Source: an uncultured Bacillota bacterium
GTDB taxonomy: Bacteria; Bacillota_I; Bacilli_A; RF39; UBA660
Direction of reading: 5' to 3'
DNA length: 64,000 bases
Assembly (NCBI GenBank): GCA_947650795.1
Contig: CANSWR010000001.1
Location: 64,398 to 128,397 of the forward strand
In this document: positions 1 through 64,000 of the stretch, one piece after another
Layout: each line of letters begins with the position of its first letter
Numbering within the stretch: position 1 is the first letter of the stretch
Translations under genes and position numbers: made by a program
The notes under the pieces: generated by a model
What the model was told of the DNA's origin: nothing
Seen by the model: the letters and a program-made list of their open reading frames with translations, nothing else
Database searches by the model: none

Positions 1-1426
1 TATCTAAATACTCACATAAAGGTCTAACCTCTATAGTTTTTCCAGCTAAATTTGTTAAACTATCCTTTATCTCTTTTTGTAATGTTAATAAAGAATCACT
101 ATAAAGAAACCTATTTTGCTTCAATAATTCTAATCTTTCATTTACACTTTCTAATTCTTTTTTCTTACACTTTTTATCATATTCAAGCTTAAATTTAAGA
201 TTTTCACAAATATCTTTTTCATTCCTGTAATCATTTATAGTTTCTAAAAGCACACTTTCATACTTATCTATATCTTTTAACCCTGATTCTTTTTTTAATT
301 TTTCAATCCAAGAAAAAGCATTTAATTTTTTTAGCTCAACTTCAAAAATTTTAGAATAATTATCTATTGTAGGAATTAACTCTTCCTGTCTCCTTTTAAT
401 ATCATTTAGTTTGTTATCCAAATCTATAAAAATTTTATATTCTTCATTACTTTCTAACTTTTTTGTATAATCTCCAATATTTTTTTTGTTATCCTCTATT
501 TCTGTTTCTTTTTTAATACGAAGTGCTGTTTTTAATTTTATGTTATTATTATTTTTTTCTATTGTTTTCTTCATCTCATCAATAGAAAACTTCAAATTTT
601 CTCTTTGAATAACTTTTTGTAAATATTGATTCTTTTTAATATCTTTTTCTTTATCTTTATACTGATTGTAATTATTTTCTATTTCTTCTAAATTTTTTAT
701 TTTTTCTTCTTCTAATTCAATTTCTTTTTCTAATATACTAAAATTAGAAATATTTCTTTGTAAAGCGTCTAAACAAATAGTCTTTTCTGATAAAAGAAAT
801 TCAGTAACAAACTGATTAATATCTTTAATAGGTTTAAAAGCTAAAGATTTTGGCAGTAAATCAAAATACTTTCCTTTACTAGATAATCCTAAAAAAGCAG
901 ATATACAATTTTCAAATTCTTTTGAATTATTATATGTTTCAATATTAGATGTTTTAATAAACTGATTTAATGTTTTTAAAAGATTTTGATCAAGTATAAA
1001 TAATTCATCTGATATTGAAGTGTTGTTAAGTCTAAAAAACATCTTAGCTGGTCTATTCATAGAAGCATTAAACTCAATAACTGACCCAAGTAAGTCAAAA
1101 ACATTAGTTTCTTCATCAAAAAACTCTAAAACTATATAACTTGTAATATCTCCTTCTCTTAAAAATTCCTTATTTTCATACCCTACTTTACCTCTAATAT
1201 ATGTTTCTAAAGTTCTTTTATTCGTTTCATCTGCAGCTTGATTAAATTTTGCTTTCCCAGCTGTTAATACAAATTGAATAGCATCTAAAATAGTAGATTT
1301 ACCACTCCCATTCTCACCTGTAAATAAGCAATTATTCTTTAATGTAATGGTTTCATTCCAAAAATTATGCCAATTAATTAATTTGATCTTCTGTAATTTC
1401 TTCATTTTCTTCTTTTGATTCATCAT
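1..1426 (-). CDS. SMC-like ATPase, N-terminal part (JetC/MksB-like); the gene runs off the window start
   Basis: The reverse-strand frame is open from 1426 to position 1 with no stops, across more than 1.4 kb of AT-rich DNA. Its N-terminus, MNQKKKMKKLQKIKLINWHNFWNETITLKNNCLFTGENGSGKSTILDAIQFVL, is the JetC/MksB-type Walker A head. A long Glu/Lys-rich coiled-coil follows. The start overlaps the end of the upstream 218-aa gene, suggesting translational coupling. The gene sits third, after JetA-like and JetB-like genes. Confidence 0.6.
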   Translation of the reverse strand, partial: MMNQKKKMKKLQKIKLINWHNFWNETITLKNNCLFTGENGSGKSTILDAIQFVLTAGKAKFNQAADETNKRTLETYIRGKVGYENKEFLREGDITSYIVLEFFDEETNVFDLLGSVIEFNASMNRPAKMFFRLNNTSISDELFILDQNLLKTLNQFIKTSNIETYNNSKEFENCISAFLGLSSKGKYFDLLPKSLAFKPIKDINQFVTEFLLSEKTICLDALQRNISNFSILEKEIELEEEKIKNLEEIENNYNQYKDKEKDIKKNQYLQKVIQRENLKFSIDEMKKTIEKNNNNIKLKTALRIKKETEIEDNKKNIGDYTKKLESNEEYKIFIDLDNKLNDIKRRQEELIPTIDNYSKIFEVELKKLNAFSWIEKLKKESGLKDIDKYESVLLETINDYRNEKDICENLKFKLEYDKKCKKKELESVNERLELLKQNRFLYSDSLLTLQKEIKDSLTNLAGKTIEVRPLCEYLD

Positions 1427-2030
1427 TTTCTTCACTACCTTTATAACTTTCTATTTTACTAATAATTTCATTTACATTATTTATTCCAACTGCATACTGT
1501 ATTGTAGGATATATAATTATTGAAAAATCATCTTTTTGATAATCATCTCCTTTAAAATCGACTAAATTATATCTCTTAAGAATTTTTAACCCATCTCTTA
1601 ACTCATTAATTTTTAATCTTTCATTATTAGAATTCAATAACTGTTCATACTTTTCTTGTAACTCTAATATATTTATACGGATCTGATTATCTAATGAAAT
1701 TTCTGGCAATTTTTGATTATATAGAAGTCTAATAATTAATAAAATTAAACTAGTTACCTTATTAAGAGATAATTTTGAAGTATAAATCGAATCTAACACA
1801 AAAGTTTTATGGACTTGATAATGCGTTAATTCTCTACCACCAAGATAAAAATAATTATAGAAACAATCAAAATTATTACAAATAAAATAATAAATATTTC
1901 TATCTTCCTCTTTATAAAAAGTTAAATAATTAATATTAATTAATCTATTAACAATTTCTTGAAATTTTATAATATCTTTTTCACTTAATTTCATAAATTC
2001 CTTATTAAATACTTCCAAAACTTCTTTCAT
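1374..2030 (-). CDS. JetB/MksE-like protein (DUF4194-type size and position)
   Basis: A 218-aa ORF with an acidic C-terminal tail, tightly packed between the 454-aa and SMC-like genes. RBS AAGGAAG lies 8 nt upstream. Size and position match JetB/MksE. Confidence 0.5.
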   Translation of the reverse strand: MKEVLEVFNKEFMKLSEKDIIKFQEIVNRLININYLTFYKEEDRNIYYFICNNFDCFYNYFYLGGRELTHYQVHKTFVLDSIYTSKLSLNKVTSLILLIIRLLYNQKLPEISLDNQIRINILELQEKYEQLLNSNNERLKINELRDGLKILKRYNLVDFKGDDYQKDDFSIIIYPTIQYAVGINNVNEIISKIESYKGSEENDESKEENEEITEDQIN

Positions 2031-2035
2031 AATAT

Positions 2036-3400
2036 TTACTTCCTTTCTATAATAAAGTTAGAAATACAAGCACCATCAACAAATATTTCATCATCTAACC
2101 ACTTTATTTTATAATTATTATTTTTACTCTCAGAATACACAAATAAAAGAATTAATTTAATCAAATCATTATTATTCCTTATATTAAAATTGTTAATAGT
2201 TACCTGCCCATTTTCTTTTAATAAATCATTTATAAATTTTTTAATTTCTTTTAAAGAATATTGCTTAGATTTTTTTAAACTATTCATTAAATAACTGTCA
2301 TCAAATGTTTGATTATGATTTCTCACTTTAACCATTGAAGCCTTAACTTTAATATTTTTTCTAGGTGTAAAAAGTGACATTTTTGTAATATTTCTACTAT
2401 TAGAAAATAAAAAATTAATATCTTCTTCTTTTAAATAATTATAATTTTTTAATATAAATAATAATTGTCCTTCCATATCAGAATTATTATTCATTAAAAT
2501 TCTTATTTTTTCTATAGCAACATTTATATATTTAGAATTTTTTCTGTCAATTTCATCCATTATAAATATTATCCTGTCAAATACACTTTCTAAATGACAC
2601 ATAATCTCTTCAAATTTTTGTGATGCTTTTGGTAAATCTACATTTTCCTCGTCCATTATTTGATTAATTACAAGTTTCGACTGATATTCATCATAATGAA
2701 TCTTTTCACAATTATTTATAAATTTAGTCTTATATTTTATTGGATTATCATGTGTTTTCATATAAAAATACGCATTATCTATTACCTTTAATTTATAATC
2801 ATTAAGTAACTGATCTAAAATGGCACTTAATTGTTCTTCATCACTTTTTTGATCAAAGTTTGTAACATTATTGATATATTTTTTAATATTTGAATTTAAA
2901 CTTCTTAGTTTTCTTATCAAATCTTCAGCCTGATTAATACTATCTTTTAATACAAAATACATTCTTTTAGGATCAATAAACTTAATATTTTGATATATTC
3001 GGTAAACATAGCTACTTAATTCTATTTCATGTTCAGTCTCAAAATTAACAAATGTATTTAAAAAAGCAATAGCATAATCTTCAAAATTTACATTTAATTC
3101 TCCATCTACACCATATTCTGTATCAATCCATCCATAACCTTTAAGTTTTCTAAAAACCCAATTCGCCTTATCTCTGGAATTATTTAAACTAGCATCTTCT
3201 TGAATAAGCTCATCATCAAAATTAGTGTTAAAGTATTCTTCAATAATTTTAATAAAATTATCCTTAGAGAATGTATAACTGTTTTCTTGTTCACATTGAA
3301 AATATAACAAATATAAAATATTTGCAAAAGTAACTCTTGAAGATGAATTAAATAATTGAAAAAAATTATAAGGTAAAATTTCAAATAACTTAGTATCCAT
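2036..3400 (-). CDS. JetA/MksF-like kleisin-type protein (DUF3375-type size and position)
   Basis: A 454-aa ORF and the first gene of a three-gene operon that ends in the SMC-like ATPase. RBS AAGGAG lies upstream. Confidence 0.5.
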   Translation of the reverse strand: MDTKLFEILPYNFFQLFNSSSRVTFANILYLLYFQCEQENSYTFSKDNFIKIIEEYFNTNFDDELIQEDASLNNSRDKANWVFRKLKGYGWIDTEYGVDGELNVNFEDYAIAFLNTFVNFETEHEIELSSYVYRIYQNIKFIDPKRMYFVLKDSINQAEDLIRKLRSLNSNIKKYINNVTNFDQKSDEEQLSAILDQLLNDYKLKVIDNAYFYMKTHDNPIKYKTKFINNCEKIHYDEYQSKLVINQIMDEENVDLPKASQKFEEIMCHLESVFDRIIFIMDEIDRKNSKYINVAIEKIRILMNNNSDMEGQLLFILKNYNYLKEEDINFLFSNSRNITKMSLFTPRKNIKVKASMVKVRNHNQTFDDSYLMNSLKKSKQYSLKEIKKFINDLLKENGQVTINNFNIRNNNDLIKLILLFVYSESKNNNYKIKWLDDEIFVDGACISNFIIERK

Positions 3401-3597
3401 ATTACTCCTTTTTTAAAACGTATTATAACATAATAATTTAATTTTTCCATATTTTTTGCCAAATATTACCACAAAACACAAATTTTTAATAATAAATTTA
3501 CTTTTAACTTAATAAAATATTATTATGTTAAGCAAAAATCCAACATATTTCGCAAAATCATGTTATAATTTTAATATATTAAAAAGGAAGTGACTAC

Positions 3598-4029
3598 ATG
3601 AGTCTAATATGGATAATAGTATTTATAATTCTCACAACTATAGAATTAATGACAATAAATTTAGTTTCTATATGGTTTATAATTGGGACAATTGCGAGTT
3701 TTATAACTAGTTTATTTACTGACAATATCACTGTGCAAATTGGAATATTTATAATTGTAAGTTTTATAAGCTTACTATGTACAAAAAATATTGTAAAAAA
3801 AATTAAAACAAAAAAAATAACACCTACAAACTTTGACAGAATAATTGGATTAATAGGAATAGTAACAAAAGAAATATCCAATGACAATTTTGGAGAAGTA
3901 AAAGTTGATGGGAAATATTGGACAGCAATAGCAAAAGAAGAAATAAAAATTAATAGTAAAGTAGAAATACTTTCTATAGAAGGAGTAAAACTATCCGTAA
4001 AAAAAATTAAGGAAGGTGATATAAAATGA
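3598..4029 (+). CDS. NfeD-like membrane protein (partner of SPFH protein)
   Basis: A 143-aa ORF with N-terminal TM helices and a C-terminal beta-rich soluble domain. It overlaps the downstream SPFH gene by 4 nt (ATGA). RBS AAAGGAAG. Confidence 0.7.
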   Translation: MSLIWIIVFIILTTIELMTINLVSIWFIIGTIASFITSLFTDNITVQIGIFIIVSFISLLCTKNIVKKIKTKKITPTNFDRIIGLIGIVTKEISNDNFGEVKVDGKYWTAIAKEEIKINSKVEILSIEGVKLSVKKIKEGDIK

Positions 4030-4913
4030 TATGGATATTTTTAGGTATAATACTATTTATAATTATTATAGGAGTTAAAATCATACCACAATCAAAAGCA
4101 AAGGTAATTGAACGACTAGGTTCTTACCACACAACACTAGGAACAGGACTACACTATGTGATTCCATTTATAGATAGAGTAGCACAAGATATAAGCTTAA
4201 AAGAAAAAGTAAAAGACTTTGTTCCACAGCCAGTTATAACGAAAGACAATGTTACAATGCAAATTGATACAGTAGTTTATTTTCAAATAACTGACCCCAA
4301 ATTATATACATATGGAGTAGAAAATCCAATTAATGCTATTGAAAATTTAACAGCTACTACTCTTCGAAATATTATAGGAGAATTAGAACTTGACCAAACA
4401 CTCACAAGTCGTGACATAATTAACACAAAAATGAGAGCAATATTAGATGAAGCTACTGACCCTTGGGGTATAAAAGTTAATCGAGTAGAAGTTAAAAACA
4501 TTATTCCACCTAGAGACATACAAGAAGCTATGGAAAAACAAATGAGAGCAGAACGTGAAAGACGTGAAAAAATACTTCAAGCTGAAGGAGAGAAAAAAGC
4601 AGCAGTATTAATAGCCGAAGGAGAAAAAGAAAGCGCAATATTAAGAGCCGATGCTAAACGTGAAACTCATATACGTGAAGCAGAAGGAGAAGCTCAAGCA
4701 ATTATAAAAATACAAGAAGCAAAAGCAAAAGGTATAACACTCTTAAAAGAAGCAGGAGCTGACGAATCAGTACTAAAACTTAAAAGTTTTGAAGCTATGG
4801 TTGAAGTAGCAAATGGAAATTCCACTAAAATTATAGTACCTAGTGACTTACAAAATTTAGTAACTGCAGGAACAATTTTATCAGAAACCATTAATAAAGA
4901 AAAAAATAAATAA
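4026..4913 (+). CDS. SPFH/band-7 (stomatin/prohibitin-like) protein
   Basis: N-terminal TM helix. The band-7 core contains IPQSKAKVIERLGSYH...DNVTMQIDTVVYFQITDP. The C-terminus has a Glu/Ala-rich coiled-coil (EAMEKQMRAERERREKILQAEGEKKAAVLIAEGEKE). Confidence 0.85.
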   Translation: MIWIFLGIILFIIIIGVKIIPQSKAKVIERLGSYHTTLGTGLHYVIPFIDRVAQDISLKEKVKDFVPQPVITKDNVTMQIDTVVYFQITDPKLYTYGVENPINAIENLTATTLRNIIGELELDQTLTSRDIINTKMRAILDEATDPWGIKVNRVEVKNIIPPRDIQEAMEKQMRAERERREKILQAEGEKKAAVLIAEGEKESAILRADAKRETHIREAEGEAQAIIKIQEAKAKGITLLKEAGADESVLKLKSFEAMVEVANGNSTKIIVPSDLQNLVTAGTILSETINKEKNK

Positions 4914-4949
4914 TTAAACACTCGAAAATTTCACAAAAGATTAACTAGT

Positions 4950-4998
4950 ACATAAAATTGTAAAAAAGTAGGATAACGTTATTAGCTATCCTACTTTT
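4950..4998. terminator. Bidirectional rho-independent terminator between the SPFH gene (+) and the ABC gene (-)
   Basis: Perfect 8-bp stem GTAGGATA...TATCCTAC, flanked by AAAAAA on one side and TTTT on the other. Confidence 0.6.
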
Positions 4999-5013
4999 AA
5001 ATTATATAAAACA

Positions 5014-7146
5014 TTATAGTTCAAATTGAGAATTATAAAGCTCAGCATAAAACCCTTTCTTTTCCATCAATTCATCATGACTTCCAGTTTCGACTATATT
5101 ACCATCTTTCATAACTAAAATTAAATCAGCATTTTTAATCGTTGAAAGTCTATGTGCTATTATAAATGATGTTCTTCCTTCCATTAGCTTGTCCATAGCA
5201 TGTTGCACCAATTCTTCCGTTCTAGTGTCTACATTACTAGTAGCTTCATCTAAAATTAAGAAAGGAGCATCTTCAATCATACCACGGGCAATCGTAAGAA
5301 GTTGTCTTTGCCCAGCAGAAACAGAATCACTTTGACTAATATCAGTATCAAATCCTTGTGGTAAAGTTTTAATAAAATGAGTTAATCCAACTGTATCACA
5401 AACTTCTTTTATCTTTTCTTCAGTGACATTTACCCTATTATAAATAATATTCTCTCTAACAGTACCATTAAATAACCATGTATCTTGTAACACCATTGTA
5501 AATAAATTATGGATATTTTCTCTAGATAATTCTTTAGTAGAAACTCCGTCAATTTTAATATCTCCAGAATTTATTTCATAAAACTTCATAAGAAGATTTA
5601 CCATAGTGGTCTTACCAGCACCAGTGGGTCCTACAATAGCTATTTTTTGTCCCTGCGTTGCCTTAGCGCTAAAATCATTTATAATAATTCTTGATTCATC
5701 ATAACTAAATCTTACATGATCAAATTCTATATTACCCTTAACTTTATTTTTATCTAAAACTTTGACAACATTTTCTTCTGTATCCATTTCCTGTTCATCC
5801 AAAAATTCGAAAACTCGTTCACTAGCTGCTGCTGTACTCTGCATACTATTCATTGCCTGAGCTATTTCTGCAAGAGGTGAAGTAAATAATCTTACATATG
5901 TAATGAATGCAACTATAACTCCAAAAGTAATACTACCATTAACTGTTAAAAGTGCTCCTACAACACATACTGCTACATATCCAAAATTACCAATAAACAT
6001 CATCATAGGCTGCATAATACCAGCTAAAAATTGACTTTTTCTATTAGCGTCAAATACCTTTTTATTTATTTCATCAAATTTGCTATTTGCTTCTTCTTTA
6101 CCATTATAAGCTTTTACGACTAAAAGGCCTGAGTAAACTTCTTCAATATGAGAATTAAGCCTTCCCAATTCTTCTTGTCTTGCTCTAAAATATTTTTGAG
6201 ATTTACTTAAAATCATAAACATAAATACAAAGCCAATTAAACTTGCTACGATTGCAGTAATTGCCATTAAATAATTAGTAATAAACATCATTAAGACAGT
6301 TCCAACAAGCAAAGTCGTAGCGCTCACTAAACTTGCTAATGATTGATTCATACTCTGAGCAATTGTATCAACATCATTAGTAACCCTTGATAACACATCT
6401 CCTGTTTGATTTTTATCAAAATAAGAAAGAGGTAATTTATTTATTTTTACTGAAATTCTATTTCTCAACTTTCTAGCAAAATTATTAGAAACAACTGTCA
6501 TTATTATACCTTCAAAAAAATTAAGAAGAGCACTAGTCAAATATAATAATCCTAAAAATATAGAAATCTTTTTAACCTTATCTAAATCCATAAAAGGTTT
6601 TACTATATTTCTTATAGACTTAGGACACTCATCAATCTTTTTATAAACTTGACTAACATCATGATTTTCAAGAGTACTAAAAATTCGAATAAACTTTACT
6701 TGATCTTGAGTACTAATTTCTTCATTCTCTATACTAAATTTAGGTAAAATAATATTTAAAGTATTTTCAGAAAGATCCATTAAATTTTTTATAAATTCTT
6801 CACTTTTATTTGTATCTACACTTAACATCGTATTTAAAAATTCTTGCTTCTCTAATTCATCTAATTTATAACTATTTAATACTGCATTTACATCTATATT
6901 AGCTAATTTTCTATTAATAGTATTAGAAATACTTTCAAACTTTTCTTGATTAACTACCAATCCACTTGAAATTGTATCAGTTAATTTTGAAAGTTTATTA
7001 GGCGCAACTATTGATAAAACACTACCACTAACTGCAAAAACTAAAGCAATTACAATTAAAATTCTAAAACTTCTAAGTTCACTAAAAAGTCTTTTAATAG
7101 ATTGACCAAAATTTTTAGATTTATCCGTTCCTCCTCGTCTATTCAT
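5014..7146 (-). CDS. ABC exporter, fused permease-ATPase subunit (heterodimeric multidrug/lipid-type)
   Basis: Six-TM domain followed by an NBD with Walker A GPTGAGKTT, signature SAGQRQLLTIARGM and Walker B ILDEATS. An extracellular insert of about 150 aa follows TM1. The gene overlaps the upstream partner by 8 nt. Confidence 0.9.
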   Translation of the reverse strand: MNRRGGTDKSKNFGQSIKRLFSELRSFRILIVIALVFAVSGSVLSIVAPNKLSKLTDTISSGLVVNQEKFESISNTINRKLANIDVNAVLNSYKLDELEKQEFLNTMLSVDTNKSEEFIKNLMDLSENTLNIILPKFSIENEEISTQDQVKFIRIFSTLENHDVSQVYKKIDECPKSIRNIVKPFMDLDKVKKISIFLGLLYLTSALLNFFEGIIMTVVSNNFARKLRNRISVKINKLPLSYFDKNQTGDVLSRVTNDVDTIAQSMNQSLASLVSATTLLVGTVLMMFITNYLMAITAIVASLIGFVFMFMILSKSQKYFRARQEELGRLNSHIEEVYSGLLVVKAYNGKEEANSKFDEINKKVFDANRKSQFLAGIMQPMMMFIGNFGYVAVCVVGALLTVNGSITFGVIVAFITYVRLFTSPLAEIAQAMNSMQSTAAASERVFEFLDEQEMDTEENVVKVLDKNKVKGNIEFDHVRFSYDESRIIINDFSAKATQGQKIAIVGPTGAGKTTMVNLLMKFYEINSGDIKIDGVSTKELSRENIHNLFTMVLQDTWLFNGTVRENIIYNRVNVTEEKIKEVCDTVGLTHFIKTLPQGFDTDISQSDSVSAGQRQLLTIARGMIEDAPFLILDEATSNVDTRTEELVQHAMDKLMEGRTSFIIAHRLSTIKNADLILVMKDGNIVETGSHDELMEKKGFYAELYNSQFEL

Positions 7147-8902
7147 TATTTAATTCCTCCTCTGAAAGTTGTGATAAAGCTATTTGTTTATAAACATCAC
7201 AATTCTTTAAAAGTTCTTTATGTGTGCCTATTCCCACACATTTACCACTATCTAACACCATAATTTTATCTGCATTCATAATAGTTCCTATTCTCTGTGC
7301 TACAATTAAACTTGTAGCATTTTTAGTATATTTTTTTAATTCTTTGCGTAGAATAGCATCCGTTTTATAATCAAGTGCAGAAAAACTATCATCAAAAATA
7401 TAAATTTCAGGATCTCTAGCTATTGCTCTAGCAATGGAAAGTCTTTGCTTTTGACCTCCAGAAACATTTGTACCTCCCTGAGCAATATGAGCATTATACG
7501 TACCGTCCATTTTTTCAACAAATTCTTGACCTTGTGCGACCTTAATAGCTTCTTTTATAATCTTATCACTTTTTTCTCCTTTACCATTATCTCCATACGC
7601 TACATTAGACTTAACAGTACCATCAAACATAACAGCTTTCTGAGGAACATATCCTATTTTATTATGAAGAATATCTTGTTTATAATCTTTAACATTAATT
7701 CCATCAATCAAGACTTCTCCTTCTGTTACATCATAAAATCTAGGTATCAAATTTATAAGAGTACTCTTTCCACTTCCAGTACTTCCAATAAAAGCTATAG
7801 TTTCTCCTCTATTAGCTTTAAATGAAATATTTTTAAGTAAACATTCTTCTGCATCTGGATATTTAAAACTAACATCCTTAAATTCTACAGTTCCAACTAA
7901 ATCAGTTTCTACATTCTGAATGTCTCCGTCTTTTATACTAATCTCACTTTCAATAACTTCATTTATACGTTCTGCTGACACCTGCGCTCTAGGAATCATC
8001 ATAAATATCATAGCAAGCATTAAAAATGACATAATAACCTGCATAGCATAAGAACTAAAAACTACCATATCTCCAAATAAAACTAATTTATCTGACATAG
8101 TCGCGACATCAATAATATGAGCTCCTATAAAATATATAGCTAAAGTTAAAAAATACATAATCAAATACATTACAGGTGACATAACGCTAAAAGCTTTCTG
8201 ATTAAATAACTGCATATTAGTTAATTCATCATTACATTTACCAAACTTATTCTCTTGATACTTTTCTGCATTAAATGCACGCACTACTCTAATTCCTGTA
8301 ACATTCTCTCTAGTAATATTATTTATTTTATCTATCAATTTTTGAACTTTTTTAAACCTTGGAAGAACCAAAATCATTAAAGTTATAATAGTGCTTAAAA
8401 GTATTAAAACTGCTACTGCAACAACTGCACTCCACTGCCAATTCTTATTAAGAATTTTAGTAATCGCCCAAACAGCAGTTATAGGTGCTTTAATAATTAA
8501 CTGTAACCCCATAGAAATAAGCATTTGTATTTGAGTAATATCATTAGTAGTTCTAGTAATTAAACTACTAGTAGAAAATTGTTTTACTTCATGAATTCCT
8601 AAATCTCCTACTTTGCTAAATAATTTTTTTCTAACTTTCATAGAAAAACTTGCAGAAATATTAGAAGCAGTGAAGCCAACTATAATAGCAGAAATAAGAC
8701 TCCCTAAAGCACACAAAAGCATATACCCACCATTTAAAAGTATTTCTTTCATACTACTTCCTTCTGTTTGTACTAAAACAGTAATCTTAGACATATAATC
8801 TGGCAGTCTCAAATCAAGCCAAACTTGACCGACTATTAATAAAATTGCAAATATTATAAAAAATATATCTTTTCTATTAAAATTTCTAAATAATTTAAAC
8901 AT
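7139..8902 (-). CDS. ABC exporter, fused permease-ATPase subunit (partner)
   Basis: TM domain followed by Walker A GSTGSGKST, signature VSGGQKQRLSIARAIA and Walker B IYIFDDSFSALD. RBS AGGAGGG. No C39 peptidase domain is present. Confidence 0.9.
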   Translation of the reverse strand: MFKLFRNFNRKDIFFIIFAILLIVGQVWLDLRLPDYMSKITVLVQTEGSSMKEILLNGGYMLLCALGSLISAIIVGFTASNISASFSMKVRKKLFSKVGDLGIHEVKQFSTSSLITRTTNDITQIQMLISMGLQLIIKAPITAVWAITKILNKNWQWSAVVAVAVLILLSTIITLMILVLPRFKKVQKLIDKINNITRENVTGIRVVRAFNAEKYQENKFGKCNDELTNMQLFNQKAFSVMSPVMYLIMYFLTLAIYFIGAHIIDVATMSDKLVLFGDMVVFSSYAMQVIMSFLMLAMIFMMIPRAQVSAERINEVIESEISIKDGDIQNVETDLVGTVEFKDVSFKYPDAEECLLKNISFKANRGETIAFIGSTGSGKSTLINLIPRFYDVTEGEVLIDGINVKDYKQDILHNKIGYVPQKAVMFDGTVKSNVAYGDNGKGEKSDKIIKEAIKVAQGQEFVEKMDGTYNAHIAQGGTNVSGGQKQRLSIARAIARDPEIYIFDDSFSALDYKTDAILRKELKKYTKNATSLIVAQRIGTIMNADKIMVLDSGKCVGIGTHKELLKNCDVYKQIALSQLSEEELNNE

Positions 8903-9269
8903 TATATATTCCCTCCTAAACTTCTATTAAATTGTAAGTAACATCTTAAAGACTATCAAATTTATTTAAACTAATTTTCTTATAAAAAAATCAATTTATT
9001 ACAACAAAAAATAATTAGTTACCTAACAAATATACAAGATTATATAACCTCGTTTCAACAAAGTCAATAACTATTATATTACATTTTCATTACAATATCA
9101 CAAATTTAACAAAATTTTCACAAAGTAAAAAAACGTAAAAATAATATTACTAAAATGTAAAATTTTACGCTTTTATTTTTTCTAAAAATTATTTAAAGAG
9201 TTTGAATATATTACAATCGTATAAAGTTAGTAGAGGGGAAGAAAAACCACTCTAGAAAGGAGATTAAAA

Positions 9270-9389
9270 ATGAATATAACCGAATTAAAATTAATTCAAG
9301 GTGGAATGATTCTTTATCCATTTAGAAACATATTTACTAAAATTGTTACTAATGTATATAAATTAATCAAATTAATAACTAGATAATTC
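9270..9389 (+). CDS. Small ORF (39 aa) with a double-glycine-type leader; candidate secreted or bacteriocin-like peptide
   Basis: Absent from the ORF track (too short). RBS AAAGGAGA lies 6 nt upstream of the ATG. Translation: MNITELKLIQGG / MILYPFRNIFTKIVTNVYKLIKLITR. ELxxIxGG matches the class II bacteriocin GG-leader consensus. The mature part is cationic and hydrophobic. Confidence 0.3.
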
Positions 9390-9402
9390 TAACCTAACAA
9401 AA

Positions 9403-9432
9403 ATGCAGGTAAATCACTTGCCTGCATTCAAC
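9403..9432. terminator. Hairpin terminator downstream of dfx (minus strand), between the peptide ORF and dfx
   Basis: 7-bp stem ATGCAGG...CCTGCAT, followed on the minus strand by a TTTTT run. Confidence 0.5.
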
Positions 9433-9441
9433 AATGAAAAT

Positions 9442-9804
9442 TTACATTACATTCTTCCACAAAGAATGTTTGTTACAAAAAGAATAAACCTCTAAACCTT
9501 CTATATAAGGAACTACACATTCTGCTTTATCTCCAGGATTTAACTTTATTAATTTTGAATATTCATTAGTTACTATAAGAATCCATTTTATATAATGATC
9601 TTCATCCATAGGATGTTCTATCTCACCTACTCTAATGTAAGCTTGATTATCCTCCACTTGAATAACAGGCTTATGTTTAATTTCTCCTTCTCCAGTTGAA
9701 ACACTTATTTCTTCTAATTCTTGATTACAACATTTCAATAACTTTTCATTACCATCTAATAAAGAAACAATATTTCCACATATCTTGCACTTAAAAATCT
9801 TCAT
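9442..9804 (-). CDS. dfx: Desulfoferrodoxin (2Fe superoxide reductase)
   Basis: N-terminus MKIFKCKICGNIV...CC is a desulforedoxin-type Cys cluster. The C-terminal neelaredoxin-type domain carries His/Cys ligands (HP...H...C..H). Length 120 aa is typical. Confidence 0.85.
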   Translation of the reverse strand: MKIFKCKICGNIVSLLDGNEKLLKCCNQELEEISVSTGEGEIKHKPVIQVEDNQAYIRVGEIEHPMDEDHYIKWILIVTNEYSKLIKLNPGDKAECVVPYIEGLEVYSFCNKHSLWKNVM

Positions 9805-9915
9805 AAATTACCTCCACAATAATAATTATTATATAAAATTTATTAAAATTTTTCTAGTATAACATTTAAAATAATTTTACTTTTATGATATAATTAACAA
9901 TAATAGGAGTAATAA

Positions 9916-10644
9916 ATGAAGGTTAATAAAAATAAAAACACAGAAGCTAGCAAAAATAATAATAAAATATATATATTTGCAAAAGGGGTTTCTTGGCAAA
10001 AATTATTCATAATTTTTATAATTGGGTGTCTTTTCGGCAATTACTATGAAATGATTTTAAACTTAGTTAGACATTATTTAAGAGATGGTTCAATATTTTG
10101 GGAAGTAAGAAGAGGATTTATATACTTTCCATTAAGTCCAGTATACGGAGCTGGTGCTGTTTTAATGACATTAGCATTTGCAGAAAAAAATTATAAATGG
10201 CATCAAATATTAATATATGGTGCAGTACTTGGAGGATCGTTTGAATATATAATAAGTTTTTTACAAGAAACTTTTACTGGAACAGTATCATGGAATTATA
10301 CCAGATACCCTCTTGATATAAATGGAAGAACAACAATTCCAATAATGTTTCTATGGGGCATATTATGTGTAATATTTATCAAATTAATTTATCCATTTAT
10401 AAGTAAATATATAGAAAAAATACCTTACAAAATTGGAAATATAATAACAAAAATTTTAGTAATAATAATTATATTTGATGCAGCGATTTCCTTTACAGCT
10501 GTAATTAGACAATCTTTAAGAAGAGAAGGAATAAAACCATTTACATTTATTGGAGAATTTTGCGACAAGATATATACCGATGAAAGACTAAAAAAAGCTT
10601 ACCCTAATATGAAACTGCCTAAAAAGAAGGATGTGATAAAATGA
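9916..10644 (+). CDS. Polytopic membrane protein, DUF1113/ABC_trans_CmpB-like
   Basis: 242 aa with about six TM helices. It is translationally coupled (ATGA overlap) to the downstream GT2 gene. Confidence 0.45.
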   Translation: MKVNKNKNTEASKNNNKIYIFAKGVSWQKLFIIFIIGCLFGNYYEMILNLVRHYLRDGSIFWEVRRGFIYFPLSPVYGAGAVLMTLAFAEKNYKWHQILIYGAVLGGSFEYIISFLQETFTGTVSWNYTRYPLDINGRTTIPIMFLWGILCVIFIKLIYPFISKYIEKIPYKIGNIITKILVIIIIFDAAISFTAVIRQSLRREGIKPFTFIGEFCDKIYTDERLKKAYPNMKLPKKKDVIK

Positions 10645-11840
10645 TTCTATATATTGGACTAGCTTTAATTTCATTTAGTATTTTTCTAACAATTTCAAAG
10701 AGAATAATATCAAATATCAATAAAAATTATCCTACAAAAGAAAAAATAAAAGAGCCTAATTTTTGTATTTTAATACCAGCAAAAGATGAAAGCAAAGTAA
10801 TAACTGGATTACTCGAAAGTATACAAAATCAAACATTTAAAATAAGCATGAAAAATATTTATATAATCATCGAAGATTTAACAGATCCCACTTTAAAAAT
10901 AGCAAAGAAATTTGGCGCCAATATAATTATGAGAAGAAAAATACACCTAAGAAGAAAAGGTTATGCTTTAATGGAAGCAATAGAATATCTAAATGAAAGA
11001 AAAAAATTTTTTGACGCTTACTTTATATTCGATGCAGATAATGTTTTAGATAAAAACTTTTTAAAGAACATGATCAAAACATTTAAAGATGGATATGATA
11101 TAGGAATAGGATATAGAAATACTAAAAATGGAAATACCAATGCAATAGCTGCTTCTTCAAGTTTAATATTTTCTATAATTAATACTGTAGGAAACAGTAG
11201 AAAAACAAAGAAAACTATGAATAGCACGATCTCAGGAACTGGATTTTATATAAATGGAAAATTTATTAAAGAATGGAATACTTACCCTTTTCACACTCTT
11301 ACAGAAGACTATGAATTAACATTATATGCAATAACTCATAATATGACTACATTTTATAATAAAAATGCAATATATTATGATGAACAACCAGAAGAATATA
11401 AAATATATAAAATTCAAAGAACCAGATGGATTAAAGGATATTTTGAAGCAAGAAAACTTTACAAAGAAAACTTAAAAAAACAATTAAAATTTTCTAATCC
11501 CAATATTGGATCTGTTTATACAGAATATATAGGAGTTTTAGATATCATACTTTTAGTAATAGGAATAATACTTATAATAATACATTGTTTAATAAAAATA
11601 ATTACCAAAACTATAATAAGTAAATTCATAATATTAATAACTTTAATTTACTTATTATTAATATTGTTTACAATTTATCTTTTAATAAAAGAACAGAAAA
11701 ATTTTAAACTTAATAAAACAATAATAATAAAATCCATTTTCTTACATCCATTACTTTTAATAGCTTATATTCCATGTGCATTAAAAGCAGTTTTCACAAA
11801 AAATTTAGAATGGATACCAATAAAACACAAACACGAATAA
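10641..11840 (+). CDS. Membrane-embedded family-2 glycosyltransferase, processive type (IcaA/PgaC/NodC-like)
   Basis: N-terminal TM helix, then a GT-A domain with ILIPAKDE, DxD (FDADN) and the QxxRW motif (IQRTRW), then C-terminal TM helices. This is the layout of a processive beta-glycan synthase. Confidence 0.8.
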   Translation: MILYIGLALISFSIFLTISKRIISNINKNYPTKEKIKEPNFCILIPAKDESKVITGLLESIQNQTFKISMKNIYIIIEDLTDPTLKIAKKFGANIIMRRKIHLRRKGYALMEAIEYLNERKKFFDAYFIFDADNVLDKNFLKNMIKTFKDGYDIGIGYRNTKNGNTNAIAASSSLIFSIINTVGNSRKTKKTMNSTISGTGFYINGKFIKEWNTYPFHTLTEDYELTLYAITHNMTTFYNKNAIYYDEQPEEYKIYKIQRTRWIKGYFEARKLYKENLKKQLKFSNPNIGSVYTEYIGVLDIILLVIGIILIIIHCLIKIITKTIISKFIILITLIYLLLILFTIYLLIKEQKNFKLNKTIIIKSIFLHPLLLIAYIPCALKAVFTKNLEWIPIKHKHE

Positions 11841-11923
11841 TTAAAACTTCATTTTATGTGTATAACTAATAATTTATTAACAACAAAAAAGTTTCTAAGA
11901 ATTTATCTTAAAAACTTTTTTAT

Positions 11924-12343
11924 TTATTTACATTTATAACCAGCTGTTTCTAATTGTTTTTTAGTATCATCATAAGACGCTTCTGTTTTACCTAAGTTTA
12001 AATTTTCTTTAATATATTTACTATCAGAATCAGCAGTAAGTTTTAATCCTTTTTTAGAATCCTCTACTTTGAAATCCAATGCTTCATAAGTAGTTTTTAA
12101 TAAATCTTTTCTATCTTGTACTGATTCAGGAAGTTCCATATCCATAACAATAGTCATATCATCAATAGTTTTACCATCAAACTTAACAGTTAGTGTTTGA
12201 TCCATTTTTATTCCTTCTTGAGTTTGACTCATAGTACAAGTTAATTCTTTTTTACCACATCCAGTTAAAACTAAAACTGAAATTAAAGATAACAAAACTA
12301 ATTTACTTTTTCCCACTTTTAATACACCTCCTCTTATAATCAT
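11924..12343 (-). CDS. Lipoprotein, function unknown
   Basis: Signal peptide with lipobox LTGC (MIIRGGVLKVGKSKLVLLSLISVLVLTGCGKK). Confidence 0.6.
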   Translation of the reverse strand: MIIRGGVLKVGKSKLVLLSLISVLVLTGCGKKELTCTMSQTQEGIKMDQTLTVKFDGKTIDDMTIVMDMELPESVQDRKDLLKTTYEALDFKVEDSKKGLKLTADSDSKYIKENLNLGKTEASYDDTKKQLETAGYKCK

Positions 12344-12404
12344 ATGATATCACTTTATTTTTAAAAATTCAATAAATATGAAAAATTTGTGAAATTTTTT
12401 AATA

Positions 12405-13280
12405 CTACAAATTATTACTTATTTTATTTCCAATTTTCATTCCACATTCAACAAGAGTCTCTACATCTTCATTAGAATTTTTAATAATATCTTCATCAAT
12501 TAAAACATTTTCTTTTTTCACTAATAATACAATAGTTGATCCACCAAACTCAAAATGTCCTTTTTCTTCTCCCCTCTTAAATTGCCAATCAGCATGATAA
12601 TTACAGATTTTACCAACTAACATAGCGCCTACCTCTATTTGTATAATATCTCCAAAATTTTGAGTTTTTAGCAAAGTATATTCCCTAGAATTTCTCTTAT
12701 AAACTGGTTCACTAGCCAAAGCAATAGGTCTAACAGTATGCAAAATCCCTGGTATACTTATATTTCTTGTCTTAACTCCATCATCTATATACACATATCT
12801 ATGATAATCTTTAGGTCTCAATCTAAAAATCAAGATATAACCATCTTTATATTCATTACTAATAGCATCTCCATTTAAAAGATCACTTACAGTATAATAA
12901 GTATTTTTTATTTTAAAATCACTATTAATTCCTATCTTATAAACCATCAATTTCCCATCGCATGGAGAAATAAAACTATTTGCATTATAATCTATGTGAA
13001 TATTCTCACGCTTCTTAATTCTAGTAAAAAATTCATTAAAACTATTAAACTCACTTTTATCATAAACACTTAAATCTATATTATTCTTAACAACAAAATC
13101 CTTAACCATATAATTAGATAAAGAACTATTAAGATATAAAGAACTAACCTTTGATATAAATGGACACGCCAAAATTCTAGCAATTAATCTACCAAATTCA
13201 TTTCCATATAAAAACTTCATAAATTTACCATCTTTATCTATATCTAACTTACCATTTCTATCTCTACCCACTATAACCAT
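12405..13280 (-). CDS. psd: Phosphatidylserine decarboxylase proenzyme
   Basis: The C-terminal FGGST (HFEFGGSTIVLL) self-cleavage motif and the overall PSD family pattern are present. Confidence 0.75.
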   Translation of the reverse strand: MVIVGRDRNGKLDIDKDGKFMKFLYGNEFGRLIARILACPFISKVSSLYLNSSLSNYMVKDFVVKNNIDLSVYDKSEFNSFNEFFTRIKKRENIHIDYNANSFISPCDGKLMVYKIGINSDFKIKNTYYTVSDLLNGDAISNEYKDGYILIFRLRPKDYHRYVYIDDGVKTRNISIPGILHTVRPIALASEPVYKRNSREYTLLKTQNFGDIIQIEVGAMLVGKICNYHADWQFKRGEEKGHFEFGGSTIVLLVKKENVLIDEDIIKNSNEDVETLVECGMKIGNKISNNL

Positions 13281-13292
13281 ACTTTATCTTCC

Positions 13293-14231
13293 TCATTTTC
13301 CATTATACTCTTCTAAAGAACTGAATAACTTTACTATATTTTTTTCAGGTATCAGCATATTAATATCCTTATTAATTGTAAAAAGAAATTCTCTAGTATT
13401 ATGTTTATATTCCTCTCCATCTATTACCCAACTAGGTGGCATATCTTCAAAAATAATTCTAAATCTATTAGTCTTATAAACTTCTAACCCTGGCATATTT
13501 TTTACCTCACCAGCTAAAATTTTTGTACCTAAAAGTGCTAGTTCTGCCTTAGTCTTTGCAGTACAAAGTACCACTTCAAACATATCATCATCTAACTTAA
13601 CATCTTTATAAATATTATTAAATCCACCCATTCTGCAAGTATTAGAAACAAATACAAACGAATAAGTTCCACTAATAACTTTATCCTCTATTTCATAAGT
13701 TAAATTAAACAATCTTACTCTATCTTTAAGTTCCACTAAAGTATGCATAAAATATGCAAGTCTACCAAACTTTTTCTTTAATTTTCTTGGAGTATTATAA
13801 GAAGAATCAACATAACTTCCAATACATGCAACATACACAAATGGTTTACCATTAACCATACAAACATCTATATTTCTAACACTTCCATCACATAACATCT
13901 GAGCATTAACGACCATATTTTTTGTAAATCCATACATGCTACCGACATCATTAACAGTACCAACTGGCAAATGTCCCATTAAAATTTTTTTATCTCTAGC
14001 TAAATTTCCAGTAACGCCCTCATTTAAAGTCCCATCTCCTCCGCAACATATAACTAAATCCGTATCATCAGATAAATCTTTAATAATATTAATCGCATCT
14101 TTAGGTCCTTTAGTAGGACATAGTCTTGCCTCATATCCATTTATTTCTAAAATAGAAGGTAACATTTTTATATCTTTTTTATCTCTAGGTTTACCACTTT
14201 CTGGATTATAAACTACTGCACATTTCTTCAT
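13293..14231 (-). CDS. Diacylglycerol/lipid kinase family protein (DagK/YegS-like)
   Basis: N-terminus MKKCAVVYNPESGK and a CCGGDGTLNEGV catalytic-domain motif. Confidence 0.8.
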   Translation of the reverse strand: MKKCAVVYNPESGKPRDKKDIKMLPSILEINGYEARLCPTKGPKDAINIIKDLSDDTDLVICCGGDGTLNEGVTGNLARDKKILMGHLPVGTVNDVGSMYGFTKNMVVNAQMLCDGSVRNIDVCMVNGKPFVYVACIGSYVDSSYNTPRKLKKKFGRLAYFMHTLVELKDRVRLFNLTYEIEDKVISGTYSFVFVSNTCRMGGFNNIYKDVKLDDDMFEVVLCTAKTKAELALLGTKILAGEVKNMPGLEVYKTNRFRIIFEDMPPSWVIDGEEYKHNTREFLFTINKDINMLIPEKNIVKLFSSLEEYNGK

Positions 14232-14340
14232 ATAATCACCCTAAAATATAATTTCATTATACTAGTTTTATTATATATTTTCAATTATTCCACTGTCTAC
14301 TATACACTAAATGAACAAAAAAAGTAATTAACTAATAAAA

Positions 14341-15417
14341 TTAATTACTTGAAAGCTTAACATTAACAGTTTCCTCTTTTCCATTTCTAAGAATAGTAAG
14401 CACGATTGTCTCATCAGGAGAATAACTATAAAGTCTATACCTAAACTCCGCTATATCACTTACCCAGTTATCTCCCACTTTAACAATCACATCTCCTCGT
14501 TCAAGTCCAGCCTTATCTCCTGGACTGCCACTTTCTATTTCAACAACTACTACACCTTCTTCTATCTCTTTATCCAACCTAACACCAGCATAAGCAAGTT
14601 GCATTGTACTACTAGCATTTAACATACTTACCCCAATATAAGGTCTACTAATACTACCTTTTTCTCTCAAACTATTTGCATAACTAATCGCATCCTCAAT
14701 AGGAATAGAAAATCCAATTCCCTCAATAGTATCTTTAACAATTTTTAAAGAATTAATACCAATAACTTCTCCATTAGCATTACATAAAGGGCCACCACTG
14801 TTCCCTGGATTAATCGCAGCATCAGTTTGCATAACATTCATAATCCAATCAGCTTGACTAGAATTAACATTAACTGAAACTAACCTATCTTTCCCACTAA
14901 GAATCCCTCTTGTAACAGTTCCTCTAAAATCTATACCCATAGGACTTCCTATAGTAAATACAGTATCTCCTACTTTCATATCAGTACTATTTCCTATAGT
15001 AGCAACACTCTTTACATCACTTTTAGGTACTCTCAAAACTGCAATATCTGCATATTGATCACTACCAACCACACTTGCCGTTCCTTCACTATCATCACTA
15101 TAAGTAATTTTTATATCTCCAGCATCCTCTATTACATGATGATTAGTCATAATATAACCAAACTCTTCATCTTGATCATACATAAAACCTGTTCCAGTAC
15201 TAACTAAATTCTTACCACTATAAACTTCTATAACAACTACTGAATCTTTAATTTTATCTACAGCAGCACTTATTCCTGTATCTGTTATATTAACATTTTC
15301 TTCCCTTATAGTTTTAACAACTGTCTTAGGGTATAAATATAATACTCCAAACATAACTAATGCCCCAAAAATAAAACACAACAAACTTAGTAAAATATAA
15401 GTAATTTTCTTTCTCAA
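14341..15417 (-). CDS. htrA: HtrA/DegP-family serine protease (TM anchor, trypsin-like domain, PDZ)
   Basis: N-terminal TM helix. Catalytic motifs HH at MTNHHVIEDA and GNSGGPL. The C-terminus is a PDZ domain. Confidence 0.9.
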   Translation of the reverse strand: MRKKITYILLSLLCFIFGALVMFGVLYLYPKTVVKTIREENVNITDTGISAAVDKIKDSVVVIEVYSGKNLVSTGTGFMYDQDEEFGYIMTNHHVIEDAGDIKITYSDDSEGTASVVGSDQYADIAVLRVPKSDVKSVATIGNSTDMKVGDTVFTIGSPMGIDFRGTVTRGILSGKDRLVSVNVNSSQADWIMNVMQTDAAINPGNSGGPLCNANGEVIGINSLKIVKDTIEGIGFSIPIEDAISYANSLREKGSISRPYIGVSMLNASSTMQLAYAGVRLDKEIEEGVVVVEIESGSPGDKAGLERGDVIVKVGDNWVSDIAEFRYRLYSYSPDETIVLTILRNGKEETVNVKLSSN

Positions 15418-15423
15418 ACTTTA

Positions 15424-16359
15424 TCATCCTTCCATATACATAATATCTCTATAATTAGGTGGAAATCCCATTTTATCTAAAACTTCATCAATAGTAATTG
15501 TATGTAATTTTCCACTAAGTCTATCAAACTCATAATTAATTTCATTCATCATCATTTTAAAATCAGTATGAGTTAATAAAAACTTCAAAATAATTATAAG
15601 AGCAAAAATATCATTCTTCCCATATACATATTCATCATTAGTTTTATCAATATTTAATAAATTATGATACTTATTATCAGGAATAACTCTCTGAGTAAAA
15701 TGGTCAAAAACAATATCCTCATGTGCACATAAATTTCTATAATTAGCGAGTATTGGCAAAAATATTTCCATTTCCTCTGGAGAAATATTATAAATACCTG
15801 CTATTTCCTCCTTATTATGATACTTAAGTACACTAAACATCTCACTCATAATTCCAAAACTAATAACTTTAATACCTATCCAAAGAGGAATATAACCATA
15901 ATTATCCATATAATGACTAGTCGCACCATGATTTTTTCCATTAATTCGAAGTTGCCTTTTAACCTTTCTTACCAAATCATTAATTTGTCTACTCTTAGAT
16001 TTATCAGTATCAAAATTTTTGCTATTTAAATAATCTTTTTCTTTATAACCATAATCTTTACTTAAAACATAACTAAAAATTGATTTATAGTTATTCTCAA
16101 CAATAAGTATATTTTTAAAGATAATATTTCTAAACATTCTATCAAACACAAACAAACTATAAAGTTCCTCAAAACTTGAACCATCTTTAAACTTTCTAGT
16201 TGTATCATGTTTAATAAACAAATGCCTATATCCCATAATAAAGAAATAATTTTCACGAAGTAAAACTTCTTTAGCATATTCTTCATCATTAATTAATAGA
16301 CCTTTATCTTTCAAAATATTAATTTGTTCATCTAAATTTCTAAATACTTTATTTGCCAA
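15424..16359 (-). CDS. Abi_2 family abortive-infection protein (AbiD/AbiF-like)
   Basis: 311 aa. The conserved motif ANYRNLCAHEDIVFD (RNxxAHxxxxF) and an N-terminal LxxKG segment are typical of Abi_2 (PF07751). Confidence 0.6.
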   Translation of the reverse strand: MANKVFRNLDEQINILKDKGLLINDEEYAKEVLLRENYFFIMGYRHLFIKHDTTRKFKDGSSFEELYSLFVFDRMFRNIIFKNILIVENNYKSIFSYVLSKDYGYKEKDYLNSKNFDTDKSKSRQINDLVRKVKRQLRINGKNHGATSHYMDNYGYIPLWIGIKVISFGIMSEMFSVLKYHNKEEIAGIYNISPEEMEIFLPILANYRNLCAHEDIVFDHFTQRVIPDNKYHNLLNIDKTNDEYVYGKNDIFALIIILKFLLTHTDFKMMMNEINYEFDRLSGKLHTITIDEVLDKMGFPPNYRDIMYMEG

Positions 16360-16473
16360 CCCTCGTCACCTAAAATAAATTCTATCATAAACTTAACACT
16401 TTAACCACATTTTTCACATAATTTTCTTTTTATACTACATATTTTATGTTAATATTATAATAGGTGATTAATT

Positions 16474-16866
16474 ATGAATAATACAAATAATATTATACAA
16501 GTTTTTGAAAAAGCAATTTATAGAAGTTATATATTTGAAACTATTAGCTGCTTAGAAAAACTTTACGACAGAGATAATGGATACTTAGTTGGAAAAGTTA
16601 CTATAACACCTAGAGAAGATGGAAAAGTAAACATAAGTGTACCAATTTCTAAAAAAGAAATAATCGAAGGAAAACATGAAGAAGTTTTTGTAAAATCATG
16701 CGCTCCAAACGATGTTAGCAGTATTATAGAAGGACTTACCAATACTTATACTAGAGATTCTGGTTGGTCTATAGGCGAAAGAGAAATAATTAACATTGAT
16801 GAATTATCTTCTGTAGTAAGAGTAGAATTAAAAAAAGCCGCTAAAGGGCCTTTCTTAAATAACTAG
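16474..16866 (+). CDS. Hypothetical protein (130 aa)
   Basis: Clean ORF with AT-rich promoter-like sequence upstream. No family recognised. It is convergent with the next gene. Confidence 0.5.
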   Translation: MNNTNNIIQVFEKAIYRSYIFETISCLEKLYDRDNGYLVGKVTITPREDGKVNISVPISKKEIIEGKHEEVFVKSCAPNDVSSIIEGLTNTYTRDSGWSIGEREIINIDELSSVVRVELKKAAKGPFLNN

Positions 16867-17648
16867 TTTAATCTAGTTTTTTTTAAAGTCTTCATATGTT
16901 CTTCTAAACTATTATCTAAAGAAATAGTTCCATAATCATGAATATACTCAATAAATCCTCTGCTGGTTCCTATATAAGATGCCCATTTATCAGGGTCTGT
17001 CACAATTTTCATAGAAATATCTCCATTTATTCTACTTCCAACTAAATCATTAATTTCCTTAACAGAAGATAAAGCTACATCTTGATTATTATTAATTATA
17101 ATCCCAAAATATGAATTCTTATTTAACACTTCTTTAAATAAACTAACAAACATATCTAAATTCATAAAAGGTATTGAAACCTTAGAAATATCAATTTTTT
17201 CTTTATTTAAAACATAACTAGTGTATGAACTCAAATAAAACTCTATAGAATCATAAAATGCAATCTTTAAATCTTCAACCTTCTTAAGTTCACTAAATTC
17301 TGAATTTCTAAAACATCTATTAAAAACAGAAATAATTTTAGACATTCTCTTTTCTAATTCATCTAACCCAATTCTCTCTATTGAGTTTAACAGTATTTTA
17401 TAAACTATTAAAAAATGCAAATACTCTCTACTCAAAGTAGTTATTAAAAGTTTATCTTGTTCATCACTTAATTCATATTTTGGAAATCCATATTCCTCTA
17501 AATAAATTGCCATAGGTGTATCTTTATCAAGCAAAACTGGATACTTATCTTCTAAAGACTTACAAAATTTTCTTCTTTCATCAGTATCATATCCATAAAT
17601 AAATAAATGCCTATTTTCTTCCATTATTAACTTTTCAAATCTTTCCAT
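16863..17648 (-). CDS. Hypothetical protein (261 aa)
   Basis: Clean ORF with no recognisable motifs. It lies in the same small island as the Abi gene. Confidence 0.5.
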   Translation of the reverse strand: MERFEKLIMEENRHLFIYGYDTDERRKFCKSLEDKYPVLLDKDTPMAIYLEEYGFPKYELSDEQDKLLITTLSREYLHFLIVYKILLNSIERIGLDELEKRMSKIISVFNRCFRNSEFSELKKVEDLKIAFYDSIEFYLSSYTSYVLNKEKIDISKVSIPFMNLDMFVSLFKEVLNKNSYFGIIINNNQDVALSSVKEINDLVGSRINGDISMKIVTDPDKWASYIGTSRGFIEYIHDYGTISLDNSLEEHMKTLKKTRLN

Positions 17649-17724
17649 TACCCACCTCTCAAATTAAGAATAACATTTAAAAATTATAATGTAAAGAAAA
17701 AGTCCAAAACATTTTGGACCAAAA

Positions 17725-18123
17725 TTATCTCTTACTAAATTGTGGAGCACGTCTTGCTTTCTTAAGACCATATTTCTTACGCTCTTTAATTCTAGCATCT
17801 CTAGTTATCATACCAGTACCCTTTAAAGTAGGTCTATATGCTTCACTATTTACTTCAAGTAAAGCTCTTGCTATTCCTAATCTAGTTGCACCAGTTTGAC
17901 CATCAAATCCTCCACCTTTAACTGTAACTTCAACATCAAAGTCATTTTCAGTTCCAGTAAGAACAAGAGGTTGCTTTAAATCCATAACTAAAGTTTCATA
18001 AGGAAAATAATTATTAACATCAACACCATTGACAGTAATATTCCCTTTACCACTTACTAACGTAACTTGTGCTACTGCTCTTTTTCTTCTACCAGTAGCT
18101 CTATATCTCTTTGCGTCTGCCAT
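17725..18123 (-). CDS. rpsI: 30S ribosomal protein S9
   Basis: [20 protein letters not shown]...RRAPQFSKR is the canonical S9 sequence. Confidence 0.95.
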
Positions 18124-18131
18124 TTTTCCTC

Positions 18132-18560
18132 CTATAACTCAATTCTTTCAGGTTTTTGAGCTTCATGTTTATGTTCACTTGCTTCATATACATAAAGATT
18201 TCTAAACATATCTCTTCCAAGTCTATTCTTAGGAAGCATTCCCTTAATAGCTCTTTCAACCATCTCAACTGGATATTTTTCTTTCATAACTTTAGCAGTT
18301 CTTTCTCTTAAACCACCTGGATACCCACTATGATTATAATAAACTTTCTTTTCAAGTTTATCTCCAGTAAGATTTACCTTACCAGCATTAATGATAATCA
18401 CTGCATCTCCGCAATTAACATGAGGTGTAAAAGTTGGCTTATGCTTACCACGTAAAATATGTGCAGCTTTACTTGCAACTCTACCTAAATTTTGCCCTTC
18501 AGCATCAATTACGAACCATTTAGTGCTTACATCTTCTTTTCTTAACATAAATGTTTTCAT
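18132..18560 (-). CDS. rplM: 50S ribosomal protein L13
   Basis: [48 protein letters not shown]. The true ATG is at 18560 with RBS AAGGAGA. The longer ORF in the track begins at an upstream alternative start. Confidence 0.95.
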
Positions 18561-18751
18561 AAATTTTAATCTCCTTCTATTTGTCCCTAATATATATGCC
18601 TTCCCACAACATAAATACCAAGCACAATAAAAATGTACCAAGTATCATTATACTATAAAGTTTCACAAAGTCAAACAAAATTTCCGTCTATTAACAAAAA
18701 ATAAAATTACCACACCAGACTTTGCATAAAATCCTAAGTAAAGAGTACAAT

Positions 18752-18786
18752 TAGATAGTTGACATAAAAGTACATCTATTATAAAA
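18752..18786 (+). promoter_or_regulatory. Sigma-A-like promoter for the 18829 gene
   Basis: TTGACA, 17-nt spacer, TAAAAT. Confidence 0.35.
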
Positions 18787-18828
18787 TAAACATATAGTAA
18801 AAAGAGTAAGAAGTTGGAGGAAAAACTT

Positions 18829-19923
18829 ATGAAAAAGAAAAACAAAAAAGGCTTAATAATTACCCTAGTTACATTAATTATTATATGCCTAGCGTGTGGT
18901 ACATTAGGATATTTAGAAAGTACTAAATCTGATAAACCTAAAAAGGATGATGAAGATAAAAAATATAAAGTAACGTATATGTATTATATTGATAATGAAA
19001 AAGTAGAAGAAATCCCAGAAAAAGAAGAGCTAAGTGTTACAAATCCAGACTTTGAAGGAGCAGAAGAAAACACATTGGCTTACGTATTTGAAAGAGCTAC
19101 TTGCACAAATAATGTTGAAGGTACTTGGGATGAAGAAAAATGGGAATTTAATCCAGAACTAACTAATAACACAACATGTAGATTATATTTTTTAAAAAGC
19201 TTACATAAACTTACTATAAAAGCAAGTAATGGAGAATTACCAAATAAAGAAAATGAACAAGAATTTGAAGCATTAATTAATGATGAAACTACAATTATAG
19301 TAAAACCAATAGAAGGTTACAAATATGATAGTGAAATAAAAGTAAGTTGTACTAATGGTGCAAAAGCAGAATATGATGAAACTACACAAGATTTAAAAAT
19401 CACTGATGTTACAAAAGACACTACATGTACTATACCTTTCAAAATTAGTGATTATACGGTTGAAGTTGAAGCAAACTTTGGAACAATAACTGGAGAAAGA
19501 TCAAAATCAGTTAACCATGGTGGTAATGTTGAATTTGAAATCAAAGAAGCAGAAAATTATATATATGACACATATAGTTGTACAAACGATCAAAAAGCAA
19601 CATTTGTAAATGGTAAACTAACAGTTCGTGAAATAACAAATAACACAAAATGTACTGTATCATTTAAACCTAAAAAACTTTCAGTAACACTTAATGTTGA
19701 AAATGGTAAACTTGAAACTGGATACTCAAGTCCATTAGAAATATCAGAAGGGCAAACTGCTACATTTATAGTAAAATCTAATGAAGGTTATAGCTTAACA
19801 GGAATGACAGTAGAATGTGATGGAAACACAGTAGGAACTCACGAAGGTAATGGTTTAATAAAAATATACGATGTAAAAACTAATGCAATATGTAAGGCAA
19901 CACTTAAAAAAGTAGCAAATTAG
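18829..19923 (+). CDS. Secreted or lipoprotein-like repeat protein (Ig-like beta-rich repeats), function unknown
   Basis: ATG at 18829 with RBS GGAGG. The signal peptide ends in a Cys lipobox-like LACG. Repeated modules end in Cys-Thr/Lys motifs (TTCTIPFK, TKCTVSFKPKK, AICKATLKK). Confidence 0.6.
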   Translation: MKKKNKKGLIITLVTLIIICLACGTLGYLESTKSDKPKKDDEDKKYKVTYMYYIDNEKVEEIPEKEELSVTNPDFEGAEENTLAYVFERATCTNNVEGTWDEEKWEFNPELTNNTTCRLYFLKSLHKLTIKASNGELPNKENEQEFEALINDETTIIVKPIEGYKYDSEIKVSCTNGAKAEYDETTQDLKITDVTKDTTCTIPFKISDYTVEVEANFGTITGERSKSVNHGGNVEFEIKEAENYIYDTYSCTNDQKATFVNGKLTVREITNNTKCTVSFKPKKLSVTLNVENGKLETGYSSPLEISEGQTATFIVKSNEGYSLTGMTVECDGNTVGTHEGNGLIKIYDVKTNAICKATLKKVAN

Positions 19924-19971
19924 CAAAAAACTAATTTGCTTTTTCTTATATATATAATGTATAATTAATTC

Positions 19972-20955
19972 ATGAAATGGAAAATTGGAAACATCACAAT
20001 TAATAATAGAATAGTTTTTGCACCCATGGCAGGAGTCTCTAACATTAGTTATAGACAAATTATTAAAGAGATGGGTGCTGGTTTAATATATTCCGAAATG
20101 ATATCATCCACTGGTATAACATATGGAAGCAAAAAAACAATAAATTTAATTAACTTTAACGAAAGCGAAAGACCAATAAGCATTCAAATATTTGGACACG
20201 ATGTAAATTCATTCATAACTGCCGCAAAATATATTGAAGAGAACTTCCACCCAGACATAATTGACATAAACATGGGATGTCCTGTTCCAAAAGTTGCAAT
20301 AAAATCTCAAGCAGGAAGTGCACTTTTAAAAGATTCAAATAAAATATATGAAATAGTAAAATCTGTGGTAAACAATACAAAAACACCAATCACAGTAAAA
20401 ATAAGAAGTGGTTGGGATGAATCACACATAAATGCAGTAGAAGTAGCAAAAAAAATAGAAGAAGCAGGAGCTAAAGCAATAGCAATACATGCTAGAACTA
20501 GAAGTCAAGGTTACAGTGGAAAAGCAAACTGGAAAATAATAAAAGAAGTAAAAGAAAACGTATCAATACCTGTAATTGGAAATGGCGATATAAAAACTAT
20601 AGAAGATGCGAATGAAATGTTAAAAATTACAAAGTGTGATGCTATCATGATAGGAAGAGCAACACTTGGAAACCCTTGGTTTATAAAAGAATGTGTGGAA
20701 TATATTGAAAATAATAACATTATAGAAAAGCCAACACACATAGAAAAAATACAAATGATTAAAAAACATTATGAATTATTAAAAAAACACGAAAACACAA
20801 AAGTTGCTTTACTAGAAATAAGAACACATGCACTATGGTATCTAAAAAACATACCTAACGTTAAAGAAATAAAAAACGAAATTGTATCTTGTAAAACAGA
20901 AGAAGAATTTAATGAAGTAATAAAAAAATTAGAAACATTAGTATCCCAAAGCTAG
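19972..20955 (+). CDS. dusB: tRNA-dihydrouridine synthase
   Basis: IVFAPMAGVSNISYRQI...GIDINMGCPVPKV belongs to the TIM-barrel Dus family. It is syntenic with lysS, as in Bacillus. Confidence 0.9.
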   Translation: MKWKIGNITINNRIVFAPMAGVSNISYRQIIKEMGAGLIYSEMISSTGITYGSKKTINLINFNESERPISIQIFGHDVNSFITAAKYIEENFHPDIIDINMGCPVPKVAIKSQAGSALLKDSNKIYEIVKSVVNNTKTPITVKIRSGWDESHINAVEVAKKIEEAGAKAIAIHARTRSQGYSGKANWKIIKEVKENVSIPVIGNGDIKTIEDANEMLKITKCDAIMIGRATLGNPWFIKECVEYIENNNIIEKPTHIEKIQMIKKHYELLKKHENTKVALLEIRTHALWYLKNIPNVKEIKNEIVSCKTEEEFNEVIKKLETLVSQS

Positions 20956-21217
20956 TTGACAAACAAACATATTTATTATAAAATATCAACATAAATCGTT
21001 GAGAAAGAAGAGTAATATTAGACACTATTTATAGAAAGCCAAGTATGATGGAAATTGGTAATAAGACTAATATGAATAAAAACTTTTGAGTGGCAAATGC
21101 CCGGTTAATACCGTTACAAATATTGAGAAATCAAGTTATTGATAAATAAGGGTGGTACCACGAATTAAAACTCGTCCCTTAATAACAATAACTTTTTTAT
21201 TTTAAGGAGGAAATATT
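20956..21217 (+). promoter_or_regulatory. T-box riboswitch leader of lysS, with promoter, stem I, F-box, T-box and terminator
   Basis: TTGACA, 17-nt spacer, TAAAAT promoter. Stem I elements GTTGAGAAAGAAGAGTA. F-box CCGTTA. T-box AAGGGTGGTACCACG, followed by a terminator hairpin and a T-run. Confidence 0.7.
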
Positions 21218-22693
21218 ATGAGAGAATTTACAGAACAGGAGACTGTAAGAAGAGAAAAATTAGCTAGCATTAAAGAAATCTGCAACCCTTACCCAGAAAA
21301 ATTTGAACGTACTCACACATTAAAAGAAGCACAACAATTAAAAGATGGAGAAATAAATATATCTTTAGCAGGAAGAATCGTATTTATGAGAAAAATGGGA
21401 AAACTAAGCTTTGTAAAAATTAGAGACTTAGAAGGTAGCATGCAACTAGAAATTAAAATAGATATAATTGGAGAAGAAAAATATGAATTCTTTAAAAAAT
21501 TAATAGACACTGGAGATTTTATAGGCGCTAATGGAGAAATATTTACAACACAAACAGGAGAGAAAACACTTAGAGTTAGCACACTAGAATTTCTAGGAAA
21601 AGCACTGAGACCACTTCCAGAAAAATTTCATGGATTACAAGACACAGAACTTAAATATAGACAAAGATATGTTGACCTTATAACAAATGAAGAAGCAAGA
21701 AACATTTTCCTAGGAAGAAGTAAACTTTATGCGTTTATTCATAAATATTTAGGAGAAAATGGATTTTTACAAGTCGAAACACCAATATTACAAACAGCAG
21801 TATCAGGTGCCTCAGCAAAACCTTTCTTCACACATCATAATGCACTAGACATAGATTGTAACCTTAGAATCGCACCTGAGATTTATTTAAAAGAATGTAT
21901 TGCAGGAGGATTTGATAAAGTCTATGAAATATCAAAATGCTTTAGAAACGAAGGTATGGATACAGAACACTTACAAGAATTTACTCAAGTAGAATGGTAT
22001 GCATCTTACTGGAATTTTGAAGATAACATAAAATTTTATACTAACTTTATAAAAGAACTTATAAAAGAATTAACAGGAACAACCACTATTGAATATCAAA
22101 ATAACACATTAGACTTTGGTAAAGAAAATTGGAATAGAATAAACTATTGTGAAGAAATGAACAAAATTTTTGGTTTTGACTTCTTAAATATAACTGAACC
22201 AGCAGAATTAAAACAAAAAATAGTAGAAAAAGGTTTATTTACTTTACAAGAACTTGAAGAATATCACTCATTAAGTCAAATAATAGACTTCGTATATAAA
22301 AATAAAGTTCGTAAAAACATCATAGAACCAACAATAATTTATAACTATCCAGCAGTTTTAATACCTTTAGCAAGAAGAAACGATGAAGATCCAAGAAGAA
22401 TAGATGTATTTCAAGTAATCGCAGCAGGTACAGAGCTTTGCAAAGCATACTCAGAATTAGTAAACCCTCAAACTCAAAGAGAAACATTTGAAGACCAATT
22501 AAAAGCAAAAAGTCAAGGCGATGATGAAACTATGGACTTAGACGAAAATTTCTTACTAGCTATGGAACAAGGAATGCCACCAATATCTGGATTAGGATTT
22601 GGAATAGACAGACTTATGATGCTAATTTATAATGCACCTTCAATAAGAGATGTAGTATTATTTCCATTAATGAAACCAGAAAATAATAACTAA
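21218..22693 (+). CDS. lysS: Lysine--tRNA ligase (class II)
   Basis: N-terminal OB anticodon-binding domain, class II motifs and a C-terminal GLGFGIDRLMMLI segment. Confidence 0.95.
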   Translation: MREFTEQETVRREKLASIKEICNPYPEKFERTHTLKEAQQLKDGEINISLAGRIVFMRKMGKLSFVKIRDLEGSMQLEIKIDIIGEEKYEFFKKLIDTGDFIGANGEIFTTQTGEKTLRVSTLEFLGKALRPLPEKFHGLQDTELKYRQRYVDLITNEEARNIFLGRSKLYAFIHKYLGENGFLQVETPILQTAVSGASAKPFFTHHNALDIDCNLRIAPEIYLKECIAGGFDKVYEISKCFRNEGMDTEHLQEFTQVEWYASYWNFEDNIKFYTNFIKELIKELTGTTTIEYQNNTLDFGKENWNRINYCEEMNKIFGFDFLNITEPAELKQKIVEKGLFTLQELEEYHSLSQIIDFVYKNKVRKNIIEPTIIYNYPAVLIPLARRNDEDPRRIDVFQVIAAGTELCKAYSELVNPQTQRETFEDQLKAKSQGDDETMDLDENFLLAMEQGMPPISGLGFGIDRLMMLIYNAPSIRDVVLFPLMKPENNN

Positions 22694-22730
22694 TTAAGCT
22701 AAATAAAACAATATAAAATTAACTATAAGA

Positions 22731-22765
22731 ATACATATTAACAGATAGAATATGTATTTTTTTAG
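22731..22765 (+). terminator. Rho-independent terminator after lysS
   Basis: Stem ATACATAT...ATATGTAT followed by TTTTTTT. Confidence 0.55.
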
Positions 22766-22806
22766 TTATGTCATATTTGTAATTTTTGTGAAACTTGCAT
22801 AAAAAC

Positions 22807-22836
22807 TTGTAAAACTTGACAACATTAGTGTATAAT
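22807..22836 (+). promoter_or_regulatory. Promoter of the membrane-protein gene
   Basis: TTGTAA, 18-nt spacer, extended -10 TGTATAAT, then RBS AGGAGG. Confidence 0.45.
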
Positions 22837-22858
22837 TGTACCAGGAGGTAATAATAAA

Positions 22859-24532
22859 ATGAAAACGAACGCAAAGTTCAAAATGATTGCAAGTATAGCA
22901 TCTGTAATTCTAATAGTCGTAGGAATATTTGTACCTGCTAATGTATCTGTTCCTTTAGAACTTATAGGTATGACTACATTATTTGTATTATCTATAATAA
23001 AATGGATTGTTCCATCTGAAAGACATACTCTATTAAAACTATTAGGATTAATGGCACTATACTTAGGAGCGCTAAGTTGGGTAATACCAGCAGCTACATT
23101 CCAATATGGAGAATTACAAAGTATAGGTTTAGAAAGAATGTCATTATTTAATTTAATTGACTATCCTTATCTAGCAGTTCAATTCTTCTTACAACCAATG
23201 TTATTCATATTTGCAGTAGGAGGATTATATGGAGTGTTATCTGAAACAGGAAAATTTAGAAATACACTTGATAAAATAGTTAAAAAATTAAAAGGAAAAG
23301 AAGAATATTTTCTAATTGGATCTTCACTTATACTAACACTTATAAGCTCATTATTTGCAGCTAATGTTACAAATGGAGGTTTATTCGGTCCTAACCTAGT
23401 ATTATTCTTAATAATACCTACAGTATGTGGAATAGTACTATTAATGGGATACGATAAGATGACTGCATTTCTAACAGGATTTATATCACCTATAATTGGT
23501 ATAATTGGAGGAATCTACAGTCCTGCAACTAGCTATATAAATGAAGTAGTTGGAAGCGACTATGGTACAGAACTAATCTGGAAAATTGCTTTACTAGTTA
23601 TATGCTACACTCTTTATCTATTTGTATTATTAAAACAAGCAAAAAAATCTAAAAATAAAAAACTAGACTATGATAAAGAAGAAAAAGATGAAGTAAACAA
23701 AAACAACATACCTTTAATCGGAGAAAAGAAACAAAGCAAAAAATCTAGCTGGCCAATTTATACTATATTAGGATTACTAATAATAGTCATGATTTTAGGA
23801 ATGTTCAACTGGGAAAAAGTATTTGAAATATCATTCTTCACAGACTTACATACATCTATTACAGAATTTGAAATTAAAGATAATGCAATACTAAGTTATT
23901 TAATCGCAGGAATAAATGCTTTTGGAACTTGGACATCATTATCAGAAATAACTGTATTAACACTTGCAGCAACACTTATAATAAGTCTTATATACAAATT
24001 AAATTTTGATACAATAATAAGCTCATTTATAAATGGTGTTAAACAAGTAATTAAACCTGTAATGATAATGACACTAGCTTATACTATAGTTATCATAACT
24101 GCATATAATCCTTACTTCATATCAATAACTGATTGGCTAGTTAATTCACTAGGTGGAGGATTACTTGAAGCTCTTGGCAAAGTTGGATTCCTAAGCGGTG
24201 CTATGGAAACTATATCACAAATTATTTATGTACTAGTTAGTGGTATAGATACAATAATAAGCACAATAATTAATATAGATATACTATATGTAATCCAATC
24301 AGGATTACCATATTTAGTAAAATCTTATCCTGAAGCTGCAAACTCTTTAGCAATCATAACACAATCTTTACATGGATTAACCCTAATTATAGCGCCTACA
24401 TCTGCATTAATGATAGTAGGACTTGAATACTTAGGAATATCTTATAAAGAATGGTTAAAAACAAGTTGGAAATTAGTATTACAATTATTAGCTATTATAC
24501 TAATAATAATCTTAATAATAGTATTAATATAA
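22859..24532 (+). CDS. Polytopic membrane protein, probable secondary transporter (two-domain ion-transporter-superfamily topology)
   Basis: 557 aa with many TM helices. A central Lys-rich cytoplasmic loop splits the protein into two membrane domains. Confidence 0.75.
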   Translation: MKTNAKFKMIASIASVILIVVGIFVPANVSVPLELIGMTTLFVLSIIKWIVPSERHTLLKLLGLMALYLGALSWVIPAATFQYGELQSIGLERMSLFNLIDYPYLAVQFFLQPMLFIFAVGGLYGVLSETGKFRNTLDKIVKKLKGKEEYFLIGSSLILTLISSLFAANVTNGGLFGPNLVLFLIIPTVCGIVLLMGYDKMTAFLTGFISPIIGIIGGIYSPATSYINEVVGSDYGTELIWKIALLVICYTLYLFVLLKQAKKSKNKKLDYDKEEKDEVNKNNIPLIGEKKQSKKSSWPIYTILGLLIIVMILGMFNWEKVFEISFFTDLHTSITEFEIKDNAILSYLIAGINAFGTWTSLSEITVLTLAATLIISLIYKLNFDTIISSFINGVKQVIKPVMIMTLAYTIVIITAYNPYFISITDWLVNSLGGGLLEALGKVGFLSGAMETISQIIYVLVSGIDTIISTIINIDILYVIQSGLPYLVKSYPEAANSLAIITQSLHGLTLIIAPTSALMIVGLEYLGISYKEWLKTSWKLVLQLLAIILIIILIIVLI

Positions 24533-24612
24533 AAATATCACAAAAGTGGTATTTTTTTGTATAAAAATTTCTTAAACATAACAATATAACATAGAATATA
24601 AGAGAGGTGTTT

Positions 24613-26727
24613 ATGAATAAATATACAGAAGAATTAAGGAAAGTACTAAAATGTAGCGAAAACGAAGCTATAGAGAACGGAGATTCACTCGTAGGAAGTG
24701 AGCATATACTATTAAGCATACTAAAAATAGAAACAAGTATATCAGAAACGTTGAAAAAAGAAGGATTAACTTACAACAAAATAAAAAATAAATTAAACAA
24801 AAATACAATAAAAAAAGAATATGTATTCTACAAAAAAGAATTACTGAAAATACTAGAAGAAATAATTATAAAGAAAAATGACTTCGAAAGTGAAATCACA
24901 CTTCCTAATCTAATGAATAAAATACTAGAAAATAACAACACAACAGCTTATAAATTATTAAAATCACTAAATATTGATATAGAAAACTTGAAAAGTAATT
25001 TAATAATTAAAGACATAGATAGTAAATCATTATTAATAAAAGAATTAGCAATTAATTTAAACGACTTAGCAAGAAAAAATGAACTAGACAAAGTTATAGG
25101 AAGAGATAAAGAAATAGAAAGAATTATAGAAGTGTTAGCTAGAAAAAACAAAAACAATCCTATTTTAATAGGAGAAGCAGGTGTAGGTAAAACAGCAATA
25201 GTAGAAGAATTAGCAAGGAGAATAGTATCTGGAGAAGTTCCAAAATTTTTAGAAAACAAAGAAATATTAAATCTTAACATAGCTTCCGTAATCGCGGGCA
25301 CAAAATATAGAGGAGAATTTGAAGAAAAATTATCTAACATAATAAAAGAATTAGAAAACTCCAACAATTTAATATTATTTATAGACGAAATACATACCAT
25401 CGTAGGTGCAGGTGGAGCAGAAGGCGCTATTGATGCTTCCAACATTTTAAAGCCAGCATTAGCTAGAGGAAAAATAAAATGTATAGGAGCTACTACCAAT
25501 AATGAATTTAAAAGCAGTATTGAAAAAGATAAAGCACTTGAAAGAAGATTTCAAAAAATATATGTAAATGAACCTAATTGTGAAGAAACAAAAATAATAT
25601 TAAAGAAAATAAAAAAAGATTACGAAAGATTTCATAACGTAATAATACCAGAAAAAATATTAGATGAGACAATTAAATTATCACAAAAATATATAATTGA
25701 TAGACATGAACCAGATAAAAGTATAGATATATTAGACGAAATATGTGCAAGCACTAGCATTATAGAAAAAACTAATGACTACAAAAAAATTAATAATAAA
25801 ATCGAACAACTTAATAAAGACAAAAATGATTTTTTACTACAAGGAGACATCTTAAATGCTAGTATAACTAAAGAGAAAATAAACGAACTACGTAAAAAAC
25901 TATCTAAAACTAAAAATGAAGAGAACAAAAATAAAGTAACACTTAAAACACTTAAAAAAGTTCTAGAAACAAAAACTAATAGCACAATATTTGAACTTGA
26001 AGATAGAAAATATTTACTAGACTTAAACAAACAACTAAAAAATAAAATAGTTGGCCAAGATGAAGCCATAAATACTCTAACAAATATAACATCGAATTAC
26101 ACAGAAAAAACTAATAATATTCCATATTCAATCTTATTAAAAGGAAATACTGGAACAGGTAAATCTTTAATAACAAAAGAATACTCTAATATATTAAAAT
26201 ATAACTTACTTACACTTGACATGAATGAATACACTACTGAAATATCTATAAACAAACTTATAGGTAGCCCTGCAGGTTATGTAGGATACAATGAAAAAAA
26301 CACAGTATTTGAAAACATAAAAAACTTTCCATTATCAATAATTGTAATAGACAATTATGAACTAGCGCATAAAGATGTTTTAAATACATTATATAAAATA
26401 TTAGAAACAGGAGAACTAAAACTATCTAATAATTCTACAATTAAATTTAATAATACACTATTTATTTTTACAACTACCAATGTAAAAACAAAAGAAAATA
26501 TAGGATTTATTAAGAATAATAATGAAATTAAACATGAAAGTTTTAATGCTACAATTGAATTAAAAGATTTAACAAGAAAAGACATAGAAAAAATAATAAC
26601 AAAGAAAAACAAAAAATTAACATCTAATAAAATAGAAGAAATAATAAATAAATCAGATTATAAAACTTTAGGAGCTAAACGTATAAATACTCTCATTAAT
26701 GAAAATAATATGGAATTTGTAGTATAA
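24613..26727 (+). CDS. Clp/Hsp100-family AAA+ ATPase (ClpC/ClpE-like, divergent D2)
   Basis: Clp_N repeats. D1 Walker A GEAGVGKTA. D2 Walker A GNTGTGKS. The sensor and IGF-like loop are present. The ATG at 24613 has RBS AGAGAGG. Confidence 0.8.
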   Translation: MNKYTEELRKVLKCSENEAIENGDSLVGSEHILLSILKIETSISETLKKEGLTYNKIKNKLNKNTIKKEYVFYKKELLKILEEIIIKKNDFESEITLPNLMNKILENNNTTAYKLLKSLNIDIENLKSNLIIKDIDSKSLLIKELAINLNDLARKNELDKVIGRDKEIERIIEVLARKNKNNPILIGEAGVGKTAIVEELARRIVSGEVPKFLENKEILNLNIASVIAGTKYRGEFEEKLSNIIKELENSNNLILFIDEIHTIVGAGGAEGAIDASNILKPALARGKIKCIGATTNNEFKSSIEKDKALERRFQKIYVNEPNCEETKIILKKIKKDYERFHNVIIPEKILDETIKLSQKYIIDRHEPDKSIDILDEICASTSIIEKTNDYKKINNKIEQLNKDKNDFLLQGDILNASITKEKINELRKKLSKTKNEENKNKVTLKTLKKVLETKTNSTIFELEDRKYLLDLNKQLKNKIVGQDEAINTLTNITSNYTEKTNNIPYSILLKGNTGTGKSLITKEYSNILKYNLLTLDMNEYTTEISINKLIGSPAGYVGYNEKNTVFENIKNFPLSIIVIDNYELAHKDVLNTLYKILETGELKLSNNSTIKFNNTLFIFTTTNVKTKENIGFIKNNNEIKHESFNATIELKDLTRKDIEKIITKKNKKLTSNKIEEIINKSDYKTLGAKRINTLINENNMEFVV

Positions 26728-26766
26728 ACTAAATCAATATGATATAATTAAACAAGGAGAGTGTTT

Positions 26767-27432
26767 ATGGAAACTTTAGGTATATTAATAATTATATTTT
26801 TACCATTAATCGCACAAATTTATATCAGTTCAACATATAGTAGTTGCTTAAAAAAAGAAGCAAGCAAAGGACAAACTGGATTTGATATTGCTAGACAAAT
26901 ATTAGATAAACATGGTTTGCAAGATGTCTTAATACTTGAAACAACTGGAAAATTAACTGACCATTATGATCCATCAAGAAAAGTTGTAAAACTATCTAAA
27001 GCAATATATCAAGGAACTAGCATAGCTTCTAATGCAGTAGCTGCACACGAAGTAGGACACGCATTACAAGACAAAGAAGGTTATACATTCTTAAAAATAA
27101 GAAGTGCACTATTTCCAATAGTTAGCTTAACATCAAGATTTTCATACTTAATAATTATATTAGGATTCTTTTTAGAAGCAGTTAATCTTATATGGTTAGG
27201 CATTATTACAGTAGGTATAGGAATTTTATTTCAAATAGTAACCTTACCAGTTGAATTTAACGCATCCAGTCGAGCACTTAATGAATTAAATGACTTAAAC
27301 CTAGCTGATGACAAAGATATTAACAACTCTAGAAAAATGCTAACAGCTGCTGCATTTACATATGTAGCAAGTACAATAGCAGAATTATTTCAATTATTAA
27401 GATTAATTAATATGGTAAATGATAGAAACTGA
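26767..27432 (+). CDS. YugP-family putative neutral zinc metallopeptidase
   Basis: STYSSCLKKEASKGQTGFDIARQILD...LTDHYDP...AVAAHEVGHALQ (HExxH). The C-terminus is a membrane segment. The ATG at 26767 has RBS AAGGAGA. Confidence 0.8.
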   Translation: METLGILIIIFLPLIAQIYISSTYSSCLKKEASKGQTGFDIARQILDKHGLQDVLILETTGKLTDHYDPSRKVVKLSKAIYQGTSIASNAVAAHEVGHALQDKEGYTFLKIRSALFPIVSLTSRFSYLIIILGFFLEAVNLIWLGIITVGIGILFQIVTLPVEFNASSRALNELNDLNLADDKDINNSRKMLTAAAFTYVASTIAELFQLLRLINMVNDRN

Positions 27433-27437
27433 TAATT

Positions 27438-28586
27438 TCAGTTTTTTATTTTTAAATAAATTCTCCTAAAAATAGAATAAATCTTATACATAAACTTATA
27501 GCATATATATAAAGGCATATTAATTATTAAATCAAACTCCCCTATATATTCAACAACATATCCACCAAATCCACGTTTAAATTCATAAATACCATAATTT
27601 AAAGAATCTTTATCAAAATTACCACTTATTCCACCAAAATCATAAATAGAAATATTATTATTTTTTGCATATTCAATCATTAAATATTGAAGCTTATATT
27701 GAAAATTAAAACTCATATACTCTTTAAAAGTTCCACCATAAACATAATGGACACTATTATTATCAATAAAGAAAACACCTGCTGTAACTGGTATATATTC
27801 TCTATTATCTAACATAATCTTATCATATAACTTATCATCTTTAAATTCACTTAAATATTTATTTCTAATTAAATAAACAACTATAATTTTAACTCTCTCT
27901 TTAAACACTTCCTTAATTCGTTTATAATAATTTAAAGAACGATCAAAACATTCATGTCTCTCGCAAGTATGCTCCATAATAGCTTTAAAATCCAAAATAC
28001 TATTATCATCAACTTCTTTAACAACACATGGATACTTATCACTTTTTCTTAATGATCTTTTACATCTTTTATCCATATTCTTCATGATATCATCACTATT
28101 TTTATAAAAAGACCACCTAAATTGTATCTCTGCATTATAATCCGTTGTAAACCCCTTATGATTATAACCTAAGTTTTTTAAATAATTAACTAACTCATCA
28201 TTAATATTACCAATAACTTCTCCATTTATATCTCTATCACAATACTTTACTAAAGGATCAATCATAAACAAAAATCCATTATTTCTTTTTATGTAATTTT
28301 TAATATTATAAGTAAAAAATTCTAAAACATTGTAATCATCATAATTAGCTAAAATACCTCTAGGAGCATAAAAAATATTTCTATTAAAAATAATACTTTT
28401 ATAAAGTAACAAACTTATTGCTTTATATTCTATTCCATCATAAACAGCAACATACTTTTTTTTCCAACCAGTTAGCTCTTTCAAATATGCCCAACTAACA
28501 CTCTGATAATAATTACTGTTATTATAGTTATTCTCAAGTTTTTTAAATATATCTTCACTTATTTCAATAAATTTCAAATTACTCAT
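27438..28586 (-). CDS. FemAB-family-like (peptidoglycan interpeptide-bridge aminoacyltransferase-like) protein
   Basis: 382 aa. The N-terminal pattern SWAYLKELTGWKKKYVAVYDG...AISLLLYK resembles FemX/MurM. The identification is tentative. Confidence 0.4.
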   Translation of the reverse strand: MSNLKFIEISEDIFKKLENNYNNSNYYQSVSWAYLKELTGWKKKYVAVYDGIEYKAISLLLYKSIIFNRNIFYAPRGILANYDDYNVLEFFTYNIKNYIKRNNGFLFMIDPLVKYCDRDINGEVIGNINDELVNYLKNLGYNHKGFTTDYNAEIQFRWSFYKNSDDIMKNMDKRCKRSLRKSDKYPCVVKEVDDNSILDFKAIMEHTCERHECFDRSLNYYKRIKEVFKERVKIIVVYLIRNKYLSEFKDDKLYDKIMLDNREYIPVTAGVFFIDNNSVHYVYGGTFKEYMSFNFQYKLQYLMIEYAKNNNISIYDFGGISGNFDKDSLNYGIYEFKRGFGGYVVEYIGEFDLIINMPLYICYKFMYKIYSIFRRIYLKIKN

Positions 28587-28724
28587 TTAATACCACCTGT
28601 CTATTAGATCATATATAAATTATACTTTTTATAAAAATAATTTTTTTTAATATTTTCTTATCAAATTCTTAACTTTTTATTAATTTATATATATTTAAAT
28701 AAACAAAAAAACAGCAATTAAATG

Positions 28725-28955
28725 CTATTTTACAAATGGTATAAATCCCATAAATCTTGCACGTTTAACTTGCATTGCAATATATCTTTGATGTTTAGCA
28801 CAAGCACCTGTCATTCTCTTAGGTAAAATTCTACCTTTTTCATTTATATACTTAGTTATAATTGGTACATCTTTATAATCTACACTTTTACCAGCACACA
28901 TTTGACAGATTTTTTTCTTTCTTGGATAAAACTCTTTCATTATTTTCCTCCTCAC
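28725..28955 (-). CDS. rpsR: 30S ribosomal protein S18
   Basis: CQMCAGKSVDYKDV...LPKRMTGACAKHQRYIAMQVKRARFMGFIP. Confidence 0.95.
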   Translation of the reverse strand: MRRKIMKEFYPRKKKICQMCAGKSVDYKDVPIITKYINEKGRILPKRMTGACAKHQRYIAMQVKRARFMGFIPFVK

Positions 28956-28963
28956 TTAAAATA

Positions 28964-29446
28964 TTAAAATGGTAAATCATCATCACTTAGAGAAACTTCA
29001 CTACCAAAATTTTTAAATGGATCTTCGGTTGACACATCTATTCCAGTCTCTGGACTAGGTTCATCCATAAAAACTGAACTAGTAGTGTCTACATACGCAT
29101 TAACTGGAGCTTGAGAAGAATCATCTCTCTTACCACTACTCATAAATTCTACACTATCTGCAATAACCTCTGTGACATATTTCTTGCTGCCATCTTGAGC
29201 ATCATAGCTTCTAGTTTGAATTCTACCTTCACAACCTATTAAACTTCCTTTAGTAACATATCTGCCAACATTCTCAGCTTGTCTACCAAAAACAGAAACA
29301 TTAATAAAATCTGCATCAACATTTCCATCTTTATTTTTAAAAGTTCTATTAATAGCTAATGAAAATGACGCTACCGTATTACCTGTAGGTAAAGTCCTAA
29401 CCTCTGGATCCCTAGTAAGTCTCCCTACTAGTATTACTTTATTCAT
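28964..29446 (-). CDS. ssb: Single-stranded DNA-binding protein
   Basis: MNKVILVGRLTRDPEVR... is an OB fold. The C-terminus is an acidic DDDLPF tail. Confidence 0.95.
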   Translation of the reverse strand: MNKVILVGRLTRDPEVRTLPTGNTVASFSLAINRTFKNKDGNVDADFINVSVFGRQAENVGRYVTKGSLIGCEGRIQTRSYDAQDGSKKYVTEVIADSVEFMSSGKRDDSSQAPVNAYVDTTSSVFMDEPSPETGIDVSTEDPFKNFGSEVSLSDDDLPF

Positions 29447-29447
29447 A

Positions 29448-29735
29448 CTATACTTCCTCTCTTATTATTAAATGTCTTAAAATCTTTTCATCAATTAAAG
29501 CTTTTCTGTCAAATTCATTAACAGCTTCACTCTTACATTCAACATTAAGTAAATGATAGTAACCTCTTAATTGCTTTTTAATTTCATAAGCAAATTTCTT
29601 TTGACCCAAATCTTTAGAACTAACTATATTAGCACCTAAATCAGTTAAAACTTTCTCAAACGACTTAACAGTTTCCTTAACTTCGTCCTCAGTAATATCA
29701 GCTCTTACTATGAACATAATTTCATATTTTTTCAT
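29448..29735 (-). CDS. rpsF: 30S ribosomal protein S6
   Basis: MKKYEIMFIVRADITEDEV...YYHLLNVE. Confidence 0.95.
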   Translation of the reverse strand: MKKYEIMFIVRADITEDEVKETVKSFEKVLTDLGANIVSSKDLGQKKFAYEIKKQLRGYYHLLNVECKSEAVNEFDRKALIDEKILRHLIIREEV

Positions 29736-29921
29736 TATTTCACCTCCTTATGGTCTAATGGCCTCTTAATAAATAAGAAGCAAGGAGCTTTTTGCTCTTT
29801 CGAAGGTATTATAACAAATAAAATACCCTTTGTCTATATAATGTTATGCAAGTAAGTAAAGAACAAAACAAAAAATATCATTATTTTATACAAAAAAAGA
29901 AGTTTCAACTAGAAACAACTT

Positions 29922-30629
29922 TTATTTTTTAATTTTCTTCAACTCTTCATAATACATTGCAGAAGCTACTAAAGTATAAGGAATCACATAAATAAACGCA
30001 ATACCCATAGTAAATGCTGATAACAAATACCATCCTAAAAAGCTTAACCCAAATAGAAATATATCAGCTTTATATCCATATGTTAATCTCTTACTCTCTC
30101 TTAATATTTCCATAATACTCATATTATCATTATCTGCTAAAATATAATTAACTAATGAATAAGATAAATAAGCAATTATTCCAGGAATAATTAATAGTAA
30201 AGACCATAAAACACATATCAAAGATACCAAAAAACTTACTCCAAAGACTAAAAATATTCTTTTATCATAAAACATAAAAATCATATCAAACTTAGCTTCT
30301 TCTTCTCTAACAATCTTTAAAACATAATTTATTAAACCTACTGTTAAAGGTAAAAATATAAAAGTTCTAAATAAATTAGCTACACTATAAATATAAGTAT
30401 CTGTATCTAATAACAAATCAATTATTAACATAGATAAACCCATAATAGCAAACACAAAGAAACTAGCTTTAAATATATTCCAAAAATGTTTATCTAAAAT
30501 TTCCTTAGCACCTTCTTTAAGTCTTACACGATTTATAATACCATTTGAACTATATTTATTAGAACAATTAGGGCATACCCCATTAGTATCTCTTAAATCA
30601 GCTCCACACTCTCCACAATATTTAATCAT
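29922..30629 (-). CDS. Membrane protein with N-terminal zinc-ribbon
   Basis: MIKYCGECGADL...CPNCSN is a zinc ribbon, followed by four to five TM helices. Confidence 0.6.
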   Translation of the reverse strand: MIKYCGECGADLRDTNGVCPNCSNKYSSNGIINRVRLKEGAKEILDKHFWNIFKASFFVFAIMGLSMLIIDLLLDTDTYIYSVANLFRTFIFLPLTVGLINYVLKIVREEEAKFDMIFMFYDKRIFLVFGVSFLVSLICVLWSLLLIIPGIIAYLSYSLVNYILADNDNMSIMEILRESKRLTYGYKADIFLFGLSFLGWYLLSAFTMGIAFIYVIPYTLVASAMYYEELKKIKK

Positions 30630-30639
30630 AAAAAGTCTC

Positions 30640-30987
30640 CTATACTAAAGCATTTCCATCAGAATCTTTAATACTTCCAGTTAATATCATAATGAATTCA
30701 ATAAATGCCCAGATTCCAGTAGCCATTATAAATAATGACCCTATAAGGAATATTAAAGTAATATAACCTATAATAGTTAAAACTAATTGTGTTACAGCTT
30801 TACTTGTATGACCTAAATAAAAGTTATGTGCACCAAAAGTTCCTAAGAAGAAAGCTAATACTGCTGCTACTATTTTATTTTTACTTCCTGCTGCTGCATT
30901 AGAAGCATTAACCATTTTACCACACTTAGTACAAACGTCTGCTCCCTCTGCCAATTCATTTCCACAATTTGAACAAAACTTCTTCAT
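30640..30987 (-). CDS. TM2-domain membrane protein with N-terminal zinc-ribbon
   Basis: MKKFCSNCGNEL...CTKCG zinc ribbon, and the GAHNFYLG TM2-domain motif. ATG at 30987 with RBS GAGGAGG. Confidence 0.7.
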   Translation of the reverse strand: MKKFCSNCGNELAEGADVCTKCGKMVNASNAAAGSKNKIVAAVLAFFLGTFGAHNFYLGHTSKAVTQLVLTIIGYITLIFLIGSLFIMATGIWAFIEFIMILTGSIKDSDGNALV

Positions 30988-31147
30988 AAACAATCCTCCT
31001 CTTACTTACATTATATCATTTTATTTATATTTTTGCTACAATAACCTATTCTTTATGTAAAATATTAAACAAAAAAAGAAACACTTGATTTTATCAAATG
31101 TACTATATTAAAGACTTTTATCTTTATTTCTAAAAGTAAATATTTAT

Positions 31148-32248
31148 CTAAACATTAAATCTAAAATGACATATATCTCCATCTTGCATTATATATTCTT
31201 TACCTTCAAGTCTAGCCTTTCCTGCTTCCTTTACTTTAATTTCATTTCCAAATTTAATTAAATCTTCATAAGACATAACTTCAGCTTTTATAAATCCTTT
31301 TTGAAAATCTGTATGAATTATACCAGCACATTCTGGTGCCTTCATTCCATCCTTAAATGTCCAAGCTCTAACTTCATCACTTCCTACAGTAAAGAAAGTT
31401 TTAAGTCCTAATATTCTATAAGTAGTATTAATCAATTGATCTAAACCACTTTCCTTTATACCAACTTCTTCCAAAAATATCTTTCTTTCACTATCTTCAA
31501 GTTCAGCAAGTTCACTTTCTATCTTAGTACACATAAGAATTACTTCACATCCATGACTACTAGCATAATCACAAACATTATCTACATATGAATTATTATT
31601 CATAACTAAATCCATTTCATTAACATTAGCTAAATAAATCATAGGTTTTAAAGTAATAAAATTAAATGCTTTAATAACCTCAAGCTCATCAATACTTAAA
31701 TCCAAATCTCTTAAAGCTCCACCTTCTGCTAAATGAACTTTACATCTATTAAGAATATCTACCTCTTTTAAAGCAAGCTTATCATTACTAGTCTGAGCTT
31801 TCTTAGTAATTCTATCTAATCTATTACTAACTATCTCAATATCACTAATAGCAAGCTCTAAATTAATAATCTCAATATCTCTAATAGGATTTAAAGATCC
31901 TTCAACATGAATAATATCCTTATCCTCAAAACACCTTACAACCTGTATTACTGCATCTACTTCACGAATATGACTTAAAAATTTATTACCAAGTCCTTCA
32001 CCAGAAGAAGCACCTTTAACTAAACCTGCAATATCAGTAAACTCATACTGTGTAGGTATAGTTCTTTCAGGTAAATACATATTTTCTAAAACTTCCAATC
32101 TTTCATCAGGTACAGTAACAGTTCCCAAATTAGGATCTATAGTAGCAAAAGGATAATTTGCTGCCAAAATATTTTTTTTAGTAATTGCATTAAAAAGTGT
32201 ACTTTTTCCAACATTAGGCATTCCTATAATACCTGCTTTAAGTGCCAT
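31148..32248 (-). CDS. ychF: Ribosome-binding ATPase YchF
   Basis: MALKAGIIGMPNVGKSTLFNAIT, a Obg-family G domain and a C-terminal TGS domain. Confidence 0.95.
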   Translation of the reverse strand: MALKAGIIGMPNVGKSTLFNAITKKNILAANYPFATIDPNLGTVTVPDERLEVLENMYLPERTIPTQYEFTDIAGLVKGASSGEGLGNKFLSHIREVDAVIQVVRCFEDKDIIHVEGSLNPIRDIEIINLELAISDIEIVSNRLDRITKKAQTSNDKLALKEVDILNRCKVHLAEGGALRDLDLSIDELEVIKAFNFITLKPMIYLANVNEMDLVMNNNSYVDNVCDYASSHGCEVILMCTKIESELAELEDSERKIFLEEVGIKESGLDQLINTTYRILGLKTFFTVGSDEVRAWTFKDGMKAPECAGIIHTDFQKGFIKAEVMSYEDLIKFGNEIKVKEAGKARLEGKEYIMQDGDICHFRFNV

Positions 32249-32259
32249 AAAATCCCCTC

Positions 32260-33789
32260 CTAAAATGACAAACTAGGCGAACTTCCTATACCAATTGGAA
32301 GTCCAGAAATATAAAATCCTAGTATCAATAAAATCCATAGTACTATCATTGCTGCTCCATAACTAGTCATATATCCGAACGACTTAGTTAAAGTAACTTG
32401 ATTACTTTTATCATACTTTTCCATATAAGCAATATAAATAACATAATAAAGCATTATTGGAGTAAATGCAAGAGATAAACTAGAACCCCCTACGTAAACT
32501 ATCTGAGAAAATTCAGGACTAACACTTGCATTCATTAAAGCTGGTATAACTTGTCCACTCATGACTTGCCATTTAGAAACAAGTCCAGTATAGAAAAGTC
32601 CTGCAATAATAGAAATAACAAATAATAATACAACTAGTCCAAGTCCAGAAAAAGTAAAAGTATTCATCAAATGTGATAACAAAGCAACCACTACTAAACC
32701 TATATTACTTTTTTGAAAAGTGCTTATAAATAAACTAGAAACAAATATTAACACTAGTATACTTCCTACACCATCTAAAGAATAAGAAAGGCAATCACTA
32801 ACATCTTGATTACTTCTTATAGTCTTAGCCATAAATCCATAAGCAAGTCCTACTACAATAAATAAAAATGTAATTATAAATACAAAGCCTTGACTGAATA
32901 ATGAGTTTACACCAAAAAGCTTATCAATATAAAATGTTCCGTTAGCGTCTAATAAACCTCCACTAAAAGGAAGCCCTGGAACTACCATATATACAACTGC
33001 TAAAATATAAAGAAGTGCTGCTCCTATTCCCACTACTAAACCTCTTAGTTCTCTATTAGTAAATCTCACTTTATCTAAAGTTTCAACTTCATCAAATTCA
33101 TATTTTCCCAACTTAGGCATTATTGTTTTCTCTGTAACTCTAGTCATTACTATTGCTGCTATAATTACAGCAACTAACATAATAAATAACTGAAAATATT
33201 GTTCAACAGCATAATCAGAATCAATAACCCTAGCAGCAGTTAAAGTATAATTAAGTAAACTACTATCAGTACTAGACATAAAAATATTTATTCCATATCC
33301 AAAACACATTCCAGCAAATGATGAAATAATTCCACCAAAAGGATGTCTATGACCATACTTAAACAACATAGCGCCTATAGGTAATAACAAAACAAAACCT
33401 ATTTCACCAAATATACTAGCAAGAATACTAATTAATATTAAAACAAAAGTAATACTATTCTTTCTAAAATTTTGTGTTATTAAAGTAAAAAATGTTTTTG
33501 CAAATCCAGACTTTTCAAGAACTCCTATTCCTATTAAAATAATTATTAAAGTACTTAAAGGAGCAAAATTAACAAAATTAGTAACTGTATTAGAAATGAT
33601 ATATTTTATACCACTACCACTAAGTAAATTCTCAACTTGAATTACATTATTTTGAAGAGTATTAGTAAAAGAATTAACAGTACTATATTCAGCTTGTAAA
33701 TTAAAAAGTGACAAAACAAAACTAAGAATTATTGTAACAAAAGTCATTATTATAAAAATAAATATAGGATTAAATCTCTTATTTTTCAT
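32260..33789 (-). CDS. AbgT/MtrF-family transporter
   Basis: 509 aa. The N-terminal pattern LLSGSGIKYIISNTVTNFVNFAPLSTLIIILIGIGVLEKSGF matches the AbgT family. Confidence 0.7.
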   Translation of the reverse strand: MKNKRFNPIFIFIIMTFVTIILSFVLSLFNLQAEYSTVNSFTNTLQNNVIQVENLLSGSGIKYIISNTVTNFVNFAPLSTLIIILIGIGVLEKSGFAKTFFTLITQNFRKNSITFVLILISILASIFGEIGFVLLLPIGAMLFKYGHRHPFGGIISSFAGMCFGYGINIFMSSTDSSLLNYTLTAARVIDSDYAVEQYFQLFIMLVAVIIAAIVMTRVTEKTIMPKLGKYEFDEVETLDKVRFTNRELRGLVVGIGAALLYILAVVYMVVPGLPFSGGLLDANGTFYIDKLFGVNSLFSQGFVFIITFLFIVVGLAYGFMAKTIRSNQDVSDCLSYSLDGVGSILVLIFVSSLFISTFQKSNIGLVVVALLSHLMNTFTFSGLGLVVLLFVISIIAGLFYTGLVSKWQVMSGQVIPALMNASVSPEFSQIVYVGGSSLSLAFTPIMLYYVIYIAYMEKYDKSNQVTLTKSFGYMTSYGAAMIVLWILLILGFYISGLPIGIGSSPSLSF

Positions 33790-33964
33790 TTTCCACCACT
33801 TTCTTTAACTTCCTTTCAAACTCCATTCTATCCATCATAATAGTTCTTCCACAATTTACACATTCTAATTTAATATCCACACCAAGTCTAACAATCTTCC
33901 AAAGATTTTCTCCACAAGGATGTGATTTTTTCATTATAACTACACTACCAAGCTCGTATTTCAT
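33779..33964 (-). CDS. DUF951-family small protein
   Basis: MKYELGSVVIMKKSHPCGENLWKIVRLGVDIKLECVNCGRTIMM. It sits in the conserved position downstream of parB. Confidence 0.7.
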   Translation of the reverse strand: MKYELGSVVIMKKSHPCGENLWKIVRLGVDIKLECVNCGRTIMMDRMEFERKLKKVVENEK

Positions 33965-33971
33965 ATACCAC

Positions 33972-34868
33972 CTAATCTAAATTTATATTAACATTTAAAA
34001 TTTCTAAAATTCTCTCTAAATCTTTATCACTATCAAAAGGAATAACAATATTTTTATTATTAACCTTTACTAAAGTTCCTATTTTCTCTCTCATTATTCT
34101 TTGAATATGAACATGCCTTTCATCTTTCACTTCATGTCTTTTAATCTGAACTTTCTTTTCAAATTCGCCTTCACTCAGAGCATTTTCCAAATCTCTTACA
34201 CTCATCTTTTCATCTATTACTCTATTAGCTAAAGTCACAATCTGCTCTTCATTATTTAATTTACTAAGACATCTTGCATGTCCCATACTTATTTTATTAG
34301 ATAAAACTAAATCTTGAACGCTTTTTGGTAAACATAATATACCTAAAATATTAGTTATATGACTTCTACTTTTTCCAACCTTTTTACTTAATTCTTCTTG
34401 AGTCAAATGAAGTTTCTCAAGCATATTTTTATAAGCCATAGCTTCTTCTATAACATTCAAATTCTCTCTTTGAATATTTTCTAAAATTGCTATGCTCATC
34501 ATTTCTTCATCTGTAAAATCACGAACAATAGCAGGTATAGTATCAAGTCCAGCTTTTCTAGCAGCCAAACTTCTTCTCTCACCTGCAACAATCTCAAAAC
34601 CTTTTATACTCTTCTTAACTATAATCGGTTCAATGACTCCATATTCCTTTATACTAGTAGTAAGCTCATCCAACTTTTCTGGATCAAACACTTTTCTTGG
34701 TTGATAAGGATTACTTCTTAATTCACTTAAATTAACTTGAACAACATCCTCTTTAGAAGTAGTTTCAACTATAGACTTTTCAAATTCATCTATATTAAAT
34801 GCTTCATTACTAAATAATTGCTCAAGCCCCCTCCCTAGCGCTTTCCTCTTGTTTTCCATCTCTCTCAA
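33972..34868 (-). CDS. parB: Chromosome partitioning protein ParB/Spo0J
   Basis: KALGRGLEQLF, IVAGERRSLAARKAGL and an HTH. The true start may be a downstream Met; the ORF overlaps the parA end. Confidence 0.9.
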   Translation of the reverse strand: MREMENKRKALGRGLEQLFSNEAFNIDEFEKSIVETTSKEDVVQVNLSELRSNPYQPRKVFDPEKLDELTTSIKEYGVIEPIIVKKSIKGFEIVAGERRSLAARKAGLDTIPAIVRDFTDEEMMSIAILENIQRENLNVIEEAMAYKNMLEKLHLTQEELSKKVGKSRSHITNILGILCLPKSVQDLVLSNKISMGHARCLSKLNNEEQIVTLANRVIDEKMSVRDLENALSEGEFEKKVQIKRHEVKDERHVHIQRIMREKIGTLVKVNNKNIVIPFDSDKDLERILEILNVNINLD

Positions 34869-35634
34869 TCACTTCCTTCGCTAAATTAATATAAGCAAGT
34901 GCACCTCTACACTTTGGATCATATTCTAAAATTGGTTTACCATGACTTGGTGCTTCTACTAATCTTACAAGTCTAGGTATTATAGTATTAAACACTTTCT
35001 CTTTAAAAAATTTTCTAACATCTTCTACTACTTCTAAACCAACTAATGTTCTACCATCAAGCATAGTAAGTAATACTCCTTCAATATCCAATTTAGGATT
35101 TATCTTACTCTGTGTAAGTAATATAGTATTAAGTAACTGAGTAACACCTTCTAATGAATAGTATTCACATTGAACTGGTATTAAAACACTATCACTAGCC
35201 GCTAAAGCATTAGTAGTTAAAACTCCTAAAGTAGGTGGACAATCTATTAAAATATAATCATATCTATCTCTAATAGTATCAATTTGTAATTTAAGTTGAT
35301 CTCCAATAATATAATCTTGCTCTGTCATAGCATTTTGCATTAATTCCATCTCAGCCCCGCTAAGATAAATCATTGATGGAATAATACTAAGATTTTTAAA
35401 TTTAGTCTTAAGAATAGCCTCTTTAATATCACAACTATGCATTATTACATCATACACACTTTTACTAATATCAGCTTTATTAAGACCTAGTCCTGTAGTA
35501 CTATTACTTTGAGGGTCAAAGTCAATTAACAAAACTTTTTTTCCCAAATGTCCTAAAGCACTGCTCAAATTAATACTAGTGGTTGTTTTGCCTACCCCAC
35601 CCTTTTGATTTACAAGTGATATAACCTTTCCCAT
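34822..35634 (-). CDS. parA: Chromosome partitioning ATPase ParA/Soj
   Basis: MGKVISLVNQKGGVGKTTTSINLS, the deviant Walker A. Confidence 0.9.
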   Translation of the reverse strand: MGKVISLVNQKGGVGKTTTSINLSSALGHLGKKVLLIDFDPQSNSTTGLGLNKADISKSVYDVIMHSCDIKEAILKTKFKNLSIIPSMIYLSGAEMELMQNAMTEQDYIIGDQLKLQIDTIRDRYDYILIDCPPTLGVLTTNALAASDSVLIPVQCEYYSLEGVTQLLNTILLTQSKINPKLDIEGVLLTMLDGRTLVGLEVVEDVRKFFKEKVFNTIIPRLVRLVEAPSHGKPILEYDPKCRGALAYINLAKEVIERDGKQEESAREGA

Positions 35635-35881
35635 AATATACTACCTCACTATAAACAATTTTAGCACAAATCATAAAATAAATATACAGTTAATTTAATA
35701 TATTTAGAATTATTTTGCCTATTATAAGAATAACATTTTTTTTAGTATTCTTCAAGAACAATTATAAAGAATAAAAAAGCTAAAATTAACACCTAACTTA
35801 AAAAGAAAATTATTTTTTTTATTTCTAATCAATAATTTCAATACCTCAAAATATATTATGTAAAACAAAAAACCAAAGATT

Positions 35882-37768
35882 TTATTCTTCAGTTTCTTCT
35901 TTAACATTTTTCTTAGTTTTATTACCTGATTTATAATCTTTAACTATTTCCTCAATCTCTTCCTTAGTTAAAGTTTCTTTTTCTTCAAGAGTATTTGCAA
36001 GTATATCAACTAACTTTTTATTTTTACTTAGAATATCCTTAGCTCTCTTGTAACACTCATCTACAATCTTTCTAATTTCCTTATCTATCTCAAGTGCTAC
36101 AGCATCAGAATAATTTTTTGAACTATTAGTATAATCTCTACCTAAGAAAACTTCGCCACTTCTATGTTCTAATTGAACAGGACCTAAATCACTCATACCA
36201 TATTCAGTTACCATACTTCTTGCAATATGAGTTGCTCTCTTAAAGTCATCACTAGCGCCTGTACTAATTTCACCTAAAAATAGTTCTTCACTAACACGTC
36301 CACCTAAATAACAAGTAATTCTTTGAAGAAGCTCATCTTTAGTAGAAATCATGGTTCTCTCTTCCTTTGGAAGCATTTGAGTATAACCACCTGCCATACC
36401 TCTTGGAATAATAGTAATCTTATGAACCTCTTCTCCATTAGGAAGTTCTATTCCTAAAACGGCATGCCCACTTTCATGATAAGCAACAACTTTTTTCTCA
36501 AATGGAGTAACCTTTCTACTTACCTTAGCAGGTCCCATAAGAACTCTATCACTTGCTTCATCCATCTCATTCATAGTAATACTTTCTTTATTTCTTCTAA
36601 CAGCCAACAATGCAGCTTCATTAAGAAGATTTTCTAAATCCGCCCCACTATATCCAGGAGTTCTCTCAGCTAAATGCTTTAACTTAACTTCTTCAGAAAT
36701 AACCTTTCCTTTAGCATGAACATTTAAAATTGCTTCCCTTTCTCTAACATCTGGTAAATTAACAGTAACTTGTCTATCAAATCTACCTGGTCTCAATAAA
36801 GCAGGATCTAAAACATCTGGTCTATTAGTAGCAGCTATTATAATTATTCCTTCATTAGCGCCAAAACCATCCATCTCAGTAAGTAATTGATTAAGTGTTT
36901 GTTCTCTCTCATCGTGTCCACCGCCAAGACCAGTTCCTCTTTGTCTACCTACTGCATCTATTTCATCAATAAATATAAGACAAGGAGCTGTTTGTTTAGC
37001 TTGTTTAAACATATCTCTAACACGACTAGCACCTACACCTACGAATAATTCAACAAAATCACTACCACTTATATAATAAAATGGAACTTTTGCTTCACCC
37101 GCTACTGCTTTTGCAAGTAATGTCTTACCAGTTCCTGGAGGCCCTACTAAAAGTACGCCTTTAGGAATTCTAGCACCTAATTTTTGAAACTTCTTAGGGT
37201 TTCTAAGAAAATCAATTAACTCTTTAACTTCTTCTTTCTCTTCATTAAGTCCAGCAACATCTTTAAATGTTACTTTTCCACCATCTTGATTTAACTTTGC
37301 TCTACTTCTACCAAAATCTAAAGTACCACCTTTACCTTGACTAAGCATAGCTCTCATCAAATAAAAAGTTACAATACCTATAAGTGCCAAAGGAATAATC
37401 TCCATAACAATAGATATCCAGCTAATACTACTAGAATCTTTATTTATATCAACATTTAACCCTTGTTTAGTAGTTTCAGCCAAAACTGTTTCAATGACAC
37501 TATCAGTATAAGGCACTATAAGTTCAAATGTTTCATTATTCTTATATCCTTCTAATTTTCCCTTTAAATAATAAACACTATCTCTACTCCTTGGAGTAAC
37601 CTCTAACTCATTTACTTGCTCCTTAGTTAAATTATTCATAAATTCATTATAATTTAACTCATGAACAATAGCACTTTTCATGTTATATAGAAAGAATACT
37701 ATCATTACAACTGCAAAAAGCACCAAATAAGGCATAAATAACTTTGTCATACTTGTTTTCTTCTTCAT
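35882..37768 (-). CDS. ftsH: ATP-dependent zinc metalloprotease FtsH
   Basis: AAA module ([18 protein letters not shown]), SRH and the HESGHA zinc site. Confidence 0.95.
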
Positions 37769-37786
37769 TTGTTTTCTCCTCTCAAT

Positions 37787-39112
37787 TTAATAATACTTTA
37801 GTATTATATCATACTCTTCTTTACTTTCTTTGTCAAATTTACTTTTCTTTAAACCAGGTAACCAAATTATAATGTTATTAGCATCACAAACTATAGGCCA
37901 TATATTTCTATCTTTAGTTATCAATTTTTTCTCAATAAATATATCATTAACTTTTTTATGACCATCCATACCTTTAACTTCCATTTTATCTCCATTTCTT
38001 CTAGTTCTCACATGAAGAGGTAAAAGAACTTCCTTAGAACTTAATCTAGTAACATAATTAGAAGTATCATCACTATTACTAACCAATTCTATATTTTTTC
38101 CATTGGGCAAATTAACAACACTATTTATTTCTATTTCATAAATATCTGCCTGCTCATCATCAAATCCAAATCCTATCTCACTATAACTTTTAATAACCTT
38201 AACATTATTAGGTAAATGCACTATTGCCTGAGCTTTACTTCCGTTAATTAAATCAAATATAAGCTTTACATGAGTATTAGTAATAATGAATAAATCATCC
38301 CCATATATTTTCTCCAAAATATTATAAATTATCTTAGTCTGAATAAGATGATCCAATTCTTGAAACTTAGAAGTATCCAAAATACCATTTTTAAAAACTC
38401 TATTAAAGACTAAATTCATTTCTTTATCAATATAATTATTATATTCCATTAAAGTTTCACTAAACTTCAAAAATTTTTCATGAACCATAGGATCTTCTTC
38501 TTTAAAAAAAGGAAGAACATATTTGCGGTATCTATTTCTAGTATATACATCTTTCATATTAGACCTATCTACAAAATATTTAACTTTATTAAGTTTGCAA
38601 TAATCTTCAAGTTCCTTTTTAGTTTTAGTTATAAGAGGTCTTAATATCACATAATCTTTTTTTACTATTCTTTTAGAAAAACCACTATATCCTTTAAGCG
38701 TACTTCCTCTTACAATTCTCATAAGAATAGTTTCCATAAGATCATCTCCATGATGTGCTGTCATAAGCATACTGGAATTATATTCCTTACAAATCTTATC
38801 AAAAAAATTATATCTCATAGTTCTTGCTTCATTATGAAAATTATCATCTCCATAATTTGAAATTTTCATATACTCAAAATGAAGTCCTTCTTTTAAACAG
38901 AACTTTTTTAAATAGTCCGCCTCTTCTTCACTTTCTTCCCTAAGTCCATGATTTACATGACAAACTACTACTATCAAATTTAGCTCACTCTTTAACTTAA
39001 TAATAATATCAAGTAAAGCCATAGAATCTGGCCCTCCAGAAATTCCCAAACAAACAGTATCTCTGTAGTTTATACCACTTCCCTTGAGTAAATACTCATA
39101 TATTTCTTCCAT
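37787..39112 (-). CDS. tilS: tRNA(Ile)-lysidine synthetase
   Basis: The PP-loop SGGPDS in LGISGGPDSMALL and the TilS C-terminal domain. Confidence 0.9.
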   Translation of the reverse strand: MEEIYEYLLKGSGINYRDTVCLGISGGPDSMALLDIIIKLKSELNLIVVVCHVNHGLREESEEEADYLKKFCLKEGLHFEYMKISNYGDDNFHNEARTMRYNFFDKICKEYNSSMLMTAHHGDDLMETILMRIVRGSTLKGYSGFSKRIVKKDYVILRPLITKTKKELEDYCKLNKVKYFVDRSNMKDVYTRNRYRKYVLPFFKEEDPMVHEKFLKFSETLMEYNNYIDKEMNLVFNRVFKNGILDTSKFQELDHLIQTKIIYNILEKIYGDDLFIITNTHVKLIFDLINGSKAQAIVHLPNNVKVIKSYSEIGFGFDDEQADIYEIEINSVVNLPNGKNIELVSNSDDTSNYVTRLSSKEVLLPLHVRTRRNGDKMEVKGMDGHKKVNDIFIEKKLITKDRNIWPIVCDANNIIIWLPGLKKSKFDKESKEEYDIILKYY

Positions 39113-39113
39113 A

Positions 39114-39761
39114 CTACTCTCCTAGTTTTTGCACAACATTAAGCTTATTATTATCTTTAATTAAATAAAATACTCCTGTTTTATCATAACCTAAATCTTT
39201 TTCATACTCCCATTGAGCACTGACTTTATATGCCTCATAACTATTATCATTATAAGTATAACTTTCACTTACTATTTCATTAATAGTTACACTACTTACA
39301 ATAGGTAATTCTTGAACTCTATCACCATAAACATTATTTTTAATATGTCCATACATAGTATCACCTGAATGCATGATAAAATTATCTAACATATCATGAT
39401 GAATAAATTCTGTTCCTCCAATATCACTACTAGTTATTTTATTATTCAAAGTATAAAAATCAGTAACAAATAATTTAGTTAACCCACCTGCATATTCTTC
39501 CCAATTTAATTCTTCTTTACTCAAAATCTCTTTTAATTCATCAAAATATGTTTTATATAAAGAAGTATCTAAATCATCCAAAGTATATCCATAAATCTCT
39601 AAATTATCTAATTCCTTTTTTGATTTAATTTCTTTATCATCTGTTATAAAGAAATCAAACACAACTTTAACAGAAGTTACAGCAACTATTATAACAGTTA
39701 TTACAATAACTGAAAAGTAAAATAATCTATTTCTATTTATTTTTTTCTGCTTCTTTTTCAT
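39114..39761 (-). CDS. Membrane-anchored hypothetical protein, cotranscribed with the LtaS-like gene
   Basis: 215 aa with an N-terminal TM helix. The upstream LtaS-like gene overlaps it by 29 nt. Confidence 0.5.
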   Translation of the reverse strand: MKKKQKKINRNRLFYFSVIVITVIIVAVTSVKVVFDFFITDDKEIKSKKELDNLEIYGYTLDDLDTSLYKTYFDELKEILSKEELNWEEYAGGLTKLFVTDFYTLNNKITSSDIGGTEFIHHDMLDNFIMHSGDTMYGHIKNNVYGDRVQELPIVSSVTINEIVSESYTYNDNSYEAYKVSAQWEYEKDLGYDKTGVFYLIKDNNKLNVVQKLGE

Positions 39762-41832
39762 TTAAAATCACCCTTTCCAAATTATCTTTTTCCTTATCTA
39801 TTAAATCATGTACTATTATAGATTTACTTACATCTAATCTTTCATCAGCATACTCTTTTATTCTTTCTATATATAGAGTATCTATAGGTTCCTCTGTTAA
39901 AGGTATGTATTCTTCTCTTAAATTATTATAAAATCCTTTATTAGTTAATACATCTCCATTAGGAAAAACTACTATCTTTTCATTACCAGAAAAAATATCA
40001 TTACCAAGAGCATATTTATAATCAAATCCAAACATATTTGCTATTGTAGGAAGCACATCCCACATACCCATAACATCTGTAACTTCTCTTTTTAAACTAT
40101 CACTACCATCCCAAATAATTAATGGAGTATTCTTAATTAAATCATATTTATAATTATCAAAACTTACAAATGTAGGATCATCTTCACTTTTTATATCTCC
40201 TGTCATTGGATCATAATTATATAAAAGACTTAAATTCTTTTTACCTAATTTACTTTCATGATCACCATAAAATACAATAATTGTATCTTCAAGCATTCCA
40301 CTTTGTTTTAAAGCTTCAAAAAATTCTCCCAAAGCCTCATCAGCATAATGTGCACTTTTTAAATAATTACCCATCTCTGTGTCTTCTAAATATGGAACTG
40401 TCACAGTCTCTCGAATCTCTATTCCATTCGCATCATATTCACCTGTAGGTTTTTCAAAAGTAATGCTAAAATCTAATTCTCCATATTTATCTACATCTGC
40501 AAAAGGACTATGATTGCTAAGTGTTATTACAGTACCCATAAAAGGTTTATTACTATTTCTAATTTCTGTCAAAATTGGCATAACTTGATTAAAGAAAGAT
40601 TTATCAGAAAGACCAAGACCTATAAAATTCTCATCATTCTTATCTGAAGGTACTATAAAACTATCTTTAGCATAAAACTTTTTATATCCTAATGACTTAT
40701 ACATAGTTTCTCTATTCCAATAACTAGCTGCATTTGCATGCATACTGAACGTATAATATCCTAAAGAATTAAATTTCTTTTGAATAGTTTCATAATTTCT
40801 ATTAGAATAATTAACAAATACTGTACCACTAGAACTAGGTAATAATCCAGTACTCAAAGTAAACTCTGTATCACTACTAGTCCCTATACTTATTTGTGGA
40901 TAAAAACTTGAAAAATATAACCCTTCATGAGCAATTTTATTCAAATTTGGAGTTATCTCTATTCCATTAATTTCTAAATCTATCAAATAATTTTGAATAC
41001 TTTCTCCATGTATAAAGATAACATTTTTACCCTTAAATATATCAGTATAATCATTTTTCTCATGAGTATAATCTTTATTAGCATAAAAATCTCTAAAAAC
41101 TTTTGCCGAACTATCATATCCAAACATAGGACTTATAGATGGTTGAATACTTTGAACTAAATCATTAAAGGTATAAAAATATAGACCAAATCTCTGTACT
41201 ATAAAATCTCTATTCCATTGCTTAACTAATCTACTTCCTTCTTGATTAGTTAAAGTAATAATGATGAAGAATACAATTAATAAAGATACTGAAGATGTTC
41301 TAGTAAACATTTTCTTACCTTTTTCATATCTCCCTACAGTAAAATGATATTTCTTCTTAGAAAGTAATCTATTGACAATTATCAAAGTTATAGGCGCTAA
41401 TAAATATATGAAATAAATAATTTTTAACTTGTGAGTTACAGAATCACTTACCTCTCCTAGCATAGACAAAGTTCCTAATAAACTTACACTAACAAAACTC
41501 ATATAAAATGTATAATAAATATGATTTAAAATACATAAAAATGTATAAAAAGCATTAAGACCAAAAAAATACTTAAATTGATGCTTAGGATTTATCAAAT
41601 ATCCAAAAGATCCTAATAAAAGCACAACAGCTAAATCACAAAGTAACGCTTTAAAATCGTTAATAATCCCTATAGTAAAATACCTAAGAAGAAAACTTAT
41701 TAAAACTGAAGTAATTACATAAGTCAAAAACAAAATATTTGTAGAAAAATATTTTTTTAATCTTCTAAGTAATCTCTTATATGTTAGTTTAAAACGTTCA
41801 GCATTAAACTTCTTTTTAATCTTTTCAAACAT
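39733..41832 (-). CDS. LtaS-family lipoteichoic acid synthase / phosphoglycerol transferase (sulfatase-fold)
   Basis: Five N-terminal TM helices and an extracellular alkaline-phosphatase-superfamily domain (IFIHGESIQ, GTSSDTEFTLSTGLLP, SNHSPF). Confidence 0.8.
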   Translation of the reverse strand: MFEKIKKKFNAERFKLTYKRLLRRLKKYFSTNILFLTYVITSVLISFLLRYFTIGIINDFKALLCDLAVVLLLGSFGYLINPKHQFKYFFGLNAFYTFLCILNHIYYTFYMSFVSVSLLGTLSMLGEVSDSVTHKLKIIYFIYLLAPITLIIVNRLLSKKKYHFTVGRYEKGKKMFTRTSSVSLLIVFFIIITLTNQEGSRLVKQWNRDFIVQRFGLYFYTFNDLVQSIQPSISPMFGYDSSAKVFRDFYANKDYTHEKNDYTDIFKGKNVIFIHGESIQNYLIDLEINGIEITPNLNKIAHEGLYFSSFYPQISIGTSSDTEFTLSTGLLPSSSGTVFVNYSNRNYETIQKKFNSLGYYTFSMHANAASYWNRETMYKSLGYKKFYAKDSFIVPSDKNDENFIGLGLSDKSFFNQVMPILTEIRNSNKPFMGTVITLSNHSPFADVDKYGELDFSITFEKPTGEYDANGIEIRETVTVPYLEDTEMGNYLKSAHYADEALGEFFEALKQSGMLEDTIIVFYGDHESKLGKKNLSLLYNYDPMTGDIKSEDDPTFVSFDNYKYDLIKNTPLIIWDGSDSLKREVTDVMGMWDVLPTIANMFGFDYKYALGNDIFSGNEKIVVFPNGDVLTNKGFYNNLREEYIPLTEEPIDTLYIERIKEYADERLDVSKSIIVHDLIDKEKDNLERVILNEKEAEKNK

Positions 41833-41895
41833 TCTACATTACCTCGGTATAAATATTATATCAAAAACATATAACATTTTCAATTAATTGAAAAA

Positions 41896-41913
41896 ACACT
41901 ATGTATACATAGT
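41896..41913 (-). terminator. Rho-independent terminator after the third TasA-like gene
   Basis: Perfect 9-bp palindrome CACTATGTA/TACATAGTG, followed on the minus strand by TTTTTT. Confidence 0.6.
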
Positions 41914-41914
41914 G

Positions 41915-42508
41915 TCAGTTATTAATAGTTGGTCTCTGTGTTGTTCCATTAGGATTTTGATCATTATAGTATATATCTGACTCTCCTAAATCTGCATAAA
42001 GAAGTGCAGAAAAAGTTTTTCCTTGATTTTGATTTTGTACTACACCTGTCTCAGGTAATTCCATAGTTAAAGTGTATGTTACACTTTGAGCCTCATTGCT
42101 AGCTGGAAAAGTCTTACTAACTATAGTATATGACTTCTTTTCTCCTGTAGAATCTAAAACTAAAGTTCCTACTGCACCATCTGACACAGAATCAACTTTA
42201 GCAGTTAACTCTGGCATATCATTAGTATAATCTAATTTAATATAAACTGTCTGTTCAACAACAGAAGGTGCTACTGTAATAGAAAAAGTTTTACTCTCTT
42301 TCCACCCAGGTTCAATATCAGTAGAAGCAACAAAATCACTACCACCATCAAATGTTACTCCACCTATAGTACTTGTAGAAATTACAACATCTCCTGGATT
42401 TCCTTCTATACTACCAGTAAAATAAGCAAAAGAGACACCCACCGCTGTAACTAAAACAGTCATTATTGTTAATACACTTAAAACAATCTCATACTTCTTT
42501 CCACTCAT
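41915..42508 (-). CDS. TasA/camelysin-like secreted protein with SipW-cognate-type signal peptide (paralog 3)
   Basis: Signal region ...TAVGVSFAYFTGS. TasA-like segments IEPGWKESKTFSITV and C-terminal QGKTFSALLYADL. Confidence 0.6.
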   Translation of the reverse strand: MSGKKYEIVLSVLTIMTVLVTAVGVSFAYFTGSIEGNPGDVVISTSTIGGVTFDGGSDFVASTDIEPGWKESKTFSITVAPSVVEQTVYIKLDYTNDMPELTAKVDSVSDGAVGTLVLDSTGEKKSYTIVSKTFPASNEAQSVTYTLTMELPETGVVQNQNQGKTFSALLYADLGESDIYYNDQNPNGTTQRPTINN

Positions 42509-42534
42509 AATAAACCTTCTTTCTGCCTCACTTA

Positions 42535-43131
42535 TTAAAGATTAGGATCTCCTTTAGCAACTATCTTTCCTTTAAAACTCTTACCTTGTAAAAAGTCTTG
42601 AGAAACTCCACTCTCTGTCAACATAAGTTTCAATTCACAATTATGAGTTACTCCAGTATTTATCATACCAGTTCCTATATTAGTACTTACTGTAGGAACC
42701 TTTCTAGGACTAGATACTTTAACTAAAGTATTCTTCTCACTTTCATTAATTTCTTTCCCATCCTTAACACTTGTACATTCTAAAGTATACACAAAATTAG
42801 CGTCATTTATATAATTCTCTTCTATTTCCCAAGCTAAAGTATAATTAGCATATAAATTATCTTCTGTACTTGTATTAACTATTGAAAAATTTAAAGTATC
42901 ACTCCATCCTGGAAGAATATCTTCACCATTTATACTATCAGTAGTTTCAAACATAGCAAAAACCTGAGCACTCTTCAATACTGTTTCACCATTTTCTTCA
43001 TTACCAACTACATTAGCAATATAAGCTGCATATGTTGTTCCAACTGCAACTGCTATAAAAGATAAAACTGGAATAACTGCTATAATAATTTCTTTAATTT
43101 TTGAATTTTTATTCTTTTTCTCTTCTTCCAT
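42535..43131 (-). CDS. TasA/camelysin-like secreted protein (paralog 2)
   Basis: Signal AVGTTYAAYIAN. TasA-like segments ILPGWSDTLNFSIVN and C-terminal QGKSFKGKIVAKG. Confidence 0.55.
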   Translation of the reverse strand: MEEEKKNKNSKIKEIIIAVIPVLSFIAVAVGTTYAAYIANVVGNEENGETVLKSAQVFAMFETTDSINGEDILPGWSDTLNFSIVNTSTEDNLYANYTLAWEIEENYINDANFVYTLECTSVKDGKEINESEKNTLVKVSSPRKVPTVSTNIGTGMINTGVTHNCELKLMLTESGVSQDFLQGKSFKGKIVAKGDPNL

Positions 43132-43296
43132 ACTTTCACCATTATTCTAAACTAATATAATAATATCATTTTTCCCATAAAAAAACAACAGTTCCACCAA
43201 AATTTTACAAAATATATTAAACGCAAAAAAAGTTAGCCTAATCATCGCTAACTTAATTTTCTTATTAATATAGTAAATTACTATGTTAAACTATTC

Positions 43297-43935
43297 TTAT
43301 TGTACATTTGGTTTAGTAGTTGTTCCGCCTTGATTAGCATCGTTATAATAAACACCTTCTGCACTTTCTAAACCACAACTTACTGTAGCATTAAATCTCA
43401 TACCTTGTTGAGCATTTTGATCAGTACCAGTTTCTTTGAAAGTAATTGAATACTTCATAGTCTTAGACTCACCAGATTTTAATGTTCCCTCAGCAATTTT
43501 AATCTTTTGAGGAGTACCAGCTGGTGTTAGTTCAGTAGTACCATCTGTATCAAAAGTTGCATATTTAACTATTGGTAATCTCTTATCATTAGCAGTAGCA
43601 TCAATATTATCTCCATTTACATTTAAGAACATATCAATTACTTCATTCCCAGTTACTTCTAGATTACATACATAATTAACATCAAAATCAGATGTTCCTA
43701 AAGATACTGTAACATTTTTTTCTTCAGAAGTCTTACCAGGTAAGATACTAGTTAAATTCAAAGCATCAGCTGTATAACTAACTTTACCTAAAGTACCAGT
43801 TGTAGCTTGTACATCTGCACTATTTCCACTCATTGTTGTAGTGAAATACGCGAATGTAGCACCTATAATAGCAACTAATAAAGTAGCAATACCAATTACT
43901 GATAGAAAAATAGTTTGTCCTCTGTTATCGTTCAT
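43297..43935 (-). CDS. TasA/camelysin-like secreted protein with SipW-cognate-type signal (paralog 1)
   Basis: Signal IIGATFAYFTTT, which matches GGTFAYFSD-type SipW-cognate signals. TasA-like segments QATTGTLGKV and C-terminal QQGMRFNATV. RBS GGAGG. Confidence 0.6.
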   Translation of the reverse strand: MNDNRGQTIFLSVIGIATLLVAIIGATFAYFTTTMSGNSADVQATTGTLGKVSYTADALNLTSILPGKTSEEKNVTVSLGTSDFDVNYVCNLEVTGNEVIDMFLNVNGDNIDATANDKRLPIVKYATFDTDGTTELTPAGTPQKIKIAEGTLKSGESKTMKYSITFKETGTDQNAQQGMRFNATVSCGLESAEGVYYNDANQGGTTTKPNVQ

Positions 43936-44143
43936 AGTCCTTTACCTCCTTTACTATATACAATCATATCAAGACTTACTAATAAAAGCAAGAAAAAGTT
44001 CAAAAAAAACACGACATTTTACAACAATAAAACACAAATAACTATTAAATTATTACTAAATTTACTTATAATATTTTACATTTAACAAATTATAATAAAT
44101 AGTATATATTTTATACTTTTCGCTTTATTTTACTATTAAAAAA

Positions 44144-44158
44144 CTGCAAAATTTGCAG
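44144..44158 (-). terminator. Terminator after the 560-aa repeat protein
   Basis: Palindrome CTGCAAAATTTGCAG immediately after the stop, followed on the minus strand by a T-run. Confidence 0.5.
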
Positions 44159-44159
44159 C

Positions 44160-45842
44160 TTATCTAGTACCCACTTTTAATCTTCCAAAGAACACTTTTC
44201 CTATATCAAAACTTTGATCATTATTCATATTCTTAAATTCATAAGTAAATTCATAGTTATGTGTTTCTCCTGGATTAATAGTCACATTAGTGATTATCTT
44301 CTGTCCATTATTAGCAGAATATAATACTCTTCCCTTATCTGGAGCAATTAACTCCTGATTATTTCTCTTAACTCCAAAATAAGGTCTATTTTCATATGTA
44401 AAACTATTTACCATATCATCCCATTCAATATCATAAGAAATAACTTCACTAGTATTATTAGTAACTTTAAAAGATTTAGTAGCTTTCCATCCTGGAACCA
44501 TCTCTACTGACTTAGGCAGAACATCTAAATAATCTAAACTATAAGTTAATCCTTTTTCATTTATATTGGCATCTTTAACTACATTCATAGATGTATCAAT
44601 TAAATCTCTATCTGCTATTCTATCTTCATTAGTATCTAAATTAGCGTCTGCTTTTCCATCATCATTTAAGTCAATATTAATATCTGCTTTTCCGTCTCCG
44701 TCTATATCTATATTCAAATTCGGAATTCCATTTTTATCTAAATCACAATTTAAGAAACATTTTCCATTCGCTTCTTGATTCATTAAATTCTTATCTGGTT
44801 TTCCATCTCCATCTGTATCTATATTAATGTCTGCTTTTCCATCTTGATCATAATCCAAATTTAGATAATTTCCATCTCCCATACTTATATTAATATCTGC
44901 CTTGACATCTCCATCTGTATCACAATTCAAATCACACTTACCATCACCAGTGGTATCAATATTTATTTCAGCAAGTCCATCATTATTTGTATCTATGTTA
45001 ATATCTGCTTTTCCATCTCCATCTAAATCAACATTTATCACTGGAAAATAACCATCTTTTATTAAACAATTAAGAACACATTTTCCATCTGTTTCTTGAT
45101 TGACTAAATTTTCATCTGGTTTTCCATCTCCGTCTGTATCAAGTCCGAAAATAGCTTTTTCATAATCATTTCCATATGTAACATTAACATCTGGTTTACC
45201 ATCGTTATTTGTATCTATGTTAATATCTGCCTTGCCATCTCCATCTGTATCTATATTTACCTGTGCTGTTCTTAACCCTAAAACATCACAATTTAAATCA
45301 CACTTTCCGTTTCCATTCTTATCTAAATTAATTCTAGCAACACCTGTTCCAGAAAAATCTAAATTAGTATCAGGATATCCATCTCTATTTGTATCACAAT
45401 TTATATCACATTTCCCATCATTATTTGTATCTTGATTAACTAAATTTTTATCCGCTTTTCCGTCTCCATTTGTATCTATATTAAAAAATGAAATTAAAGT
45501 CTTCTTATAACCTATATTAATATTTGGCTTATTATCTCCATCTGTATCACAATTAACATTACACTTGCCATCTCCATTTATATCTACATTTAAGTCTGGC
45601 CATCCATCTCCATCTGTATCTATATTAACGGCAAGAGATTTTCTAGCTTGAAAATAATTGATTATGACCACAGTAGTAGCAATAGTAGCACCTATAAATA
45701 TTAGCAAAGCAAAAATCATCATAACTTTTTGCTTACCTCTCTGTCTCTTATTCTTAGGATCTTTAAAATATAACCTTTCTTCTTCTATGATTCTTCTTTT
45801 CTCTTCTTCTCTTCTTATATCTTCATATCTTTCTCTATTCAT
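44160..45842 (-). CDS. Signal-anchored cell-surface protein with TSP3-like Ca-binding Asp repeats and a C-terminal TasA-like domain
   Basis: Charged cytoplasmic N-terminus, one TM helix (MMIFALLIFIGATIATTVVIINYF), about 30 DxDGDGKxDxNxD repeats, and a C-terminal domain with VPGWKATKSFKV...GKVFFGRLKV. It has its own TTGATT-17-TATCAT promoter and a GGAGA RBS. Confidence 0.8.
   Translation of the reverse strand: MNRERYEDIRREEEKRRIIEEERLYFKDPKNKRQRGKQKVMMIFALLIFIGATIATTVVIINYFQARKSLAVNIDTDGDGWPDLNVDINGDGKCNVNCDTDGDNKPNINIGYKKTLISFFNIDTNGDGKADKNLVNQDTNNDGKCDINCDTNRDGYPDTNLDFSGTGVARINLDKNGNGKCDLNCDVLGLRTAQVNIDTDGDGKADINIDTNNDGKPDVNVTYGNDYEKAIFGLDTDGDGKPDENLVNQETDGKCVLNCLIKDGYFPVINVDLDGDGKADINIDTNNDGLAEINIDTTGDGKCDLNCDTDGDVKADINISMGDGNYLNLDYDQDGKADINIDTDGDGKPDKNLMNQEANGKCFLNCDLDKNGIPNLNIDIDGDGKADINIDLNDDGKADANLDTNEDRIADRDLIDTSMNVVKDANINEKGLTYSLDYLDVLPKSVEMVPGWKATKSFKVTNNTSEVISYDIEWDDMVNSFTYENRPYFGVKRNNQELIAPDKGRVLYSANNGQKIITNVTINPGETHNYEFTYEFKNMNNDQSFDIGKVFFGRLKVGTR
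44640..45640. repeat. Degenerate tandem repeats encoding Asp-rich TSP3-like units within the 560-aa gene
   Basis: Periodic GATACAGATGGAGATGG-type units. They produce spurious plus-strand Ser/Phe/Pro-rich ORFs in the track. Confidence 0.7.
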
Positions 45843-45979
45843 ATTCTCTTCTCCTATTATCTAATATAAATGATAACATAAACAAATTGTTAAATCAAAT
45901 GAAAAGATTACTACTTATCATAAATTTTACGAACTAATTTATACAAAAAGAACTGCTATAATTAATAGCAATTCTAATA

Positions 45980-48900
45980 TTAATTCATTGTATCTACTCT
46001 AAGTTTAGCACTAAATGTCTTATCTTTATCAACATCTTGATTAAATTCCGTATTTCTAAACTCATAAGTTATTGTATAAACGTGAACCTCTCCAGGTTGA
46101 ATAGAAACATTTTCAACTAAACTCTTACCTTGATCAATATTTCTAGGAACTCTAGCAGTTTGAATATCTGCCACTACATTTCCATTTCTTGATAAACCAT
46201 AATATAAATTATTAGTTTCTGTAAATGTATTTATTATATTTGTCCAACTTATTTTATATTTAAGAACAGATGTACTATTATTCATAATAATAAATGTTTT
46301 ACTTCCTGTCCATCCAGGTACTAAGGCATTACTATTTAATTGACTTGTATCAACAAATTTCAACTGGCCAAGTATTACTTCCTCATCATCGCATTTTTCA
46401 TCACACTCGCCATCTCCGTCTGTGTCACATTCTTTAGTACAGTTTCCAGCATCGTCATAGCAGTTATAATCACATATTCCGTCCCCATCTGTATCACAAT
46501 TCTTCGTACACATATTAGGTTTATCTGGATTTTCATAGCAATTCAAGTCACAGACTCCATCTCCATTTGTATCACAATTCTTTGTACATACTCCTGGGTT
46601 ATCTGGATCATTATGACAATTTACGTCACAGACACCATCTCCATCAGTGTCACAGTTCTTTGTACATAAATCTGGTCTGTCTGGGTTTTCATGACAATTT
46701 CTATCACAGACTCCATCTTTATTATCATCACAATCATTCTGACAAGTACAGTTTCTATCACAAATTCCGTCTCCGTTATCATCACAATTTTTAGTACACA
46801 CATCTGGATTATCTGGATTTTCATTACAATTTAAGTCACAGACTCCGTCTCCATCTAAATCACAGTTCTTTGTACATACTCCTGGTTTGTCTGGATTTTC
46901 ATTACAATTTACATCACATTTTCCATCTCCATCTGTATCACAGTTCTTTGTACACACTCCTGGCTTATTTGGGTCTTCATAACAGTTTCTATCACAAATT
47001 CCATCTCCGTTGTCATCACAATTCTTTGTACATACTCCTGGTTTATTAGGGTCATCATAACAATTTACATCACAAACACCATCCCCATTTGTGTCACAAT
47101 TCTTTGTACATACTCCTGGTTTATTTGGGTCTTCATAACAGTTTCTATCACAGACTCCATCTCCGTTGTCATCACAATTCTTTGTACATACTCCTGGTTT
47201 ATTTGGATCATTATGACAATTCACATCACAAATTCCATCTCCATTTGTATCACAATTCTTTGTACATACATCTGGTCTATTTGGATCTTCATAACAGTTT
47301 CTATCACAGATTCCATCTTTATTATCATCACAATTTATTTTACAATAGCAATTTCTATCACAAATTCCGTCTCCGTTATCATCGCAATTTTCCTTACAAG
47401 TACAATTTACATCACAAATTCCATCTCCATTTGTGTCACAATTCTTTGTACATACTCCTGGTTTATTTGGGTCTTCATAACAGTTCATATCACAGATGCC
47501 ATCTCCATTGTTATCACAATTTTTAGTACATACTCCTGGTTTACTTGGATCTTCATAGCAGTTTACATCACATTTTCCGTCTCCATCTGTATCACAATTT
47601 TTAGTACACACATTTGGTTTATTCGGATTTTCATAACAATCTACATCACATTTTCCGTCTCCATCTGTATCACAATTCTTTGTACATACTCCTGGTTTAC
47701 TTGGATCTTCATAACAGTTTAAATCACAAATTCCATCTCCATTATTATCACAATTCTTTGTACATACATCTGGTTTTTTAGGGTCTTCATAACAATTTAC
47801 ATCGCATTTTCCATCCCCATTTGTATCACAGTTTTTAATACATTTATCATTATTATCATAACAATTTTTATCACATTTATCATCGCCGTTAATGTCACAG
47901 TTTTTATCACACTTTCCGTCTCCGTCTGTATCACAATTCAAATCACACTTGCCATCTTTATCTGTATCACAATTTAAGTCGCACTTTCCGTCTCCGTTTG
48001 TATCCAAATTCATATCTGGCTTTCCGTCTCCATCTGTGTCACAGTTTAAATCACAAATTCCGTCTCCATCTGTATCTTGGTTAGTAAGATTATCATCTGG
48101 TTTTCCATCTTTATCTGTATCACAGTTATAGTCACATACTCCATCATTATCTACATCTATATTTATATCTGGTTTTCCATCCCCATCTACATCTATATTT
48201 GTATCTGGCCATTCATCTCCATTTGTGTCACAGTTTAAATCACATACTCCGTCTCCATTTGTATCTTGATTTATTGGATTTCTATCTGGTTTTCCATCTC
48301 CGTTTGTATCAACATTTACATCTGGTTTTCCGTCCCCATCTATATCTAAATTCATATCTGGTAACTTATTCCCATTTGTATCTATATTTGTATCTGGTTT
48401 CCCATCTCCATCTATATCACAGTTATAATTACAGTTTCCAGTTCCATCAGTATTACAGTTTAAGTCACACTTTCCGTCTCCGTCTGTATCTATATTAATA
48501 TCTGGTTTTCCATCTCCATCTAAATCCAAATTAGTATCTGGCCATCCATCTTTATCTGTATCACAATTCAAATCGCACTTGCCATCTCCATTTGTATCCT
48601 GATTTACAAGATTTTTATCTGGTTTTCCATCTCCATCTGTATCTATATTAAATATTGGTTTATCATCAGGATCTCCTTTTATAGAAATATTAATATCTGG
48701 TTTTCCATCTCCATTTGTATCACAATTGACATCACACTTTCCGTCTCCGTTTGTATCTATGTTTAAATCTGGTTTCATATCTCCATCTAAATCACAGTTC
48801 AAATCACATTTTCCGTCTCCATCTGTGTCTATATTAATATCTACCTTGCCATCTCCATCTAAATCCAAATTAGTATCTGGCCATCCATCATTATCTATAT

Positions 48901-49348
48901 CACAGTTCAAATCACACTTTCCATCTCCATCTGTGTCTTGATTCATTAAATTCCAATCTGGTTTTCCATCTCCATTTGTATCAACATTAAATATAGCTGC
49001 ATGTAACTTTCCAAATTTAGGATAACTTATATTAATATCTGGTTTTCCATCTCCATCTGTATCACAGTTTACATCACATTTTCCATCATTATCTAAATCT
49101 ATATTTAAGTCTGGCCATCCATCCCCATTCAAATCAACATTAAGTTTATAAGTATTATTTCTAATATAATTAACAATAGACCAAGTTCCAAAAGCAGTAA
49201 GTCCTAAAAGTATAACAAAAAATATAAATATTAAAATAAATCTTTTTTTCTTCTCATCCTTTGTCTCAGCCATCTCATAATAAAGGCCATCCTCTTCTAT
49301 AATTTTTTTCTCTTCCTCAGTATAAGGGTCTCTTTTTACACTCTTCAT
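45980..49348 (-). CDS. Giant (1122 aa) signal-anchored surface protein: TSP3-like Asp repeats, about 20 Cys-rich 26-aa modules, and a C-terminal TasA-like domain
   Basis: Cytoplasmic N-terminus and TM helix (FILIFIFFVILLGLTAFGTWSIV). DxDGDGKPDxNxD repeats. The repeated module CTKNCDTNGDGICDVNCYEDPNKPGV. C-terminal ALVPGWTGSKTFII...DKTFSAKLRV. The terminator is a TGCTAT...ATAGCA hairpin. Confidence 0.85.
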   Translation of the reverse strand: MKSVKRDPYTEEEKKIIEEDGLYYEMAETKDEKKKRFILIFIFFVILLGLTAFGTWSIVNYIRNNTYKLNVDLNGDGWPDLNIDLDNDGKCDVNCDTDGDGKPDINISYPKFGKLHAAIFNVDTNGDGKPDWNLMNQDTDGDGKCDLNCDIDNDGWPDTNLDLDGDGKVDINIDTDGDGKCDLNCDLDGDMKPDLNIDTNGDGKCDVNCDTNGDGKPDINISIKGDPDDKPIFNIDTDGDGKPDKNLVNQDTNGDGKCDLNCDTDKDGWPDTNLDLDGDGKPDINIDTDGDGKCDLNCNTDGTGNCNYNCDIDGDGKPDTNIDTNGNKLPDMNLDIDGDGKPDVNVDTNGDGKPDRNPINQDTNGDGVCDLNCDTNGDEWPDTNIDVDGDGKPDINIDVDNDGVCDYNCDTDKDGKPDDNLTNQDTDGDGICDLNCDTDGDGKPDMNLDTNGDGKCDLNCDTDKDGKCDLNCDTDGDGKCDKNCDINGDDKCDKNCYDNNDKCIKNCDTNGDGKCDVNCYEDPKKPDVCTKNCDNNGDGICDLNCYEDPSKPGVCTKNCDTDGDGKCDVDCYENPNKPNVCTKNCDTDGDGKCDVNCYEDPSKPGVCTKNCDNNGDGICDMNCYEDPNKPGVCTKNCDTNGDGICDVNCTCKENCDDNGDGICDRNCYCKINCDDNKDGICDRNCYEDPNRPDVCTKNCDTNGDGICDVNCHNDPNKPGVCTKNCDDNGDGVCDRNCYEDPNKPGVCTKNCDTNGDGVCDVNCYDDPNKPGVCTKNCDDNGDGICDRNCYEDPNKPGVCTKNCDTDGDGKCDVNCNENPDKPGVCTKNCDLDGDGVCDLNCNENPDNPDVCTKNCDDNGDGICDRNCTCQNDCDDNKDGVCDRNCHENPDRPDLCTKNCDTDGDGVCDVNCHNDPDNPGVCTKNCDTNGDGVCDLNCYENPDKPNMCTKNCDTDGDGICDYNCYDDAGNCTKECDTDGDGECDEKCDDEEVILGQLKFVDTSQLNSNALVPGWTGSKTFIIMNNSTSVLKYKISWTNIINTFTETNNLYYGLSRNGNVVADIQTARVPRNIDQGKSLVENVSIQPGEVHVYTITYEFRNTEFNQDVDKDKTFSAKLRVDTMN
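46400..47950. repeat. Near-identical 78-nt tandem DNA repeats (about 20 copies) encoding the Cys-rich TSP3-like modules
   Basis: Visible periodicity, for example ...CAATTCTTTGTACATACTCCTGGTTTATTTGGGTCTTCATAACAGTTTCTATCACAGACTCCATCTCC... recurring every 78 nt. Spurious plus-strand ORFs at 46340-46669, 47089-47526 and 47213-47722 derive from these repeats. Confidence 0.85.
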
Positions 49349-49417
49349 AAATCCTCCCTAGTATCTAACATAAATAATATCACAATAATACGCTTAAATC
49401 AAACAAAAAGAGTAAAT

Positions 49418-50470
49418 CTATACACCATTACTCTTATTTTTTTTACACAATTTATCATAAATTATATTTAACAATATAAATAACCCAGTAACAATAACAA
49501 ATAAATAAAAACTTAACCCCCTACTAATAAGCATTGCACTACCAAGAATTGATGTAGGAAACAAAGACTTAAACATTAACATAAATGCCCCTTCACTAGC
49601 GCCCACAGTTCCTGGCATAGGCATATAAGAAACAGCCATACTAAGAGAAGCTTGTAAAAACACAAATGTAAAAAAGTTTTCTCCTTGTAAACCTAAAGAC
49701 TTAAAAACAAAATAAGGAACACTATAATACAAAATCATCTGAACTAAAGTTGTTAAAAAGATTTTAAATAGAATTAGTTTATGATTTTTTAAATAAACTG
49801 AACATTCATGATACTCATCTATTTGCTTCAAGCATTTATCATAAAATAAATCACTTTTTTTATAATGAATTTTCTTTAATATTTTATAAACTAAATTAAT
49901 TATCTTTGTAACACTAACCTTAGAAAAAATCATCATAATCAAGAAAGTTAAATAAAGAATATTAATAATCATTCCCAAAAACATAAAATATTTCATACTA
50001 CTAACAGAATTCATAAGTATATCAAAATTAATAATTAATCCTGTTAAAGATAACACACATAGTACTGCTTGAAAACTAGAAAGTTCTACTAACAAAGCAA
50101 GAGCACTATGAGAAATAGAAAGACCATCTTTAGCCATAAAATACAACTGAGCAGGATCTCCACCAGTTGAAGATGGAGTTATAGAACTAAAAAAGAATCC
50201 AACACATGCGTACTTAAACGATGATATAAAACTGACATCATGTCCTGTAGTTTTTAAAACTCTTCTAATGTTAATCCCCTCTCCACTTATAAAAGCAAAC
50301 ATACATAAAATTCCTATAAAAATAAACTTAAAATCAGTCTTATAAATATTATTAAGTATCAAATTAATATCATGATTTTTAAACACAACAAAAAAAGTAC
50401 AACTAACACACAGAAAAAATAACAATAAGTAAACTATTCTAACCTTTCTACTTTTCATCATAACTATCAA
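49418..50470 (-). CDS. Flippase-like / LPG_synthase_TM (UPF0104) family membrane protein
   Basis: 350 aa, polytopic, with TPSSTGGDPAQLYFMAKDG. This family is commonly linked to glycolipid glycosyltransferases. Confidence 0.6.
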   Translation of the reverse strand: MIVMMKSRKVRIVYLLLFFLCVSCTFFVVFKNHDINLILNNIYKTDFKFIFIGILCMFAFISGEGINIRRVLKTTGHDVSFISSFKYACVGFFFSSITPSSTGGDPAQLYFMAKDGLSISHSALALLVELSSFQAVLCVLSLTGLIINFDILMNSVSSMKYFMFLGMIINILYLTFLIMMIFSKVSVTKIINLVYKILKKIHYKKSDLFYDKCLKQIDEYHECSVYLKNHKLILFKIFLTTLVQMILYYSVPYFVFKSLGLQGENFFTFVFLQASLSMAVSYMPMPGTVGASEGAFMLMFKSLFPTSILGSAMLISRGLSFYLFVIVTGLFILLNIIYDKLCKKNKSNGV

Positions 50471-51113
50471 GTCTCCTAAAATTATAACCTCTTTCCAACA
50501 AAATAGGCAAAGCTTTTTCTAAAGCTTTTAACGTTCTATAAGGAGCATTATTTTTTCCTCTTCCATCATGCAAACATATAATATCTCCTCCACGAACTCT
50601 ATTAATAATTCTTGTTTTTATTTCATTCTCACTAATATTAGCACGCCAATCCTCTGCCATAACATTCCAAAAAACTAATTTTAATTTATACTTACTAACA
50701 AAATACAAACTAAATAAATTTATATTACCCCAAGGTGGTCTATAAAACTTTAAATCTTTTAAAACTCTTGTACTATCTCTAAAATCTTTAAAAGTTCTAA
50801 AAAATCCCATAAACCATGCATTTTTATGTTTTAAAGAATGAATACCTATTAAATGTCCTTCATGATACATTCTTTCTATTAAATCCTTATTTTTTAAAGC
50901 AAAATCTCCTACCACAAAGAAAGTACATTTAATATCATATTTCTTTAACAAATCTAATATATGATTAGTATATATACTAGGACCATCATCAAACGTCAAA
51001 TACAAATTATTTCCATTTTTAGGACGTTTTAACTTATAAAATAACTTATAAAAATACGTTGGAATTACATCATATATTATAAATAGAACAATAACTATTA
51101 TAACCCACTTCAT
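50448..51113 (-). CDS. Polysaccharide deacetylase (CE4, NodB homology)
   Basis: LTFDDGPS motif, His-rich motifs (HSLKH, HDGRG) and an N-terminal TM helix. Confidence 0.8.
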   Translation of the reverse strand: MKWVIIVIVLFIIYDVIPTYFYKLFYKLKRPKNGNNLYLTFDDGPSIYTNHILDLLKKYDIKCTFFVVGDFALKNKDLIERMYHEGHLIGIHSLKHKNAWFMGFFRTFKDFRDSTRVLKDLKFYRPPWGNINLFSLYFVSKYKLKLVFWNVMAEDWRANISENEIKTRIINRVRGGDIICLHDGRGKNNAPYRTLKALEKALPILLERGYNFRRLDSYDEK

Positions 51114-52150
51114 AATAATTCACCAGTATAACTAACGTTTTCAAACTCTAACTTAACATTCCTCATATTATTTTTCATAACATTAATTTTTTCCTTTGCT
51201 TCTACCATTTCTATTATATCACTATGAATATATTTTTTATTCTTCCAAAGAACTTTTCCTATTCCTTTACGTTCAATATATAAAGCATTTCCTACTTCTT
51301 GAGCTAAAAAAGGTTTTAAACATAAAATAGGAGTTTCACTTCTTATAGCTTCACTCATTGTAATCCCACCTGCTTTAGTAACTATTAAAGTAGCTTTATT
51401 CATATACTCATAAACTTTATCTGTGAATCCTATAATATTTATATTTTTATATTTCATATATAACTTATTATAAAGTTTTTTATTATACCCTAAAATAACA
51501 TTAACATGTATATTATCATACTTTTCAAGAACATCTAAAGAATTACTTATACCAGGAATTAACCCTAATCCACCGCCCATTATTAAAACTTCCGTTTTTC
51601 CTAAACTAGATTTATCACAAAACTCACTTTTTACGGGAATACCACTAACACATATATCTTTATTATTTATACCATTATACATTAAAAATTCCTTAGTCTC
51701 ATTAGAAGATACAAAATATTTTGAAGTTCCACTATTTAACCATTCTCTATGAACATCCACATCCGTTATAACCGTATACATAATTATTTTACTTCCTGTT
51801 GTTTTCTTAAAAGCAGAAATATACTGTGAACATATAGGTAATACAGAAATAATCAAATCTATATTTTTTTCTTTTATTAATCTTTCTATTTTCTTAACAT
51901 TAACCTTTTTTAAAGGAGCACTAGTACTTTTAGAAGCATACTTATTAAGAAAATTATACAAATGAGAACATTTTCCTACTAAAAAATCAAATAAACAATA
52001 AATTATTTTATTTAACTTAGGAAATAAATATTCTATTAAATCTATTACTTCTACATCACAATTTCCCTCTTTAATTATTTTATCCTTTATACTATAAGCA
52101 GCACTCATATGTCCAAAACCAAACTTACCTGCTAAAATTAAAACATTCAT
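51110..52150 (-). CDS. Glycolipid glycosyltransferase (MGDG-synthase/UgtP-like, GT28)
   Basis: MNVLILAGKFGFGHMSAAYSI is an MGDG_synth-type N-terminus. The C-terminal part is GT-B, including the segment VITKAGGITMSEAI. Confidence 0.7.
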   Translation of the reverse strand: MNVLILAGKFGFGHMSAAYSIKDKIIKEGNCDVEVIDLIEYLFPKLNKIIYCLFDFLVGKCSHLYNFLNKYASKSTSAPLKKVNVKKIERLIKEKNIDLIISVLPICSQYISAFKKTTGSKIIMYTVITDVDVHREWLNSGTSKYFVSSNETKEFLMYNGINNKDICVSGIPVKSEFCDKSSLGKTEVLIMGGGLGLIPGISNSLDVLEKYDNIHVNVILGYNKKLYNKLYMKYKNINIIGFTDKVYEYMNKATLIVTKAGGITMSEAIRSETPILCLKPFLAQEVGNALYIERKGIGKVLWKNKKYIHSDIIEMVEAKEKINVMKNNMRNVKLEFENVSYTGELL

Positions 52151-52301
52151 TTACTTCACCTCAAATTAAAAACAATTTTACACTGTAACCCAGTTGCTTT
52201 CTACCAATTACTAATTACTTTATGTCAATTTAATTTAACATTTATAATTATACATAAAAAAAGACTAATATTTCCTTACACTTTTGTAAGAAAAAACTAA
52301 T

Positions 52302-53186
52302 CTACATATCTTTTGTTTTACTAGCTTTAACTCTCTCTTCTAATTCTTTTAACTTTATTGTGTTAGTTCTCTCTATTTCTTCAGTAGCATTTCTATAATT
52401 TAAACTTATACCTATAACAAAAATAAAAGCTAAAATATAAAGCCAAACCATAAGCATTACTATTGTACCAAGTCCAGCATAATAATGATTATAATCAGCA
52501 ATATTTTTAATATAATAAGAATAAATCATAGTGACTATAAACCAAAGAGTAGTTGTAAACACTGCACCCTTAGTAACATACTTACTCTTTATCTTATCAT
52601 CTGGTGCGATTACATAAATAAGCTTTATAGCAAAATACATAACTAATAAAGTAACTGGAACATTTAAAACTGGATAAAGCATTCTTAAAATATCTACTAT
52701 AGAATTTCTAATACCTAAACTCATACAAATATTTATAATTTGCTCACCAAATAAAGGCACTATTAACATAAAAGTAAAAAGTAAAAATATAATAAGCGTA
52801 ATACCAAATGCTTTTATTCTTCTTTTAATAAAATGCTTATTCTCCAAATTAAATATCATATTAGACGCGACTATTATTGAATCACTACCATTACTAGCTA
52901 AGAAAAAAGAAACACCTAAGTAAATCATAAAACCAAACGAAAAATTTTGCTCAGAAAAAATTGGAGTAATAAGTTTTACTAAATCTTCACTTAAATTATT
53001 AGCAATAAAATCGGTAATAAAAGAAGCAGATAAGTTAAAAGAAGTTGCTATTAAAATTACAATAGATATTATAGGTACAGCACTAAGCACAAAATAATAT
53101 GCTAAAGTGCTAGGCAAAGTAAGCATTTCTGGCTTCTTCATAATATCTAAAACGTTTTTAATAAACTCTTTTATCTTATCTATCAT
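52302..53186 (-). CDS. YihY/BrkB-family membrane protein
   Basis: LTLPSTLAYYFVLSAVPIISIVILIATSF and six TM helices. Confidence 0.7.
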   Translation of the reverse strand: MIDKIKEFIKNVLDIMKKPEMLTLPSTLAYYFVLSAVPIISIVILIATSFNLSASFITDFIANNLSEDLVKLITPIFSEQNFSFGFMIYLGVSFFLASNGSDSIIVASNMIFNLENKHFIKRRIKAFGITLIIFLLFTFMLIVPLFGEQIINICMSLGIRNSIVDILRMLYPVLNVPVTLLVMYFAIKLIYVIAPDDKIKSKYVTKGAVFTTTLWFIVTMIYSYYIKNIADYNHYYAGLGTIVMLMVWLYILAFIFVIGISLNYRNATEEIERTNTIKLKELEERVKASKTKDM

Positions 53187-53191
53187 CTTTA

Positions 53192-55210
53192 CTATTCACC
53201 TTTATTCTTTCTCATCATAATTAGTGCTTCATTTATAGCATCATCAATAGTGGTTGACTCTGCATTTATCATAGAATATCCTACACTAGCGCCATATTCA
53301 TAAGGCAAATTTTTAAATTCTTTTAATAATTTATTAACATATGTTACAATTTGCTTTTCTTCATATCCTACTAAATAAACTAGAAATTCATTTCCATCAG
53401 TTCTAATTATTTCAGAATTTTCTCTTTGAGTTTTTATTAAAATTCCAGCAGCACCCTTAATTTGTTTGTCACCTTCCTCATGTCCCTTAGTATCATTTAT
53501 AGTTGATATACTATTAAGATCAACTACAACAATAGCTTGAGGATAAATCTTATTAGACTCCCAATAATTAAGATTATCATTCAAATAATTTCTATTCTTT
53601 AAATTAGTCATGACATCTAAATACATCATTTTATCTTCTTTTTTAATTTTCTTAGTAACTTTAACTTTCTTATTAAACTTAAATAATAAGAATGATATTG
53701 CTAAAACTAATACCAAAATATAAGTTATATTACTTATAACAAACTGAATAATTATATTTGCATTAACATCATGAAGTGAACTACTAACTGCCATATTATG
53801 AACAGACTTATTACCTAAAGTAGTTAGATAAAAATTAAACATATCATTAAGTACTTTATTATCATTATTCAATAAGAAATTATTACTAACATCACTCATA
53901 CCTATATATTTAATAACATAATTTTTAAGCTTACTATTTTTATAAAAATCAAATGTACTTTTCTCCATTACTATTACATCTTTATTATTCAAACTTTTAA
54001 ATAATTCTTCATAATTATTAAATACATGAACCTCTATTTGTTTTTCTCTTATAAAATTAAATAATCTAGTCTTATCAACCATCTTAATATTATCATCTTT
54101 TATACTTTCTAAACTCTCAACTGGTATAACATTATCTTGATGCGTAATAATAACATAATTTATATTACCTAAACCAACACTTGATTTATAATTAGAATTA
54201 CTAATATTATAATAATTAAGTACCAAATCAACTTTCTTTTGATTTAAAGCTTCATTTAATTTCTGTACATCTGTATATTTAATATATTTATATGTAGCGC
54301 CTGTCATATCTGCAAATAAACTTAAATATTGATTAGTAACCCCACTAAAACTATTATTGATTTTACCTTCAAACGGCATGTTGTCTATATATCCAACTAA
54401 CAAGTCATCCCCAGTAATAGTTTCCTTTTCAAGTTCACTTAATTTATAAGATTTATAATAAAGTGATAAAAAATGTTTATTAATACTTGAATATATATTA
54501 TCTTCCCATTTATTGTAAAACTTTTTAAAGACACTACTTAATATATCTTCATTACTATCTGGCGTAGATAAAACATAATGTGAGTGTAGTCCTTCTATAT
54601 GATACACAATATTATATTTATTATACACTATATCTGTCATATATTTATACATAGGAACAATCGCGTATATTATAGTATCATTCATAGATTCATCAATAGT
54701 TTCAAAATCTCCATATCCTTGAAAACTTAAGCTATAACTTTTTAAATAATCTGATATATAATCTTTATCTGTACTAATAGTGCCTATAACTTGATTACTA
54801 ATTGTAGATAAATCCGTAATTTGATTATCCAGTTTACTTATCAAAACATAATGATCAGTATAAAAAACTAAATCATTCTTTGAAACATCATTTTTATTTA
54901 AAAGCTTATAAGCATCTGCTGAATTACCATCAGTACTTACAGTAATATTAAATGTAAGACCAGTATCTTTTTCCATTTCTCTTAAATAATCATAAAATAC
55001 TCCTTCACCATTTTCACTAAAAATTGGCAAATTAGATTGAACATTAACCTTTTTAACATCAGAAACATTACTATTAATCCAATTTTTTTCAGCAAAAGAA
55101 TAATTATTTTTAGAATTATTTACATAATACAATATTCCAAATATAAGTACTAATAATATTAAAATTAACCCCGTTATTAAAAAATATTTCTTTTTATTAT
55201 TTTTTTTCAT
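53192..55210 (-). CDS. Membrane sensor protein with a large extracytoplasmic domain and a C-terminal degenerate GGDEF domain (DGNEF)
   Basis: TM helix, about 470 aa outside, a second TM helix, then a GGDEF-like fold (AIVVVDLNSISTINDTKGHEEGD...RTDGNEFLV). The GG(D/E)EF motif reads DGNEF. Confidence 0.7.
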   Translation of the reverse strand: MKKNNKKKYFLITGLILILLVLIFGILYYVNNSKNNYSFAEKNWINSNVSDVKKVNVQSNLPIFSENGEGVFYDYLREMEKDTGLTFNITVSTDGNSADAYKLLNKNDVSKNDLVFYTDHYVLISKLDNQITDLSTISNQVIGTISTDKDYISDYLKSYSLSFQGYGDFETIDESMNDTIIYAIVPMYKYMTDIVYNKYNIVYHIEGLHSHYVLSTPDSNEDILSSVFKKFYNKWEDNIYSSINKHFLSLYYKSYKLSELEKETITGDDLLVGYIDNMPFEGKINNSFSGVTNQYLSLFADMTGATYKYIKYTDVQKLNEALNQKKVDLVLNYYNISNSNYKSSVGLGNINYVIITHQDNVIPVESLESIKDDNIKMVDKTRLFNFIREKQIEVHVFNNYEELFKSLNNKDVIVMEKSTFDFYKNSKLKNYVIKYIGMSDVSNNFLLNNDNKVLNDMFNFYLTTLGNKSVHNMAVSSSLHDVNANIIIQFVISNITYILVLVLAISFLLFKFNKKVKVTKKIKKEDKMMYLDVMTNLKNRNYLNDNLNYWESNKIYPQAIVVVDLNSISTINDTKGHEEGDKQIKGAAGILIKTQRENSEIIRTDGNEFLVYLVGYEEKQIVTYVNKLLKEFKNLPYEYGASVGYSMINAESTTIDDAINEALIMMRKNKGE

Positions 55211-55219
55211 AAATGCTCC

Positions 55220-55684
55220 TTAATTATTAGTCCAAACTATTTGTGAATTTTCTGAATTTTTCATACCTTGCATTGGAAATATAGTAGTTTCTTCAGTATT
55301 ACCATTACAAGTTATCAAAAATGAAATATCATAAAATGATTTTTGTTCATCAGTAAATTTTTCTAAAGCTTTAACCCCCATACTCTGAGCATCCACTTTA
55401 CTAATTCCCACACTAACATCCATTATAATATATATTACTTTTCCTCTAATATCTACTTTAAGACTTTCAATACCACTTTCATATAAACCTCTTATATCTT
55501 GTTCTATAGTCTCACTTATAGGATAATTTTCTATTCCTTCTAATCTATTTCCATATTTATCTCCATCTTCACTATAGAAATAAGATATTAATCCTACACC
55601 TATACAAATTAAACTTATTAAAATAATTATTGATAGAACAAATAAAACCTTATTCTCTTTTATTAATTTTTTCATTCTTTTCAC
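55220..55684 (-). CDS. Hypothetical membrane-anchored protein
   Basis: 154 aa with an N-terminal TM helix. Confidence 0.5.
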   Translation of the reverse strand: MKRMKKLIKENKVLFVLSIIILISLICIGVGLISYFYSEDGDKYGNRLEGIENYPISETIEQDIRGLYESGIESLKVDIRGKVIYIIMDVSVGISKVDAQSMGVKALEKFTDEQKSFYDISFLITCNGNTEETTIFPMQGMKNSENSQIVWTNN

Positions 55685-55791
55685 CTCTTGTTTTTAATTA
55701 TACAATATTTTATTAATTTATGCTAGTTTACATAACCATATATTAACAAATAGAAAATTCTTATACAATTAAGTATAAGAATTACCTTAAA

Positions 55792-58141
<2,350 letters not shown>

Positions 58142-58237
58142 TTATTCACCACACTTATTATACAAAAGAAATAAAAAAAAGAAAAGTGAATAAAAGTACC
58201 AAATAGTTTTGCTTCTTATTATTTAACTATCAAAAAA

Positions 58238-58459
58238 TTATTTAATATCAACGTTTAAAGAATCTGCTATTCTTCCAAGAACTTCTAAAGTAAAACTTTT
58301 CTTCATTTTTAGACTTTCAATTTTAGCAATATAGTTCATAGAAACACCAACTTTATCAGCTAATACTTGTCGAGTTAAACATTTTTCTTCCCTATACTTT
58401 TTAATATTGACTCTTACAATATCATAATAATCTTTTTCATTTTTCATTAACTTGCTCAT
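58238..58459 (-). CDS. XRE-family HTH transcriptional regulator
   Basis: LTRQVLADKVGVSMNYIAKIE is a helix-turn-helix. Length 73 aa. Confidence 0.8.
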   Translation of the reverse strand: MSKLMKNEKDYYDIVRVNIKKYREEKCLTRQVLADKVGVSMNYIAKIESLKMKKSFTLEVLGRIADSLNVDIK

Positions 58460-58502
58460 CTCTTTATACTCTATAATATTATTTTAACTAATTGTTACAA
58501 AA

Positions 58503-59111
58503 TTAACTAGTCAACTTTTTTATTAATATTTTTCTACACAAAACTAAAACACAAATAATTATAACAATTGATAAAATCACAACATTATCAAATCCCATAT
58601 AAAAATTAAGATAAACTAAAACATTATAAAAACTATGAGAACAAATAGGATATAAAACATTTTGTGTTTTCAAAAATATATAAGAAAATATCATAGCTAT
58701 ACAAAAAATATAAAAATATTCTAATCCTTTAGCAGAATGACTAAACGAAAAAATCAAACTACTAATTACTGCAATATGTTTATCATACTTAGGATAATTT
58801 ATAATTCTGTAAGGTAAATATCTATATATATATTCTTCTATTAAAGGCACAAAAGTTACAGAAAATATAATATAAGGTAAACTTGAAATAGAAAATTGTC
58901 CTCTACTACTAACAAATATATTAGCATTTTCTAATAATATAGAAACTAACAACATAAATGAAGCTAACAAAACAGAAAATGATACTAAATTTATAACATT
59001 AAAATTATTCTTAAAACTCTCAAAAATATTATTTCCAAGTCTTTCTTTTAATTTACTTTCTATAAAATAAATAACAAATAATATAATTAAAGCACTTAAC
59101 AAATATTGCAT
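58503..59111 (-). CDS. CPBP-family intramembrane metalloprotease (CAAX protease / Abi-domain PF02517)
   Basis: EEYIYR (EExxxR), FSHS (FxxxH) and HSFYNVL (HxxxN) on a polytopic scaffold. Confidence 0.75.
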   Translation of the reverse strand: MQYLLSALIILFVIYFIESKLKERLGNNIFESFKNNFNVINLVSFSVLLASFMLLVSILLENANIFVSSRGQFSISSLPYIIFSVTFVPLIEEYIYRYLPYRIINYPKYDKHIAVISSLIFSFSHSAKGLEYFYIFCIAMIFSYIFLKTQNVLYPICSHSFYNVLVYLNFYMGFDNVVILSIVIIICVLVLCRKILIKKLTS

Positions 59112-61226
59112 TTACATTTCAACTTTCTTCAAACTTTTATGATTTTTCATTAATTGTTTAAGTCCATCTTTATATCCAAAAGCTATTGTTGCCAAACTTC
59201 CTTCTATTTTTACTACTACTCCGTCTCCATACTTTTCATGATGAACCCTGTCTCCTATATTTAAATCTTCATTTCTTCCATTTTCATACATCTTTCCAAC
59301 ATTTATTTGAGGTGTTTTTTGAATATTACTTTCAATTAAATCTACACTAATTTCATCTATAAACCTACTAGGCATATTCATAGTTGTTTTCCCATATAGA
59401 GTTCTCTTTTTAGCATTAAGCAAAAATAATTTTTTTCTAGCCCTAGTGATACCAACATAACAAAGACGTCTTTCTTCTTCCATTTCACTAGGTGTTTCAT
59501 AACATCTATTATGTGGAAAAATACCTTCTTCCATTCCTATAAGAAAAACATCATCAAATTCTAATCCTTTAGCAGAATGAAGAGTCATTAAAGTTACACC
59601 ATTTTCAACTTCCTTATATTCTTTCATATCACTTACTAAACTAATATTTTCAAGAAATTCATCTAAATTATAAATTCCTCTCTCTTCAAAAGCTAAAGTA
59701 ATACTTTTAAATTCTTCTAAGTTATCTAAACGAATTTCACTTTCTAAACTATTAGTATCCTCTAGTTCTTTTTTAATTCCACTTTTTTCCAAAATCAAAT
59801 CAACAAGTCCACTTAAATTAGTGTTCTTACTATCTTCTTTTAATTGCAAAATCAAATTTTTAAATTCTAACTCTTTACCACTTTCTATTACTTCAAACAT
59901 ACTAGTATCTCTAATATTAGCTTCAATTCTAAGTTTATCTATAGTCTTTAATCCTATTCCTCTTTTAGGAACATTAATAACTCTTTCCAAACTTACATCA
60001 TCATTAGAATTATATATTAAATGTAAATATGCTATTAAATCTTTTATTTCTTTTCTATTATAGAAAAAATAACTTCCTACTATTTTAAATGGAATACCTT
60101 CTCTTAAAAAAGCTTCTTCTACTACACGACTTTGCCCGTTTGTTCTATATAAAACTGCAATCTCACTAGGTTTTTCTCCATTAGCAATTAATTTTTTTGT
60201 TTCGCTTACTACATATTTAGCTTCTTCTAACTCTCCATCACATCTAACATATTTTATCTTCTCACCATCACCATTATTACTCCAAAGATTTTTTTCTTTT
60301 CTTTCAGTATTATTTTTAATAACCTGATTAGCTGCTTTCAAAATATTATTAGTACTTCTGTAATTTTCATCTAAAACTACCATATTAAGATCAGGATTAT
60401 CTTTCTCAAAATTAAGAACATTCATATAATTAGCAAATCTAAAAGAATATATTGATTGATCCATATCTCCTACAACAAACAAATTTCTATACTTACTAGC
60501 AAGCATTTTGCAAAGTTCATATTGCACTCCATTAGTATCTTGATATTCATCTACTAAAATATATTGATAATGTTCTTGATACTTATCTAAAACCTCATCA
60601 CTTTTCTTAAAAATCTCTAAAGGTAAAATAAGTAAATCATCAAAATCAACACTATTATTTCTCCTAAGCGTATCTATATACTTTTTATAAATTTTAATTA
60701 CTGCTTCATCCAATTCGCCTTTCATAAACTTTTGATATTCTTCTGGTGTTAAACCTTCATTTTTTGCAAAACTTATCTTATTCAAAATATATTTAACAGG
60801 AAACTTCTCACTATCTAAATTCATTTCTTTAATAAACTTTTTAATAATTGAATTAACATCATCTCTATCTAAAATTGTTATATTTTTATTATATCCAAGT
60901 ACATCTGCATTTTCTCTCACAATTTTTAAACCTAAAGAATGAAATGTCCCTATAAAAATTTTATCAGCTTCATCTCCAATAGAATTATGAACTCTCTCTC
61001 TCATTTCTCTAGCTGCTTTATTTGTAAAAGTAATCGCTAATATATTTTGTGGTCTTACACCTTCATTTATTAAATAACAAATCCTTTCAGTAAGAACTCT
61101 TGTCTTTCCACTTCCCGCTCCTGCTAAAACTAAACAAGGCCCTTCCTTATGCAAAACTGCTTCTCTTTGTCTATCATTTAATCTATCAAACATAACACCA
61201 CTTCCACTTCTAAAACTATTATACAA
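59112..61226 (-). CDS. pcrA: ATP-dependent DNA helicase PcrA (UvrD family)
   Basis: LVLAGAGSGKTRVLTERI and all SF1 motifs. Length 704 aa. Confidence 0.95.
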   Translation of the reverse strand: MYNSFRSGSGVMFDRLNDRQREAVLHKEGPCLVLAGAGSGKTRVLTERICYLINEGVRPQNILAITFTNKAAREMRERVHNSIGDEADKIFIGTFHSLGLKIVRENADVLGYNKNITILDRDDVNSIIKKFIKEMNLDSEKFPVKYILNKISFAKNEGLTPEEYQKFMKGELDEAVIKIYKKYIDTLRRNNSVDFDDLLILPLEIFKKSDEVLDKYQEHYQYILVDEYQDTNGVQYELCKMLASKYRNLFVVGDMDQSIYSFRFANYMNVLNFEKDNPDLNMVVLDENYRSTNNILKAANQVIKNNTERKEKNLWSNNGDGEKIKYVRCDGELEEAKYVVSETKKLIANGEKPSEIAVLYRTNGQSRVVEEAFLREGIPFKIVGSYFFYNRKEIKDLIAYLHLIYNSNDDVSLERVINVPKRGIGLKTIDKLRIEANIRDTSMFEVIESGKELEFKNLILQLKEDSKNTNLSGLVDLILEKSGIKKELEDTNSLESEIRLDNLEEFKSITLAFEERGIYNLDEFLENISLVSDMKEYKEVENGVTLMTLHSAKGLEFDDVFLIGMEEGIFPHNRCYETPSEMEEERRLCYVGITRARKKLFLLNAKKRTLYGKTTMNMPSRFIDEISVDLIESNIQKTPQINVGKMYENGRNEDLNIGDRVHHEKYGDGVVVKIEGSLATIAFGYKDGLKQLMKNHKSLKKVEM

Positions 61227-61256
61227 TTAAAAAAAATAAATTAAAACTATTGACTT

Positions 61257-61544
61257 TTAATCTATTTTAATAATTATCTCTCCATCTTTACTATATAAAT
61301 ATTTTTCTCTAGCATATCTAGCAACATATTCAGCGTCTTGTAACTTATTAATTTCACTTTTTAAAAGTTCTTCTTCTTCTAACCTAGTTGCAAAAGCTTC
61401 CTCTAATTCTTTCTTTTCTTTCATATTAGAATAAATAGTAGACCAATAAGAAAACATGTTACTAACAAAAAAACCTAGTAACGGTACAAAAATGATAATT
61501 AAAACTGTTATTCTTCTTTTATCTTTCTTATTAGCTTTCTTCAT
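61257..61544 (-). CDS. divIC: Septum formation initiator (DivIC/FtsB-like)
   Basis: TM helix and coiled-coil, with a C-terminal YVARYAREKYLYSKDGEII motif. It sits at the yabQ-adjacent position, as in Bacillus. ATG at 61544. Confidence 0.55.
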   Translation of the reverse strand: MKKANKKDKRRITVLIIIFVPLLGFFVSNMFSYWSTIYSNMKEKKELEEAFATRLEEEELLKSEINKLQDAEYVARYAREKYLYSKDGEIIIKID

Positions 61545-61657
61545 AATCTCCCATCCTATATAGAATAGTACCACATATCACATAATGATTCAATTACTCA
61601 TCGTACAACTTTACACAACAAAATTTGCATTTTTACATTTTTACTATTACTAACAAT

Positions 61658-61978
61658 TTATTTTTTTACTATTCTTTTTACTTTAACATACTTTTTAACT
61701 TTTATTAACTTTCTTAAAAACTTATATCTATTAACAAATAATATAAATCCAAGCAAAAATGCAAACACGAAATAAATGTGTATAACTCCATAGTTAATAA
61801 CTTTTATTAATAGAAAATATACTAATGCTAAATCAGTAGTAAATAAAATGTTGATAACTATCCTATATAAAAGGGAAGATAAATAAATAAAATTATAATT
61901 AAAATTAAATAAATAACTAACAAAAATACCATATCCAAAAGAGAATAATAAACTAATTATTTGAGTATCTAAACTCAT
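61658..61978 (-). CDS. yabQ: Spore cortex biosynthesis protein YabQ-like
   Basis: Small polytopic protein MSLDTQIISLLFSFGYGIFVSY... located between yabP and divIC. Confidence 0.5.
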   Translation of the reverse strand: MSLDTQIISLLFSFGYGIFVSYLFNFNYNFIYLSSLLYRIVINILFTTDLALVYFLLIKVINYGVIHIYFVFAFLLGFILFVNRYKFLRKLIKVKKYVKVKRIVKK

Positions 61979-62268
61979 TTAAACAATTTAGAAAGTACGC
62001 TCTCCTTATTTACTTTCTTTCCTCCACTTTCTAAATAATTCATACTATTAACTTTTCCCTTTATAGATAAAGTCCCTTGAAATGTATCTAATTTAATTAA
62101 TTCTAAACCTTCTCCCTTTATTAAAATAAATCCCATAATACTCTCTAAAAAAAACTCTTTACTGTCAAAATTTTCTAACTTCTTAACACCTGTTATTAAT
62201 ACGTTCTTTCTCTCATTAATACTAATTGCATGATTAAAATTATTACCTAGTTCACTTGTTCTATCCAT
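61975..62268 (-). CDS. yabP: Sporulation protein YabP
   Basis: HAISINERKNVLITGVKKLENFDSKEFFLESIMGFILIKGEGLELIKLDTFQGTLSIKG matches the YabP family pattern. Confidence 0.7.
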   Translation of the reverse strand: MDRTSELGNNFNHAISINERKNVLITGVKKLENFDSKEFFLESIMGFILIKGEGLELIKLDTFQGTLSIKGKVNSMNYLESGGKKVNKESVLSKLFK

Positions 62269-62314
62269 AGTATCACCTATTAAATAATATGCGTAAACTC
62301 TTATATTATACTAA

Positions 62315-63856
62315 TTAATTGATATTAATAATCTTAACATTTTTATCACGTTTTATCTCTTTTATGAAAAGAGAAGGATTATTCTTAGGTGTCAATAAAT
62401 ATACATAACTTTTAGTTCTAGTAAGCGCTACATAAAATAATCTTCTTTCTTCTTCATATAAAAAAAATTGTTTTTTCTTTACCAAAGATAAAATTTTTTC
62501 ATCTTTACATTTAGATGGAAAACCAAAAATATCATTAGAAAGATTTAATACAATAACTATTTCACTTTCCAATCCTTTAGAAGAATGAACACTCATAAAT
62601 CTTATTTTTCTTTCCTTAAATTTTTCAAATTTAATATAATTATTTTCTAACTTTTCATACGCTAAAAACTTAGTATATTTTTTTATATCAAAATTATTTC
62701 TACTAATTATTAAAATCTCTTTATCAGAAGAAACAGTTTTTAATATAGTTTCTAAAACATTATCAATTTCACTAAAATATACAACATTAATAGGTTTATC
62801 TAATCTTTTATTACTAAATAAATTCTTTTTTATCTGTATTGGATTCTTCATAACAAATTTTCCACTAGTGTTAATAAGTTCCAAACTATTTCTATATGTA
62901 TTCTCTAGTTTATATATAACAGCATCTTTATAGTAATTTTTAAAGTTTAAAAATATTTCTAAATCACATCCAGAAAAATGATAAATTGACTGATAATCAT
63001 CTCCAACTACACACAATCCTGCATTATTAATTTTAACTAGCTCTCTAATAAGATTAAATCTAAGAAATGAAGTATCCTGAAATTCATCTATAATAAAAAA
63101 CTTAAAAGCCAAATTATTATTGTTATTAGAAAGACACTCTTTAGCTAAATTAATCATATCATCAAAATCAATAGAATTAGTACTTAACTTTTCTCTTTCA
63201 TATACAATGTAAATAGCATAAATAATTATGAGGAAATTATTATACCTATGATTACCTAAATAATTTAGAAATACATTTTCATCATATCCATTACTTTTCA
63301 TAAGATTTATAAAAGTTATTATTGTTTTCTTTAACTGAACTAATTCCTTACTTTCAACTATCTCATTCCACTTTTTATCATTTTTTAAAATATAAAAATG
63401 AAATAAATCAAACACTTTATTTTGTAATATCTTATTTCCAAAACATCTACTATAAAAAAACTCATCTACAATATAAGACAACAAATCATCTGATGAAATA
63501 TTATAATCAACATTTAACTCTTTTAAAATAACTAAAGCCAATTTATGAAAAGTATAAGTAGGAACATTTACTCCGCAATTTTCTAAAATAGACTTTTTTA
63601 AACTATTAGTAGACTCATTAGTAAAAGAAATACAACATATCTCATCATATTTATAAATATTATTATCTATTAAATATTTAATCTTTCCTATTAAAGTTAA
63701 AGTTTTACCACTTCCAGCTCCAGCGATTATTAAAGAATATTTCTTATTTTCTAAAATAGTTAACATTTGTTGTTCATCTAATTTATAACCATTTACTATA
63801 ATTTTATTCATATATTTTATTAATAAAATCCTTTCCTTACTTACTATATACGACAT
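62315..63856 (-). CDS. UvrD-like SF1 helicase domain protein (short, 513 aa)
   Basis: Walker A IIAGAGSGKTLTL, Walker B FFIIDEFQDTS and C-terminal motif VHSSKGLESEIVIV. The start codon is uncertain, because no RBS precedes the first ATG. Confidence 0.7.
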   Translation of the reverse strand: MSYIVSKERILLIKYMNKIIVNGYKLDEQQMLTILENKKYSLIIAGAGSGKTLTLIGKIKYLIDNNIYKYDEICCISFTNESTNSLKKSILENCGVNVPTYTFHKLALVILKELNVDYNISSDDLLSYIVDEFFYSRCFGNKILQNKVFDLFHFYILKNDKKWNEIVESKELVQLKKTIITFINLMKSNGYDENVFLNYLGNHRYNNFLIIIYAIYIVYEREKLSTNSIDFDDMINLAKECLSNNNNNLAFKFFIIDEFQDTSFLRFNLIRELVKINNAGLCVVGDDYQSIYHFSGCDLEIFLNFKNYYKDAVIYKLENTYRNSLELINTSGKFVMKNPIQIKKNLFSNKRLDKPINVVYFSEIDNVLETILKTVSSDKEILIISRNNFDIKKYTKFLAYEKLENNYIKFEKFKERKIRFMSVHSSKGLESEIVIVLNLSNDIFGFPSKCKDEKILSLVKKKQFFLYEEERRLFYVALTRTKSYVYLLTPKNNPSLFIKEIKRDKNVKIININ

Positions 63857-63879
63857 TAATATTAGTAAACGCTTTTATT

Positions 63880-63912
63880 TTATAGAAAAAAAGAACTTAA
63901 ACATTAAGTCTA
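63880..63912 (-). terminator. Hairpin plus T-run downstream of the partial gene at the window end
   Basis: Stem GAACTTA...TAAGTTC, followed on the minus strand by TTTTTTT. Confidence 0.4.
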
Positions 63913-63927
63913 AGTTCAAAAATTATT

Positions 63928-64000
63928 CTTCGTCTTCAGATACTTCTTCATCAGCTGCATTTTCATATGCATCTAATATTGTTTTTTCAAACATACTACG
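63928..64000 (-). CDS. C-terminal fragment of an unknown protein with an acidic tail
   Basis: The reverse frame reads ...SMFEKTILDAYENAADEEVSEDEE and then a stop. The gene continues beyond the window. Confidence 0.35.

Follow-up and report, generated by a model that had tools for sequence, protein, structure and literature searches.

An abi2 gene fixed upstream of htrA, with variable cargo downstream of rpsI: a probable two-layer locus in uncultured Bacilli

The genes lying between htrA and rplM-rpsI in the window, by which we mean the whole 64,000-nucleotide stretch of DNA that was analysed, probably make up a two-layer locus, consisting of an ancestral abi2-htrA operon and a neighbouring spacer that carries variable cargo. 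Comparison with related genomes indicates that abi2 is an ancestral, core and vertically inherited gene fixed next to htrA, that nothing else in the locus is as stable, and that it is not part of an insertion. The order-wide, ribosomal-protein-like conservation of this Abi_2 RNase homologue would be the notable result. A preliminary description of the same DNA had treated the Abi gene and two uncharacterised ORFs, here called ORF130 and ORF261, as one small defence insertion. Its coordinates for the three genes were exact (Table 1), htrA and rplM-rpsI are core genes as it had said, and the comparative loci agree with it that the two ORFs are lineage-restricted additions; the Abi gene itself has to be taken out of the proposed insertion, being fixed upstream of htrA and co-diverging with the ribosomal proteins.

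Table 1. Features of the locus between htrA and rplM, with positions in the window.
Feature	Position	Strand	Remarks
htrA	14341..15417	-	trypsin-like serine protease with PDZ domain; TTG start; Pfam Trypsin_2 1e-31, PDZ_2 4e-18
abi2	15424..16359	-	Abi_2/AbiD-F family HEPN protein, 311 aa; Pfam, PADLOC and PHROG matches
abi2 ribosome-binding site	16366-16371	-	AGGTGA
abi2 putative extended -10	16379-16389	-	TATGATAGAAT; predicted promoter function
Conserved box upstream of abi2 -10	16405..16426	-	GAAAATTATGTGAAAAATGTGG; in the divergent spacer shared with ORF130
ORF130	16474..16866	+	130 aa; divergent from and adjacent to abi2
Overlap of ORF130 and ORF261 3' ends	16863-16866		CTAG, 4 nt
ORF261	16863..17648	-	261 aa; standalone ORC/Cdc6-type AAA+ alpha/beta core
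Intrinsic terminator after rpsI	17701..17720	-	stem-loop and T-run
rpsI	17725-18123	-	Pfam Ribosomal_S9 1e-47
rplM	18132-18560	-	Pfam Ribosomal_L13 9e-49; gene callers place the start at the 142-aa position

The assignment of the abi2 product to the AbiD/F-type family, already made in the preliminary description, is confirmed by matches to Pfam PF07751 (E 3e-37; 129 bits against a cut-off of 25.6 bits; profile positions 1-184 of 184), to the PADLOC AbiD model (1.3e-51) and to phrog_2158 (2e-64), and the protein also matches the solved 'Abi family protein' 8vz6 (1e-12). The RNxxAHxxxxF motif noted earlier is present as YRNLCAHEDIVF, and the HEPN catalytic motif R-x4-H is intact (NYRNLCAHED, with R208 and H213). 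The protein resembles AbiD, AbiD1 and AbiF (PF07751, including AbiF_Cd of the C. difficile prophage phi027 with its RCd22 RNA) in its full-length domain and its size of about 300 aa, and its R-x4-H motif corresponds to R202/H207 of AbiF_Cd, which are needed for toxicity (PMC12373285). Its identity to Abi proteins encoded on plasmids or phages is at most 33%; where those are mobile and patchily distributed, this protein is fixed and passed on vertically, and its gene is operonic with htrA, whose ribosome-binding site (GGAAGGA) sits within the last codons of abi2.

Relatives were sampled by HtrA similarity from the best 80 loci, among which 73 species-level genomes have a full-length HtrA. All 73 of these listed relatives encode an Abi_2 ortholog of 309-315 aa directly upstream of htrA, at a spacing of 6-80 nt, and in every one of them the identity of Abi_2 to the window protein is higher than that of HtrA. 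Mean identities to the window are 69.6% for Abi_2, 56.4% for HtrA, 73.7% for RpsI and 70.3% for Dus, and the pairwise distances of Abi_2 track those of RpsI (Pearson 0.93) and RplM (0.91). In 76 orthologues of 309-315 aa, conservation reaches at least 97% at 119 of the 311 positions, R208, N209 and H213 among them. The matches listed in the Abi_2 homology search are all at least 64% identical, and the extent of the abi2-htrA pair given here covers that range. According to the AbiF paper, abiF/abi_2 is missing from many genomes within a species (PMC12373285). The patchy, strain- or species-variable distribution expected of a defence gene was not found for abi2 among the 73 relatives, which all carry it at one syntenic position; together with a dN/dS of 0.05-0.08, equal to that of DAGK, HtrA and RplM, and a divergence congruent with the ribosomal proteins, this would place abi2 outside an operational definition of defence genes by distribution. 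A latent Abi gene that had become fixed would leave an identical sequence pattern, and strong conservation is compatible with a role in defence.

The putative -10 element of abi2 implies a leader of just 15-20 nt or so, with a predicted transcription start about 7 nt beyond 16379 on the minus strand. Inspection by eye, uncounted, finds a TGnTAnAAT-type -10 at constant spacing to the ribosome-binding site, about 25 nt, in most of 75 orthologous abi2 upstream regions. The core of the conserved box further upstream, T(T/A)TGTGAAA, keeps its position across clades with differing upstream cargo and could be an UP-element or an operator; the copy in the window is a poor fit to a cre-like consensus. 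Searches for the abiF RNA motif RF03085 returned no match at E up to 10 between positions 15300 and 18800, and none at the gathering score across the whole window or in 8 orthologous loci; given how short this motif is, such searches could overlook an RNA partner that has diverged. The RNA of AbiF_Cd starts 168 nt upstream (PMC12373285), unlike the arrangement at abi2 in the window, where there is neither an abiF RNA motif nor room for a 100-nt leader.

The first layer of the locus comprises a single abi2-htrA operon, ancestral, fixed and vertically inherited in uncultured gut Bacilli of low GC that form a group at the level of an order. Its Abi_2 is homologous to HEPN-type RNases, keeps the R-x4-H motif intact, and has its own putative extended -10 promoter with a short leader and no abiF-type RNA antitoxin. 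We infer that Abi_2 acts as a resident constitutive RNase and not as a mobile abortive-infection cassette; it may either have been taken over, together with HtrA, for the turnover of RNA or for quality control under stress, or be latent until triggered. A possible, though not the favoured, explanation takes Abi_2 for a true abortive-infection effector that has been fixed as core innate immunity and stays inactive until a phage trigger arrives, with no repurposing. Lactococcal AbiD1, for instance, is activated by a phage product, other members of the Abi_2 family are associated with defence and with mobile elements, and the HEPN motif is intact, its R and H being those required for AbiF_Cd toxicity; however, defence genes are normally patchy and strain-variable, whereas this one is present throughout the relatives with ribosomal-protein-like conservation, no RNA antitoxin was found for it in the searches above, and it is operonic with a protein-quality-control protease. 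Somewhat doubtful is the more specific idea that, in this order-level lineage of gut Bacilli with reduced genomes, the RNase has been domesticated into a core role in housekeeping or stress, perhaps an essential one, in which it is expressed in an operon with HtrA and does without the RNA antitoxin that governs its mobile relatives, ORF130 being a clade-specific protein modulator that originated at its promoter.

The second layer is the spacer between rpsI and abi2. The terminator after rpsI bounds the variable spot on that side, and comparable hairpins with T-runs lie ahead of the abi2 promoter in genomes where the gap is compact. The distance between rpsI and abi2 is 109-141 bp in 30 of the 62 genomes compared, and 28 of the 62 have 0.5-6 kb of cargo there; the stretch from the rpsI terminator to the abi2 promoter varies between species, roughly half of which carry nothing in it. 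Its cargo consists of unrelated clusters of one to eight genes of mixed function, including AAA_14/DUF4143, CAT, PspC, UDG-like, DeoC, LD-carboxypeptidase, HD and GNAT genes in various species and, judged by eye, a toxin-antitoxin-like pair at locus L029. The rpsI-targeting integrative elements of streptococci offer a parallel, as a variable or integration hotspot beside a conserved gene: here too, the spot immediately downstream of rpsI has differing cargo by species, but in the window, unlike in those elements, the cargo lacks an integrase, att repeats and mobile-element genes. A search of the locus for flanking direct or inverted repeats, tRNA-like sequences or att sites turned up just short chance repeats, and the GC profile across it is flat (roughly 22-30%), without a break.

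In the window this site holds ORF130 and ORF261, both of which are real genes and not chance ORFs, as they have strong ribosome-binding sites, conserved homologues and dN/dS values below 1. Pfam, NCBIfam, PADLOC and PHROGs gave no significant match to either product, and scans of viral contigs found no relatives of either family. ORF130 encodes a small cytoplasmic protein with an internal duplication, built from two beta-alpha-beta-beta units that each bear a 'Y..(D/S)G(W/Y).(V/I)(G/D)' motif; its dN/dS of 0.10-0.12, among orthologues whose dS matches that of the flanking genes, indicates purifying selection. The family is tiny: a set of 1.84 billion representatives contains about 9 of its clusters at 50% identity. 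An exhaustive HMM search yielded a handful of relatives of 128-130 aa and otherwise giant repeat proteins, which Pfam identifies as unrelated surface proteins and which were rejected as spurious short-motif matches.

All ORF130-family genes whose position could be established are immediate upstream neighbours of abi2 and divergent from it; they occur in the close relatives of the window (L016-L026) and in L027, L029, L031, L035, L037 and L041, and ORF130 is seen solely where Abi_2 is at least 79% identical to that of the window. It is the sole cargo in L035, stands beside a gene for a 600-aa protein in L031, and is kept where ORF261 has decayed. A pure 'random cargo' view would not predict that ORF130 always adjoins abi2. 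That ORF130 is a clade-specific modulator of Abi_2, be it an inhibitor, an antitoxin or a regulator, working from the shared 114-bp divergent control region, is nevertheless unlikely. The invariable adjacency, the small size of the family under purifying selection, its divergence between subclades, down to 25-30% identity where Abi_2 still has 79-85%, and its persistence beyond the decay of ORF261 and as the only cargo in L035 would all suit a modulator; yet ORF130 is limited to one clade, more than 50 species have an intact and equally conserved Abi_2 without it, in L041 it is truncated to one repeat beside an intact Abi_2, and it resembles no known antitoxin or immunity protein. The adjacency fits a single gain followed by vertical descent, and since these suffice to account for it, the many loci amount to effectively one independent observation.

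ORF261 had been described as having no recognisable motifs, which is right for sequence searches with the window protein and wrong for its fold: by structure and via its homologues, it is clearly an AAA+ alpha/beta core of the ORC/Cdc6 type, in which strand 2 is followed by a long helical insert. The PF24389 ORC-CDC6-like model gives no match to ORF261 at E up to 1 (gathering cut-off 27 bits); of 8 homologues three pass (39.1, 34.3 and 28.3 bits), two reach 24.4 bits and three do not match, and the homologues cover just positions 74-287, approximately, of the 571 in the model. The ORF261 family profile found no significant match among solved structures. No Walker A motif (GxxxxGK[ST]) is present in ORF261, where the b1-a1 loop reads G19-Y-D-T-D-E-R-R, and none of 45 family members has GK[ST], the family consensus being FIYGYxxxxR. 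Walker B (hhhhDE) is likewise absent, replaced by GIIINNNQ in the window and by GIIIDK, without an acidic pair, in the family consensus. The C-terminal helical lid and winged-helix domains are missing as well, a single helix following b5 before the chain ends at residue 261. On these features ORF261 is best described as a pseudo-ATPase. Its core is like those of the inactive ORC/Cdc6-STAND-like modules, namely BREX BrxB, described as an inactive STAND or 'iSTAND' (bioRxiv 10.1101/2025.10.09.681413), eukaryotic Orc3, Rif2, the AAA+-like domain of Sir3 and PF24389, and it shares with the BrxB/Orc3 class the helical insert after strand 2, the degenerate Walker motifs, the lack of a C-terminal helical bundle and the standalone form.

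ORF261 is present in the closest species of the window alone, between rpsI and ORF130, and only a remnant of it is left in L016 and L025. Its dN/dS is 0.35-0.48, with a dS that matches the flanks and a dN that is 4-8 times higher. Elsewhere, 27 loci of the family are found without Abi_2 and without ORF130, mostly among housekeeping genes; clustering of their neighbours picks out an ASCH/kinase-like gene in 6 loci and a family of 176-186 aa proteins in 3, neither of which occurs in the window. The ORF130 family, in turn, occurs without ORF261 in L027, L029, L031, L035 and L037, and the two ORFs do not seem to form a system with each other because they do not co-occur across genomes; on present evidence, neither forms a system with Abi_2. 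Fusions of HEPN (Abi2/Swt1) with ORC/Cdc6-type ATPase domains are known in DUF499 proteins (PMC3710099; bioRxiv 10.1101/2025.10.09.681413), so a link between Abi_2 and ORF261 would not be absurd. In the two-layer reading, ORF130 would have been gained first and kept next to abi2 as a constrained small protein, and ORF261 would have been inserted later between rpsI and ORF130. ORF261 would not hydrolyse ATP; if functional, it would most likely act like BrxB, Orc3 or Rif2, as a scaffold or adaptor that resembles a protomer, and it would now be under relaxed constraint and on its way to being lost.

It is highly improbable that the three genes constitute a small mobile defence island in which ORF130 and ORF261 would partner the Abi gene in novel defence or counter-defence roles. 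That abi2 truly belongs to the Abi_2/AbiD family, that the two ORFs are lineage-restricted, that ORF261 evolves fast and has a fold common to defence ATPases such as RdrA, BrxC and Avs, and that L029 has a toxin-antitoxin-like pair at the same spot might be read in that way; against this, Abi_2 is present in all relatives, many of them with an empty rpsI-abi2 spacer, the flanks show no integrase, repeats, att-like sites or compositional break, and ORF261 is dispensable. ORF261 was also considered as a component of BREX or another defence system: PADLOC over 45 family members gave no match to a BREX model, nor any other beyond two stray Cas-model matches, and the immediate neighbours in the window are rpsI, ORF130, abi2 and htrA, with no BREX locus (BrxC, PglX, PglZ) around it. 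The earlier argument that genes hitch-hiking beside an Abi gene are defence candidates loses its force because ORF261 homologues elsewhere never adjoin Abi_2, the ORF130-abi2 tie comes down to one clade with a single gain and descent, what other species carry at this site is mainly metabolic or of mixed kinds and not defensive, and neither ORF matches PADLOC, PHROGs or viral collections. Co-occurrence of the ORFs with Abi_2 elsewhere, which had been suggested as a check, is nil for ORF261 and confined to one clade for ORF130. Conservation of the two ORFs in all relatives regardless of Abi had been named as the pattern that would count against the proposal; the reverse was found, every relative having kept Abi whether or not it has the two ORFs. 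We see no evidence in the sequences that ties ORF130 or ORF261 to phage defence.

The PADLOC AbiD and PHROG 'abortive infection' models would label abi2 as phage defence in every genome of the lineage, and the comparative data suggest that it behaves as a core gene; a 'defence' annotation of this kind can mislead the discovery of islands through guilt by association. The function of chromosome-encoded Abi_2 proteins is stated to be unknown (PMC12373285). An order-wide Abi_2 that apparently lacks an antitoxin and is operonic with htrA would make a clean test case for the possible domestication of a HEPN toxin. Of more modest interest, ORF261 brings in a family of pseudo-AAA+ proteins that are standalone and ORC/Cdc6-like, and ORF130 a tiny orphan family. 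The convergent arrangement of the two ORFs and the 4-nt overlap of their 3' ends are as first described; as a regulatory feature the overlap was rejected, being conserved not even within the species, and the two genes are separated by gaps of 6-10 nt in the same-species alleles L005 and L006 and in the sister species L019 and L020.

The preliminary description had read the interval between htrA and rplM-rpsI as a small defence-like insertion, made up of an Abi_2-family gene (abi2) and two uncharacterised ORFs, ORF130 and ORF261. All three ORFs lie exactly where it placed them, and the two uncharacterised ones do converge with a 4-nt overlap, the CTAG at 16863-16866 being common to both. The family assignment of the Abi_2 protein, which is already-known biology, is borne out by matches to Pfam PF07751 over the full model (E 3e-37), PADLOC AbiD (1e-51) and PHROGs phrog_2158 (2e-64), and its sequence YRNLCAHEDIVF fits the RNxxAHxxxxF motif. 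ORF130 and ORF261 were said to lack recognisable motifs; neither has a significant match in Pfam, NCBIfam, PADLOC or PHROGs, but some homologues of ORF261 match Pfam PF24389. A compositional break and repeats resembling element ends were looked for in the three-ORF region, and none was found. For rplM, the mechanical ORF (18132-18641, minus strand, 169 aa) opens with TTG, and gene callers together with homologues back a start at 18560 (142 aa).

Features of the window discussed in the text (window positions)
Feature	Position	Strand	Remark
Wadjet-type locus	1374-3400	-	probably runs off the left end
JetB (DUF4194)	1374-2030	-	PADLOC JetB 7e-45
JetA	2036-3400		454 aa; assigned by position only
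htrA	14341-15417	-	flank of the three-ORF region
abi2	15424-16359	-	311 aa
abi2 extended -10	16379-16389		TGnTAnAAT, predicted
T(T/A)TGTGAAA box	16405-16426
ORF130	16474-16866	+
ORF261	16863-17648	-
Intrinsic terminator	17720-17701	-	after rpsI
rpsI	17725-18123	-	other flank
rplM	18132-18560	-	other flank, with rpsI
T-box leader	20990-21182	+	103.7 bits (cut-off 93)
Class II aminoacyl-tRNA synthetase gene	21218-22693		downstream of the T-box leader

Relatives were collected by a scan with the HtrA protein, one genome per species, which gave 79 loci among the matches listed; their record names (uncultured Bacilli, Tenericutes, Mollicutes, Clostridium sp. CAG:628, CAG:524, CAG:1000) belong to what we take to be an RF39-type gut lineage. 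Compared with the window proteins by tblastn, all 73 Bacilli-type loci that have a full-length HtrA relative also encode, 6-80 nt ahead of htrA, an Abi_2 orthologue that is likewise full-length, and in every one of the 73 Abi_2 is closer than HtrA to the window copy. Mean identity to the window is 80.3% for RplM, 73.7% for RpsI, 70.3% for Dus, 69.6% for Abi_2 and 56.4% for HtrA. The 76 Abi_2 orthologues measure 309-315 aa; conservation reaches 97% or more at 119 of 311 positions, the HEPN-motif residues R208, N209 and H213 among them. Against four sister species, abi2 has a dN/dS of 0.05-0.08, the same as the genes for DAGK, HtrA and RplM. Pairwise Abi_2 distances follow those of RpsI (Pearson 0.93) and RplM (0.91) at least as closely as the two ribosomal proteins follow each other, which shows that abi2 has descended vertically. 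Plasmid or phage Abi proteins, by contrast, are all at most 33% identical. The abi2-htrA pair is thus ancestral and fixed, and the Abi_2 gene is not an insertion. As the htrA ribosome-binding site GGAAGGA sits inside the final abi2 codons, the pair also looks like an operon.

Two of the compared loci deserve separate mention. In L102 (CP091739.1, a 'Clostridium sp.' complete chromosome), every gene of the syntenic block (dus, rplM, abi2 and htrA) is split into two to four frame-shifted fragments, apparently through indel errors of long-read assembly and not through pseudogenisation. L026, unlike the window, carries an insertion of ~3.2 kb that separates htrA from the DAGK gene; of the two ssNA-helicase RNA motifs in L026 (RF03070), at 1005-1054 (+) and 10407-10455 (-) with 47.9 and 43.4 bits, the second falls within this insertion.

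The phi027 prophage of C. difficile encodes AbiF, an Abi_2 protein whose toxicity requires R202 and H207; it is neutralised by RCd22, an upstream, co-transcribed RNA of ~100 nt with two abiF motifs (Rfam RF03085), and transcription begins 168 nt ahead of the ATG (PMC12373285). Genes of the abiF/abi_2 type are often missing from some genomes of a species and are enriched in the neighbourhood of defence genes and mobile genes, and what the chromosomal copies do is given as unknown (PMC12373285). Like AbiF, the Abi_2 family of the window keeps the equivalent R and H, both invariant. Unlike AbiF, abi2 has no detected abiF motif (none at E up to 10 in 15300-18800, and none that reaches the gathering score either in the whole window or at eight orthologous loci), and its predicted -10 is too near for a ~100-nt leader: the extended -10, recognised by eye in most of 75 aligned upstream regions, lies ~25 nt from the ribosome-binding site and therefore leaves no room for an AbiF-like RNA. 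A box with the core T(T/A)TGTGAAA, ~20-40 nt upstream of the -10, recurs in the clade of the window and in several others, at the equivalent position in L025-L051, L078 and L095, whatever gene precedes; it could serve the putative abi2-htrA operon as operator or UP-element.

We propose that Abi_2 acts as a resident HEPN RNase, which would either be domesticated, serving together with HtrA in RNA turnover or stress quality control, or be retained as a fixed latent Abi. New here would be the order-wide, ribosomal-protein-like conservation of an Abi_2 protein without detected antitoxin, beside htrA in what appears to be an operon; we found no paper on 'RF39' with 'abortive infection', and literature on Abi_2 as a core gene yielded no title on the abi2-htrA arrangement. 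The result calls for caution in defence annotation and offers a test case for HEPN domestication, in host organisms that are uncultured.

The variable part of the locus is the spacer between rpsI and abi2, where ORF130 and ORF261 sit. In the 62 loci holding both flanking genes it measures 109-141 bp in 30, 179-351 bp in four and 479-6032 bp in 28. Its ORFs fall into many unrelated clusters, with representatives such as an AAA_14/DUF4143 ATPase, chloramphenicol acetyltransferase, a PspC-domain protein, a UDG-like protein, DeoC, a nucleoside deoxyribosyltransferase-like protein, LD-carboxypeptidase, an HD protein and GNAT; Nudix proteins, a GntR-ABC transporter set, a RelB/YafQ-like pair and surface proteins were recognised by eye. 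The spacer is a generic accessory-gene slot and not a defence island. ORF130 and ORF261 were added to it successively; the two are not a pair with each other. The defence-island model survives for ORF130 and ORF261 only, and there with low probability. The RelB/YafQ-like pair lies in the spacer of L029 (259-841, plus strand), where a RelB/DinJ-like ORF of 96 aa and a YafQ/RelE-like ORF of 100 aa, overlapping by a few bases (by eye), adjoin an ORF130-family gene.

ORF130 is an orphan. A word-indexed search of a 5.8-billion-protein collection returned seven clusters at 67-100% identity, and an exhaustive HMM search over 1.84 billion representatives contributed no more than about seven further proteins, of 128-130 aa; giant repeat proteins from the HMM search are unrelated by Pfam. 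Its dN/dS of 0.10-0.12 indicates purifying selection. Every placeable member lies directly upstream of abi2 and divergent from it: in the window's close relatives (L016-L026), in L027, L029 and L037, in L031 next to a 600-aa protein, in L035 as sole cargo, and in L041 cut down to one repeat. The genomes bearing ORF130 are exactly those in which Abi_2 shares 79% identity or more with that of the window; in the next clade (76-77.5%) a PspC-like gene takes the place of ORF130. One gain followed by vertical descent explains this pattern, so that the adjacency amounts to a single independent observation and is suggestive. The best alternative role for ORF130, that of a clade-specific modulator of Abi_2, appears unlikely.

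For the second ORF, ORF261, there are 71 clusters at 32-99% identity. Of eight homologues tested, five match PF24389 'ORC-CDC6-like', over model positions ~74-287 of 571, and three of these five score above the cut-off; ORF261 of the window itself does not match. It lacks the ATPase motifs: G19-YDTDERR, without GK[ST], stands in place of the P-loop (family consensus FIYGYxxxxR), and IIINNN (consensus IIIDK) in place of Walker B. A long helical insert follows strand 2. Since the C-terminal lid is missing as well, ORF261 is predicted to be a standalone pseudo-ATPase, and would add a family of standalone inactive ORC/Cdc6-like proteins. Its architecture resembles that of Orc3, Rif2 and BREX BrxB, an inactive STAND/ORC-Cdc6 fold without Walker motifs or helical bundle (bioRxiv 10.1101/2025.10.09.681413), but no BREX genes adjoin it. 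Across 45 family members, PADLOC gave no match except two stray Cas-model matches, and none of the family was found on viral contigs.

Elsewhere, homologues of ORF261 never adjoin Abi_2 or ORF130. They stand singly among ordinary genes, for instance beside coaD, tyrS or secA, and L012-L014 (6001-6789), where the homologue alone separates a PBP5/DacB-like gene from spmA/spmB-like ('Gate' domain) genes, illustrate the movement of this family as a lone gene. Coincidentally, BREX-related systems include fusions of Abi2/Swt1-family HEPN domains with ORC/Cdc6-like DUF499 ATPases (PMC3710099; bioRxiv 10.1101/2025.10.09.681413); ORF261, however, is a recent, dispensable neighbour here. Within the genus-level clade of the window the ORF261 genes are orthologues: their dS (0.68-0.91) resembles that of the flanks, whereas dN is 4-8 times higher and dN/dS is 0.35-0.48. 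In one sister species (L016, L025) an internally deleted remnant of 68-69 codons is all that is left. ORF261 is probably decaying and, if it acts at all, would do so as a protomer-like scaffold. In L005 and L006, of the window's species, the allele has 258 rather than 261 aa (99% identity over residues 1-257) and ends 6 nt beyond the ORF130 stop; the 4-nt overlap thus varies within the species. An uncharacterised family of 176-186 aa (motif YP.KFAVL.V.E.GGW..GYE...G.I.SKCYL.E), absent from the window, follows ORF261 homologues, one or two genes further downstream, at three loci (L015 7476-8006, L111 6737-7294, and L115) and may be a partner of the ORF261 family.

Two further features of the window are listed in the table. 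The Wadjet-type locus, ~12 kb from the abi2 region and unrelated to the abi2 finding, includes a JetA-family protein (Pfam JetA 2e-74), assigned to the ORF adjacent to JetB; jetC would be expected beyond base 1. The T-box leader has the same arrangement with the synthetase gene in L035 and L043.

Follow-up and report, generated by a model that had tools for sequence, protein, structure and literature searches.

What does a run of five consecutive genes that share one jelly-roll domain build at the surface of an uncultured gut Bacilli bacterium? The open reading frames (minus strand, 41915-49348; Table 1) lie in the window, the 64,000-nucleotide stretch of DNA that was analyzed, and encode two giant proteins (G1 and G2) and three small ones (S1, S2 and S3). 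The initial annotation saw in them a candidate novel surface-fibre system, and all five frames were found with the sizes that it gave. The locus was recovered in several metagenomes by independent assemblies.

Gene order and the two giant proteins

Terminator-like hairpins were detected in the G2/G1 gap and at the end of S1, and a further hairpin directly follows the G1 stop codon. The latter is separated by a 224-bp AT-rich spacer from S3, which thus has an AT-rich upstream region of its own and, as read in the sequence, a consensus AAGGAGG ribosome-binding site.

Table 1. Positions of the genes, protein segments and hairpins of the locus (TM, transmembrane; ↓, putative cleavage site)
Feature	Residues	Position (nt)	Strand	Remarks
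G2 giant		45980-49348	minus	1122 aa
G2 cytoplasmic N-terminus	1-36	49241-49348	minus	
G2 TM helix	37-59	49172-49240	minus	
G2 stalk zone 1	60-499	47852-49171	minus	12-residue DxDxDG repeats
G2 stalk zone 2	500-985	46394-47851	minus	26-residue four-Cys repeats
G2 C-terminal jelly-roll	986-1122	45983-46393	minus	
Terminator-like hairpin, G2/G1 gap		45949-45975	minus	consensus scan only
G1 giant		44160-45842	minus	560 aa
G1 cytoplasmic N-terminus	1-39	45726-45842	minus	conserved IIEEE(R/G)LYF
G1 TM helix	40-61	45660-45725	minus	
G1 DxDxDG stalk	62-420	44583-45659	minus	
G1 C-terminal jelly-roll	421-560	44163-44582	minus	
Hairpin and T-run right after G1 stop codon		44130-44158	minus	read directly from sequence; missed by scan
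S3		43297-43935	minus	212 aa; probable major fibre subunit
S3 signal	1-29	43849-43935	minus	ends ATFA↓YF
S3 putative donor-strand segment	30-45	43801-43848	minus	
S3 jelly-roll core	46-188	43372-43800	minus	
S3 tail, YYN...GTTTKP	189-212	43300-43371	minus	conserved
S2		42535-43131	minus	198 aa; minor subunit class
S2 signal	1-35		minus	ends TTYA↓AY
S1		41915-42508	minus	197 aa; second minor subunit class
S1 signal	1-28		minus	ends VSFA↓YF
Terminator-like hairpin, S1 end and cluster end		41895-41916	minus	consensus scan

Each giant has a charged N-terminus followed by one TM helix, as annotated initially. The cytoplasmic segment carries a motif, (E)EKKIIEE(E/D)GLYFEEP, that is conserved in relatives. 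Scored against the SipW-cognate signal profile, the TM regions reached 2.0 bits in G1 and -0.6 bits in G2, values within the range of control membrane proteins. The LPXTG wall anchor is absent from both giants, whose C-termini read ...RLKVGTR and ...LRVDTMN. Across species, proteins of the G1 type are nearly constant in length (532-582 aa) and those of the G2 type span 491-1122 aa.

The stalk between the helix and the C-terminal domain is built of D-x-[DN]-x-[DN]-G motifs, 16 in G1 and 47 in G2, spaced by 12 or 26 residues; the two proteins have isoelectric points of 4.3 and 4.05, and G2 contains 108 cysteines. The corresponding repeat arrays in the DNA, of 78 bp and 36 bp, match at 60-85%, a divergence that argues against an assembly artefact. 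The repeats had been described as thrombospondin type 3-like, a name that did not hold: the TSP_3 model (PF02412) matched neither full-length G1 and G2 at E<=1 nor three stalk segments at E<=10. Apart from a faint match to the EF-hand loop, the only Pfam hit of the stalk falls in the calcium loop of FG-GAP (model positions 8-18 of 37), at a borderline 22.5 bits for a cut-off of 22.1. On the strength of the motif and of this borderline loop match, the stalk is probably calcium-loaded. A PDB sequence search with the stalk gave no match. Membership in the MSCRAMM/Sdr-Clf adhesins was rejected, since the giants score 37-99 bits against cut-offs of 999-2500, within the Asp-rich low-complexity part only. 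The giants are best read as proteins anchored by their N-terminus, with the subunit fold carried distally on a long acidic stalk of DxDxDG repeats, which agrees with the distal placement of this domain in the initial annotation.

The shared domain and the small proteins

Judged by sequence and profile comparisons, the resemblance among the domains of the five genes goes beyond chance. All-against-all BLASTP connected S1 with S3 (8e-21), the C-terminal domains of G1 and G2 with each other (6e-30) and that of G1 with S2 (1e-5), and hhalign aligned a profile of 45 giant C-domains to one of 163 small proteins with a probability of 99.7% (E 6.9e-26). With hhalign, positions 10-138 of the G1 C-domain pair with S3 residues 46-188, leaving S3 residues 30-45 without a counterpart in the giants. 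S3 scores 23.4 bits (E 6e-5) with the Peptidase_M73 model (PF12389), above its cut-off of 22.5, and covers positions 11-184 of this 196-position profile; S1, S2, G1 and G2 alone stay below this cut-off and are tied to S3 through BLASTP and hhalign. A precomputed assignment to PF12389 exists for several close homologues of S3, and this family is the commonest top family among domain-only relatives (9 of 54, best E 8.8e-8). The TasA/camelysin-like nature initially attributed to the domain is therefore supported at the superfamily level, with modest structural similarity.

The structural comparison gave a divided answer. The AF2 model of the last 150 residues of G1 is confident (pLDDT 87.3, pTM 0.82), and Foldseek ranked TasA (5of1_B) 11th of 350,542 PDB chains with a probability of 1.00, but the TM score of 0.47 is no higher than for jelly-rolls without kinship to it, among them lambda gpJ and CUB domains. 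TasA was not found by PDB sequence and profile searches. In the S3 monomer model, residues 1-45 are of low confidence, and a structure search with this model returned weak matches to the archaeal bundling pilin 7ueg and to the FimF/FimG pilins. The shared domain also stands at the head of numerous surface proteins with several domains (245-1254 aa), which marks it as a versatile module.

The N-terminal motifs initially noted in the small proteins (GATFAYFTTT, VSFAYFTGS and TTYAAYIAN) are present, and all three proteins show the TasA-type pattern, [ST]-aromatic-Ala with an aromatic residue at +2. The NCBIfam signal models did not match the S1-S3 signals. The putative cleavage consensus of the family is G-A-T-F-A↓Y-F-T-x-x-[VIM]-x-G-N, in which the phenylalanine at +2 corresponds to F29 of TasA, a residue within its donor strand (28-38; PMC9674648). 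Among 55 relatives of S3, identity reaches 95% in the segment GQTIFLSVIGIATLLVAI[IV]GATFA[YW]F and only 36% in the cores. Its codons agree at 57% of third positions versus 97% of positions 1 and 2, which points to selection on the peptide. A type IV pilin identity was rejected: Glu5 is missing, no pilus machinery genes lie in the window, and a type I cleavage motif closes the segment. S3 is the probable major fibre subunit, and its 577 homologues are annotated as "hypothetical" at most. S2 represents a separate orthologous class within the clade of loci to which this one belongs; the YYN tail is present in S1 and absent from the S2 C-terminus.

Related loci and known systems

Uncultured gut Bacilli supplied a comparison set of 78 related loci, in which the gene set recurs. 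Of 46 loci, 28 have a repeat-rich giant upstream of the small genes, and 42 of the 63 testable loci encode a SipW-type peptidase at most 1.5 kb downstream of them, which matches TIGR02228 (102 bits, cut-off 51.85) and the SipW model (97 bits). Both partners are present in 17 loci, and the linkage of giants, small subunits and peptidase extends over many species, in two distinct syntenies. A YfhO gene, itself unrelated, separates the giant from the small genes in many loci. The search for sipW near the window's own genes, by contrast with the relatives, came back empty: there is no SipW-type gene in the 64-kb window or in the 10 kb on each side (~84 kb). Nine related loci bearing a giant also lack an adjacent one.

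The tapA-sipW-tasA operon of B. subtilis and sipW-tasA-calY of B. cereus resemble this locus in their small secreted jelly-roll subunits with an [ST]-aromatic-Ala site and an aromatic +2 residue, in having paralogous major and minor subunits, in the PF12389 link and in a dedicated SipW-type peptidase, encoded here in the relatives only. They differ in that the window has no sipW beside its genes and that its similarity to TasA is visible through profiles only. Moreover, the place of a donor-strand-offering TapA-like protein is taken by two membrane-anchored proteins with an acceptor fold. The initial comparison of the giants with TapA must accordingly be inverted: TapA presumably provides a donor strand, whereas the giants have no TapA-like donor-mimicking N-terminal segment (their alignment to the subunit begins at S3 residue 46) and would only accept one. 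The term "amyloid-like" is likewise at odds with the current picture of TasA fibres as donor-strand polymers of folded subunits.

Anchors of comparable design have been proposed elsewhere. In the archaeal Tafi, TafF, TafF1 and TafF2 are proposed membrane anchors, TafF1 and TafF2 consisting of one TM helix and a jelly-roll (PMC12337348); their genes neighbour those for the pilins and signal peptidase of a donor-strand filament that belongs to the TasA superfamily. This system is archaeal and often Tat-dependent, and TafF lacks the long repeat stalk that separates helix and jelly-roll in the giants. In bacterial AbpX loci the anchors are of the SLH or LPXTG type, and their co-polymerisation is predicted (bioRxiv 10.64898/2026.01.04.697558). 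Like the present locus and its relatives, these are TasA-superfamily fibre loci of Bacillota that encode a signal peptidase, minor subunits and an anchor of their own with predicted donor-strand complementation; shared too are acidic proteins, an involvement of calcium (putative in the giants) and diguanylate cyclases nearby (the window holds a GGDEF gene at 53192-55210). AbpX anchors, however, attach to the wall through SLH domains or sortase, whereas an N-terminal TM helix holds the giants; the calcium of AbpX lies where strand and groove meet, that of the giants putatively in the repeat stalk; and the AbpX peptidase has ten TM helices. Compared by description, the giants share with the TafF and AbpX anchors the fusion of a membrane or wall anchor to a subunit-like jelly-roll, encoded beside subunit genes; in the giants one TM helix is combined with a C-terminal domain of this kind. 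Since fusions of an anchor to a TasA-like fold have already been proposed, the locus is no new kind of machine, and the initial statement that it matches no described system was too strong.

The sipW-bsaA-bsaB-bsaC operon of C. perfringens also encodes remote TasA homologues in an anaerobic Firmicute; unlike here, BsaA is locked by isopeptide bonds, type IV pilus genes aid its secretion and no giant anchor is described (PMC11580942). In the published model, which is in keeping with the one proposed below, growth occurs at the membrane: a subunit just secreted is still tethered there by a signal not yet removed, accepts the donor strand of the oligomer and is then cut by SipW (PMC11580942). A functional parallel is offered by chaperone-usher pili, although these are made of unrelated proteins, are Gram-negative and need a chaperone and an usher: FimH and PapG, the two-domain subunits that come first in the chain, are acceptors of a donor strand without one to offer and are fused to a non-pilin region, and PapH is a special subunit that ends and anchors the fibre. 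FimH occupies the distal tip; the giants would sit at the opposite end, the base.

Assembly model and alternatives

We favor, with a probability of roughly 0.55, the reading of this locus as a TasA-superfamily surface-fibre system in which uncleaved, acceptor-only giants act as tethers. S3, as the major subunit, and S1 and S2, as minor ones, would leave the cell through Sec and be cut after [ST]-aromatic-Ala by a SipW-type signal peptidase. The freed N-terminal strand of one small subunit would then enter the jelly-roll of its neighbour, and the polymer would grow as in TasA and BsaA. G1 and G2 would stay uncleaved, kept in the membrane by their conserved cytoplasmic tail and single TM helix, with the acidic and probably calcium-loaded stalk (~360 or ~925 residues) bearing a C-terminal jelly-roll without a donor strand. 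This acceptor-only domain would receive the donor strand left free where the fibre grows, at its cell-proximal end; the capture would both halt elongation and fix the fibre to the cell, with the stalk determining the height.

The giants could instead be stand-alone calcium-dependent adhesins or spacers, whose jelly-roll binds a ligand or a cell and joins no fibre and which became neighbours of the small genes through local domain duplication. The G1 C-domain forms in silico a complete, confident beta-sandwich by itself, the domain is a versatile module of many surface proteins and YfhO often splits the giant from the small genes, all of which suits this explanation. The TasA monomer, however, is likewise self-complemented and still polymerises (PMC9674648), anchors of the same logic are predicted to co-polymerise in AbpX loci, and the linkage of giants, small subunits and peptidase extends over many species and two syntenies; we regard the explanation as unlikely, though to be taken seriously. 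That the giants are themselves SipW substrates, released as long spacer subunits whose new N-terminus donates and whose C-domain accepts, appears improbable. Several giants of this clade do carry a TasA-site-like T-W/Y-S/A where the TM helix ends on the outside (GTWS in G2, GTWA in another giant), but more distant giants have no such motif, the N-termini score at control level against the signal profile with matches that never reach its cleavage part, and the conservation of a cytoplasmic motif of ~20 residues would be unexpected in a discarded signal.

Other doubts concern the small proteins. In a clade without an adjacent sipW they might remain uncleaved and form a helix-held surface coat, or a filament with a structural helix like that of type IV pilins, an idea that fits the failure to find sipW in ~84 kb and the selection on an N-terminal peptide so much better conserved than the cores. 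Their K/R-G-Q followed by ~20 hydrophobic residues presumably resembles a class III signal. Yet the invariant segment also occurs in loci with SipW immediately downstream and ends in the TasA-type site, and the locus shows neither a Glu at +5 nor a prepilin peptidase or pilus ATPase, so that we hold this possibility to be distinctly unlikely. A camelysin-type metalloprotease function is suggested by the name of PF12389, Peptidase_M73, and is highly improbable: the "peptidase" label is a likely misidentification of CalY (PMC11580942), and the five sequences show no recognizable protease motif that would bind metal.

A bolder version of the tethered-fibre reading, which we consider rather unlikely, would make the giants an undescribed class of fibre terminators and anchors, uncleavable and with a calcium-stiffened ruler stalk, the S3 helix serving as a sequence-specific assembly element and not as a signal to be discarded. 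In that case the helix might stay next to the anchor up to strand exchange, or never be removed. If true, the two features together would amount to a self-contained assembly route for wall-spanning fibres in gut Bacilli with reduced genomes.

The gene cluster and its surroundings

Five consecutive open reading frames were found on the minus strand at positions 41915-49348 of the window, as described in the initial annotation. They encode three small putative secreted subunits, S1, S2 and S3, of which S3 is the probable major one, and two giants, G1 and G2. The window, with a G+C content of about 27%, carries ordinary Firmicute housekeeping genes (FtsH, TilS, ParAB, LigA, PcrA and LtaS, among others). 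Since the giants' repeats have diverged in their DNA (78-bp and 36-bp arrays, 60-85% matches) and an identical locus is present on independently assembled metagenome contigs, the cluster is not an assembly artefact. Within G2, ORFs of 99-169 aa on the plus strand (46340-46669, 47089-47722 and 48199-48498) were rejected as frame shadows of the repeats. S3 is preceded by its own AT-rich region and by a ribosome-binding site with the consensus AAGGAGG, and a hairpin and T-run follow G1. A search of the locus for riboswitches or other regulatory RNAs gave no credible match.

Coordinates, strand and product length of the cluster genes and of the Wadjet genes lying within the window
Feature	Position	Strand	Length (aa)
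S1	41915-42508	minus	197
S2	42535-43131	minus	198
S3	43297-43935	minus	212
G1	44160-45842	minus	560
G2	45980-49348	minus	1122
JetA	2036-3400	minus	
JetB	1374-2030	minus	

The cluster sits among lipoteichoic-acid and glycolipid genes (39733-41832 and 49418-52150), with LtaS downstream and genes for an LPG_synthase_TM protein, a polysaccharide deacetylase and an MGDG synthase upstream. In another locus type (L022, 7343-9892), a YfhO glycosyltransferase gene separates giant and small genes; such envelope-gene neighbours may reflect a recurring link or a coincidence. Four kb upstream of the giants lies the gene of a 672-aa GGDEF (diguanylate cyclase) membrane protein (53192-55210, minus), adjoining the BrkB-family gene that is a constant flank of this locus type. 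It may regulate the cluster, because c-di-GMP enzymes have been reported near AbpX fibre loci.

Further away, a Wadjet (JetABCD) anti-plasmid system (1374-3400, minus) runs past the left edge (10001-16391 of the flanking DNA L086), JetC and JetD lying just outside the window, and a T-box leader (20990-21182, plus, 103.7 bits) precedes the lysyl-tRNA synthetase gene (21218-22693). About 8 kb past the left edge (L086, 19600-21365), a protein of 904 aa carrying SpaA and thioester (TED_2) domains indicates that the organism also has sortase-type adhesins; its wall is presumably a normal Gram-positive one. Sporulation-associated genes at the right edge and beyond (SpoVG, Veg, YabG-type peptidase U57, YabP and DivIC; L083, 8599-12600) suggest that it may form spores.

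A domain shared by subunits and giants

BLASTP comparison of the five proteins linked S1 to S3 (8e-21) and to S2 (1e-10), the C-terminal domains of the two giants to each other (6e-30), and that of G1 to S2 (1e-5). Profiles were derived from 78 related genomic loci, and hhalign of the giant C-domain profile (45 domains) against the small-protein profile (163 proteins) gave a probability of 99.7% (E 6.9e-26). The alignment spans S3 residues 46 to 188, and the giants therefore hold the subunit core; they have no counterpart of S3 residues 30-45, the stretch right after the predicted cleavage site. S3 narrowly passes the Pfam camelysin/TasA family PF12389 (23.4 bits, cut-off 22.5). The architecture and family proposed in the initial annotation are largely right. 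A precomputed PF12389 assignment is also carried by several homologues. A word-indexed homologue search with the G1 C-domain gave only an 84-aa fragment and an exhaustive search was needed; run as a profile search with both giant C-domains, it retrieved 1185 representative proteins (clusters) at E<=1e-3. PF12389 was the commonest family among the 54 domain-only members scanned (9 members, best E 8.8e-8). These sequence comparisons point to a TasA-like domain, though a distant one. Homologues are annotated as hypothetical proteins only, none being labelled an S-layer protein or a sortase pilin.

Structural evidence is compatible with this assignment without being specific to it. The confident AF2 model of the G1 C-domain (pLDDT 87.3, pTM 0.82), searched against 350,542 PDB chains, placed TasA (5of1_B) 11th with a probability of 1.00 and a TM-score of 0.47, and the jelly-rolls of lambda gpJ and CUB score similarly. 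The S3 model is weaker (pLDDT 72.6, residues 1-45 below 50) and matched the archaeal bundling pilin 7ueg and FimF/FimG with low scores. Direct PDB sequence searches with S3, the G1 C-domain and the small-protein profile returned neither TasA nor anything relevant.

It is the genomic context that settles the family assignment. In many related loci, from records named uncultured Bacilli, 'Tenericutes', Mollicutes, Clostridium sp. CAG:628 and CAG:524, the small genes are directly followed by the gene of a protein of about 204 aa that scores 102 bits against the archaeal/ER-type signal peptidase I model TIGR02228 (cut-off 51.85) and 97 bits, below cut-off, against the SipW model. Among loci with enough flanking DNA, such a peptidase lies within 1.5 kb downstream of the small genes in 42 of 63 and a repeat-rich giant with the C-terminal domain lies upstream in 28 of 46; both occur together in 17. 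Two arrangements were distinguished. That of the window's clade runs from BrkB through two giants and three or four small genes to LtaS and TilS, with no adjacent peptidase; in the other, a DUF6273-like gene and a single giant are followed by YfhO on the opposite strand, a pair of small genes and SipW. The sipW gene sought at or near the present cluster was not found, tblastn and HMM searches returning none in the window and none being present in the 10 kb past each end. P0384, a candidate from a homologue search with a relative's SipW, belongs to a different sample and species. Taken as a whole, the locus is very probably a TasA-superfamily fibre locus.

Several relatives of the locus show features of their own. 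In a rabbit-gut relative (L015, 5606-12065), nine tandem small TasA-like genes follow a single 978-aa giant, a striking local expansion. Just upstream of the giant gene of L016, overlapping ORFs (5548-5983) repeat the peptide FWYPKNFCYTNT at regular spacing, which looks like a translated direct-repeat array, possibly a CRISPR. Many secreted multi-domain proteins (245-1254 aa), none of them in the window, likewise start with the shared domain. In P0150, P0162, P0169, P0171, P0202, P0210 and P0213, a SipW-type signal and the TasA-like domain are followed by large unrelated regions (DUF6273-like modules, leucine-rich-type repeats or Ig-like arrays). Such proteins might be tip or cargo subunits of these fibres.

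N-terminal segments and stalks

At the N-terminus of each small protein, a short polar stretch and a hydrophobic helix precede a cleavage-type motif (ATFA|YF in S3, VSFA|YF in S1 and TTYA|AY in S2). Past the predicted site, the family shares the consensus Y-F-T-x-x-[VIM]-x-G-N, in which position +2 is Phe. The subunits fall into three conserved classes (S3, S2 and S1 types), which suggests one major and two minor roles. In the major subunit, the N-terminal segment GQTIFLSVIGIATLLVAI[IV]GATFA[YW]F is almost invariant: across 55 proteins, mean pairwise identity is 95% in the segment and 36% in the cores. Among its 48 distinct DNA versions, identity is 57% at third codon positions against 97% at first and second positions, a figure inflated by the choice of the set by exact motif match; selection therefore acts on the peptide. 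A sequence-specific role is thus implied, be it SipW recognition, holding of the precursor during strand exchange, or retention. Under the last of these, the small proteins would keep their helix and stay in the membrane, but the same segment is found in loci with an adjoining SipW, so that cleavage stays their likeliest fate.

Each giant has a charged N-terminus, a single hydrophobic helix and a very acidic region (pI 4.05-4.3). Scored against a profile of the signal-plus-cleavage region of the small subunits, G1 reached 2.0 bits and G2 -0.6 bits. Unrelated membrane proteins cover these values, scoring up to 11 bits, and no match of the giants extended over the cleavage part; a reading of their helix as a SipW-cognate signal is accordingly not supported. 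Giants of the window's clade share the cytoplasmic motif (E)EKKIIEE(E/D)GLYFEEP before basic residues and the helix, a conservation not expected of a discarded signal. For both reasons the giants read as type II membrane proteins, with a cytoplasmic N-terminus and the stalk and jelly-roll predicted outside.

The D-x-[DN]-x-[DN]-G motif occurs 16 times in G1 and 47 times in G2. The repeats of G2 form two zones: one has a 12-residue period, and in the other a four-cysteine unit of 26 residues recurs about 18 times. Cysteines in G2 total 108. The G1-type giant is nearly fixed in length across species (532-582 aa), the G2-type giant ranging from 491 to 1122 aa. The stalk had been wrongly labelled thrombospondin-type-3-like; the corresponding Pfam model did not match it, and the only Pfam match was to the loop part of FG-GAP (22.5 bits, cut-off 22.1). 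The motif is a generic DxDxDG calcium loop, and the stalk would, from its sequence, bind calcium. A PDB sequence search with the stalk found nothing relevant, and matches to MSCRAMM and Lsa25.6 were discarded as low-complexity, Asp-rich and far below cut-off.

A candidate mechanism for ending and anchoring the fibre

In TasA fibres, the N-terminal strand of each subunit (residues 28-38, with F29 and I32) completes the sandwich of the next, and TapA is believed to act as initiator by contributing a strand that mimics this one (PMC9674648). In the cycle proposed for BsaA of C. perfringens, the newest monomer, still held at the membrane by its signal peptide, accepts the oligomer's free strand before SipW releases that monomer's N-terminus for a further round (PMC11580942). 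The small subunits, with their consensus and Phe after the cleavage site, fit this scheme. A giant would be a permanently tethered acceptor: as it has no strand to give, growth would have to stop once it had taken the oligomer's strand, and the fibre would be fixed to the cell via the stalk. Terminator and anchor would then be combined in one protein, closest in function to PapH or the proposed Tafi TafF anchors. The TapA analogy drawn earlier is wrong, since TapA is believed to lend a strand whereas the giants, which have no donor-strand counterpart, could only accept one. We put at about 0.55 the probability that G1 and G2 serve a TasA-superfamily fibre as acceptor-only anchors in the membrane.

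The novelty first claimed for this system was overstated. Donor-strand fibres of the TasA superfamily are now regarded as one cross-domain group, whose loci contain a signal peptidase I together with minor subunits, tip proteins and anchors; in bacterial AbpX loci, SLH or LPXTG anchors are predicted to co-polymerise (bioRxiv 10.64898/2026.01.04.697558). Anchors that carry the subunit fold are therefore not a new idea. New here are the N-terminal signal anchor in a bacterium, the 360 to 925-residue repeat stalk rich in calcium-loop motifs, the pairing of giants, the wide spread in uncultured gut Bacilli and the invariant signal segment.

Acidic repeat stalks and self-assembling subunits could serve as display or hydrogel scaffolds. 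The domain family is large, yet known only as hypothetical proteins, and the locus recurs across many small-genome gut Bacilli that are uncultured; it therefore probably specifies a main structure of the surface or matrix in organisms never yet grown. In addition, the locus provides a bacterial and Sec-dependent case in which to study how donor-strand fibres of the TasA type stop and fasten to the cell, a question only partly answered for TasA itself.

Follow-up and report, generated by a model that had tools for sequence, protein, structure and literature searches.

In Gram-positive biofilms, the protein scaffold taken as a model is the TasA fiber, and since TapA is a strand-giving initiator and no true anchor, it is still unclear how this fiber stays on the cell. 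A five-gene locus in the window (i.e. the whole 64,000-nucleotide stretch of DNA analyzed here) bears on this question. Its three small TasA-like proteins are encoded next to two giant proteins that end in a related domain, and the locus is a testable candidate for the missing anchor: predicted to be rooted in the membrane, the giants carry the subunit fold without the strand that links subunits.

Gene layout and domain organization

Re-reading of the open reading frames (ORFs) and their translations revealed five genes, all on the minus strand (g1122, g560, s212, s198 and s197). The genes and peptides quoted in a sequence-only reading of this DNA were as it had described, and its end coordinate, 46396, corresponds to residue 985 of g1122, about where the tail starts. 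The locus comprises the following features:

45980..49348, minus strand: g1122, giant of 1122 aa (ORF), with a predicted cytoplasmic N-terminal segment, one transmembrane segment, an Asp/Asn/Cys-rich repeat stalk and a C-terminal TasA-like core
49172..49240, minus strand: predicted transmembrane segment of g1122, aa 37-59, FILIFIFFVILLGLTAFGTWSIV (hydrophobic stretch after a Lys/Arg-rich N-terminus)
46391..49141, minus strand: stalk of g1122, aa 70-986 (motif and residue counts)
45983..46390, minus strand: tail of g1122, aa 987-1122, predicted TasA-like jelly-roll core without donor strand (profile matches)
45949..45975, minus strand: terminator-like hairpin just 3' of the g1122 stop codon (weak; consensus scan alone)
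44160..45842, minus strand: g560, second giant paralogue of 560 aa, laid out as g1122 (ORF)
45660..45725, minus strand: predicted transmembrane segment of g560, aa 40-61, VMMIFALLIFIGATIATTVVII, followed by a conserved juxtamembrane NYF
44598..45626, minus strand: stalk of g560, aa 73-415 (motif and residue counts)
44163..44561, minus strand: tail of g560, aa 428-560, predicted TasA-like jelly-roll core without donor strand (AF2 model and A10 profile)
43297..43935, minus strand: s212, small TasA-like protein (ORF, PF12389 match)
42535..43131, minus strand: s198, small TasA-like paralogue (ORF, tail-only HMM)
41915..42508, minus strand: s197, small TasA-like paralogue (ORF, tail-only HMM)
41895-41916: second terminator-like hairpin, 3' of s197 (weak; consensus scan alone)

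The position of the hairpins suggests two transcription units, one with g1122 alone and the other with g560, s212, s198 and s197.

The stalk of g1122 contains 90 DxDxDG-like calcium-loop motifs and 108 Cys residues and includes 26-aa repeats of the form CTKNCDTDGDGxCDxNCYEDPxKPGV; the stalk of g560 has 26 DxDxDG-like motifs and 12 Cys. No Pfam family matched g1122, and neither TSP_3 nor any other Pfam repeat family matched the stalks at E values up to 1. As far as these libraries show, the 26-aa CTKNC...KPGV unit appears to be an undescribed Cys-rich calcium-loop repeat, and the stalks are probably stiffened by calcium. Matches to the MSCRAMM Ser-Asp-repeat adhesins (ClfA/SdrC/SdrD) scored 37-99 bits against cut-offs of 999-2500, involved Asp-rich repeats only and were dismissed as compositional. 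No LPXTG was found at the C-terminus of the giants, which is formed by the TasA-like core.

All three small proteins carry a SipW-type signal motif, G-x-T-(F/W/Y)-A↓(A/Y)-F, at the predicted cleavage site (arrow). In s212, the signal peptide (aa 1-29, ending in GATFA↓YF) is followed by a candidate donor strand (aa 30-45), the core (aa ~46-189) and a C-terminal extension, YYNDANQGGTTTKPNVQ. The signal peptide of s197 ends in GVSFA↓YF and its C-terminal extension is YYNDQNPNGTTQRP, while that of s198 ends in GTTYA↓AY and the protein is without such an extension. The N-terminal region of s212 is invariant in 13 orthologues. In its AF2 model (pLDDT 81), the first 15 mature residues had a pLDDT of 39, all being below 50; that they are left unplaced in a model of the monomer is what would be expected for a strand needing a partner. 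It is likely that s212 is the main fiber subunit.

Homology of the giant tails and the small proteins

In both the 560-aa and the 1122-aa protein, the C-terminal ~135 residues proved to be homologous to the core of the 197-212-aa neighbors, as indicated by hhalign, HMMs and shuffled controls. Comparing the three small proteins with the two tails in hhalign gave 95.8 % (E 7e-9), and the profile-profile comparison of 25 small-family sequences with 26 independent C-terminal tails gave 98.9 % probability (E 1.4e-17, 117 columns). The HMM of each family recovered the other with 17-50 bits overall: the small-only HMM found the two tails of the window at 39 and 44 bits (37-44 bits across runs for that of g1122), whereas the tail-only HMM found s198 at 48-50 bits, s197 at 28-31 bits and s212 at 22 bits. 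The small protein closest to the tails is s198, with Smith-Waterman z values of 8.7-9.6.

The sequence-only reading had itself named the result that would overturn this relationship, namely a loss of significance under compositional correction. We ran this check, and significance was kept, the profile scores being 22-50 bits, with none of 2000 composition-preserving shuffles going beyond 14 bits. It is true that some single pairwise alignments were weak (the g1122 tail vs s212 gave z 3.4, a value equalled or beaten by 2 of 500 shuffles) and that identities between tails and small proteins amount to 18-26 %. However, in view of the shuffles, the hhalign result and an independent bridging family that joins both groups (E ~1e-33 to the small proteins, 93-119 bits to the tails), the idea that a shared Thr/Asn-rich composition alone makes the similarity can be considered refuted and virtually without a chance of being right.

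Both anchor motifs singled out earlier are real: PGW..K.F occurs in the tails and the small proteins, with the exception of s212 (PGK), and the terminal (Q)GK.F....V is present in both groups. The claimed alignment of the tails over the entire small proteins had to be narrowed, as the match covers residues ~50-175 only; nothing in the tails corresponds to the signal peptide, to the first ~20 mature residues (the equivalent of the TasA donor strand) or to the C-terminal YYN..GTTTKP extension. The view that the proteins form one family within a single locus is supported. A phylogeny, also suggested by that reading, placed 78 of 81 tail cores in one clade of their own, and an old one, which points to a maintained, specialized role.

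Homologues of the tails were found by an exhaustive HMMER search, which was needed because word-indexed searches with tail alignments were nearly empty (2 and 11 matches, all hypothetical). The tail profile matched 1202 proteins among 1.84 billion, and most of the best 148 of these 1202 were small proteins that begin with a signal peptide, show an xYAYF motif and have the domain at residues ~45-175. The bridging family aligned with the small proteins of the locus over the full length (99.9 %, E 2.8e-33), and the full-length TasA-like family profile (A10) matched the g1122 tail with 118.6 bits, at profile positions 49-174 only, and the g560 tail with 93 bits, at positions 58-172. The domain family has more than 1000 members; it is unannotated, and its coverage by Pfam is partial.

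How this family relates to TasA was judged from sequence matches. PF12389 (Peptidase_M73) matched s212 over residues 14-184 with 23.4 bits at a cut-off of 22.5 (+0.9 bits), and was passed by 7 of 25 small-family members and by 6 of 10 bridging N-type proteins, the latter over profile positions 3-84 only; in the Pfam search, s197, s198 and both tails did not reach its threshold. The bridging profile matched TasA (5OF1/8AUR) directly, though weakly (E 0.002, across K33-I80), and AbpX was among its weak sequence matches. The marginal PF12389 match and the weak TasA match, together with the GATFAYF signal motif and the SipW-type peptidase gene beside the small genes of relatives (34 of 79 related loci), suggest that the small proteins are a distant branch of the TasA/camelysin family, so the label "TasA-like" given to them earlier is fair at the superfamily level. 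In the BsaA family (TIGR04090, cut-off 60 bits), relatives scored 18-24 bits and the window proteins gave no match. Fold searches returned generic jelly-rolls and were not taken to speak for TasA membership: the tail found TasA (5OF2) in Foldseek with a TM of 0.54 at rank 14, and for the s212 model TasA was absent from the top 50 structural matches, the best of which were weak (FimG, FimF, PapA and CsuA/B, with AbpA, 7UEG, among the weak ones). Several other matches were rejected, i.e. CopC with the bridging profile (signal peptide and generic sandwich), and tetanus toxin and M4 peptidases among PDB sequences with the small-protein and tail profiles (chance only).

The missing strand and the proposed role of the giants

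In the family profile, the AYF motif lies at positions 26-28 and the donor region at 27-42, and the small proteins align from positions 3-5. All 67 giant tails start at position 30 or later, those of the window at 49 and 58. In 16 of the 67 giants the match reaches positions 30-39, and these may keep part of the strand, closing the groove from the same chain. Stalk repeats occupy the sequence ahead of the tails, and in g1122 the core follows directly on the last Cys repeat of the stalk; no SipW-type signal motif was found in the giants beside the core. The AF2 model of the g560 tail is an eight-strand beta-sandwich (pLDDT 87, pTM 0.80), the first ~20 residues of which have a pLDDT of ~57. In the TasA fiber, the N-terminal strand of each subunit goes into the next subunit. 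TasA uses the first 11 residues of the mature protein, 28-38, as its donor strand (PMC9674648). A core without a donor strand could, in a TasA-type polymer, only receive a strand and hence would anchor or terminate it.

These findings led us to propose, at what we judge to be even chances, that the locus encodes a TasA-type extracellular fiber system of an uncultured low-GC gut bacterium of the Bacilli in which the giants hold the fiber on the membrane. The three small proteins, with their SipW-type signal peptide, donor-strand segment and jelly-roll core, would be the fiber subunits and would polymerize by strand exchange. The giants would be single-pass membrane proteins with the N-terminus in the cytoplasm and the jelly-roll core at the far end of the stalk; this core would act as an acceptor-only tip into which the last small subunit inserts its strand, and the fiber would be held on the cell by the end that lies away from a TapA-like initiator. 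The giants probably tie the fiber to the cell. We are more hesitant about the complete picture, that of a pilus in small-genome gut Bacilli rooted in the cytoplasmic membrane by calcium-loaded, Cys-rich giants with an acceptor-only tip, which is possible but somewhat doubtful. If true, a fiber could be anchored or terminated without TapA, sortase, usher or cell wall, and with a polarity opposite to the sole accessory role known for TasA systems.

The sequence-only reading had argued for a functional link between the two groups, such as nucleation, capping or anchoring. The link gains support from conserved synteny, and anchoring or terminating fits, but TapA-like nucleation does not, as the tails are without a donor strand. 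Related loci were gathered with an alignment of the s212 subfamily; 60 of them had enough flank, and in 31 of these, from many MAG species, giant and small genes share a strand. The gene order [giant(s)][small genes] is found again in many MAG species of the gut. Mouse, human, ruminant and rabbit MAGs show that many uncultured gut species have kept the arrangement, and their proteins are all annotated as hypothetical. One protein considered as a possible giant (P0275) proved to be a small subunit of the usual kind. No SipW-type peptidase was found by regex and tblastn in the 64-kb window or within 10 kb in the nearest relatives, but of 79 more distant related loci, 34 encode an archaeal/SipW-type signal peptidase I directly 3' of the small genes (TIGR02228 score of the relatives' peptidase 90 bits, cut-off 52). 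A reverse look-up from a tail-bearing protein led again to small genes combined with a giant and a SipW-type peptidase.

It is conceivable, though unlikely, that this adjacency reflects merely the co-regulation of surface structures. The giants would then be fibrillar adhesins built of an anchor, a stalk and a tip binding domain, in which the TasA-like jelly-roll has been re-used for a ligand (e.g. a host or dietary glycan) outside the fiber of small proteins.

We consider it rather improbable that the N-terminal segment of the giants is a true SipW-type signal peptide and is cleaved. The new N-terminus (IVNYIRNNTYKLNV... or NYFQARKSLAV...) would then serve as the donor strand, separated from the core by a long calcium-responsive spacer; each giant would be a subunit complete in itself, and such subunits might cross-link fibers or space them into a gel. 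Several observations are in line with such secretion: (i) the transmembrane segment of g1122 ends in GTWS, resembling GATFA of the small proteins and GTWA of TasA, and in giants of its lineage the end of the hydrophobic segment reads G-(A)-T-W/Y-S, with a conserved x-x-N-Y-F next to it, a motif that can be matched position by position to GATFAYF in the small proteins and to GTWAAF in TasA; (ii) on an HMM of the small-protein signal peptides, the giants have a median of 6.2 bits (top 29 bits), compared with 0.2 bits for other N-terminal transmembrane proteins; (iii) one giant, P0172, has a separate match to profile positions 3-31; (iv) in one locus, L084, a SipW-type gene lies directly 3' of the giant gene; and (v) both paralogues have kept the juxtamembrane NYF...LN(I/V)D. 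However, although the motif is enriched at the segment end of giants (17 of 54) over background proteins (33 of 359), no more than these 17 giants have small residues at positions -1 and -3 of the supposed cleavage site, such residues are missing from the segment end of g560, and the giants of the window scored just 7.6 and 11.3 bits on the same HMM, the latter value being that of g560. Furthermore, the 35-60-residue cytoplasmic N-terminus bears a conserved E(E/K)KKIIEE(D/E)GLYFEE, which is easier to explain if it is kept in the mature giant. Given the resemblance of the transmembrane segment to a degenerate SipW-type signal peptide, the membrane retention on which the anchoring model depends is a prediction.

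Comparison with known fiber systems

The predicted calcium stalks share with thrombospondin type 3 and EF-hand-like repeats the dense DxDxDG loops framed by Cys pairs, though without a TSP_3 match. A paralogue that only receives a strand, or does not pass one on, stands at the polymer end in chaperone-usher pili (the pilin domains of FimH/PapG) and in type V pili (the anchors Mfa2/FimB), where such end subunits define the tip or the membrane anchor. These have no evolutionary relation to the proteins described here and belong to diderm systems with ushers, chaperones or lipoprotein processing, whereas the anchor proposed here is a transmembrane helix in a monoderm.

The archaeal bundling pili (AbpA/AbpB, AbpX) and the cannulae (CanA) are built by donor-strand complementation from distant TasA-like jelly-roll subunits and are in some cases calcium-dependent. 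AbpB is TapA-like and was proposed to give the first strand (PMC9245690). Their calcium sites are within the subunits, while the candidate sites of the present locus are in a separate stalk.

The CalY signal motif of Bacillus cereus, GTFAYF, is near-identical to GATFAYF found here, and the TasA/CalY/CapP system likewise has several paralogous TasA-like subunits per locus. In B. cereus, such paralogues encoded together assemble jointly, aided by an accessory protein (PMC13082335). That protein, CapP, is chaperone-like and not a TasA paralogue, and no membrane-rooted giant with a TasA-like tip has been described there.

The tapA-sipW-tasA operon of Bacillus subtilis offers a further parallel. 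Both systems have secreted subunits of jelly-roll type, as predicted for the present locus, with the G-T-W/F-A↓A/Y-F motif and a PGx..K.F motif after the N-terminal strands, which rearrange in TasA; the sequence relation is distant, with PF12389 at threshold and the TasA match at E 0.002. A dedicated archaeal-type signal peptidase is encoded beside the B. subtilis genes and, in the present family, beside those of relatives, with no sipW in the window. TapA and, in our model, the giants are each an accessory protein of the same locus tied to the start or end of the fiber. TapA is a donor-only initiator, has an Ig-like fold unlike that of TasA and is cleaved by SipW (PMC10151520, PMC9674648). 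Its donated N-terminal strand is absent from the giant tails, which start at profile positions 49 and 58, and the giants have no Ig-like/macroglobulin-like central domain of the TapA type, their folded domain being homologous to the TasA-like core. Thus, they differ from TapA in having the TasA-like fold itself, without the strand, joined to a stalk several hundred residues long and a predicted transmembrane segment, and an acceptor-only partner of this kind would play the role complementary to that of the donor-only TapA.

Gene order and anatomy of the giant proteins

Five co-oriented genes in the window encode two giant proteins (g1122 and g560, of 1122 and 560 aa) and three small TasA-like proteins (s212, s198 and s197).

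Features of the locus (window positions)
45980-49348, minus strand, g1122
49241-49348, minus strand, cytoplasmic N-terminus of g1122, motif E(E/K)KKIIEE(D/E)GLYFEE
45975-45949, minus strand, terminator-like hairpin after g1122 (weak evidence)
44160-45842, minus strand, g560
45726-45842, minus strand, cytoplasmic N-terminus of g560, same motif
43297-43935, minus strand, s212
43300-43368, minus strand, conserved C-terminal extension of s212, YYN..N(P/Q).GTT.(K/R)P
42535-43131, minus strand, s198
41915-42508, minus strand, s197
41918-41986, minus strand, conserved C-terminal extension of s197, same motif
41916-41895, minus strand, terminator-like hairpin after s197 (weak evidence)

Promoter-like sites, likewise weak evidence, were noted ahead of g1122 and g560 and of ltaS, which lies downstream. 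The G+C content of the window is 22-34 %. MAGs from mouse gut with the label 'uncultured Bacilli' are closest to it, and those labelled 'Clostridium sp. CAG:628/524/914', 'Tenericutes' or 'Mycoplasmatota' are more remote. The order of giant gene(s) followed by small genes on one strand is kept in all closer relatives and was found in 31 of the 60 loci with sufficient flank. The number of small-subunit genes varies, being three in the window, nine in the related locus L015 (5606-12065) and thirteen, in tandem, in L070 (10001-20117). In one-giant loci (L021-L046), an 849-aa PgfM/YfhO-like membrane glycosyltransferase is encoded between giant and small genes (L022, 7343-9892, minus strand) and might glycosylate Thr-rich parts of the subunits. 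Upstream of the cluster, a 672-aa protein (53192-55210, minus strand) combines an extracellular solute-binding-like part with a C-terminal GGDEF domain, and the interval between them (49418-53186) encodes BrkB/YihY, an MGDG-synthase-type glycosyltransferase, a polysaccharide deacetylase and an LPG_synthase_TM protein; these neighbours may place a surface-fibre locus in a setting of c-di-GMP and envelope functions.

Both giants consist of a Lys/Arg/Glu-rich N-terminus of 36-39 residues, one hydrophobic segment, a juxtamembrane stretch with a conserved NYF...LN(I/V)D, a stalk and the C-terminal tail. The N-terminal motif is common to both paralogues and to many MAG species (giants of loci L006-L068). 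The stalks contain 26 (g560) and 90 (g1122) DxDxDG-like loops; the 108 Cys of g1122 fall into units of 26 residues, CTKNCDTDGDGxCDxNCYEDPxKPGV. No matching repeat family was found in Pfam, and an MSCRAMM identity was rejected since the matches were compositional. The length of g1122 varies between orthologues (1122 aa, 934 aa in L006, 5243-8047, and 981 aa in L007, 5140-8085) despite s212-type neighbours in L006 and L007 that are 72-85 % identical, which points to a change of repeat number in the Cys-rich stalk (46391-49141, minus strand). Plus-strand ORFs of 99-169 aa inside g1122 (46340-46669, 47089-47722 and 48199-48498), whose products are of low complexity, seem to be a side effect of the repeated DNA rather than genes.

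Homology of the tails and the small proteins

The sequence-only reading, whose quoted peptides were exact, had proposed that the tails of the giants are paralogous to the small proteins. BLASTP revealed 38 % identity between the two tails over 112 residues and 21-26 % identity between s198 and the tails over 121-131 residues. In profile comparisons (hhalign), the three small proteins matched the two tails (95.8 %, E 7e-9), the tails matched 25 small-family sequences (97.2 %, E 4e-11), and these 25 sequences, set against 26 independent C-terminal tails of other metagenomes, gave 98.9 % with E 1.4e-17 over 117 columns. HMMs were then each built from one class only and tested against window members of the other: with the small-protein HMM the tails scored 34-44 bits, and the tail HMM gave 48-50 bits for s198, 28-31 for s197 and 17-22 for s212. 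Since these scores (17-50 bits) exceed the best of 2000 composition-preserving shuffles per sequence (14 bits), the similarity survives compositional control, and homology is confirmed.

When searched exhaustively with HMMER, the tail profile retrieved 1202 proteins (E <= 1e-3). Among the best 148, 30 have the layout of the giants (transmembrane segment, Asp-rich repeats, C-terminal domain), and 115 carry the domain at residues ~45-175, directly after a signal peptide ending in (S/T)YAYF, some with long extensions after it. An alignment of 27 of the short N-terminal-type proteins (the bridging family) matched the small proteins of the locus from end to end (99.9 %, E 2.8e-33) as well as the tails (g1122, 118.6 bits; g560, 93.1 bits), so that the link is also closed by transitivity. 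A Thr/Asn composition artefact is thus refuted by profile comparison, shuffles and bridging family. Five large proteins of 500-2300 aa from other metagenomes (P0150, P0171, P0188, P0204 and P0218) begin with the TasA-like domain, complete with signal peptide and donor region; hence, big surface proteins can carry it at either end. The tail cores have an old clade to themselves, in which 78 of 81 group together, nested among N-terminal-type proteins.

The tails had also been said to align with the whole of the small proteins, which did not hold: tail residues ~7-132 correspond to small-protein residues ~50-175 only. The anchor motifs PGW..K.F and Q..D.GK.F are indeed conserved in the tails, and in the profile alignments the tails have no counterpart of the signal peptide, of the first ~20 mature residues or of the extension YYN..NP.GTTTKP of s197 and s212. 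The latter is also absent from s198 and of low confidence in the s212 model; it may serve either for contact between subunits, as the C-terminus of TasA does, or as a site of modification.

TasA membership and the missing donor strand

The label 'TasA-like' stands at the superfamily level and is marginal at the family level, as s212 exceeds the PF12389 cut-off by 0.9 bits. This cut-off was passed by 7 of 25 small-family members and by 6 of 10 bridging proteins, with the match limited to the N-terminal half. The bridging profile matches TasA (5OF1, 8AUR; E 0.002) over K33-I80, a region containing the PG(D/W)..K.F motif. Both the tail (pLDDT 87) and s212 (pLDDT 81) were predicted as confident beta-sandwiches, the first 15 mature residues of s212 being unplaced in the monomer. 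Fold searches with either model retrieved generic jelly-rolls only; the top matches of s212 were weak and included the donor-strand pilins FimG, PapA and CsuA/B; archaeal AbpA ranked 14th. The predicted folds are compatible with TasA membership, not proof of it.

In distant relatives (34 of 79 related loci), the small genes are followed directly by a gene for an archaeal/SipW-type signal peptidase I (TIGR02228 90 bits, cut-off 52; SipW model 85 bits); none was found in the 64-kb window or within 10 kb in the closest, two-giant relatives. Reverse look-up from a tail-bearing protein revealed, in an unrelated sample (L084), the order small, small, giant, SipW-type peptidase.

SipW-type peptidases of related loci
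L022, 11265-11885, plus strand, SipW-type signal peptidase I
L084, 8832-9716, SipW-type peptidase directly downstream of the giant gene

On the scale of a full-length family profile (AYF at positions 26-28, PGW at 65), small proteins start at positions 3-5, whereas all 67 tested giant tails start at position 30 or later (median ~46; 49 and 58 in the window). With the TasA alignment of the bridging profile as a ruler, the absent part is equivalent to TasA residues 28-38, the donor strand, which a subunit inserts into the one that follows (PMC9674648). Equivalents of residues ~40-61, which rearrange on assembly, are retained in the tails, and in g1122 the last stalk Cys stands where the donor strand would end.

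Proposed role of the giants and comparison with known systems

In the TasA fibre, the sandwich of subunit n+1 is completed by a strand of subunit n; TapA, in contrast, has a different, already complete Ig-like fold and donates the first strand only (PMC9674648, PMC10151520). A core lacking the strand could only accept the last one, and would thus occupy the fibre end opposite that of TapA. Most likely, the giants are membrane-rooted, acceptor-only end subunits that would tether or terminate fibres of s212-type subunits by putative strand binding; the s198 and s197 types would be present as minor components or adaptors. The unplaced N-terminal residues of s212, the subunit motifs kept in the tails and the old tail clade are consistent with this reading. 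That the giants are instead tip adhesins seems unlikely to us, even though anchor, stalk and distal domain form an adhesin layout too and structure searches place the tail closest to carbohydrate-binding modules and to tip domains of toxins or phages.

Less likely still, they are cleaved, secreted spacer subunits: the hydrophobic segment of the g1122 lineage ends in G(A)T(W/Y)S, with xxNYF after it, and this aligns with GATFAYF of the small proteins, the motif is enriched (17 of 54 giants vs 33 of 359 background proteins), and a signal-peptide HMM gave the giants a median of 6.2 bits (top 29) vs 0.2 for other N-terminal membrane segments, a comparison that overstates significance because the giant sequences are related; however, the conserved cytoplasmic motif favours membrane retention. 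This motif pattern makes SipW cleavage of the giants possible and suggests that they arose from an ordinary subunit by stalk insertion after the signal peptide.

The source annotations are all 'hypothetical'. In Pfam, NCBIfam, these annotations and the searched literature, we found no membrane-anchored giant ending in a TasA-like core, no such core without donor strand, and no Cys-rich calcium-loop stalk of the g1122 type, whereas TasA-like subunits and sets of their paralogues are already known, as are SipW and donor-strand exchange (PMC9674648, PMC10151520, PMC9245690, PMC13082335).

Follow-up and report, generated by a model that had tools for sequence, protein, structure and literature searches.

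The locus studied here, a gene for an 1122-aa protein with a long tandem array of 78-nt units, raises the question of whether this array is a recombination-prone length polymorphism of the DNA or a repetition that belongs mainly to the encoded protein. The preliminary description favored the former, proposing near-perfect copies that are hypervariable and hard to assemble from short reads. Our analysis instead points to an old, diverged, in-frame array that would form the half of a long extracellular spacer lying away from the membrane in a TasA-type fiber system, a reading to which we assign a probability of about 0.6.

The gene lies in a 64,000-nt stretch of DNA, hereafter called the window. 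Its source DNA has Bacillota-like features (GC content of 26.8%, a T-box leader, LtaS and translation table 11). The following features were assigned to the gene and its flanks:

49374..49402, minus strand: putative promoter-like site upstream of the gene, TTGATT-17-TATTAT with an extended TG (consensus scan only).
45980..49348, minus strand: complete gene for the 1122-aa repeat protein (open reading frame list).
49172..49240, minus strand: hydrophobic segment FILIFIFFVILLGLTAFGTWSIV, aa 37-59, preceded by a charged 36-aa N-terminal tail (translation).
47843..49147, minus strand: N-proximal repeat tract, aa 68-502 (Tandem Repeats Finder, protein sequence and pairing of unit positions 8 and 12).
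46442..47842, minus strand: 78-nt array, aa 503-969, 16 units beginning with C[TI]KNC (Tandem Repeats Finder and protein parsing).
46955..47266, minus strand: a pair of 156-nt double units (aa 695-746 and 747-798; 91.7% DNA identity, 92% protein identity) that form the youngest part of the array.
46364..46441, minus strand: divergent terminal CTKEC unit CTKECDTDGDGECDEKCDDEEVILGQ and linker to the C-terminal domain (order kept in a related species, L006).
45983..46363, minus strand: C-terminal TasA-like beta-sandwich domain, aa 996-1122.
45949..45975, minus strand: putative terminator-like hairpin and T-run directly past the stop codon (consensus scan).

A ribosome-binding site (GGAGG) was located 6 nt 5' of the ATG, the frame was unbroken from this site to the terminator, and the identical protein was encoded on at least four contigs. 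The protein is rich in Asp, Asn, Gly and Cys (229, 150, 114 and 108 residues, respectively), and repeats make up more than 80% of it. Judged from the translation, the hydrophobic segment could serve as a membrane anchor or, alternatively, as a SipW-class signal peptide. It terminates in GTWS, which is similar to the ...[ST][FY]A.[FY] ends found in neighboring TasA-like proteins. The N-proximal tract is built of 12-aa (36-nt) Dx[DN]xDG units that fall into two types, one reading ...GK-P-D-x-N-I and the other ...GK-C-D-x-N-C. Its higher-order periods are 189 and 339 nt, and the Tandem Repeats Finder rows covering 47895-49084 show 60-82% matches.

The 78-nt array itself is about 1.4 kb long and in frame within the gene, with the consensus unit CTKNCDxxGDGxCDxNCYEDPxKPGV. 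Protein parsing divided it into 13 canonical 26-aa units, one 23-aa unit and two units enlarged to 62 and 44 aa by extra 18-aa half-units (47267-47452 and 46667-46798). Each 26-aa unit consists of a 12-aa Dx[DN]xDG loop and a 14-aa insert (YEDPNKPGV and CTKNC). Tandem Repeats Finder reported a period of 78 nt at 46757-47821 (13.3 copies, 70% matches, 6% indels) and again at 46470-46718 (3.2 copies, 75% matches), together with higher-order repetition at 156 and 420 nt (83% matches each) and at 234 nt. Antisense open reading frames in the array were dismissed as repeat-driven. The array proved to be real, in frame and located where it had been described. One of the two example units quoted earlier, the second, was found once, at aa 773; the first was absent verbatim.

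First, we examined how similar the units are. Compared pair by pair, the 14 full-length units averaged 77.4% DNA identity (57.7-94.9%), with 62-85% between adjacent units and a mean protein identity of 73%. This is far above chance, as random 78-mers of the window averaged 31% identity (99.9th percentile, 49%), but it does not agree with the near-perfect copies claimed before. The longest exact direct repeats were 59 and 48 nt, the latter within the youngest part of the array, and the remainder did not exceed 36 nt. Second, we analyzed the codons used at amino acids shared between units. The same codon occurred in 72.5% of cases, compared with 70.5% expected from the codon usage of the window and 70.2 ± 1.0% after codon shuffling within the array (the observed value was reached in 25 of 1000 shuffles). 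Because synonymous codon identity was so close to the codon-usage expectation, the DNA similarity is mostly a by-product of protein conservation, in contrast with the earlier view that the repetition is not merely at the protein level. Synonymous sites between units are almost randomized and near saturation. In a few unit pairs synonymous identity rose to 90-95%, a sign that these were probably duplicated or converted later. The locus may serve as a worked example of how synonymous sites, set against codon usage, separate DNA-level from protein-level repetition.

Codon choice in the repeats was also shifted. GAC and AAC were enriched (17-27% vs 3-5%), and Gly, Thr, Pro and Val codons each moved towards one A-ending codon. 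Selection for codon scrambling to stabilize the array may have contributed but is not favored, since the unshifted Cys, Tyr and His codons indicate that diversification was not uniform, and GC-biased conversion was dismissed because of the same uneven pattern. Avoidance of GATC was not supported as a cause of GAC use either, as GAC was enriched whatever base came next. Founder effects of an amplified unit fit the codon pattern equally well.

To examine the array in other assemblies, we compared the window with three contigs from assemblies ERZ14425206, ERZ14425196 and ERZ14425191. The array aligned gap-free in all four short-read assemblies, with 0-2 substitutions across 5.6-23 kb and 0-1 within the array; these assemblies come from one study and a near-clonal population (identity at least 99.98%), essentially one strain, and are a weak test of between-strain variation. 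Neither near-identical units nor, among these four near-clonal assemblies, any copy-number difference was observed, both of which would be expected of a VNTR or contingency locus.

The agreement of these assemblies also bears on whether the array could be a collapsed or otherwise wrong reconstruction of a gene that has more, nearly identical copies. All sources are low-coverage short-read metagenome assemblies (about 3.5-7.7x), the 59-nt exact repeat is longer than common assembler k-mers, the same collapse can recur across assemblies, and the arrays of two relatives (L030 and L031) contain artefacts or breaks. However, even at this coverage the array was crossed each time with the same result, and all its units are distinct: any 100-nt stretch differs from all others by at least 4 mismatches and any 150-nt stretch by at least 12. 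The intact frame speaks against collapse as well, and the two contigs that end in the gene (L004 at 49165 and L005 at 46099) do so outside the array. We consider such a collapse the least probable of the alternatives, and the expected difficulty for short reads did not materialize.

We then turned to relatives of the gene. In a related species (L006, assembly ERZ14867592) with 80.6% DNA identity, the terminal units were colinear and in the same order. A more distant positional ortholog (in L031, assembly ERZ27287180) had at least 16 units of 36 nt (12 aa) in place of the 26-aa units; this array adjoins the same C-terminal domain (47% identity to the 1122-aa gene and 39% to its paralog described below), and the next gene is a colinear 562-aa ortholog (50% identity) of the 560-aa paralog. 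Because 12-aa units occupy the place of the 26-aa units while the length of the neighboring paralog has been kept, the repeat tract has evidently been remodeled in the course of evolution. Two further proteins, P0336 (1126 aa) and P0308 (751 aa), share the N-terminal tail and hydrophobic segment and the C-terminal domain and carry quite different, non-acidic repeats; total lengths across proteins with the same termini range from about 560 to 1126 aa. Contigs of relatives stop inside more uniform 36-nt arrays. For the 26-aa unit, a degenerate-codon DNA pattern for CTKNCDxxGDGxCD had no matches in JGI metagenome contigs, and the nearest array among 5.8 billion proteins was 44% identical. A protein search that included JGI revealed no close relative. 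A scan of GTDB genomes with the adjacent flippase-like gene recovered only Clostridia loci (32-43% identity).

These observations can be weighed against the idea that the locus is hypervariable in length, with slippage or RecA-dependent exchange changing the stalk from cell to cell or strain to strain, as in a contingency locus or a Periscope-like protein. All 51 exact direct repeats of at least 20 nt, including the two of 48 and 59 nt, are in frame, with offsets that are multiples of 3; the central double unit is 91.7% identical, the pairs with high synonymous identity suggest duplication or conversion at a later time, and both the differing repeat architecture of orthologs and the contigs broken within uniform arrays point in the same direction. 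Nevertheless, the mean identity of 77% with nearly saturated synonymous sites, the absence of indels in the array between the window and the three other near-clonal assemblies, and the unit order kept in the related species argue for a stable array, and the units are shorter and less alike than the operational thresholds for Periscope repeats (more than 50 residues and at least 80% identity; PMC8201768). Hypervariability is therefore improbable in our view, although the in-frame exact repeats of 48-59 nt and the 92%-identical 156-nt double unit could still permit occasional recombination. Overall, the array is a genuine, diverged coding repeat and appears to be neither a hot spot of length variation nor an assembly hazard. 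The proposal that it affects stalk length is plausible in itself: the tract lies between the N-terminal membrane segment and the C-terminal globular domain, so a change in copy number would alter the length of the spacer.

Analysis of the repeats at the residue level revealed 47 Dx[DN]xDG motifs in the protein. This motif binds calcium in at least 12 structural families, including thrombospondin (PMC3123361). Each array unit contains one such calcium-binding-type motif between two CxxxC pairs, one formed by positions 8 and 12 of the 12-aa loop (CDxNC) and the other by CTKNC in the insert. Positions 8 and 12 were both Cys in 33 units of the protein, and no unit had a single Cys. Among 29 relatives, 97 units had both Cys and 7 had a single one, whereas Cys was found at position 8 or 12 in none of 257 units of nine unrelated repeat proteins. 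The strict alternation of Cys/Cys with Pro/non-Cys at these two calcium-loop positions predicts an i/i+4 disulfide or a metal site, and on the basis of these motifs we infer calcium binding and CxxxC disulfides in the repeats. AlphaFold2 yielded no usable model for four 26-aa units (pLDDT 44, 7-row alignment).

It might be that the repeats are the working part of the protein and not a passive spacer. They would then make up a very acidic, Cys-rich extracellular polymer with a role in sequestering calcium or other metals, or in cross-linking cells and matrix by calcium bridges and thiol/disulfide chemistry, and copy number would tune its capacity instead of its reach. The content of Asp, Cys and calcium-type motifs, the strict conservation of the Cys pairs and the dominance of repeats in the protein are in line with this. 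So are the lack of a folded rod in the AlphaFold2 output and the fact that numerous unrelated surface proteins of Firmicutes have Dx[DN]xDG runs of this type. On the other hand, P0336 and P0308 have non-acidic repeats between the same termini, which suggests that the middle mainly provides length. We regard a working polymer as unlikely, if less so than hypervariability.

The C-terminal domain was modeled as a beta-sandwich at pLDDT 84, and five genes in a row, the 1122-aa gene and four adjacent to it, carry a TasA-like domain:

44160..45842, minus strand: 560-aa paralog with the same architecture, i.e. tail, hydrophobic segment, Dx[DN]xDG repeats and TasA-like domain (open reading frame list, BLASTP and profile).
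41915..43935, minus strand: three small genes whose secreted, TasA/camelysin-like products (212, 198 and 197 aa) have the same domain (profile and pairwise BLASTP).

The 560-aa paralog has no 26-aa units. Pfam searches with the 1122-aa protein and with its C-terminal 127 aa gave no match, Peptidase_M73 included; the 212-aa neighbor matched Pfam Peptidase_M73 (PF12389) at 23.4 bits (cut-off 22.5), and the A1 domain profile matched the 212-, 198- and 197-aa proteins with E values of 1e-14, 2e-11 and 4e-5, respectively. Thus, the domain is homologous to proteins that match Peptidase_M73, and its model has a TasA-like fold. A profile of the C-terminal domain matched 1949 cluster representatives. 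A gene for a SipW-type signal peptidase (TIGR02228, 99.5 bits, cut-off 51.85) was located directly 3' of family members in two relatives (L025 and L027) and was absent beside those in two others (L028 and L029); no SipW-like open reading frame was found in the 64-kb window.

Taken together, the old, diverged array is best placed in the membrane-distal half of a repeat tract that joins the N-terminal hydrophobic segment to the C-terminal TasA-like domain. The array would have grown within its lineage by nested duplications, from 78 to 156 and then to about 420 nt, and would then have diverged until synonymous sites were almost randomized, with a few units duplicated or converted more recently. 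Calcium and CxxxC disulfides, or joint metal sites, may stiffen the tract, which would set the distance of the TasA-like domain from the membrane end of the protein. The domain itself probably joins or nucleates donor-strand-exchange fibers built from the three small TasA-like proteins whose genes lie downstream. Copy number would shift by unequal recombination rarely, on an evolutionary time scale, and not as a high-frequency switch. More tentatively, and with the odds against it, the gene might represent an undescribed class of TasA-system proteins in uncultured low-GC Bacillota, in which a TasA-like acceptor or nucleator sits on an interchangeable repetitive spacer that follows an N-terminal segment of membrane or SipW type. 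Here the spacer would consist of 47 calcium-loaded loops, stapled by CxxxC into a wire. It would tether TasA-like fibers independently of the wall and fix their distance from the cell, and this distance would evolve as new lineage-specific units, first of 12 aa and then of 26 aa, arise and are amplified.

Several known systems resemble parts of this protein. Periscope Proteins (SasG/Aap, Rib and Sgo_0707/SHIRT) have repeats that are folded domains encoded by near-identical DNA, and their copy number varies between close strains (PMC8201768). As in these proteins, a long run of in-frame repeats lies between the cell-proximal end of a surface protein and a globular domain at its distal end, here placed by the N-terminal hydrophobic segment and the C-terminal domain model, and the number of repeats would set the reach. 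However, the units here are 26 aa long with 73% protein and 77% DNA identity, and a single 52-aa double-unit pair alone reaches 92%; no variation was seen among the four near-clonal assemblies, anchoring would be by an N-terminal hydrophobic segment instead of LPXTG, and it is the C-terminus that carries the distal domain. The staphylococcal MSCRAMMs with Ser-Asp regions (ClfA, ClfB, SdrC and SdrD) are likewise surface proteins of Gram-positive bacteria whose repetitive spacer is rich in Asp. NCBIfam MSCRAMM models matched the 1122-aa protein with E values of 1e-23 to 1e-28 in the low-complexity region only. The matches were judged compositional and homology was dismissed because the scores (81-99 bits) were far under the cut-offs (999-2500), and the protein has neither the A domain nor the LPXTG motif of MSCRAMMs.

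Thrombospondin type 3 (TSP3) repeats, including bacterial OmpA-type ones, are likewise made of Dx[DN]xDG loops in tandem, with Cys pairs and an Asp at position 9, a resemblance at the level of motifs only. Intra-repeat, disulfide-dependent calcium binding has reportedly been described in bacterial TSP3 repeats (Dai and colleagues, 2017, cited in PMC12045341). Here, in contrast, the 12-aa unit spaces its Cys as CxxxC, and a Pro-rich insert is present in the 26-aa unit. Pfam TSP_3 (PF02412) matched neither the repeat segments (E up to 10) nor the whole protein (E 0.01), and searches of PDB sequences with the repeats retrieved no thrombospondin or COMP chain; PDB matches to filamin and polcalcin were rejected as weak or compositional.

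The last comparison is with the TasA/TapA/SipW system of Bacillus and with camelysin/CalY, whose TasA-like jellyroll is shared by the C-terminal domain and the four neighbors, with no sequence-level match to TasA in the PDB. In contrast with TasA (about 230 residues), the domain comprises about 120 residues and ends a repeat tract of about 930 residues behind a 36-aa cytoplasmic-type tail. TasA and TapA use a donor-strand mechanism, and the accessory protein TapA is thought to act as anchor and nucleator of TasA fibers (PMC9674648). The combination of a tail, a hydrophobic segment, an interchangeable repeat spacer and a TasA-like domain is an uncharacterized architecture; since it adjoins TasA-like subunits or SipW-type peptidases, it could be the partner that anchors or nucleates TasA-type fibers in gut and rumen Bacillota.

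The array was located in a single long gene, for which parsing of the sequence gave the following features:

45980..49348, minus strand: open reading frame (ORF) of 1122 aa (ORF list)
just 5' of this ORF, minus strand: GGAGG ribosome-binding site (sequence scan)
5' of this ORF: promoter-like site, and directly 3' of the stop codon: terminator-like hairpin (consensus scan)
46442..47842, minus strand: array of 16 units starting C[TI]KNC, aa 503-969 (protein parsing)
46364..46441, minus strand: divergent CTKEC unit after the 16-unit array (protein parsing)

Thirteen of the 16 units were canonical (26 aa; consensus CTKNCDxxGDGxCDxNCYEDPxKPGV), and the remaining three comprised one unit of 23 aa and two enlarged by extra 18-aa half-units. 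Tandem Repeats Finder reported a 78-nt period at 46757-47821 (13.3 copies, 70% matches, 6% indels), a second stretch with this period at 46470-46718 (75% matches), higher-order periods of 156, 234 and 420 nt (72-83% matches) and a distinct 36-nt periodicity at 47895-49084. The preliminary description thus had both the coordinates and the unit length right. Random 78-mers from the window were 31% identical (99.9th percentile 49%), far below the array signal. Plus-strand antisense ORFs of 109-169 aa within the array (46340-46669, 47089-47526 and 47213-47722) lacked supporting evidence and were rejected as genes, being by-products of the repeat periodicity.

However, the copies were not near-perfect, as had been claimed. 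Among the 14 full-length units, pairwise DNA identity averaged 77.4% (57.7-94.9%) and protein identity 73.3%, neighbouring units were 62-85% identical, and only two exact direct repeats exceeded 40 nt, one of 59 nt with its copies 342 nt apart and one of 48 nt with a spacing of 156 nt. All 51 exact repeats of at least 20 nt had an offset that was a multiple of three. The idea that the DNA repeats are more than a reflection of the protein repeats failed a direct test: of the positions at which two units shared an amino acid, 72.5% also shared the codon, compared with 70.5% expected if codons were used as in 17 other window genes and 70.2 +/- 1.0% when codons were shuffled among identical residues within the array (25 of 1000 shuffles reached 72.5%). 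Thus, synonymous sites are close to random; protein conservation and a strongly AT-biased code would account for most of the similarity in DNA, and the array as a DNA feature is an ordinary diverged coding repeat. A few unit pairs (aa 529/695, 721/773, 529/721 and 695/799) kept 90-95% synonymous identity, and a pair of 156-nt double units in the centre (aa 695-746 and 747-798) was 91.7% identical, which points to nested duplications in the history of the array and to a core of more recent origin at 46955-47266. Codon usage in the repeat tract (46364-49147) was itself unusual: GAC made up 17-24% of Asp codons and AAC 27% of Asn codons, versus 3% and 5% in 20 other window genes (p <1e-6), and A-ending ACA, CCA, GGA and GTA replaced the T-ending codons favoured elsewhere in the window, whereas Cys, Tyr and His codons showed no shift. 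Possible causes are a founder effect from the unit that was amplified, selection against identity among the repeats or expression-linked bias.

The array had also been described as likely to be hypervariable and recombination-prone, and as hard to assemble from short reads. The exact 1122-aa protein was present on at least four contigs, and three fetched metagenome contigs, all shorter than the window and therefore from other assemblies, were compared with it base by base:

L001 (ERZ14425206, 44 kb): identical to the window over the 23,369 nt fetched
L002 (ERZ14425196, 5.6 kb): one substitution, outside the array
L004 (ERZ14425191, 45.9 kb): two substitutions over the 15 kb fetched, one of them in the array (47311)

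No gap separated any of the three from the window, the four concordant assemblies representing one study and essentially one strain. Coverage of the compared contigs was just 4-8x, and the contig ends inside the gene (49165 and 46099) fell outside the 78-nt array. Moreover, any 100-nt stretch of the array had at least 4 mismatches to every other, and any 150-nt stretch at least 12, so that ordinary reads can be placed uniquely. Together, gap-free assembly at such coverage and uniquely placeable reads make it unlikely that the array is hazardous to assemble or, at least in this strain, that it switches length at high frequency.

On an evolutionary time scale, the idea of a changeable tract was supported. 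No close genome was found among GTDB representatives, where the flippase-like neighbour gene gave a best identity of 43% (partial match) or 32-37% (full-length), and the array unit motif had no match in JGI metagenome contigs. A partial locus from a related species, L006 (ERZ14867592; 80.6% DNA identity, 2.6x coverage, 1158 nt), preserved the window's order of final array units, C-terminal domain and beginning of the following gene, with both the odd 23-aa unit and the CTKEC unit present; hence the 3' end of the array is older than that species split. A more distant positional orthologue, L031 (ERZ27287180), had a C-terminal domain 47% identical to that of the long protein and 39% to that of the 560-aa paralogue, and its next protein (562 aa) was colinear with this paralogue at 50% identity. 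Adjoining its C-terminal domain was an array of 36-nt units, at least 16 in number and each encoding 12 aa (CDLNCDTxxDGK), which ran off the contig; DNA identity among these units averaged 82%, and one exact repeat reached 72 nt. The 26-aa unit is thus a lineage-specific derivative of the 12-aa unit, formed by gain of 14 residues (YEDPNKPGV and CTKNC), and the tract of the long gene has been rebuilt in the course of evolution, whereas the short paralogue has kept its length. Two head-to-head 36-nt arrays at 1-703 of another contig, L030, which carries P0139 (reverse-complement copy 1-325, forward copy 318-703), are probably an artefact of assembling a relative's more uniform array. Elsewhere in the window, a T-box leader at 20990-21182 (plus strand), which scored 103.7 bits for Rfam RF00230 (gathering score 93), fits a Bacillota origin, and GATC occurred 67 times versus about 140 expected from base composition, which may reflect restriction avoidance.

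At the protein level, the sequence comprised a 36-aa charged tail, a hydrophobic segment (aa 37-59), about 930 repeat residues and a 127-aa C-terminal domain. Pfam gave no match to the 1122-aa protein; NCBIfam gave only sub-threshold matches to Ser-Asp regions of staphylococcal adhesins, which were compositional, and kinship with these adhesins was rejected. The protein contained 108 Cys and 47 canonical Dx[DN]xDG motifs with Asp at position 9, a motif that binds calcium in at least 12 structural contexts, thrombospondin among them (PMC3123361). In the 12-aa units (aa 68-995), positions 8 and 12 were either Cys and Cys or Pro and non-Cys: 33 units had both Cys and none a single one, 29 relatives had 97 two-Cys versus 7 single-Cys units, and nine unrelated proteins with the same acidic repeats had no Cys at either position in 257 units. 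This covariation indicates that the two Cys act as an i/i+4 pair. The alternation predicts a disulfide or a shared metal site, a disulfide being the simplest reading of these sequences. Disulfide-dependent calcium binding in bacterial thrombospondin-type-3 repeats was reportedly the subject of a 2017 study by Dai et al. (listed in PMC12045341), going by its title. An AlphaFold2 model of four array units was unusable (pLDDT 44).

For the C-terminal domain, a model based on an alignment from 12 family members was a confident beta-sandwich (pLDDT 84), for which Foldseek ranked TasA second (E 4e-3). The alignment profile matched the adjacent 198-aa protein (hhalign probability 98%, E 9e-14) and, as an HMM, all five of the consecutive genes here, one of which (212 aa) also passed Pfam Peptidase_M73 (camelysin/TasA; 23.4 against a cut-off of 22.5 bits). 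The cluster and its upstream neighbours are:

41915-49348, minus strand: five-gene TasA-like cluster with three small secreted-type proteins (197, 198 and 212 aa) and two long repeat proteins (560 and 1122 aa)
49418-52150 and 53192-55210, minus strand: flippase-like LPG_synthase_TM protein, polysaccharide deacetylase, diglucosyl-diacylglycerol-synthase-like glycosyltransferase and, further upstream, 672-aa GGDEF protein

The first three of these upstream genes look like a set for modifying glycolipids or the envelope; LtaS was encoded downstream of the cluster (39733-41832). N-terminal segments of the three small proteins shared ...[ST][FY]A.[FY], and the GTWS end of the hydrophobic segment of the 1122-aa protein resembled their ends; this segment could be either a retained anchor or cleaved by a SipW-type enzyme. 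No SipW-like ORF was found within the 64-kb window. Two loci of one related clade (L025 and L027) had a SipW-type signal peptidase directly after the family member (TIGR02228, 99.5 against a cut-off of 51.85 bits), and their conserved block (4423-10730 and 4434-10735, respectively) consisted of FtsE, FtsX, an M23 peptidase, an unannotated protein of 229-235 aa, the family protein and the peptidase.

A full HMMER scan found the domain in 1949 cluster representatives, where it either directly followed an N-terminal signal or formed the C-terminal end, in proteins that differed widely in length. P0336 (1126 aa) and P0308 (751 aa) had the N-terminus type and C-terminal domain of the 1122-aa protein around an unrelated, non-acidic repeat, which was beta-rich, Cys-containing and about 60-70 aa long. 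Spacers thus appear to be interchangeable within the family, which is the strongest reason to think that the middle of the protein chiefly supplies length.

We propose that the repeat tract would form a calcium-loaded, Cys-stapled spacer that keeps the TasA-like domain away from the membrane end of the protein. This domain could engage the three small proteins of the cluster through donor-strand interactions, a role comparable to that of TapA, which is regarded as an anchor and nucleator of TasA fibres (PMC9674648). The array protein would work like a Periscope-type stalk, but Periscope repeats exceed 50 residues, are at least 80% identical and vary in copy number between strains, and the array falls outside this definition. 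Likewise, the array shares a calcium motif with thrombospondin type 3 repeats and would resemble them in mechanism, although it is not a Pfam TSP_3 member and had no sequence match to TSP_3 or to thrombospondin chains. Profile and fold, rather than a direct Pfam match, place the distal domain in the TasA/camelysin superfamily.
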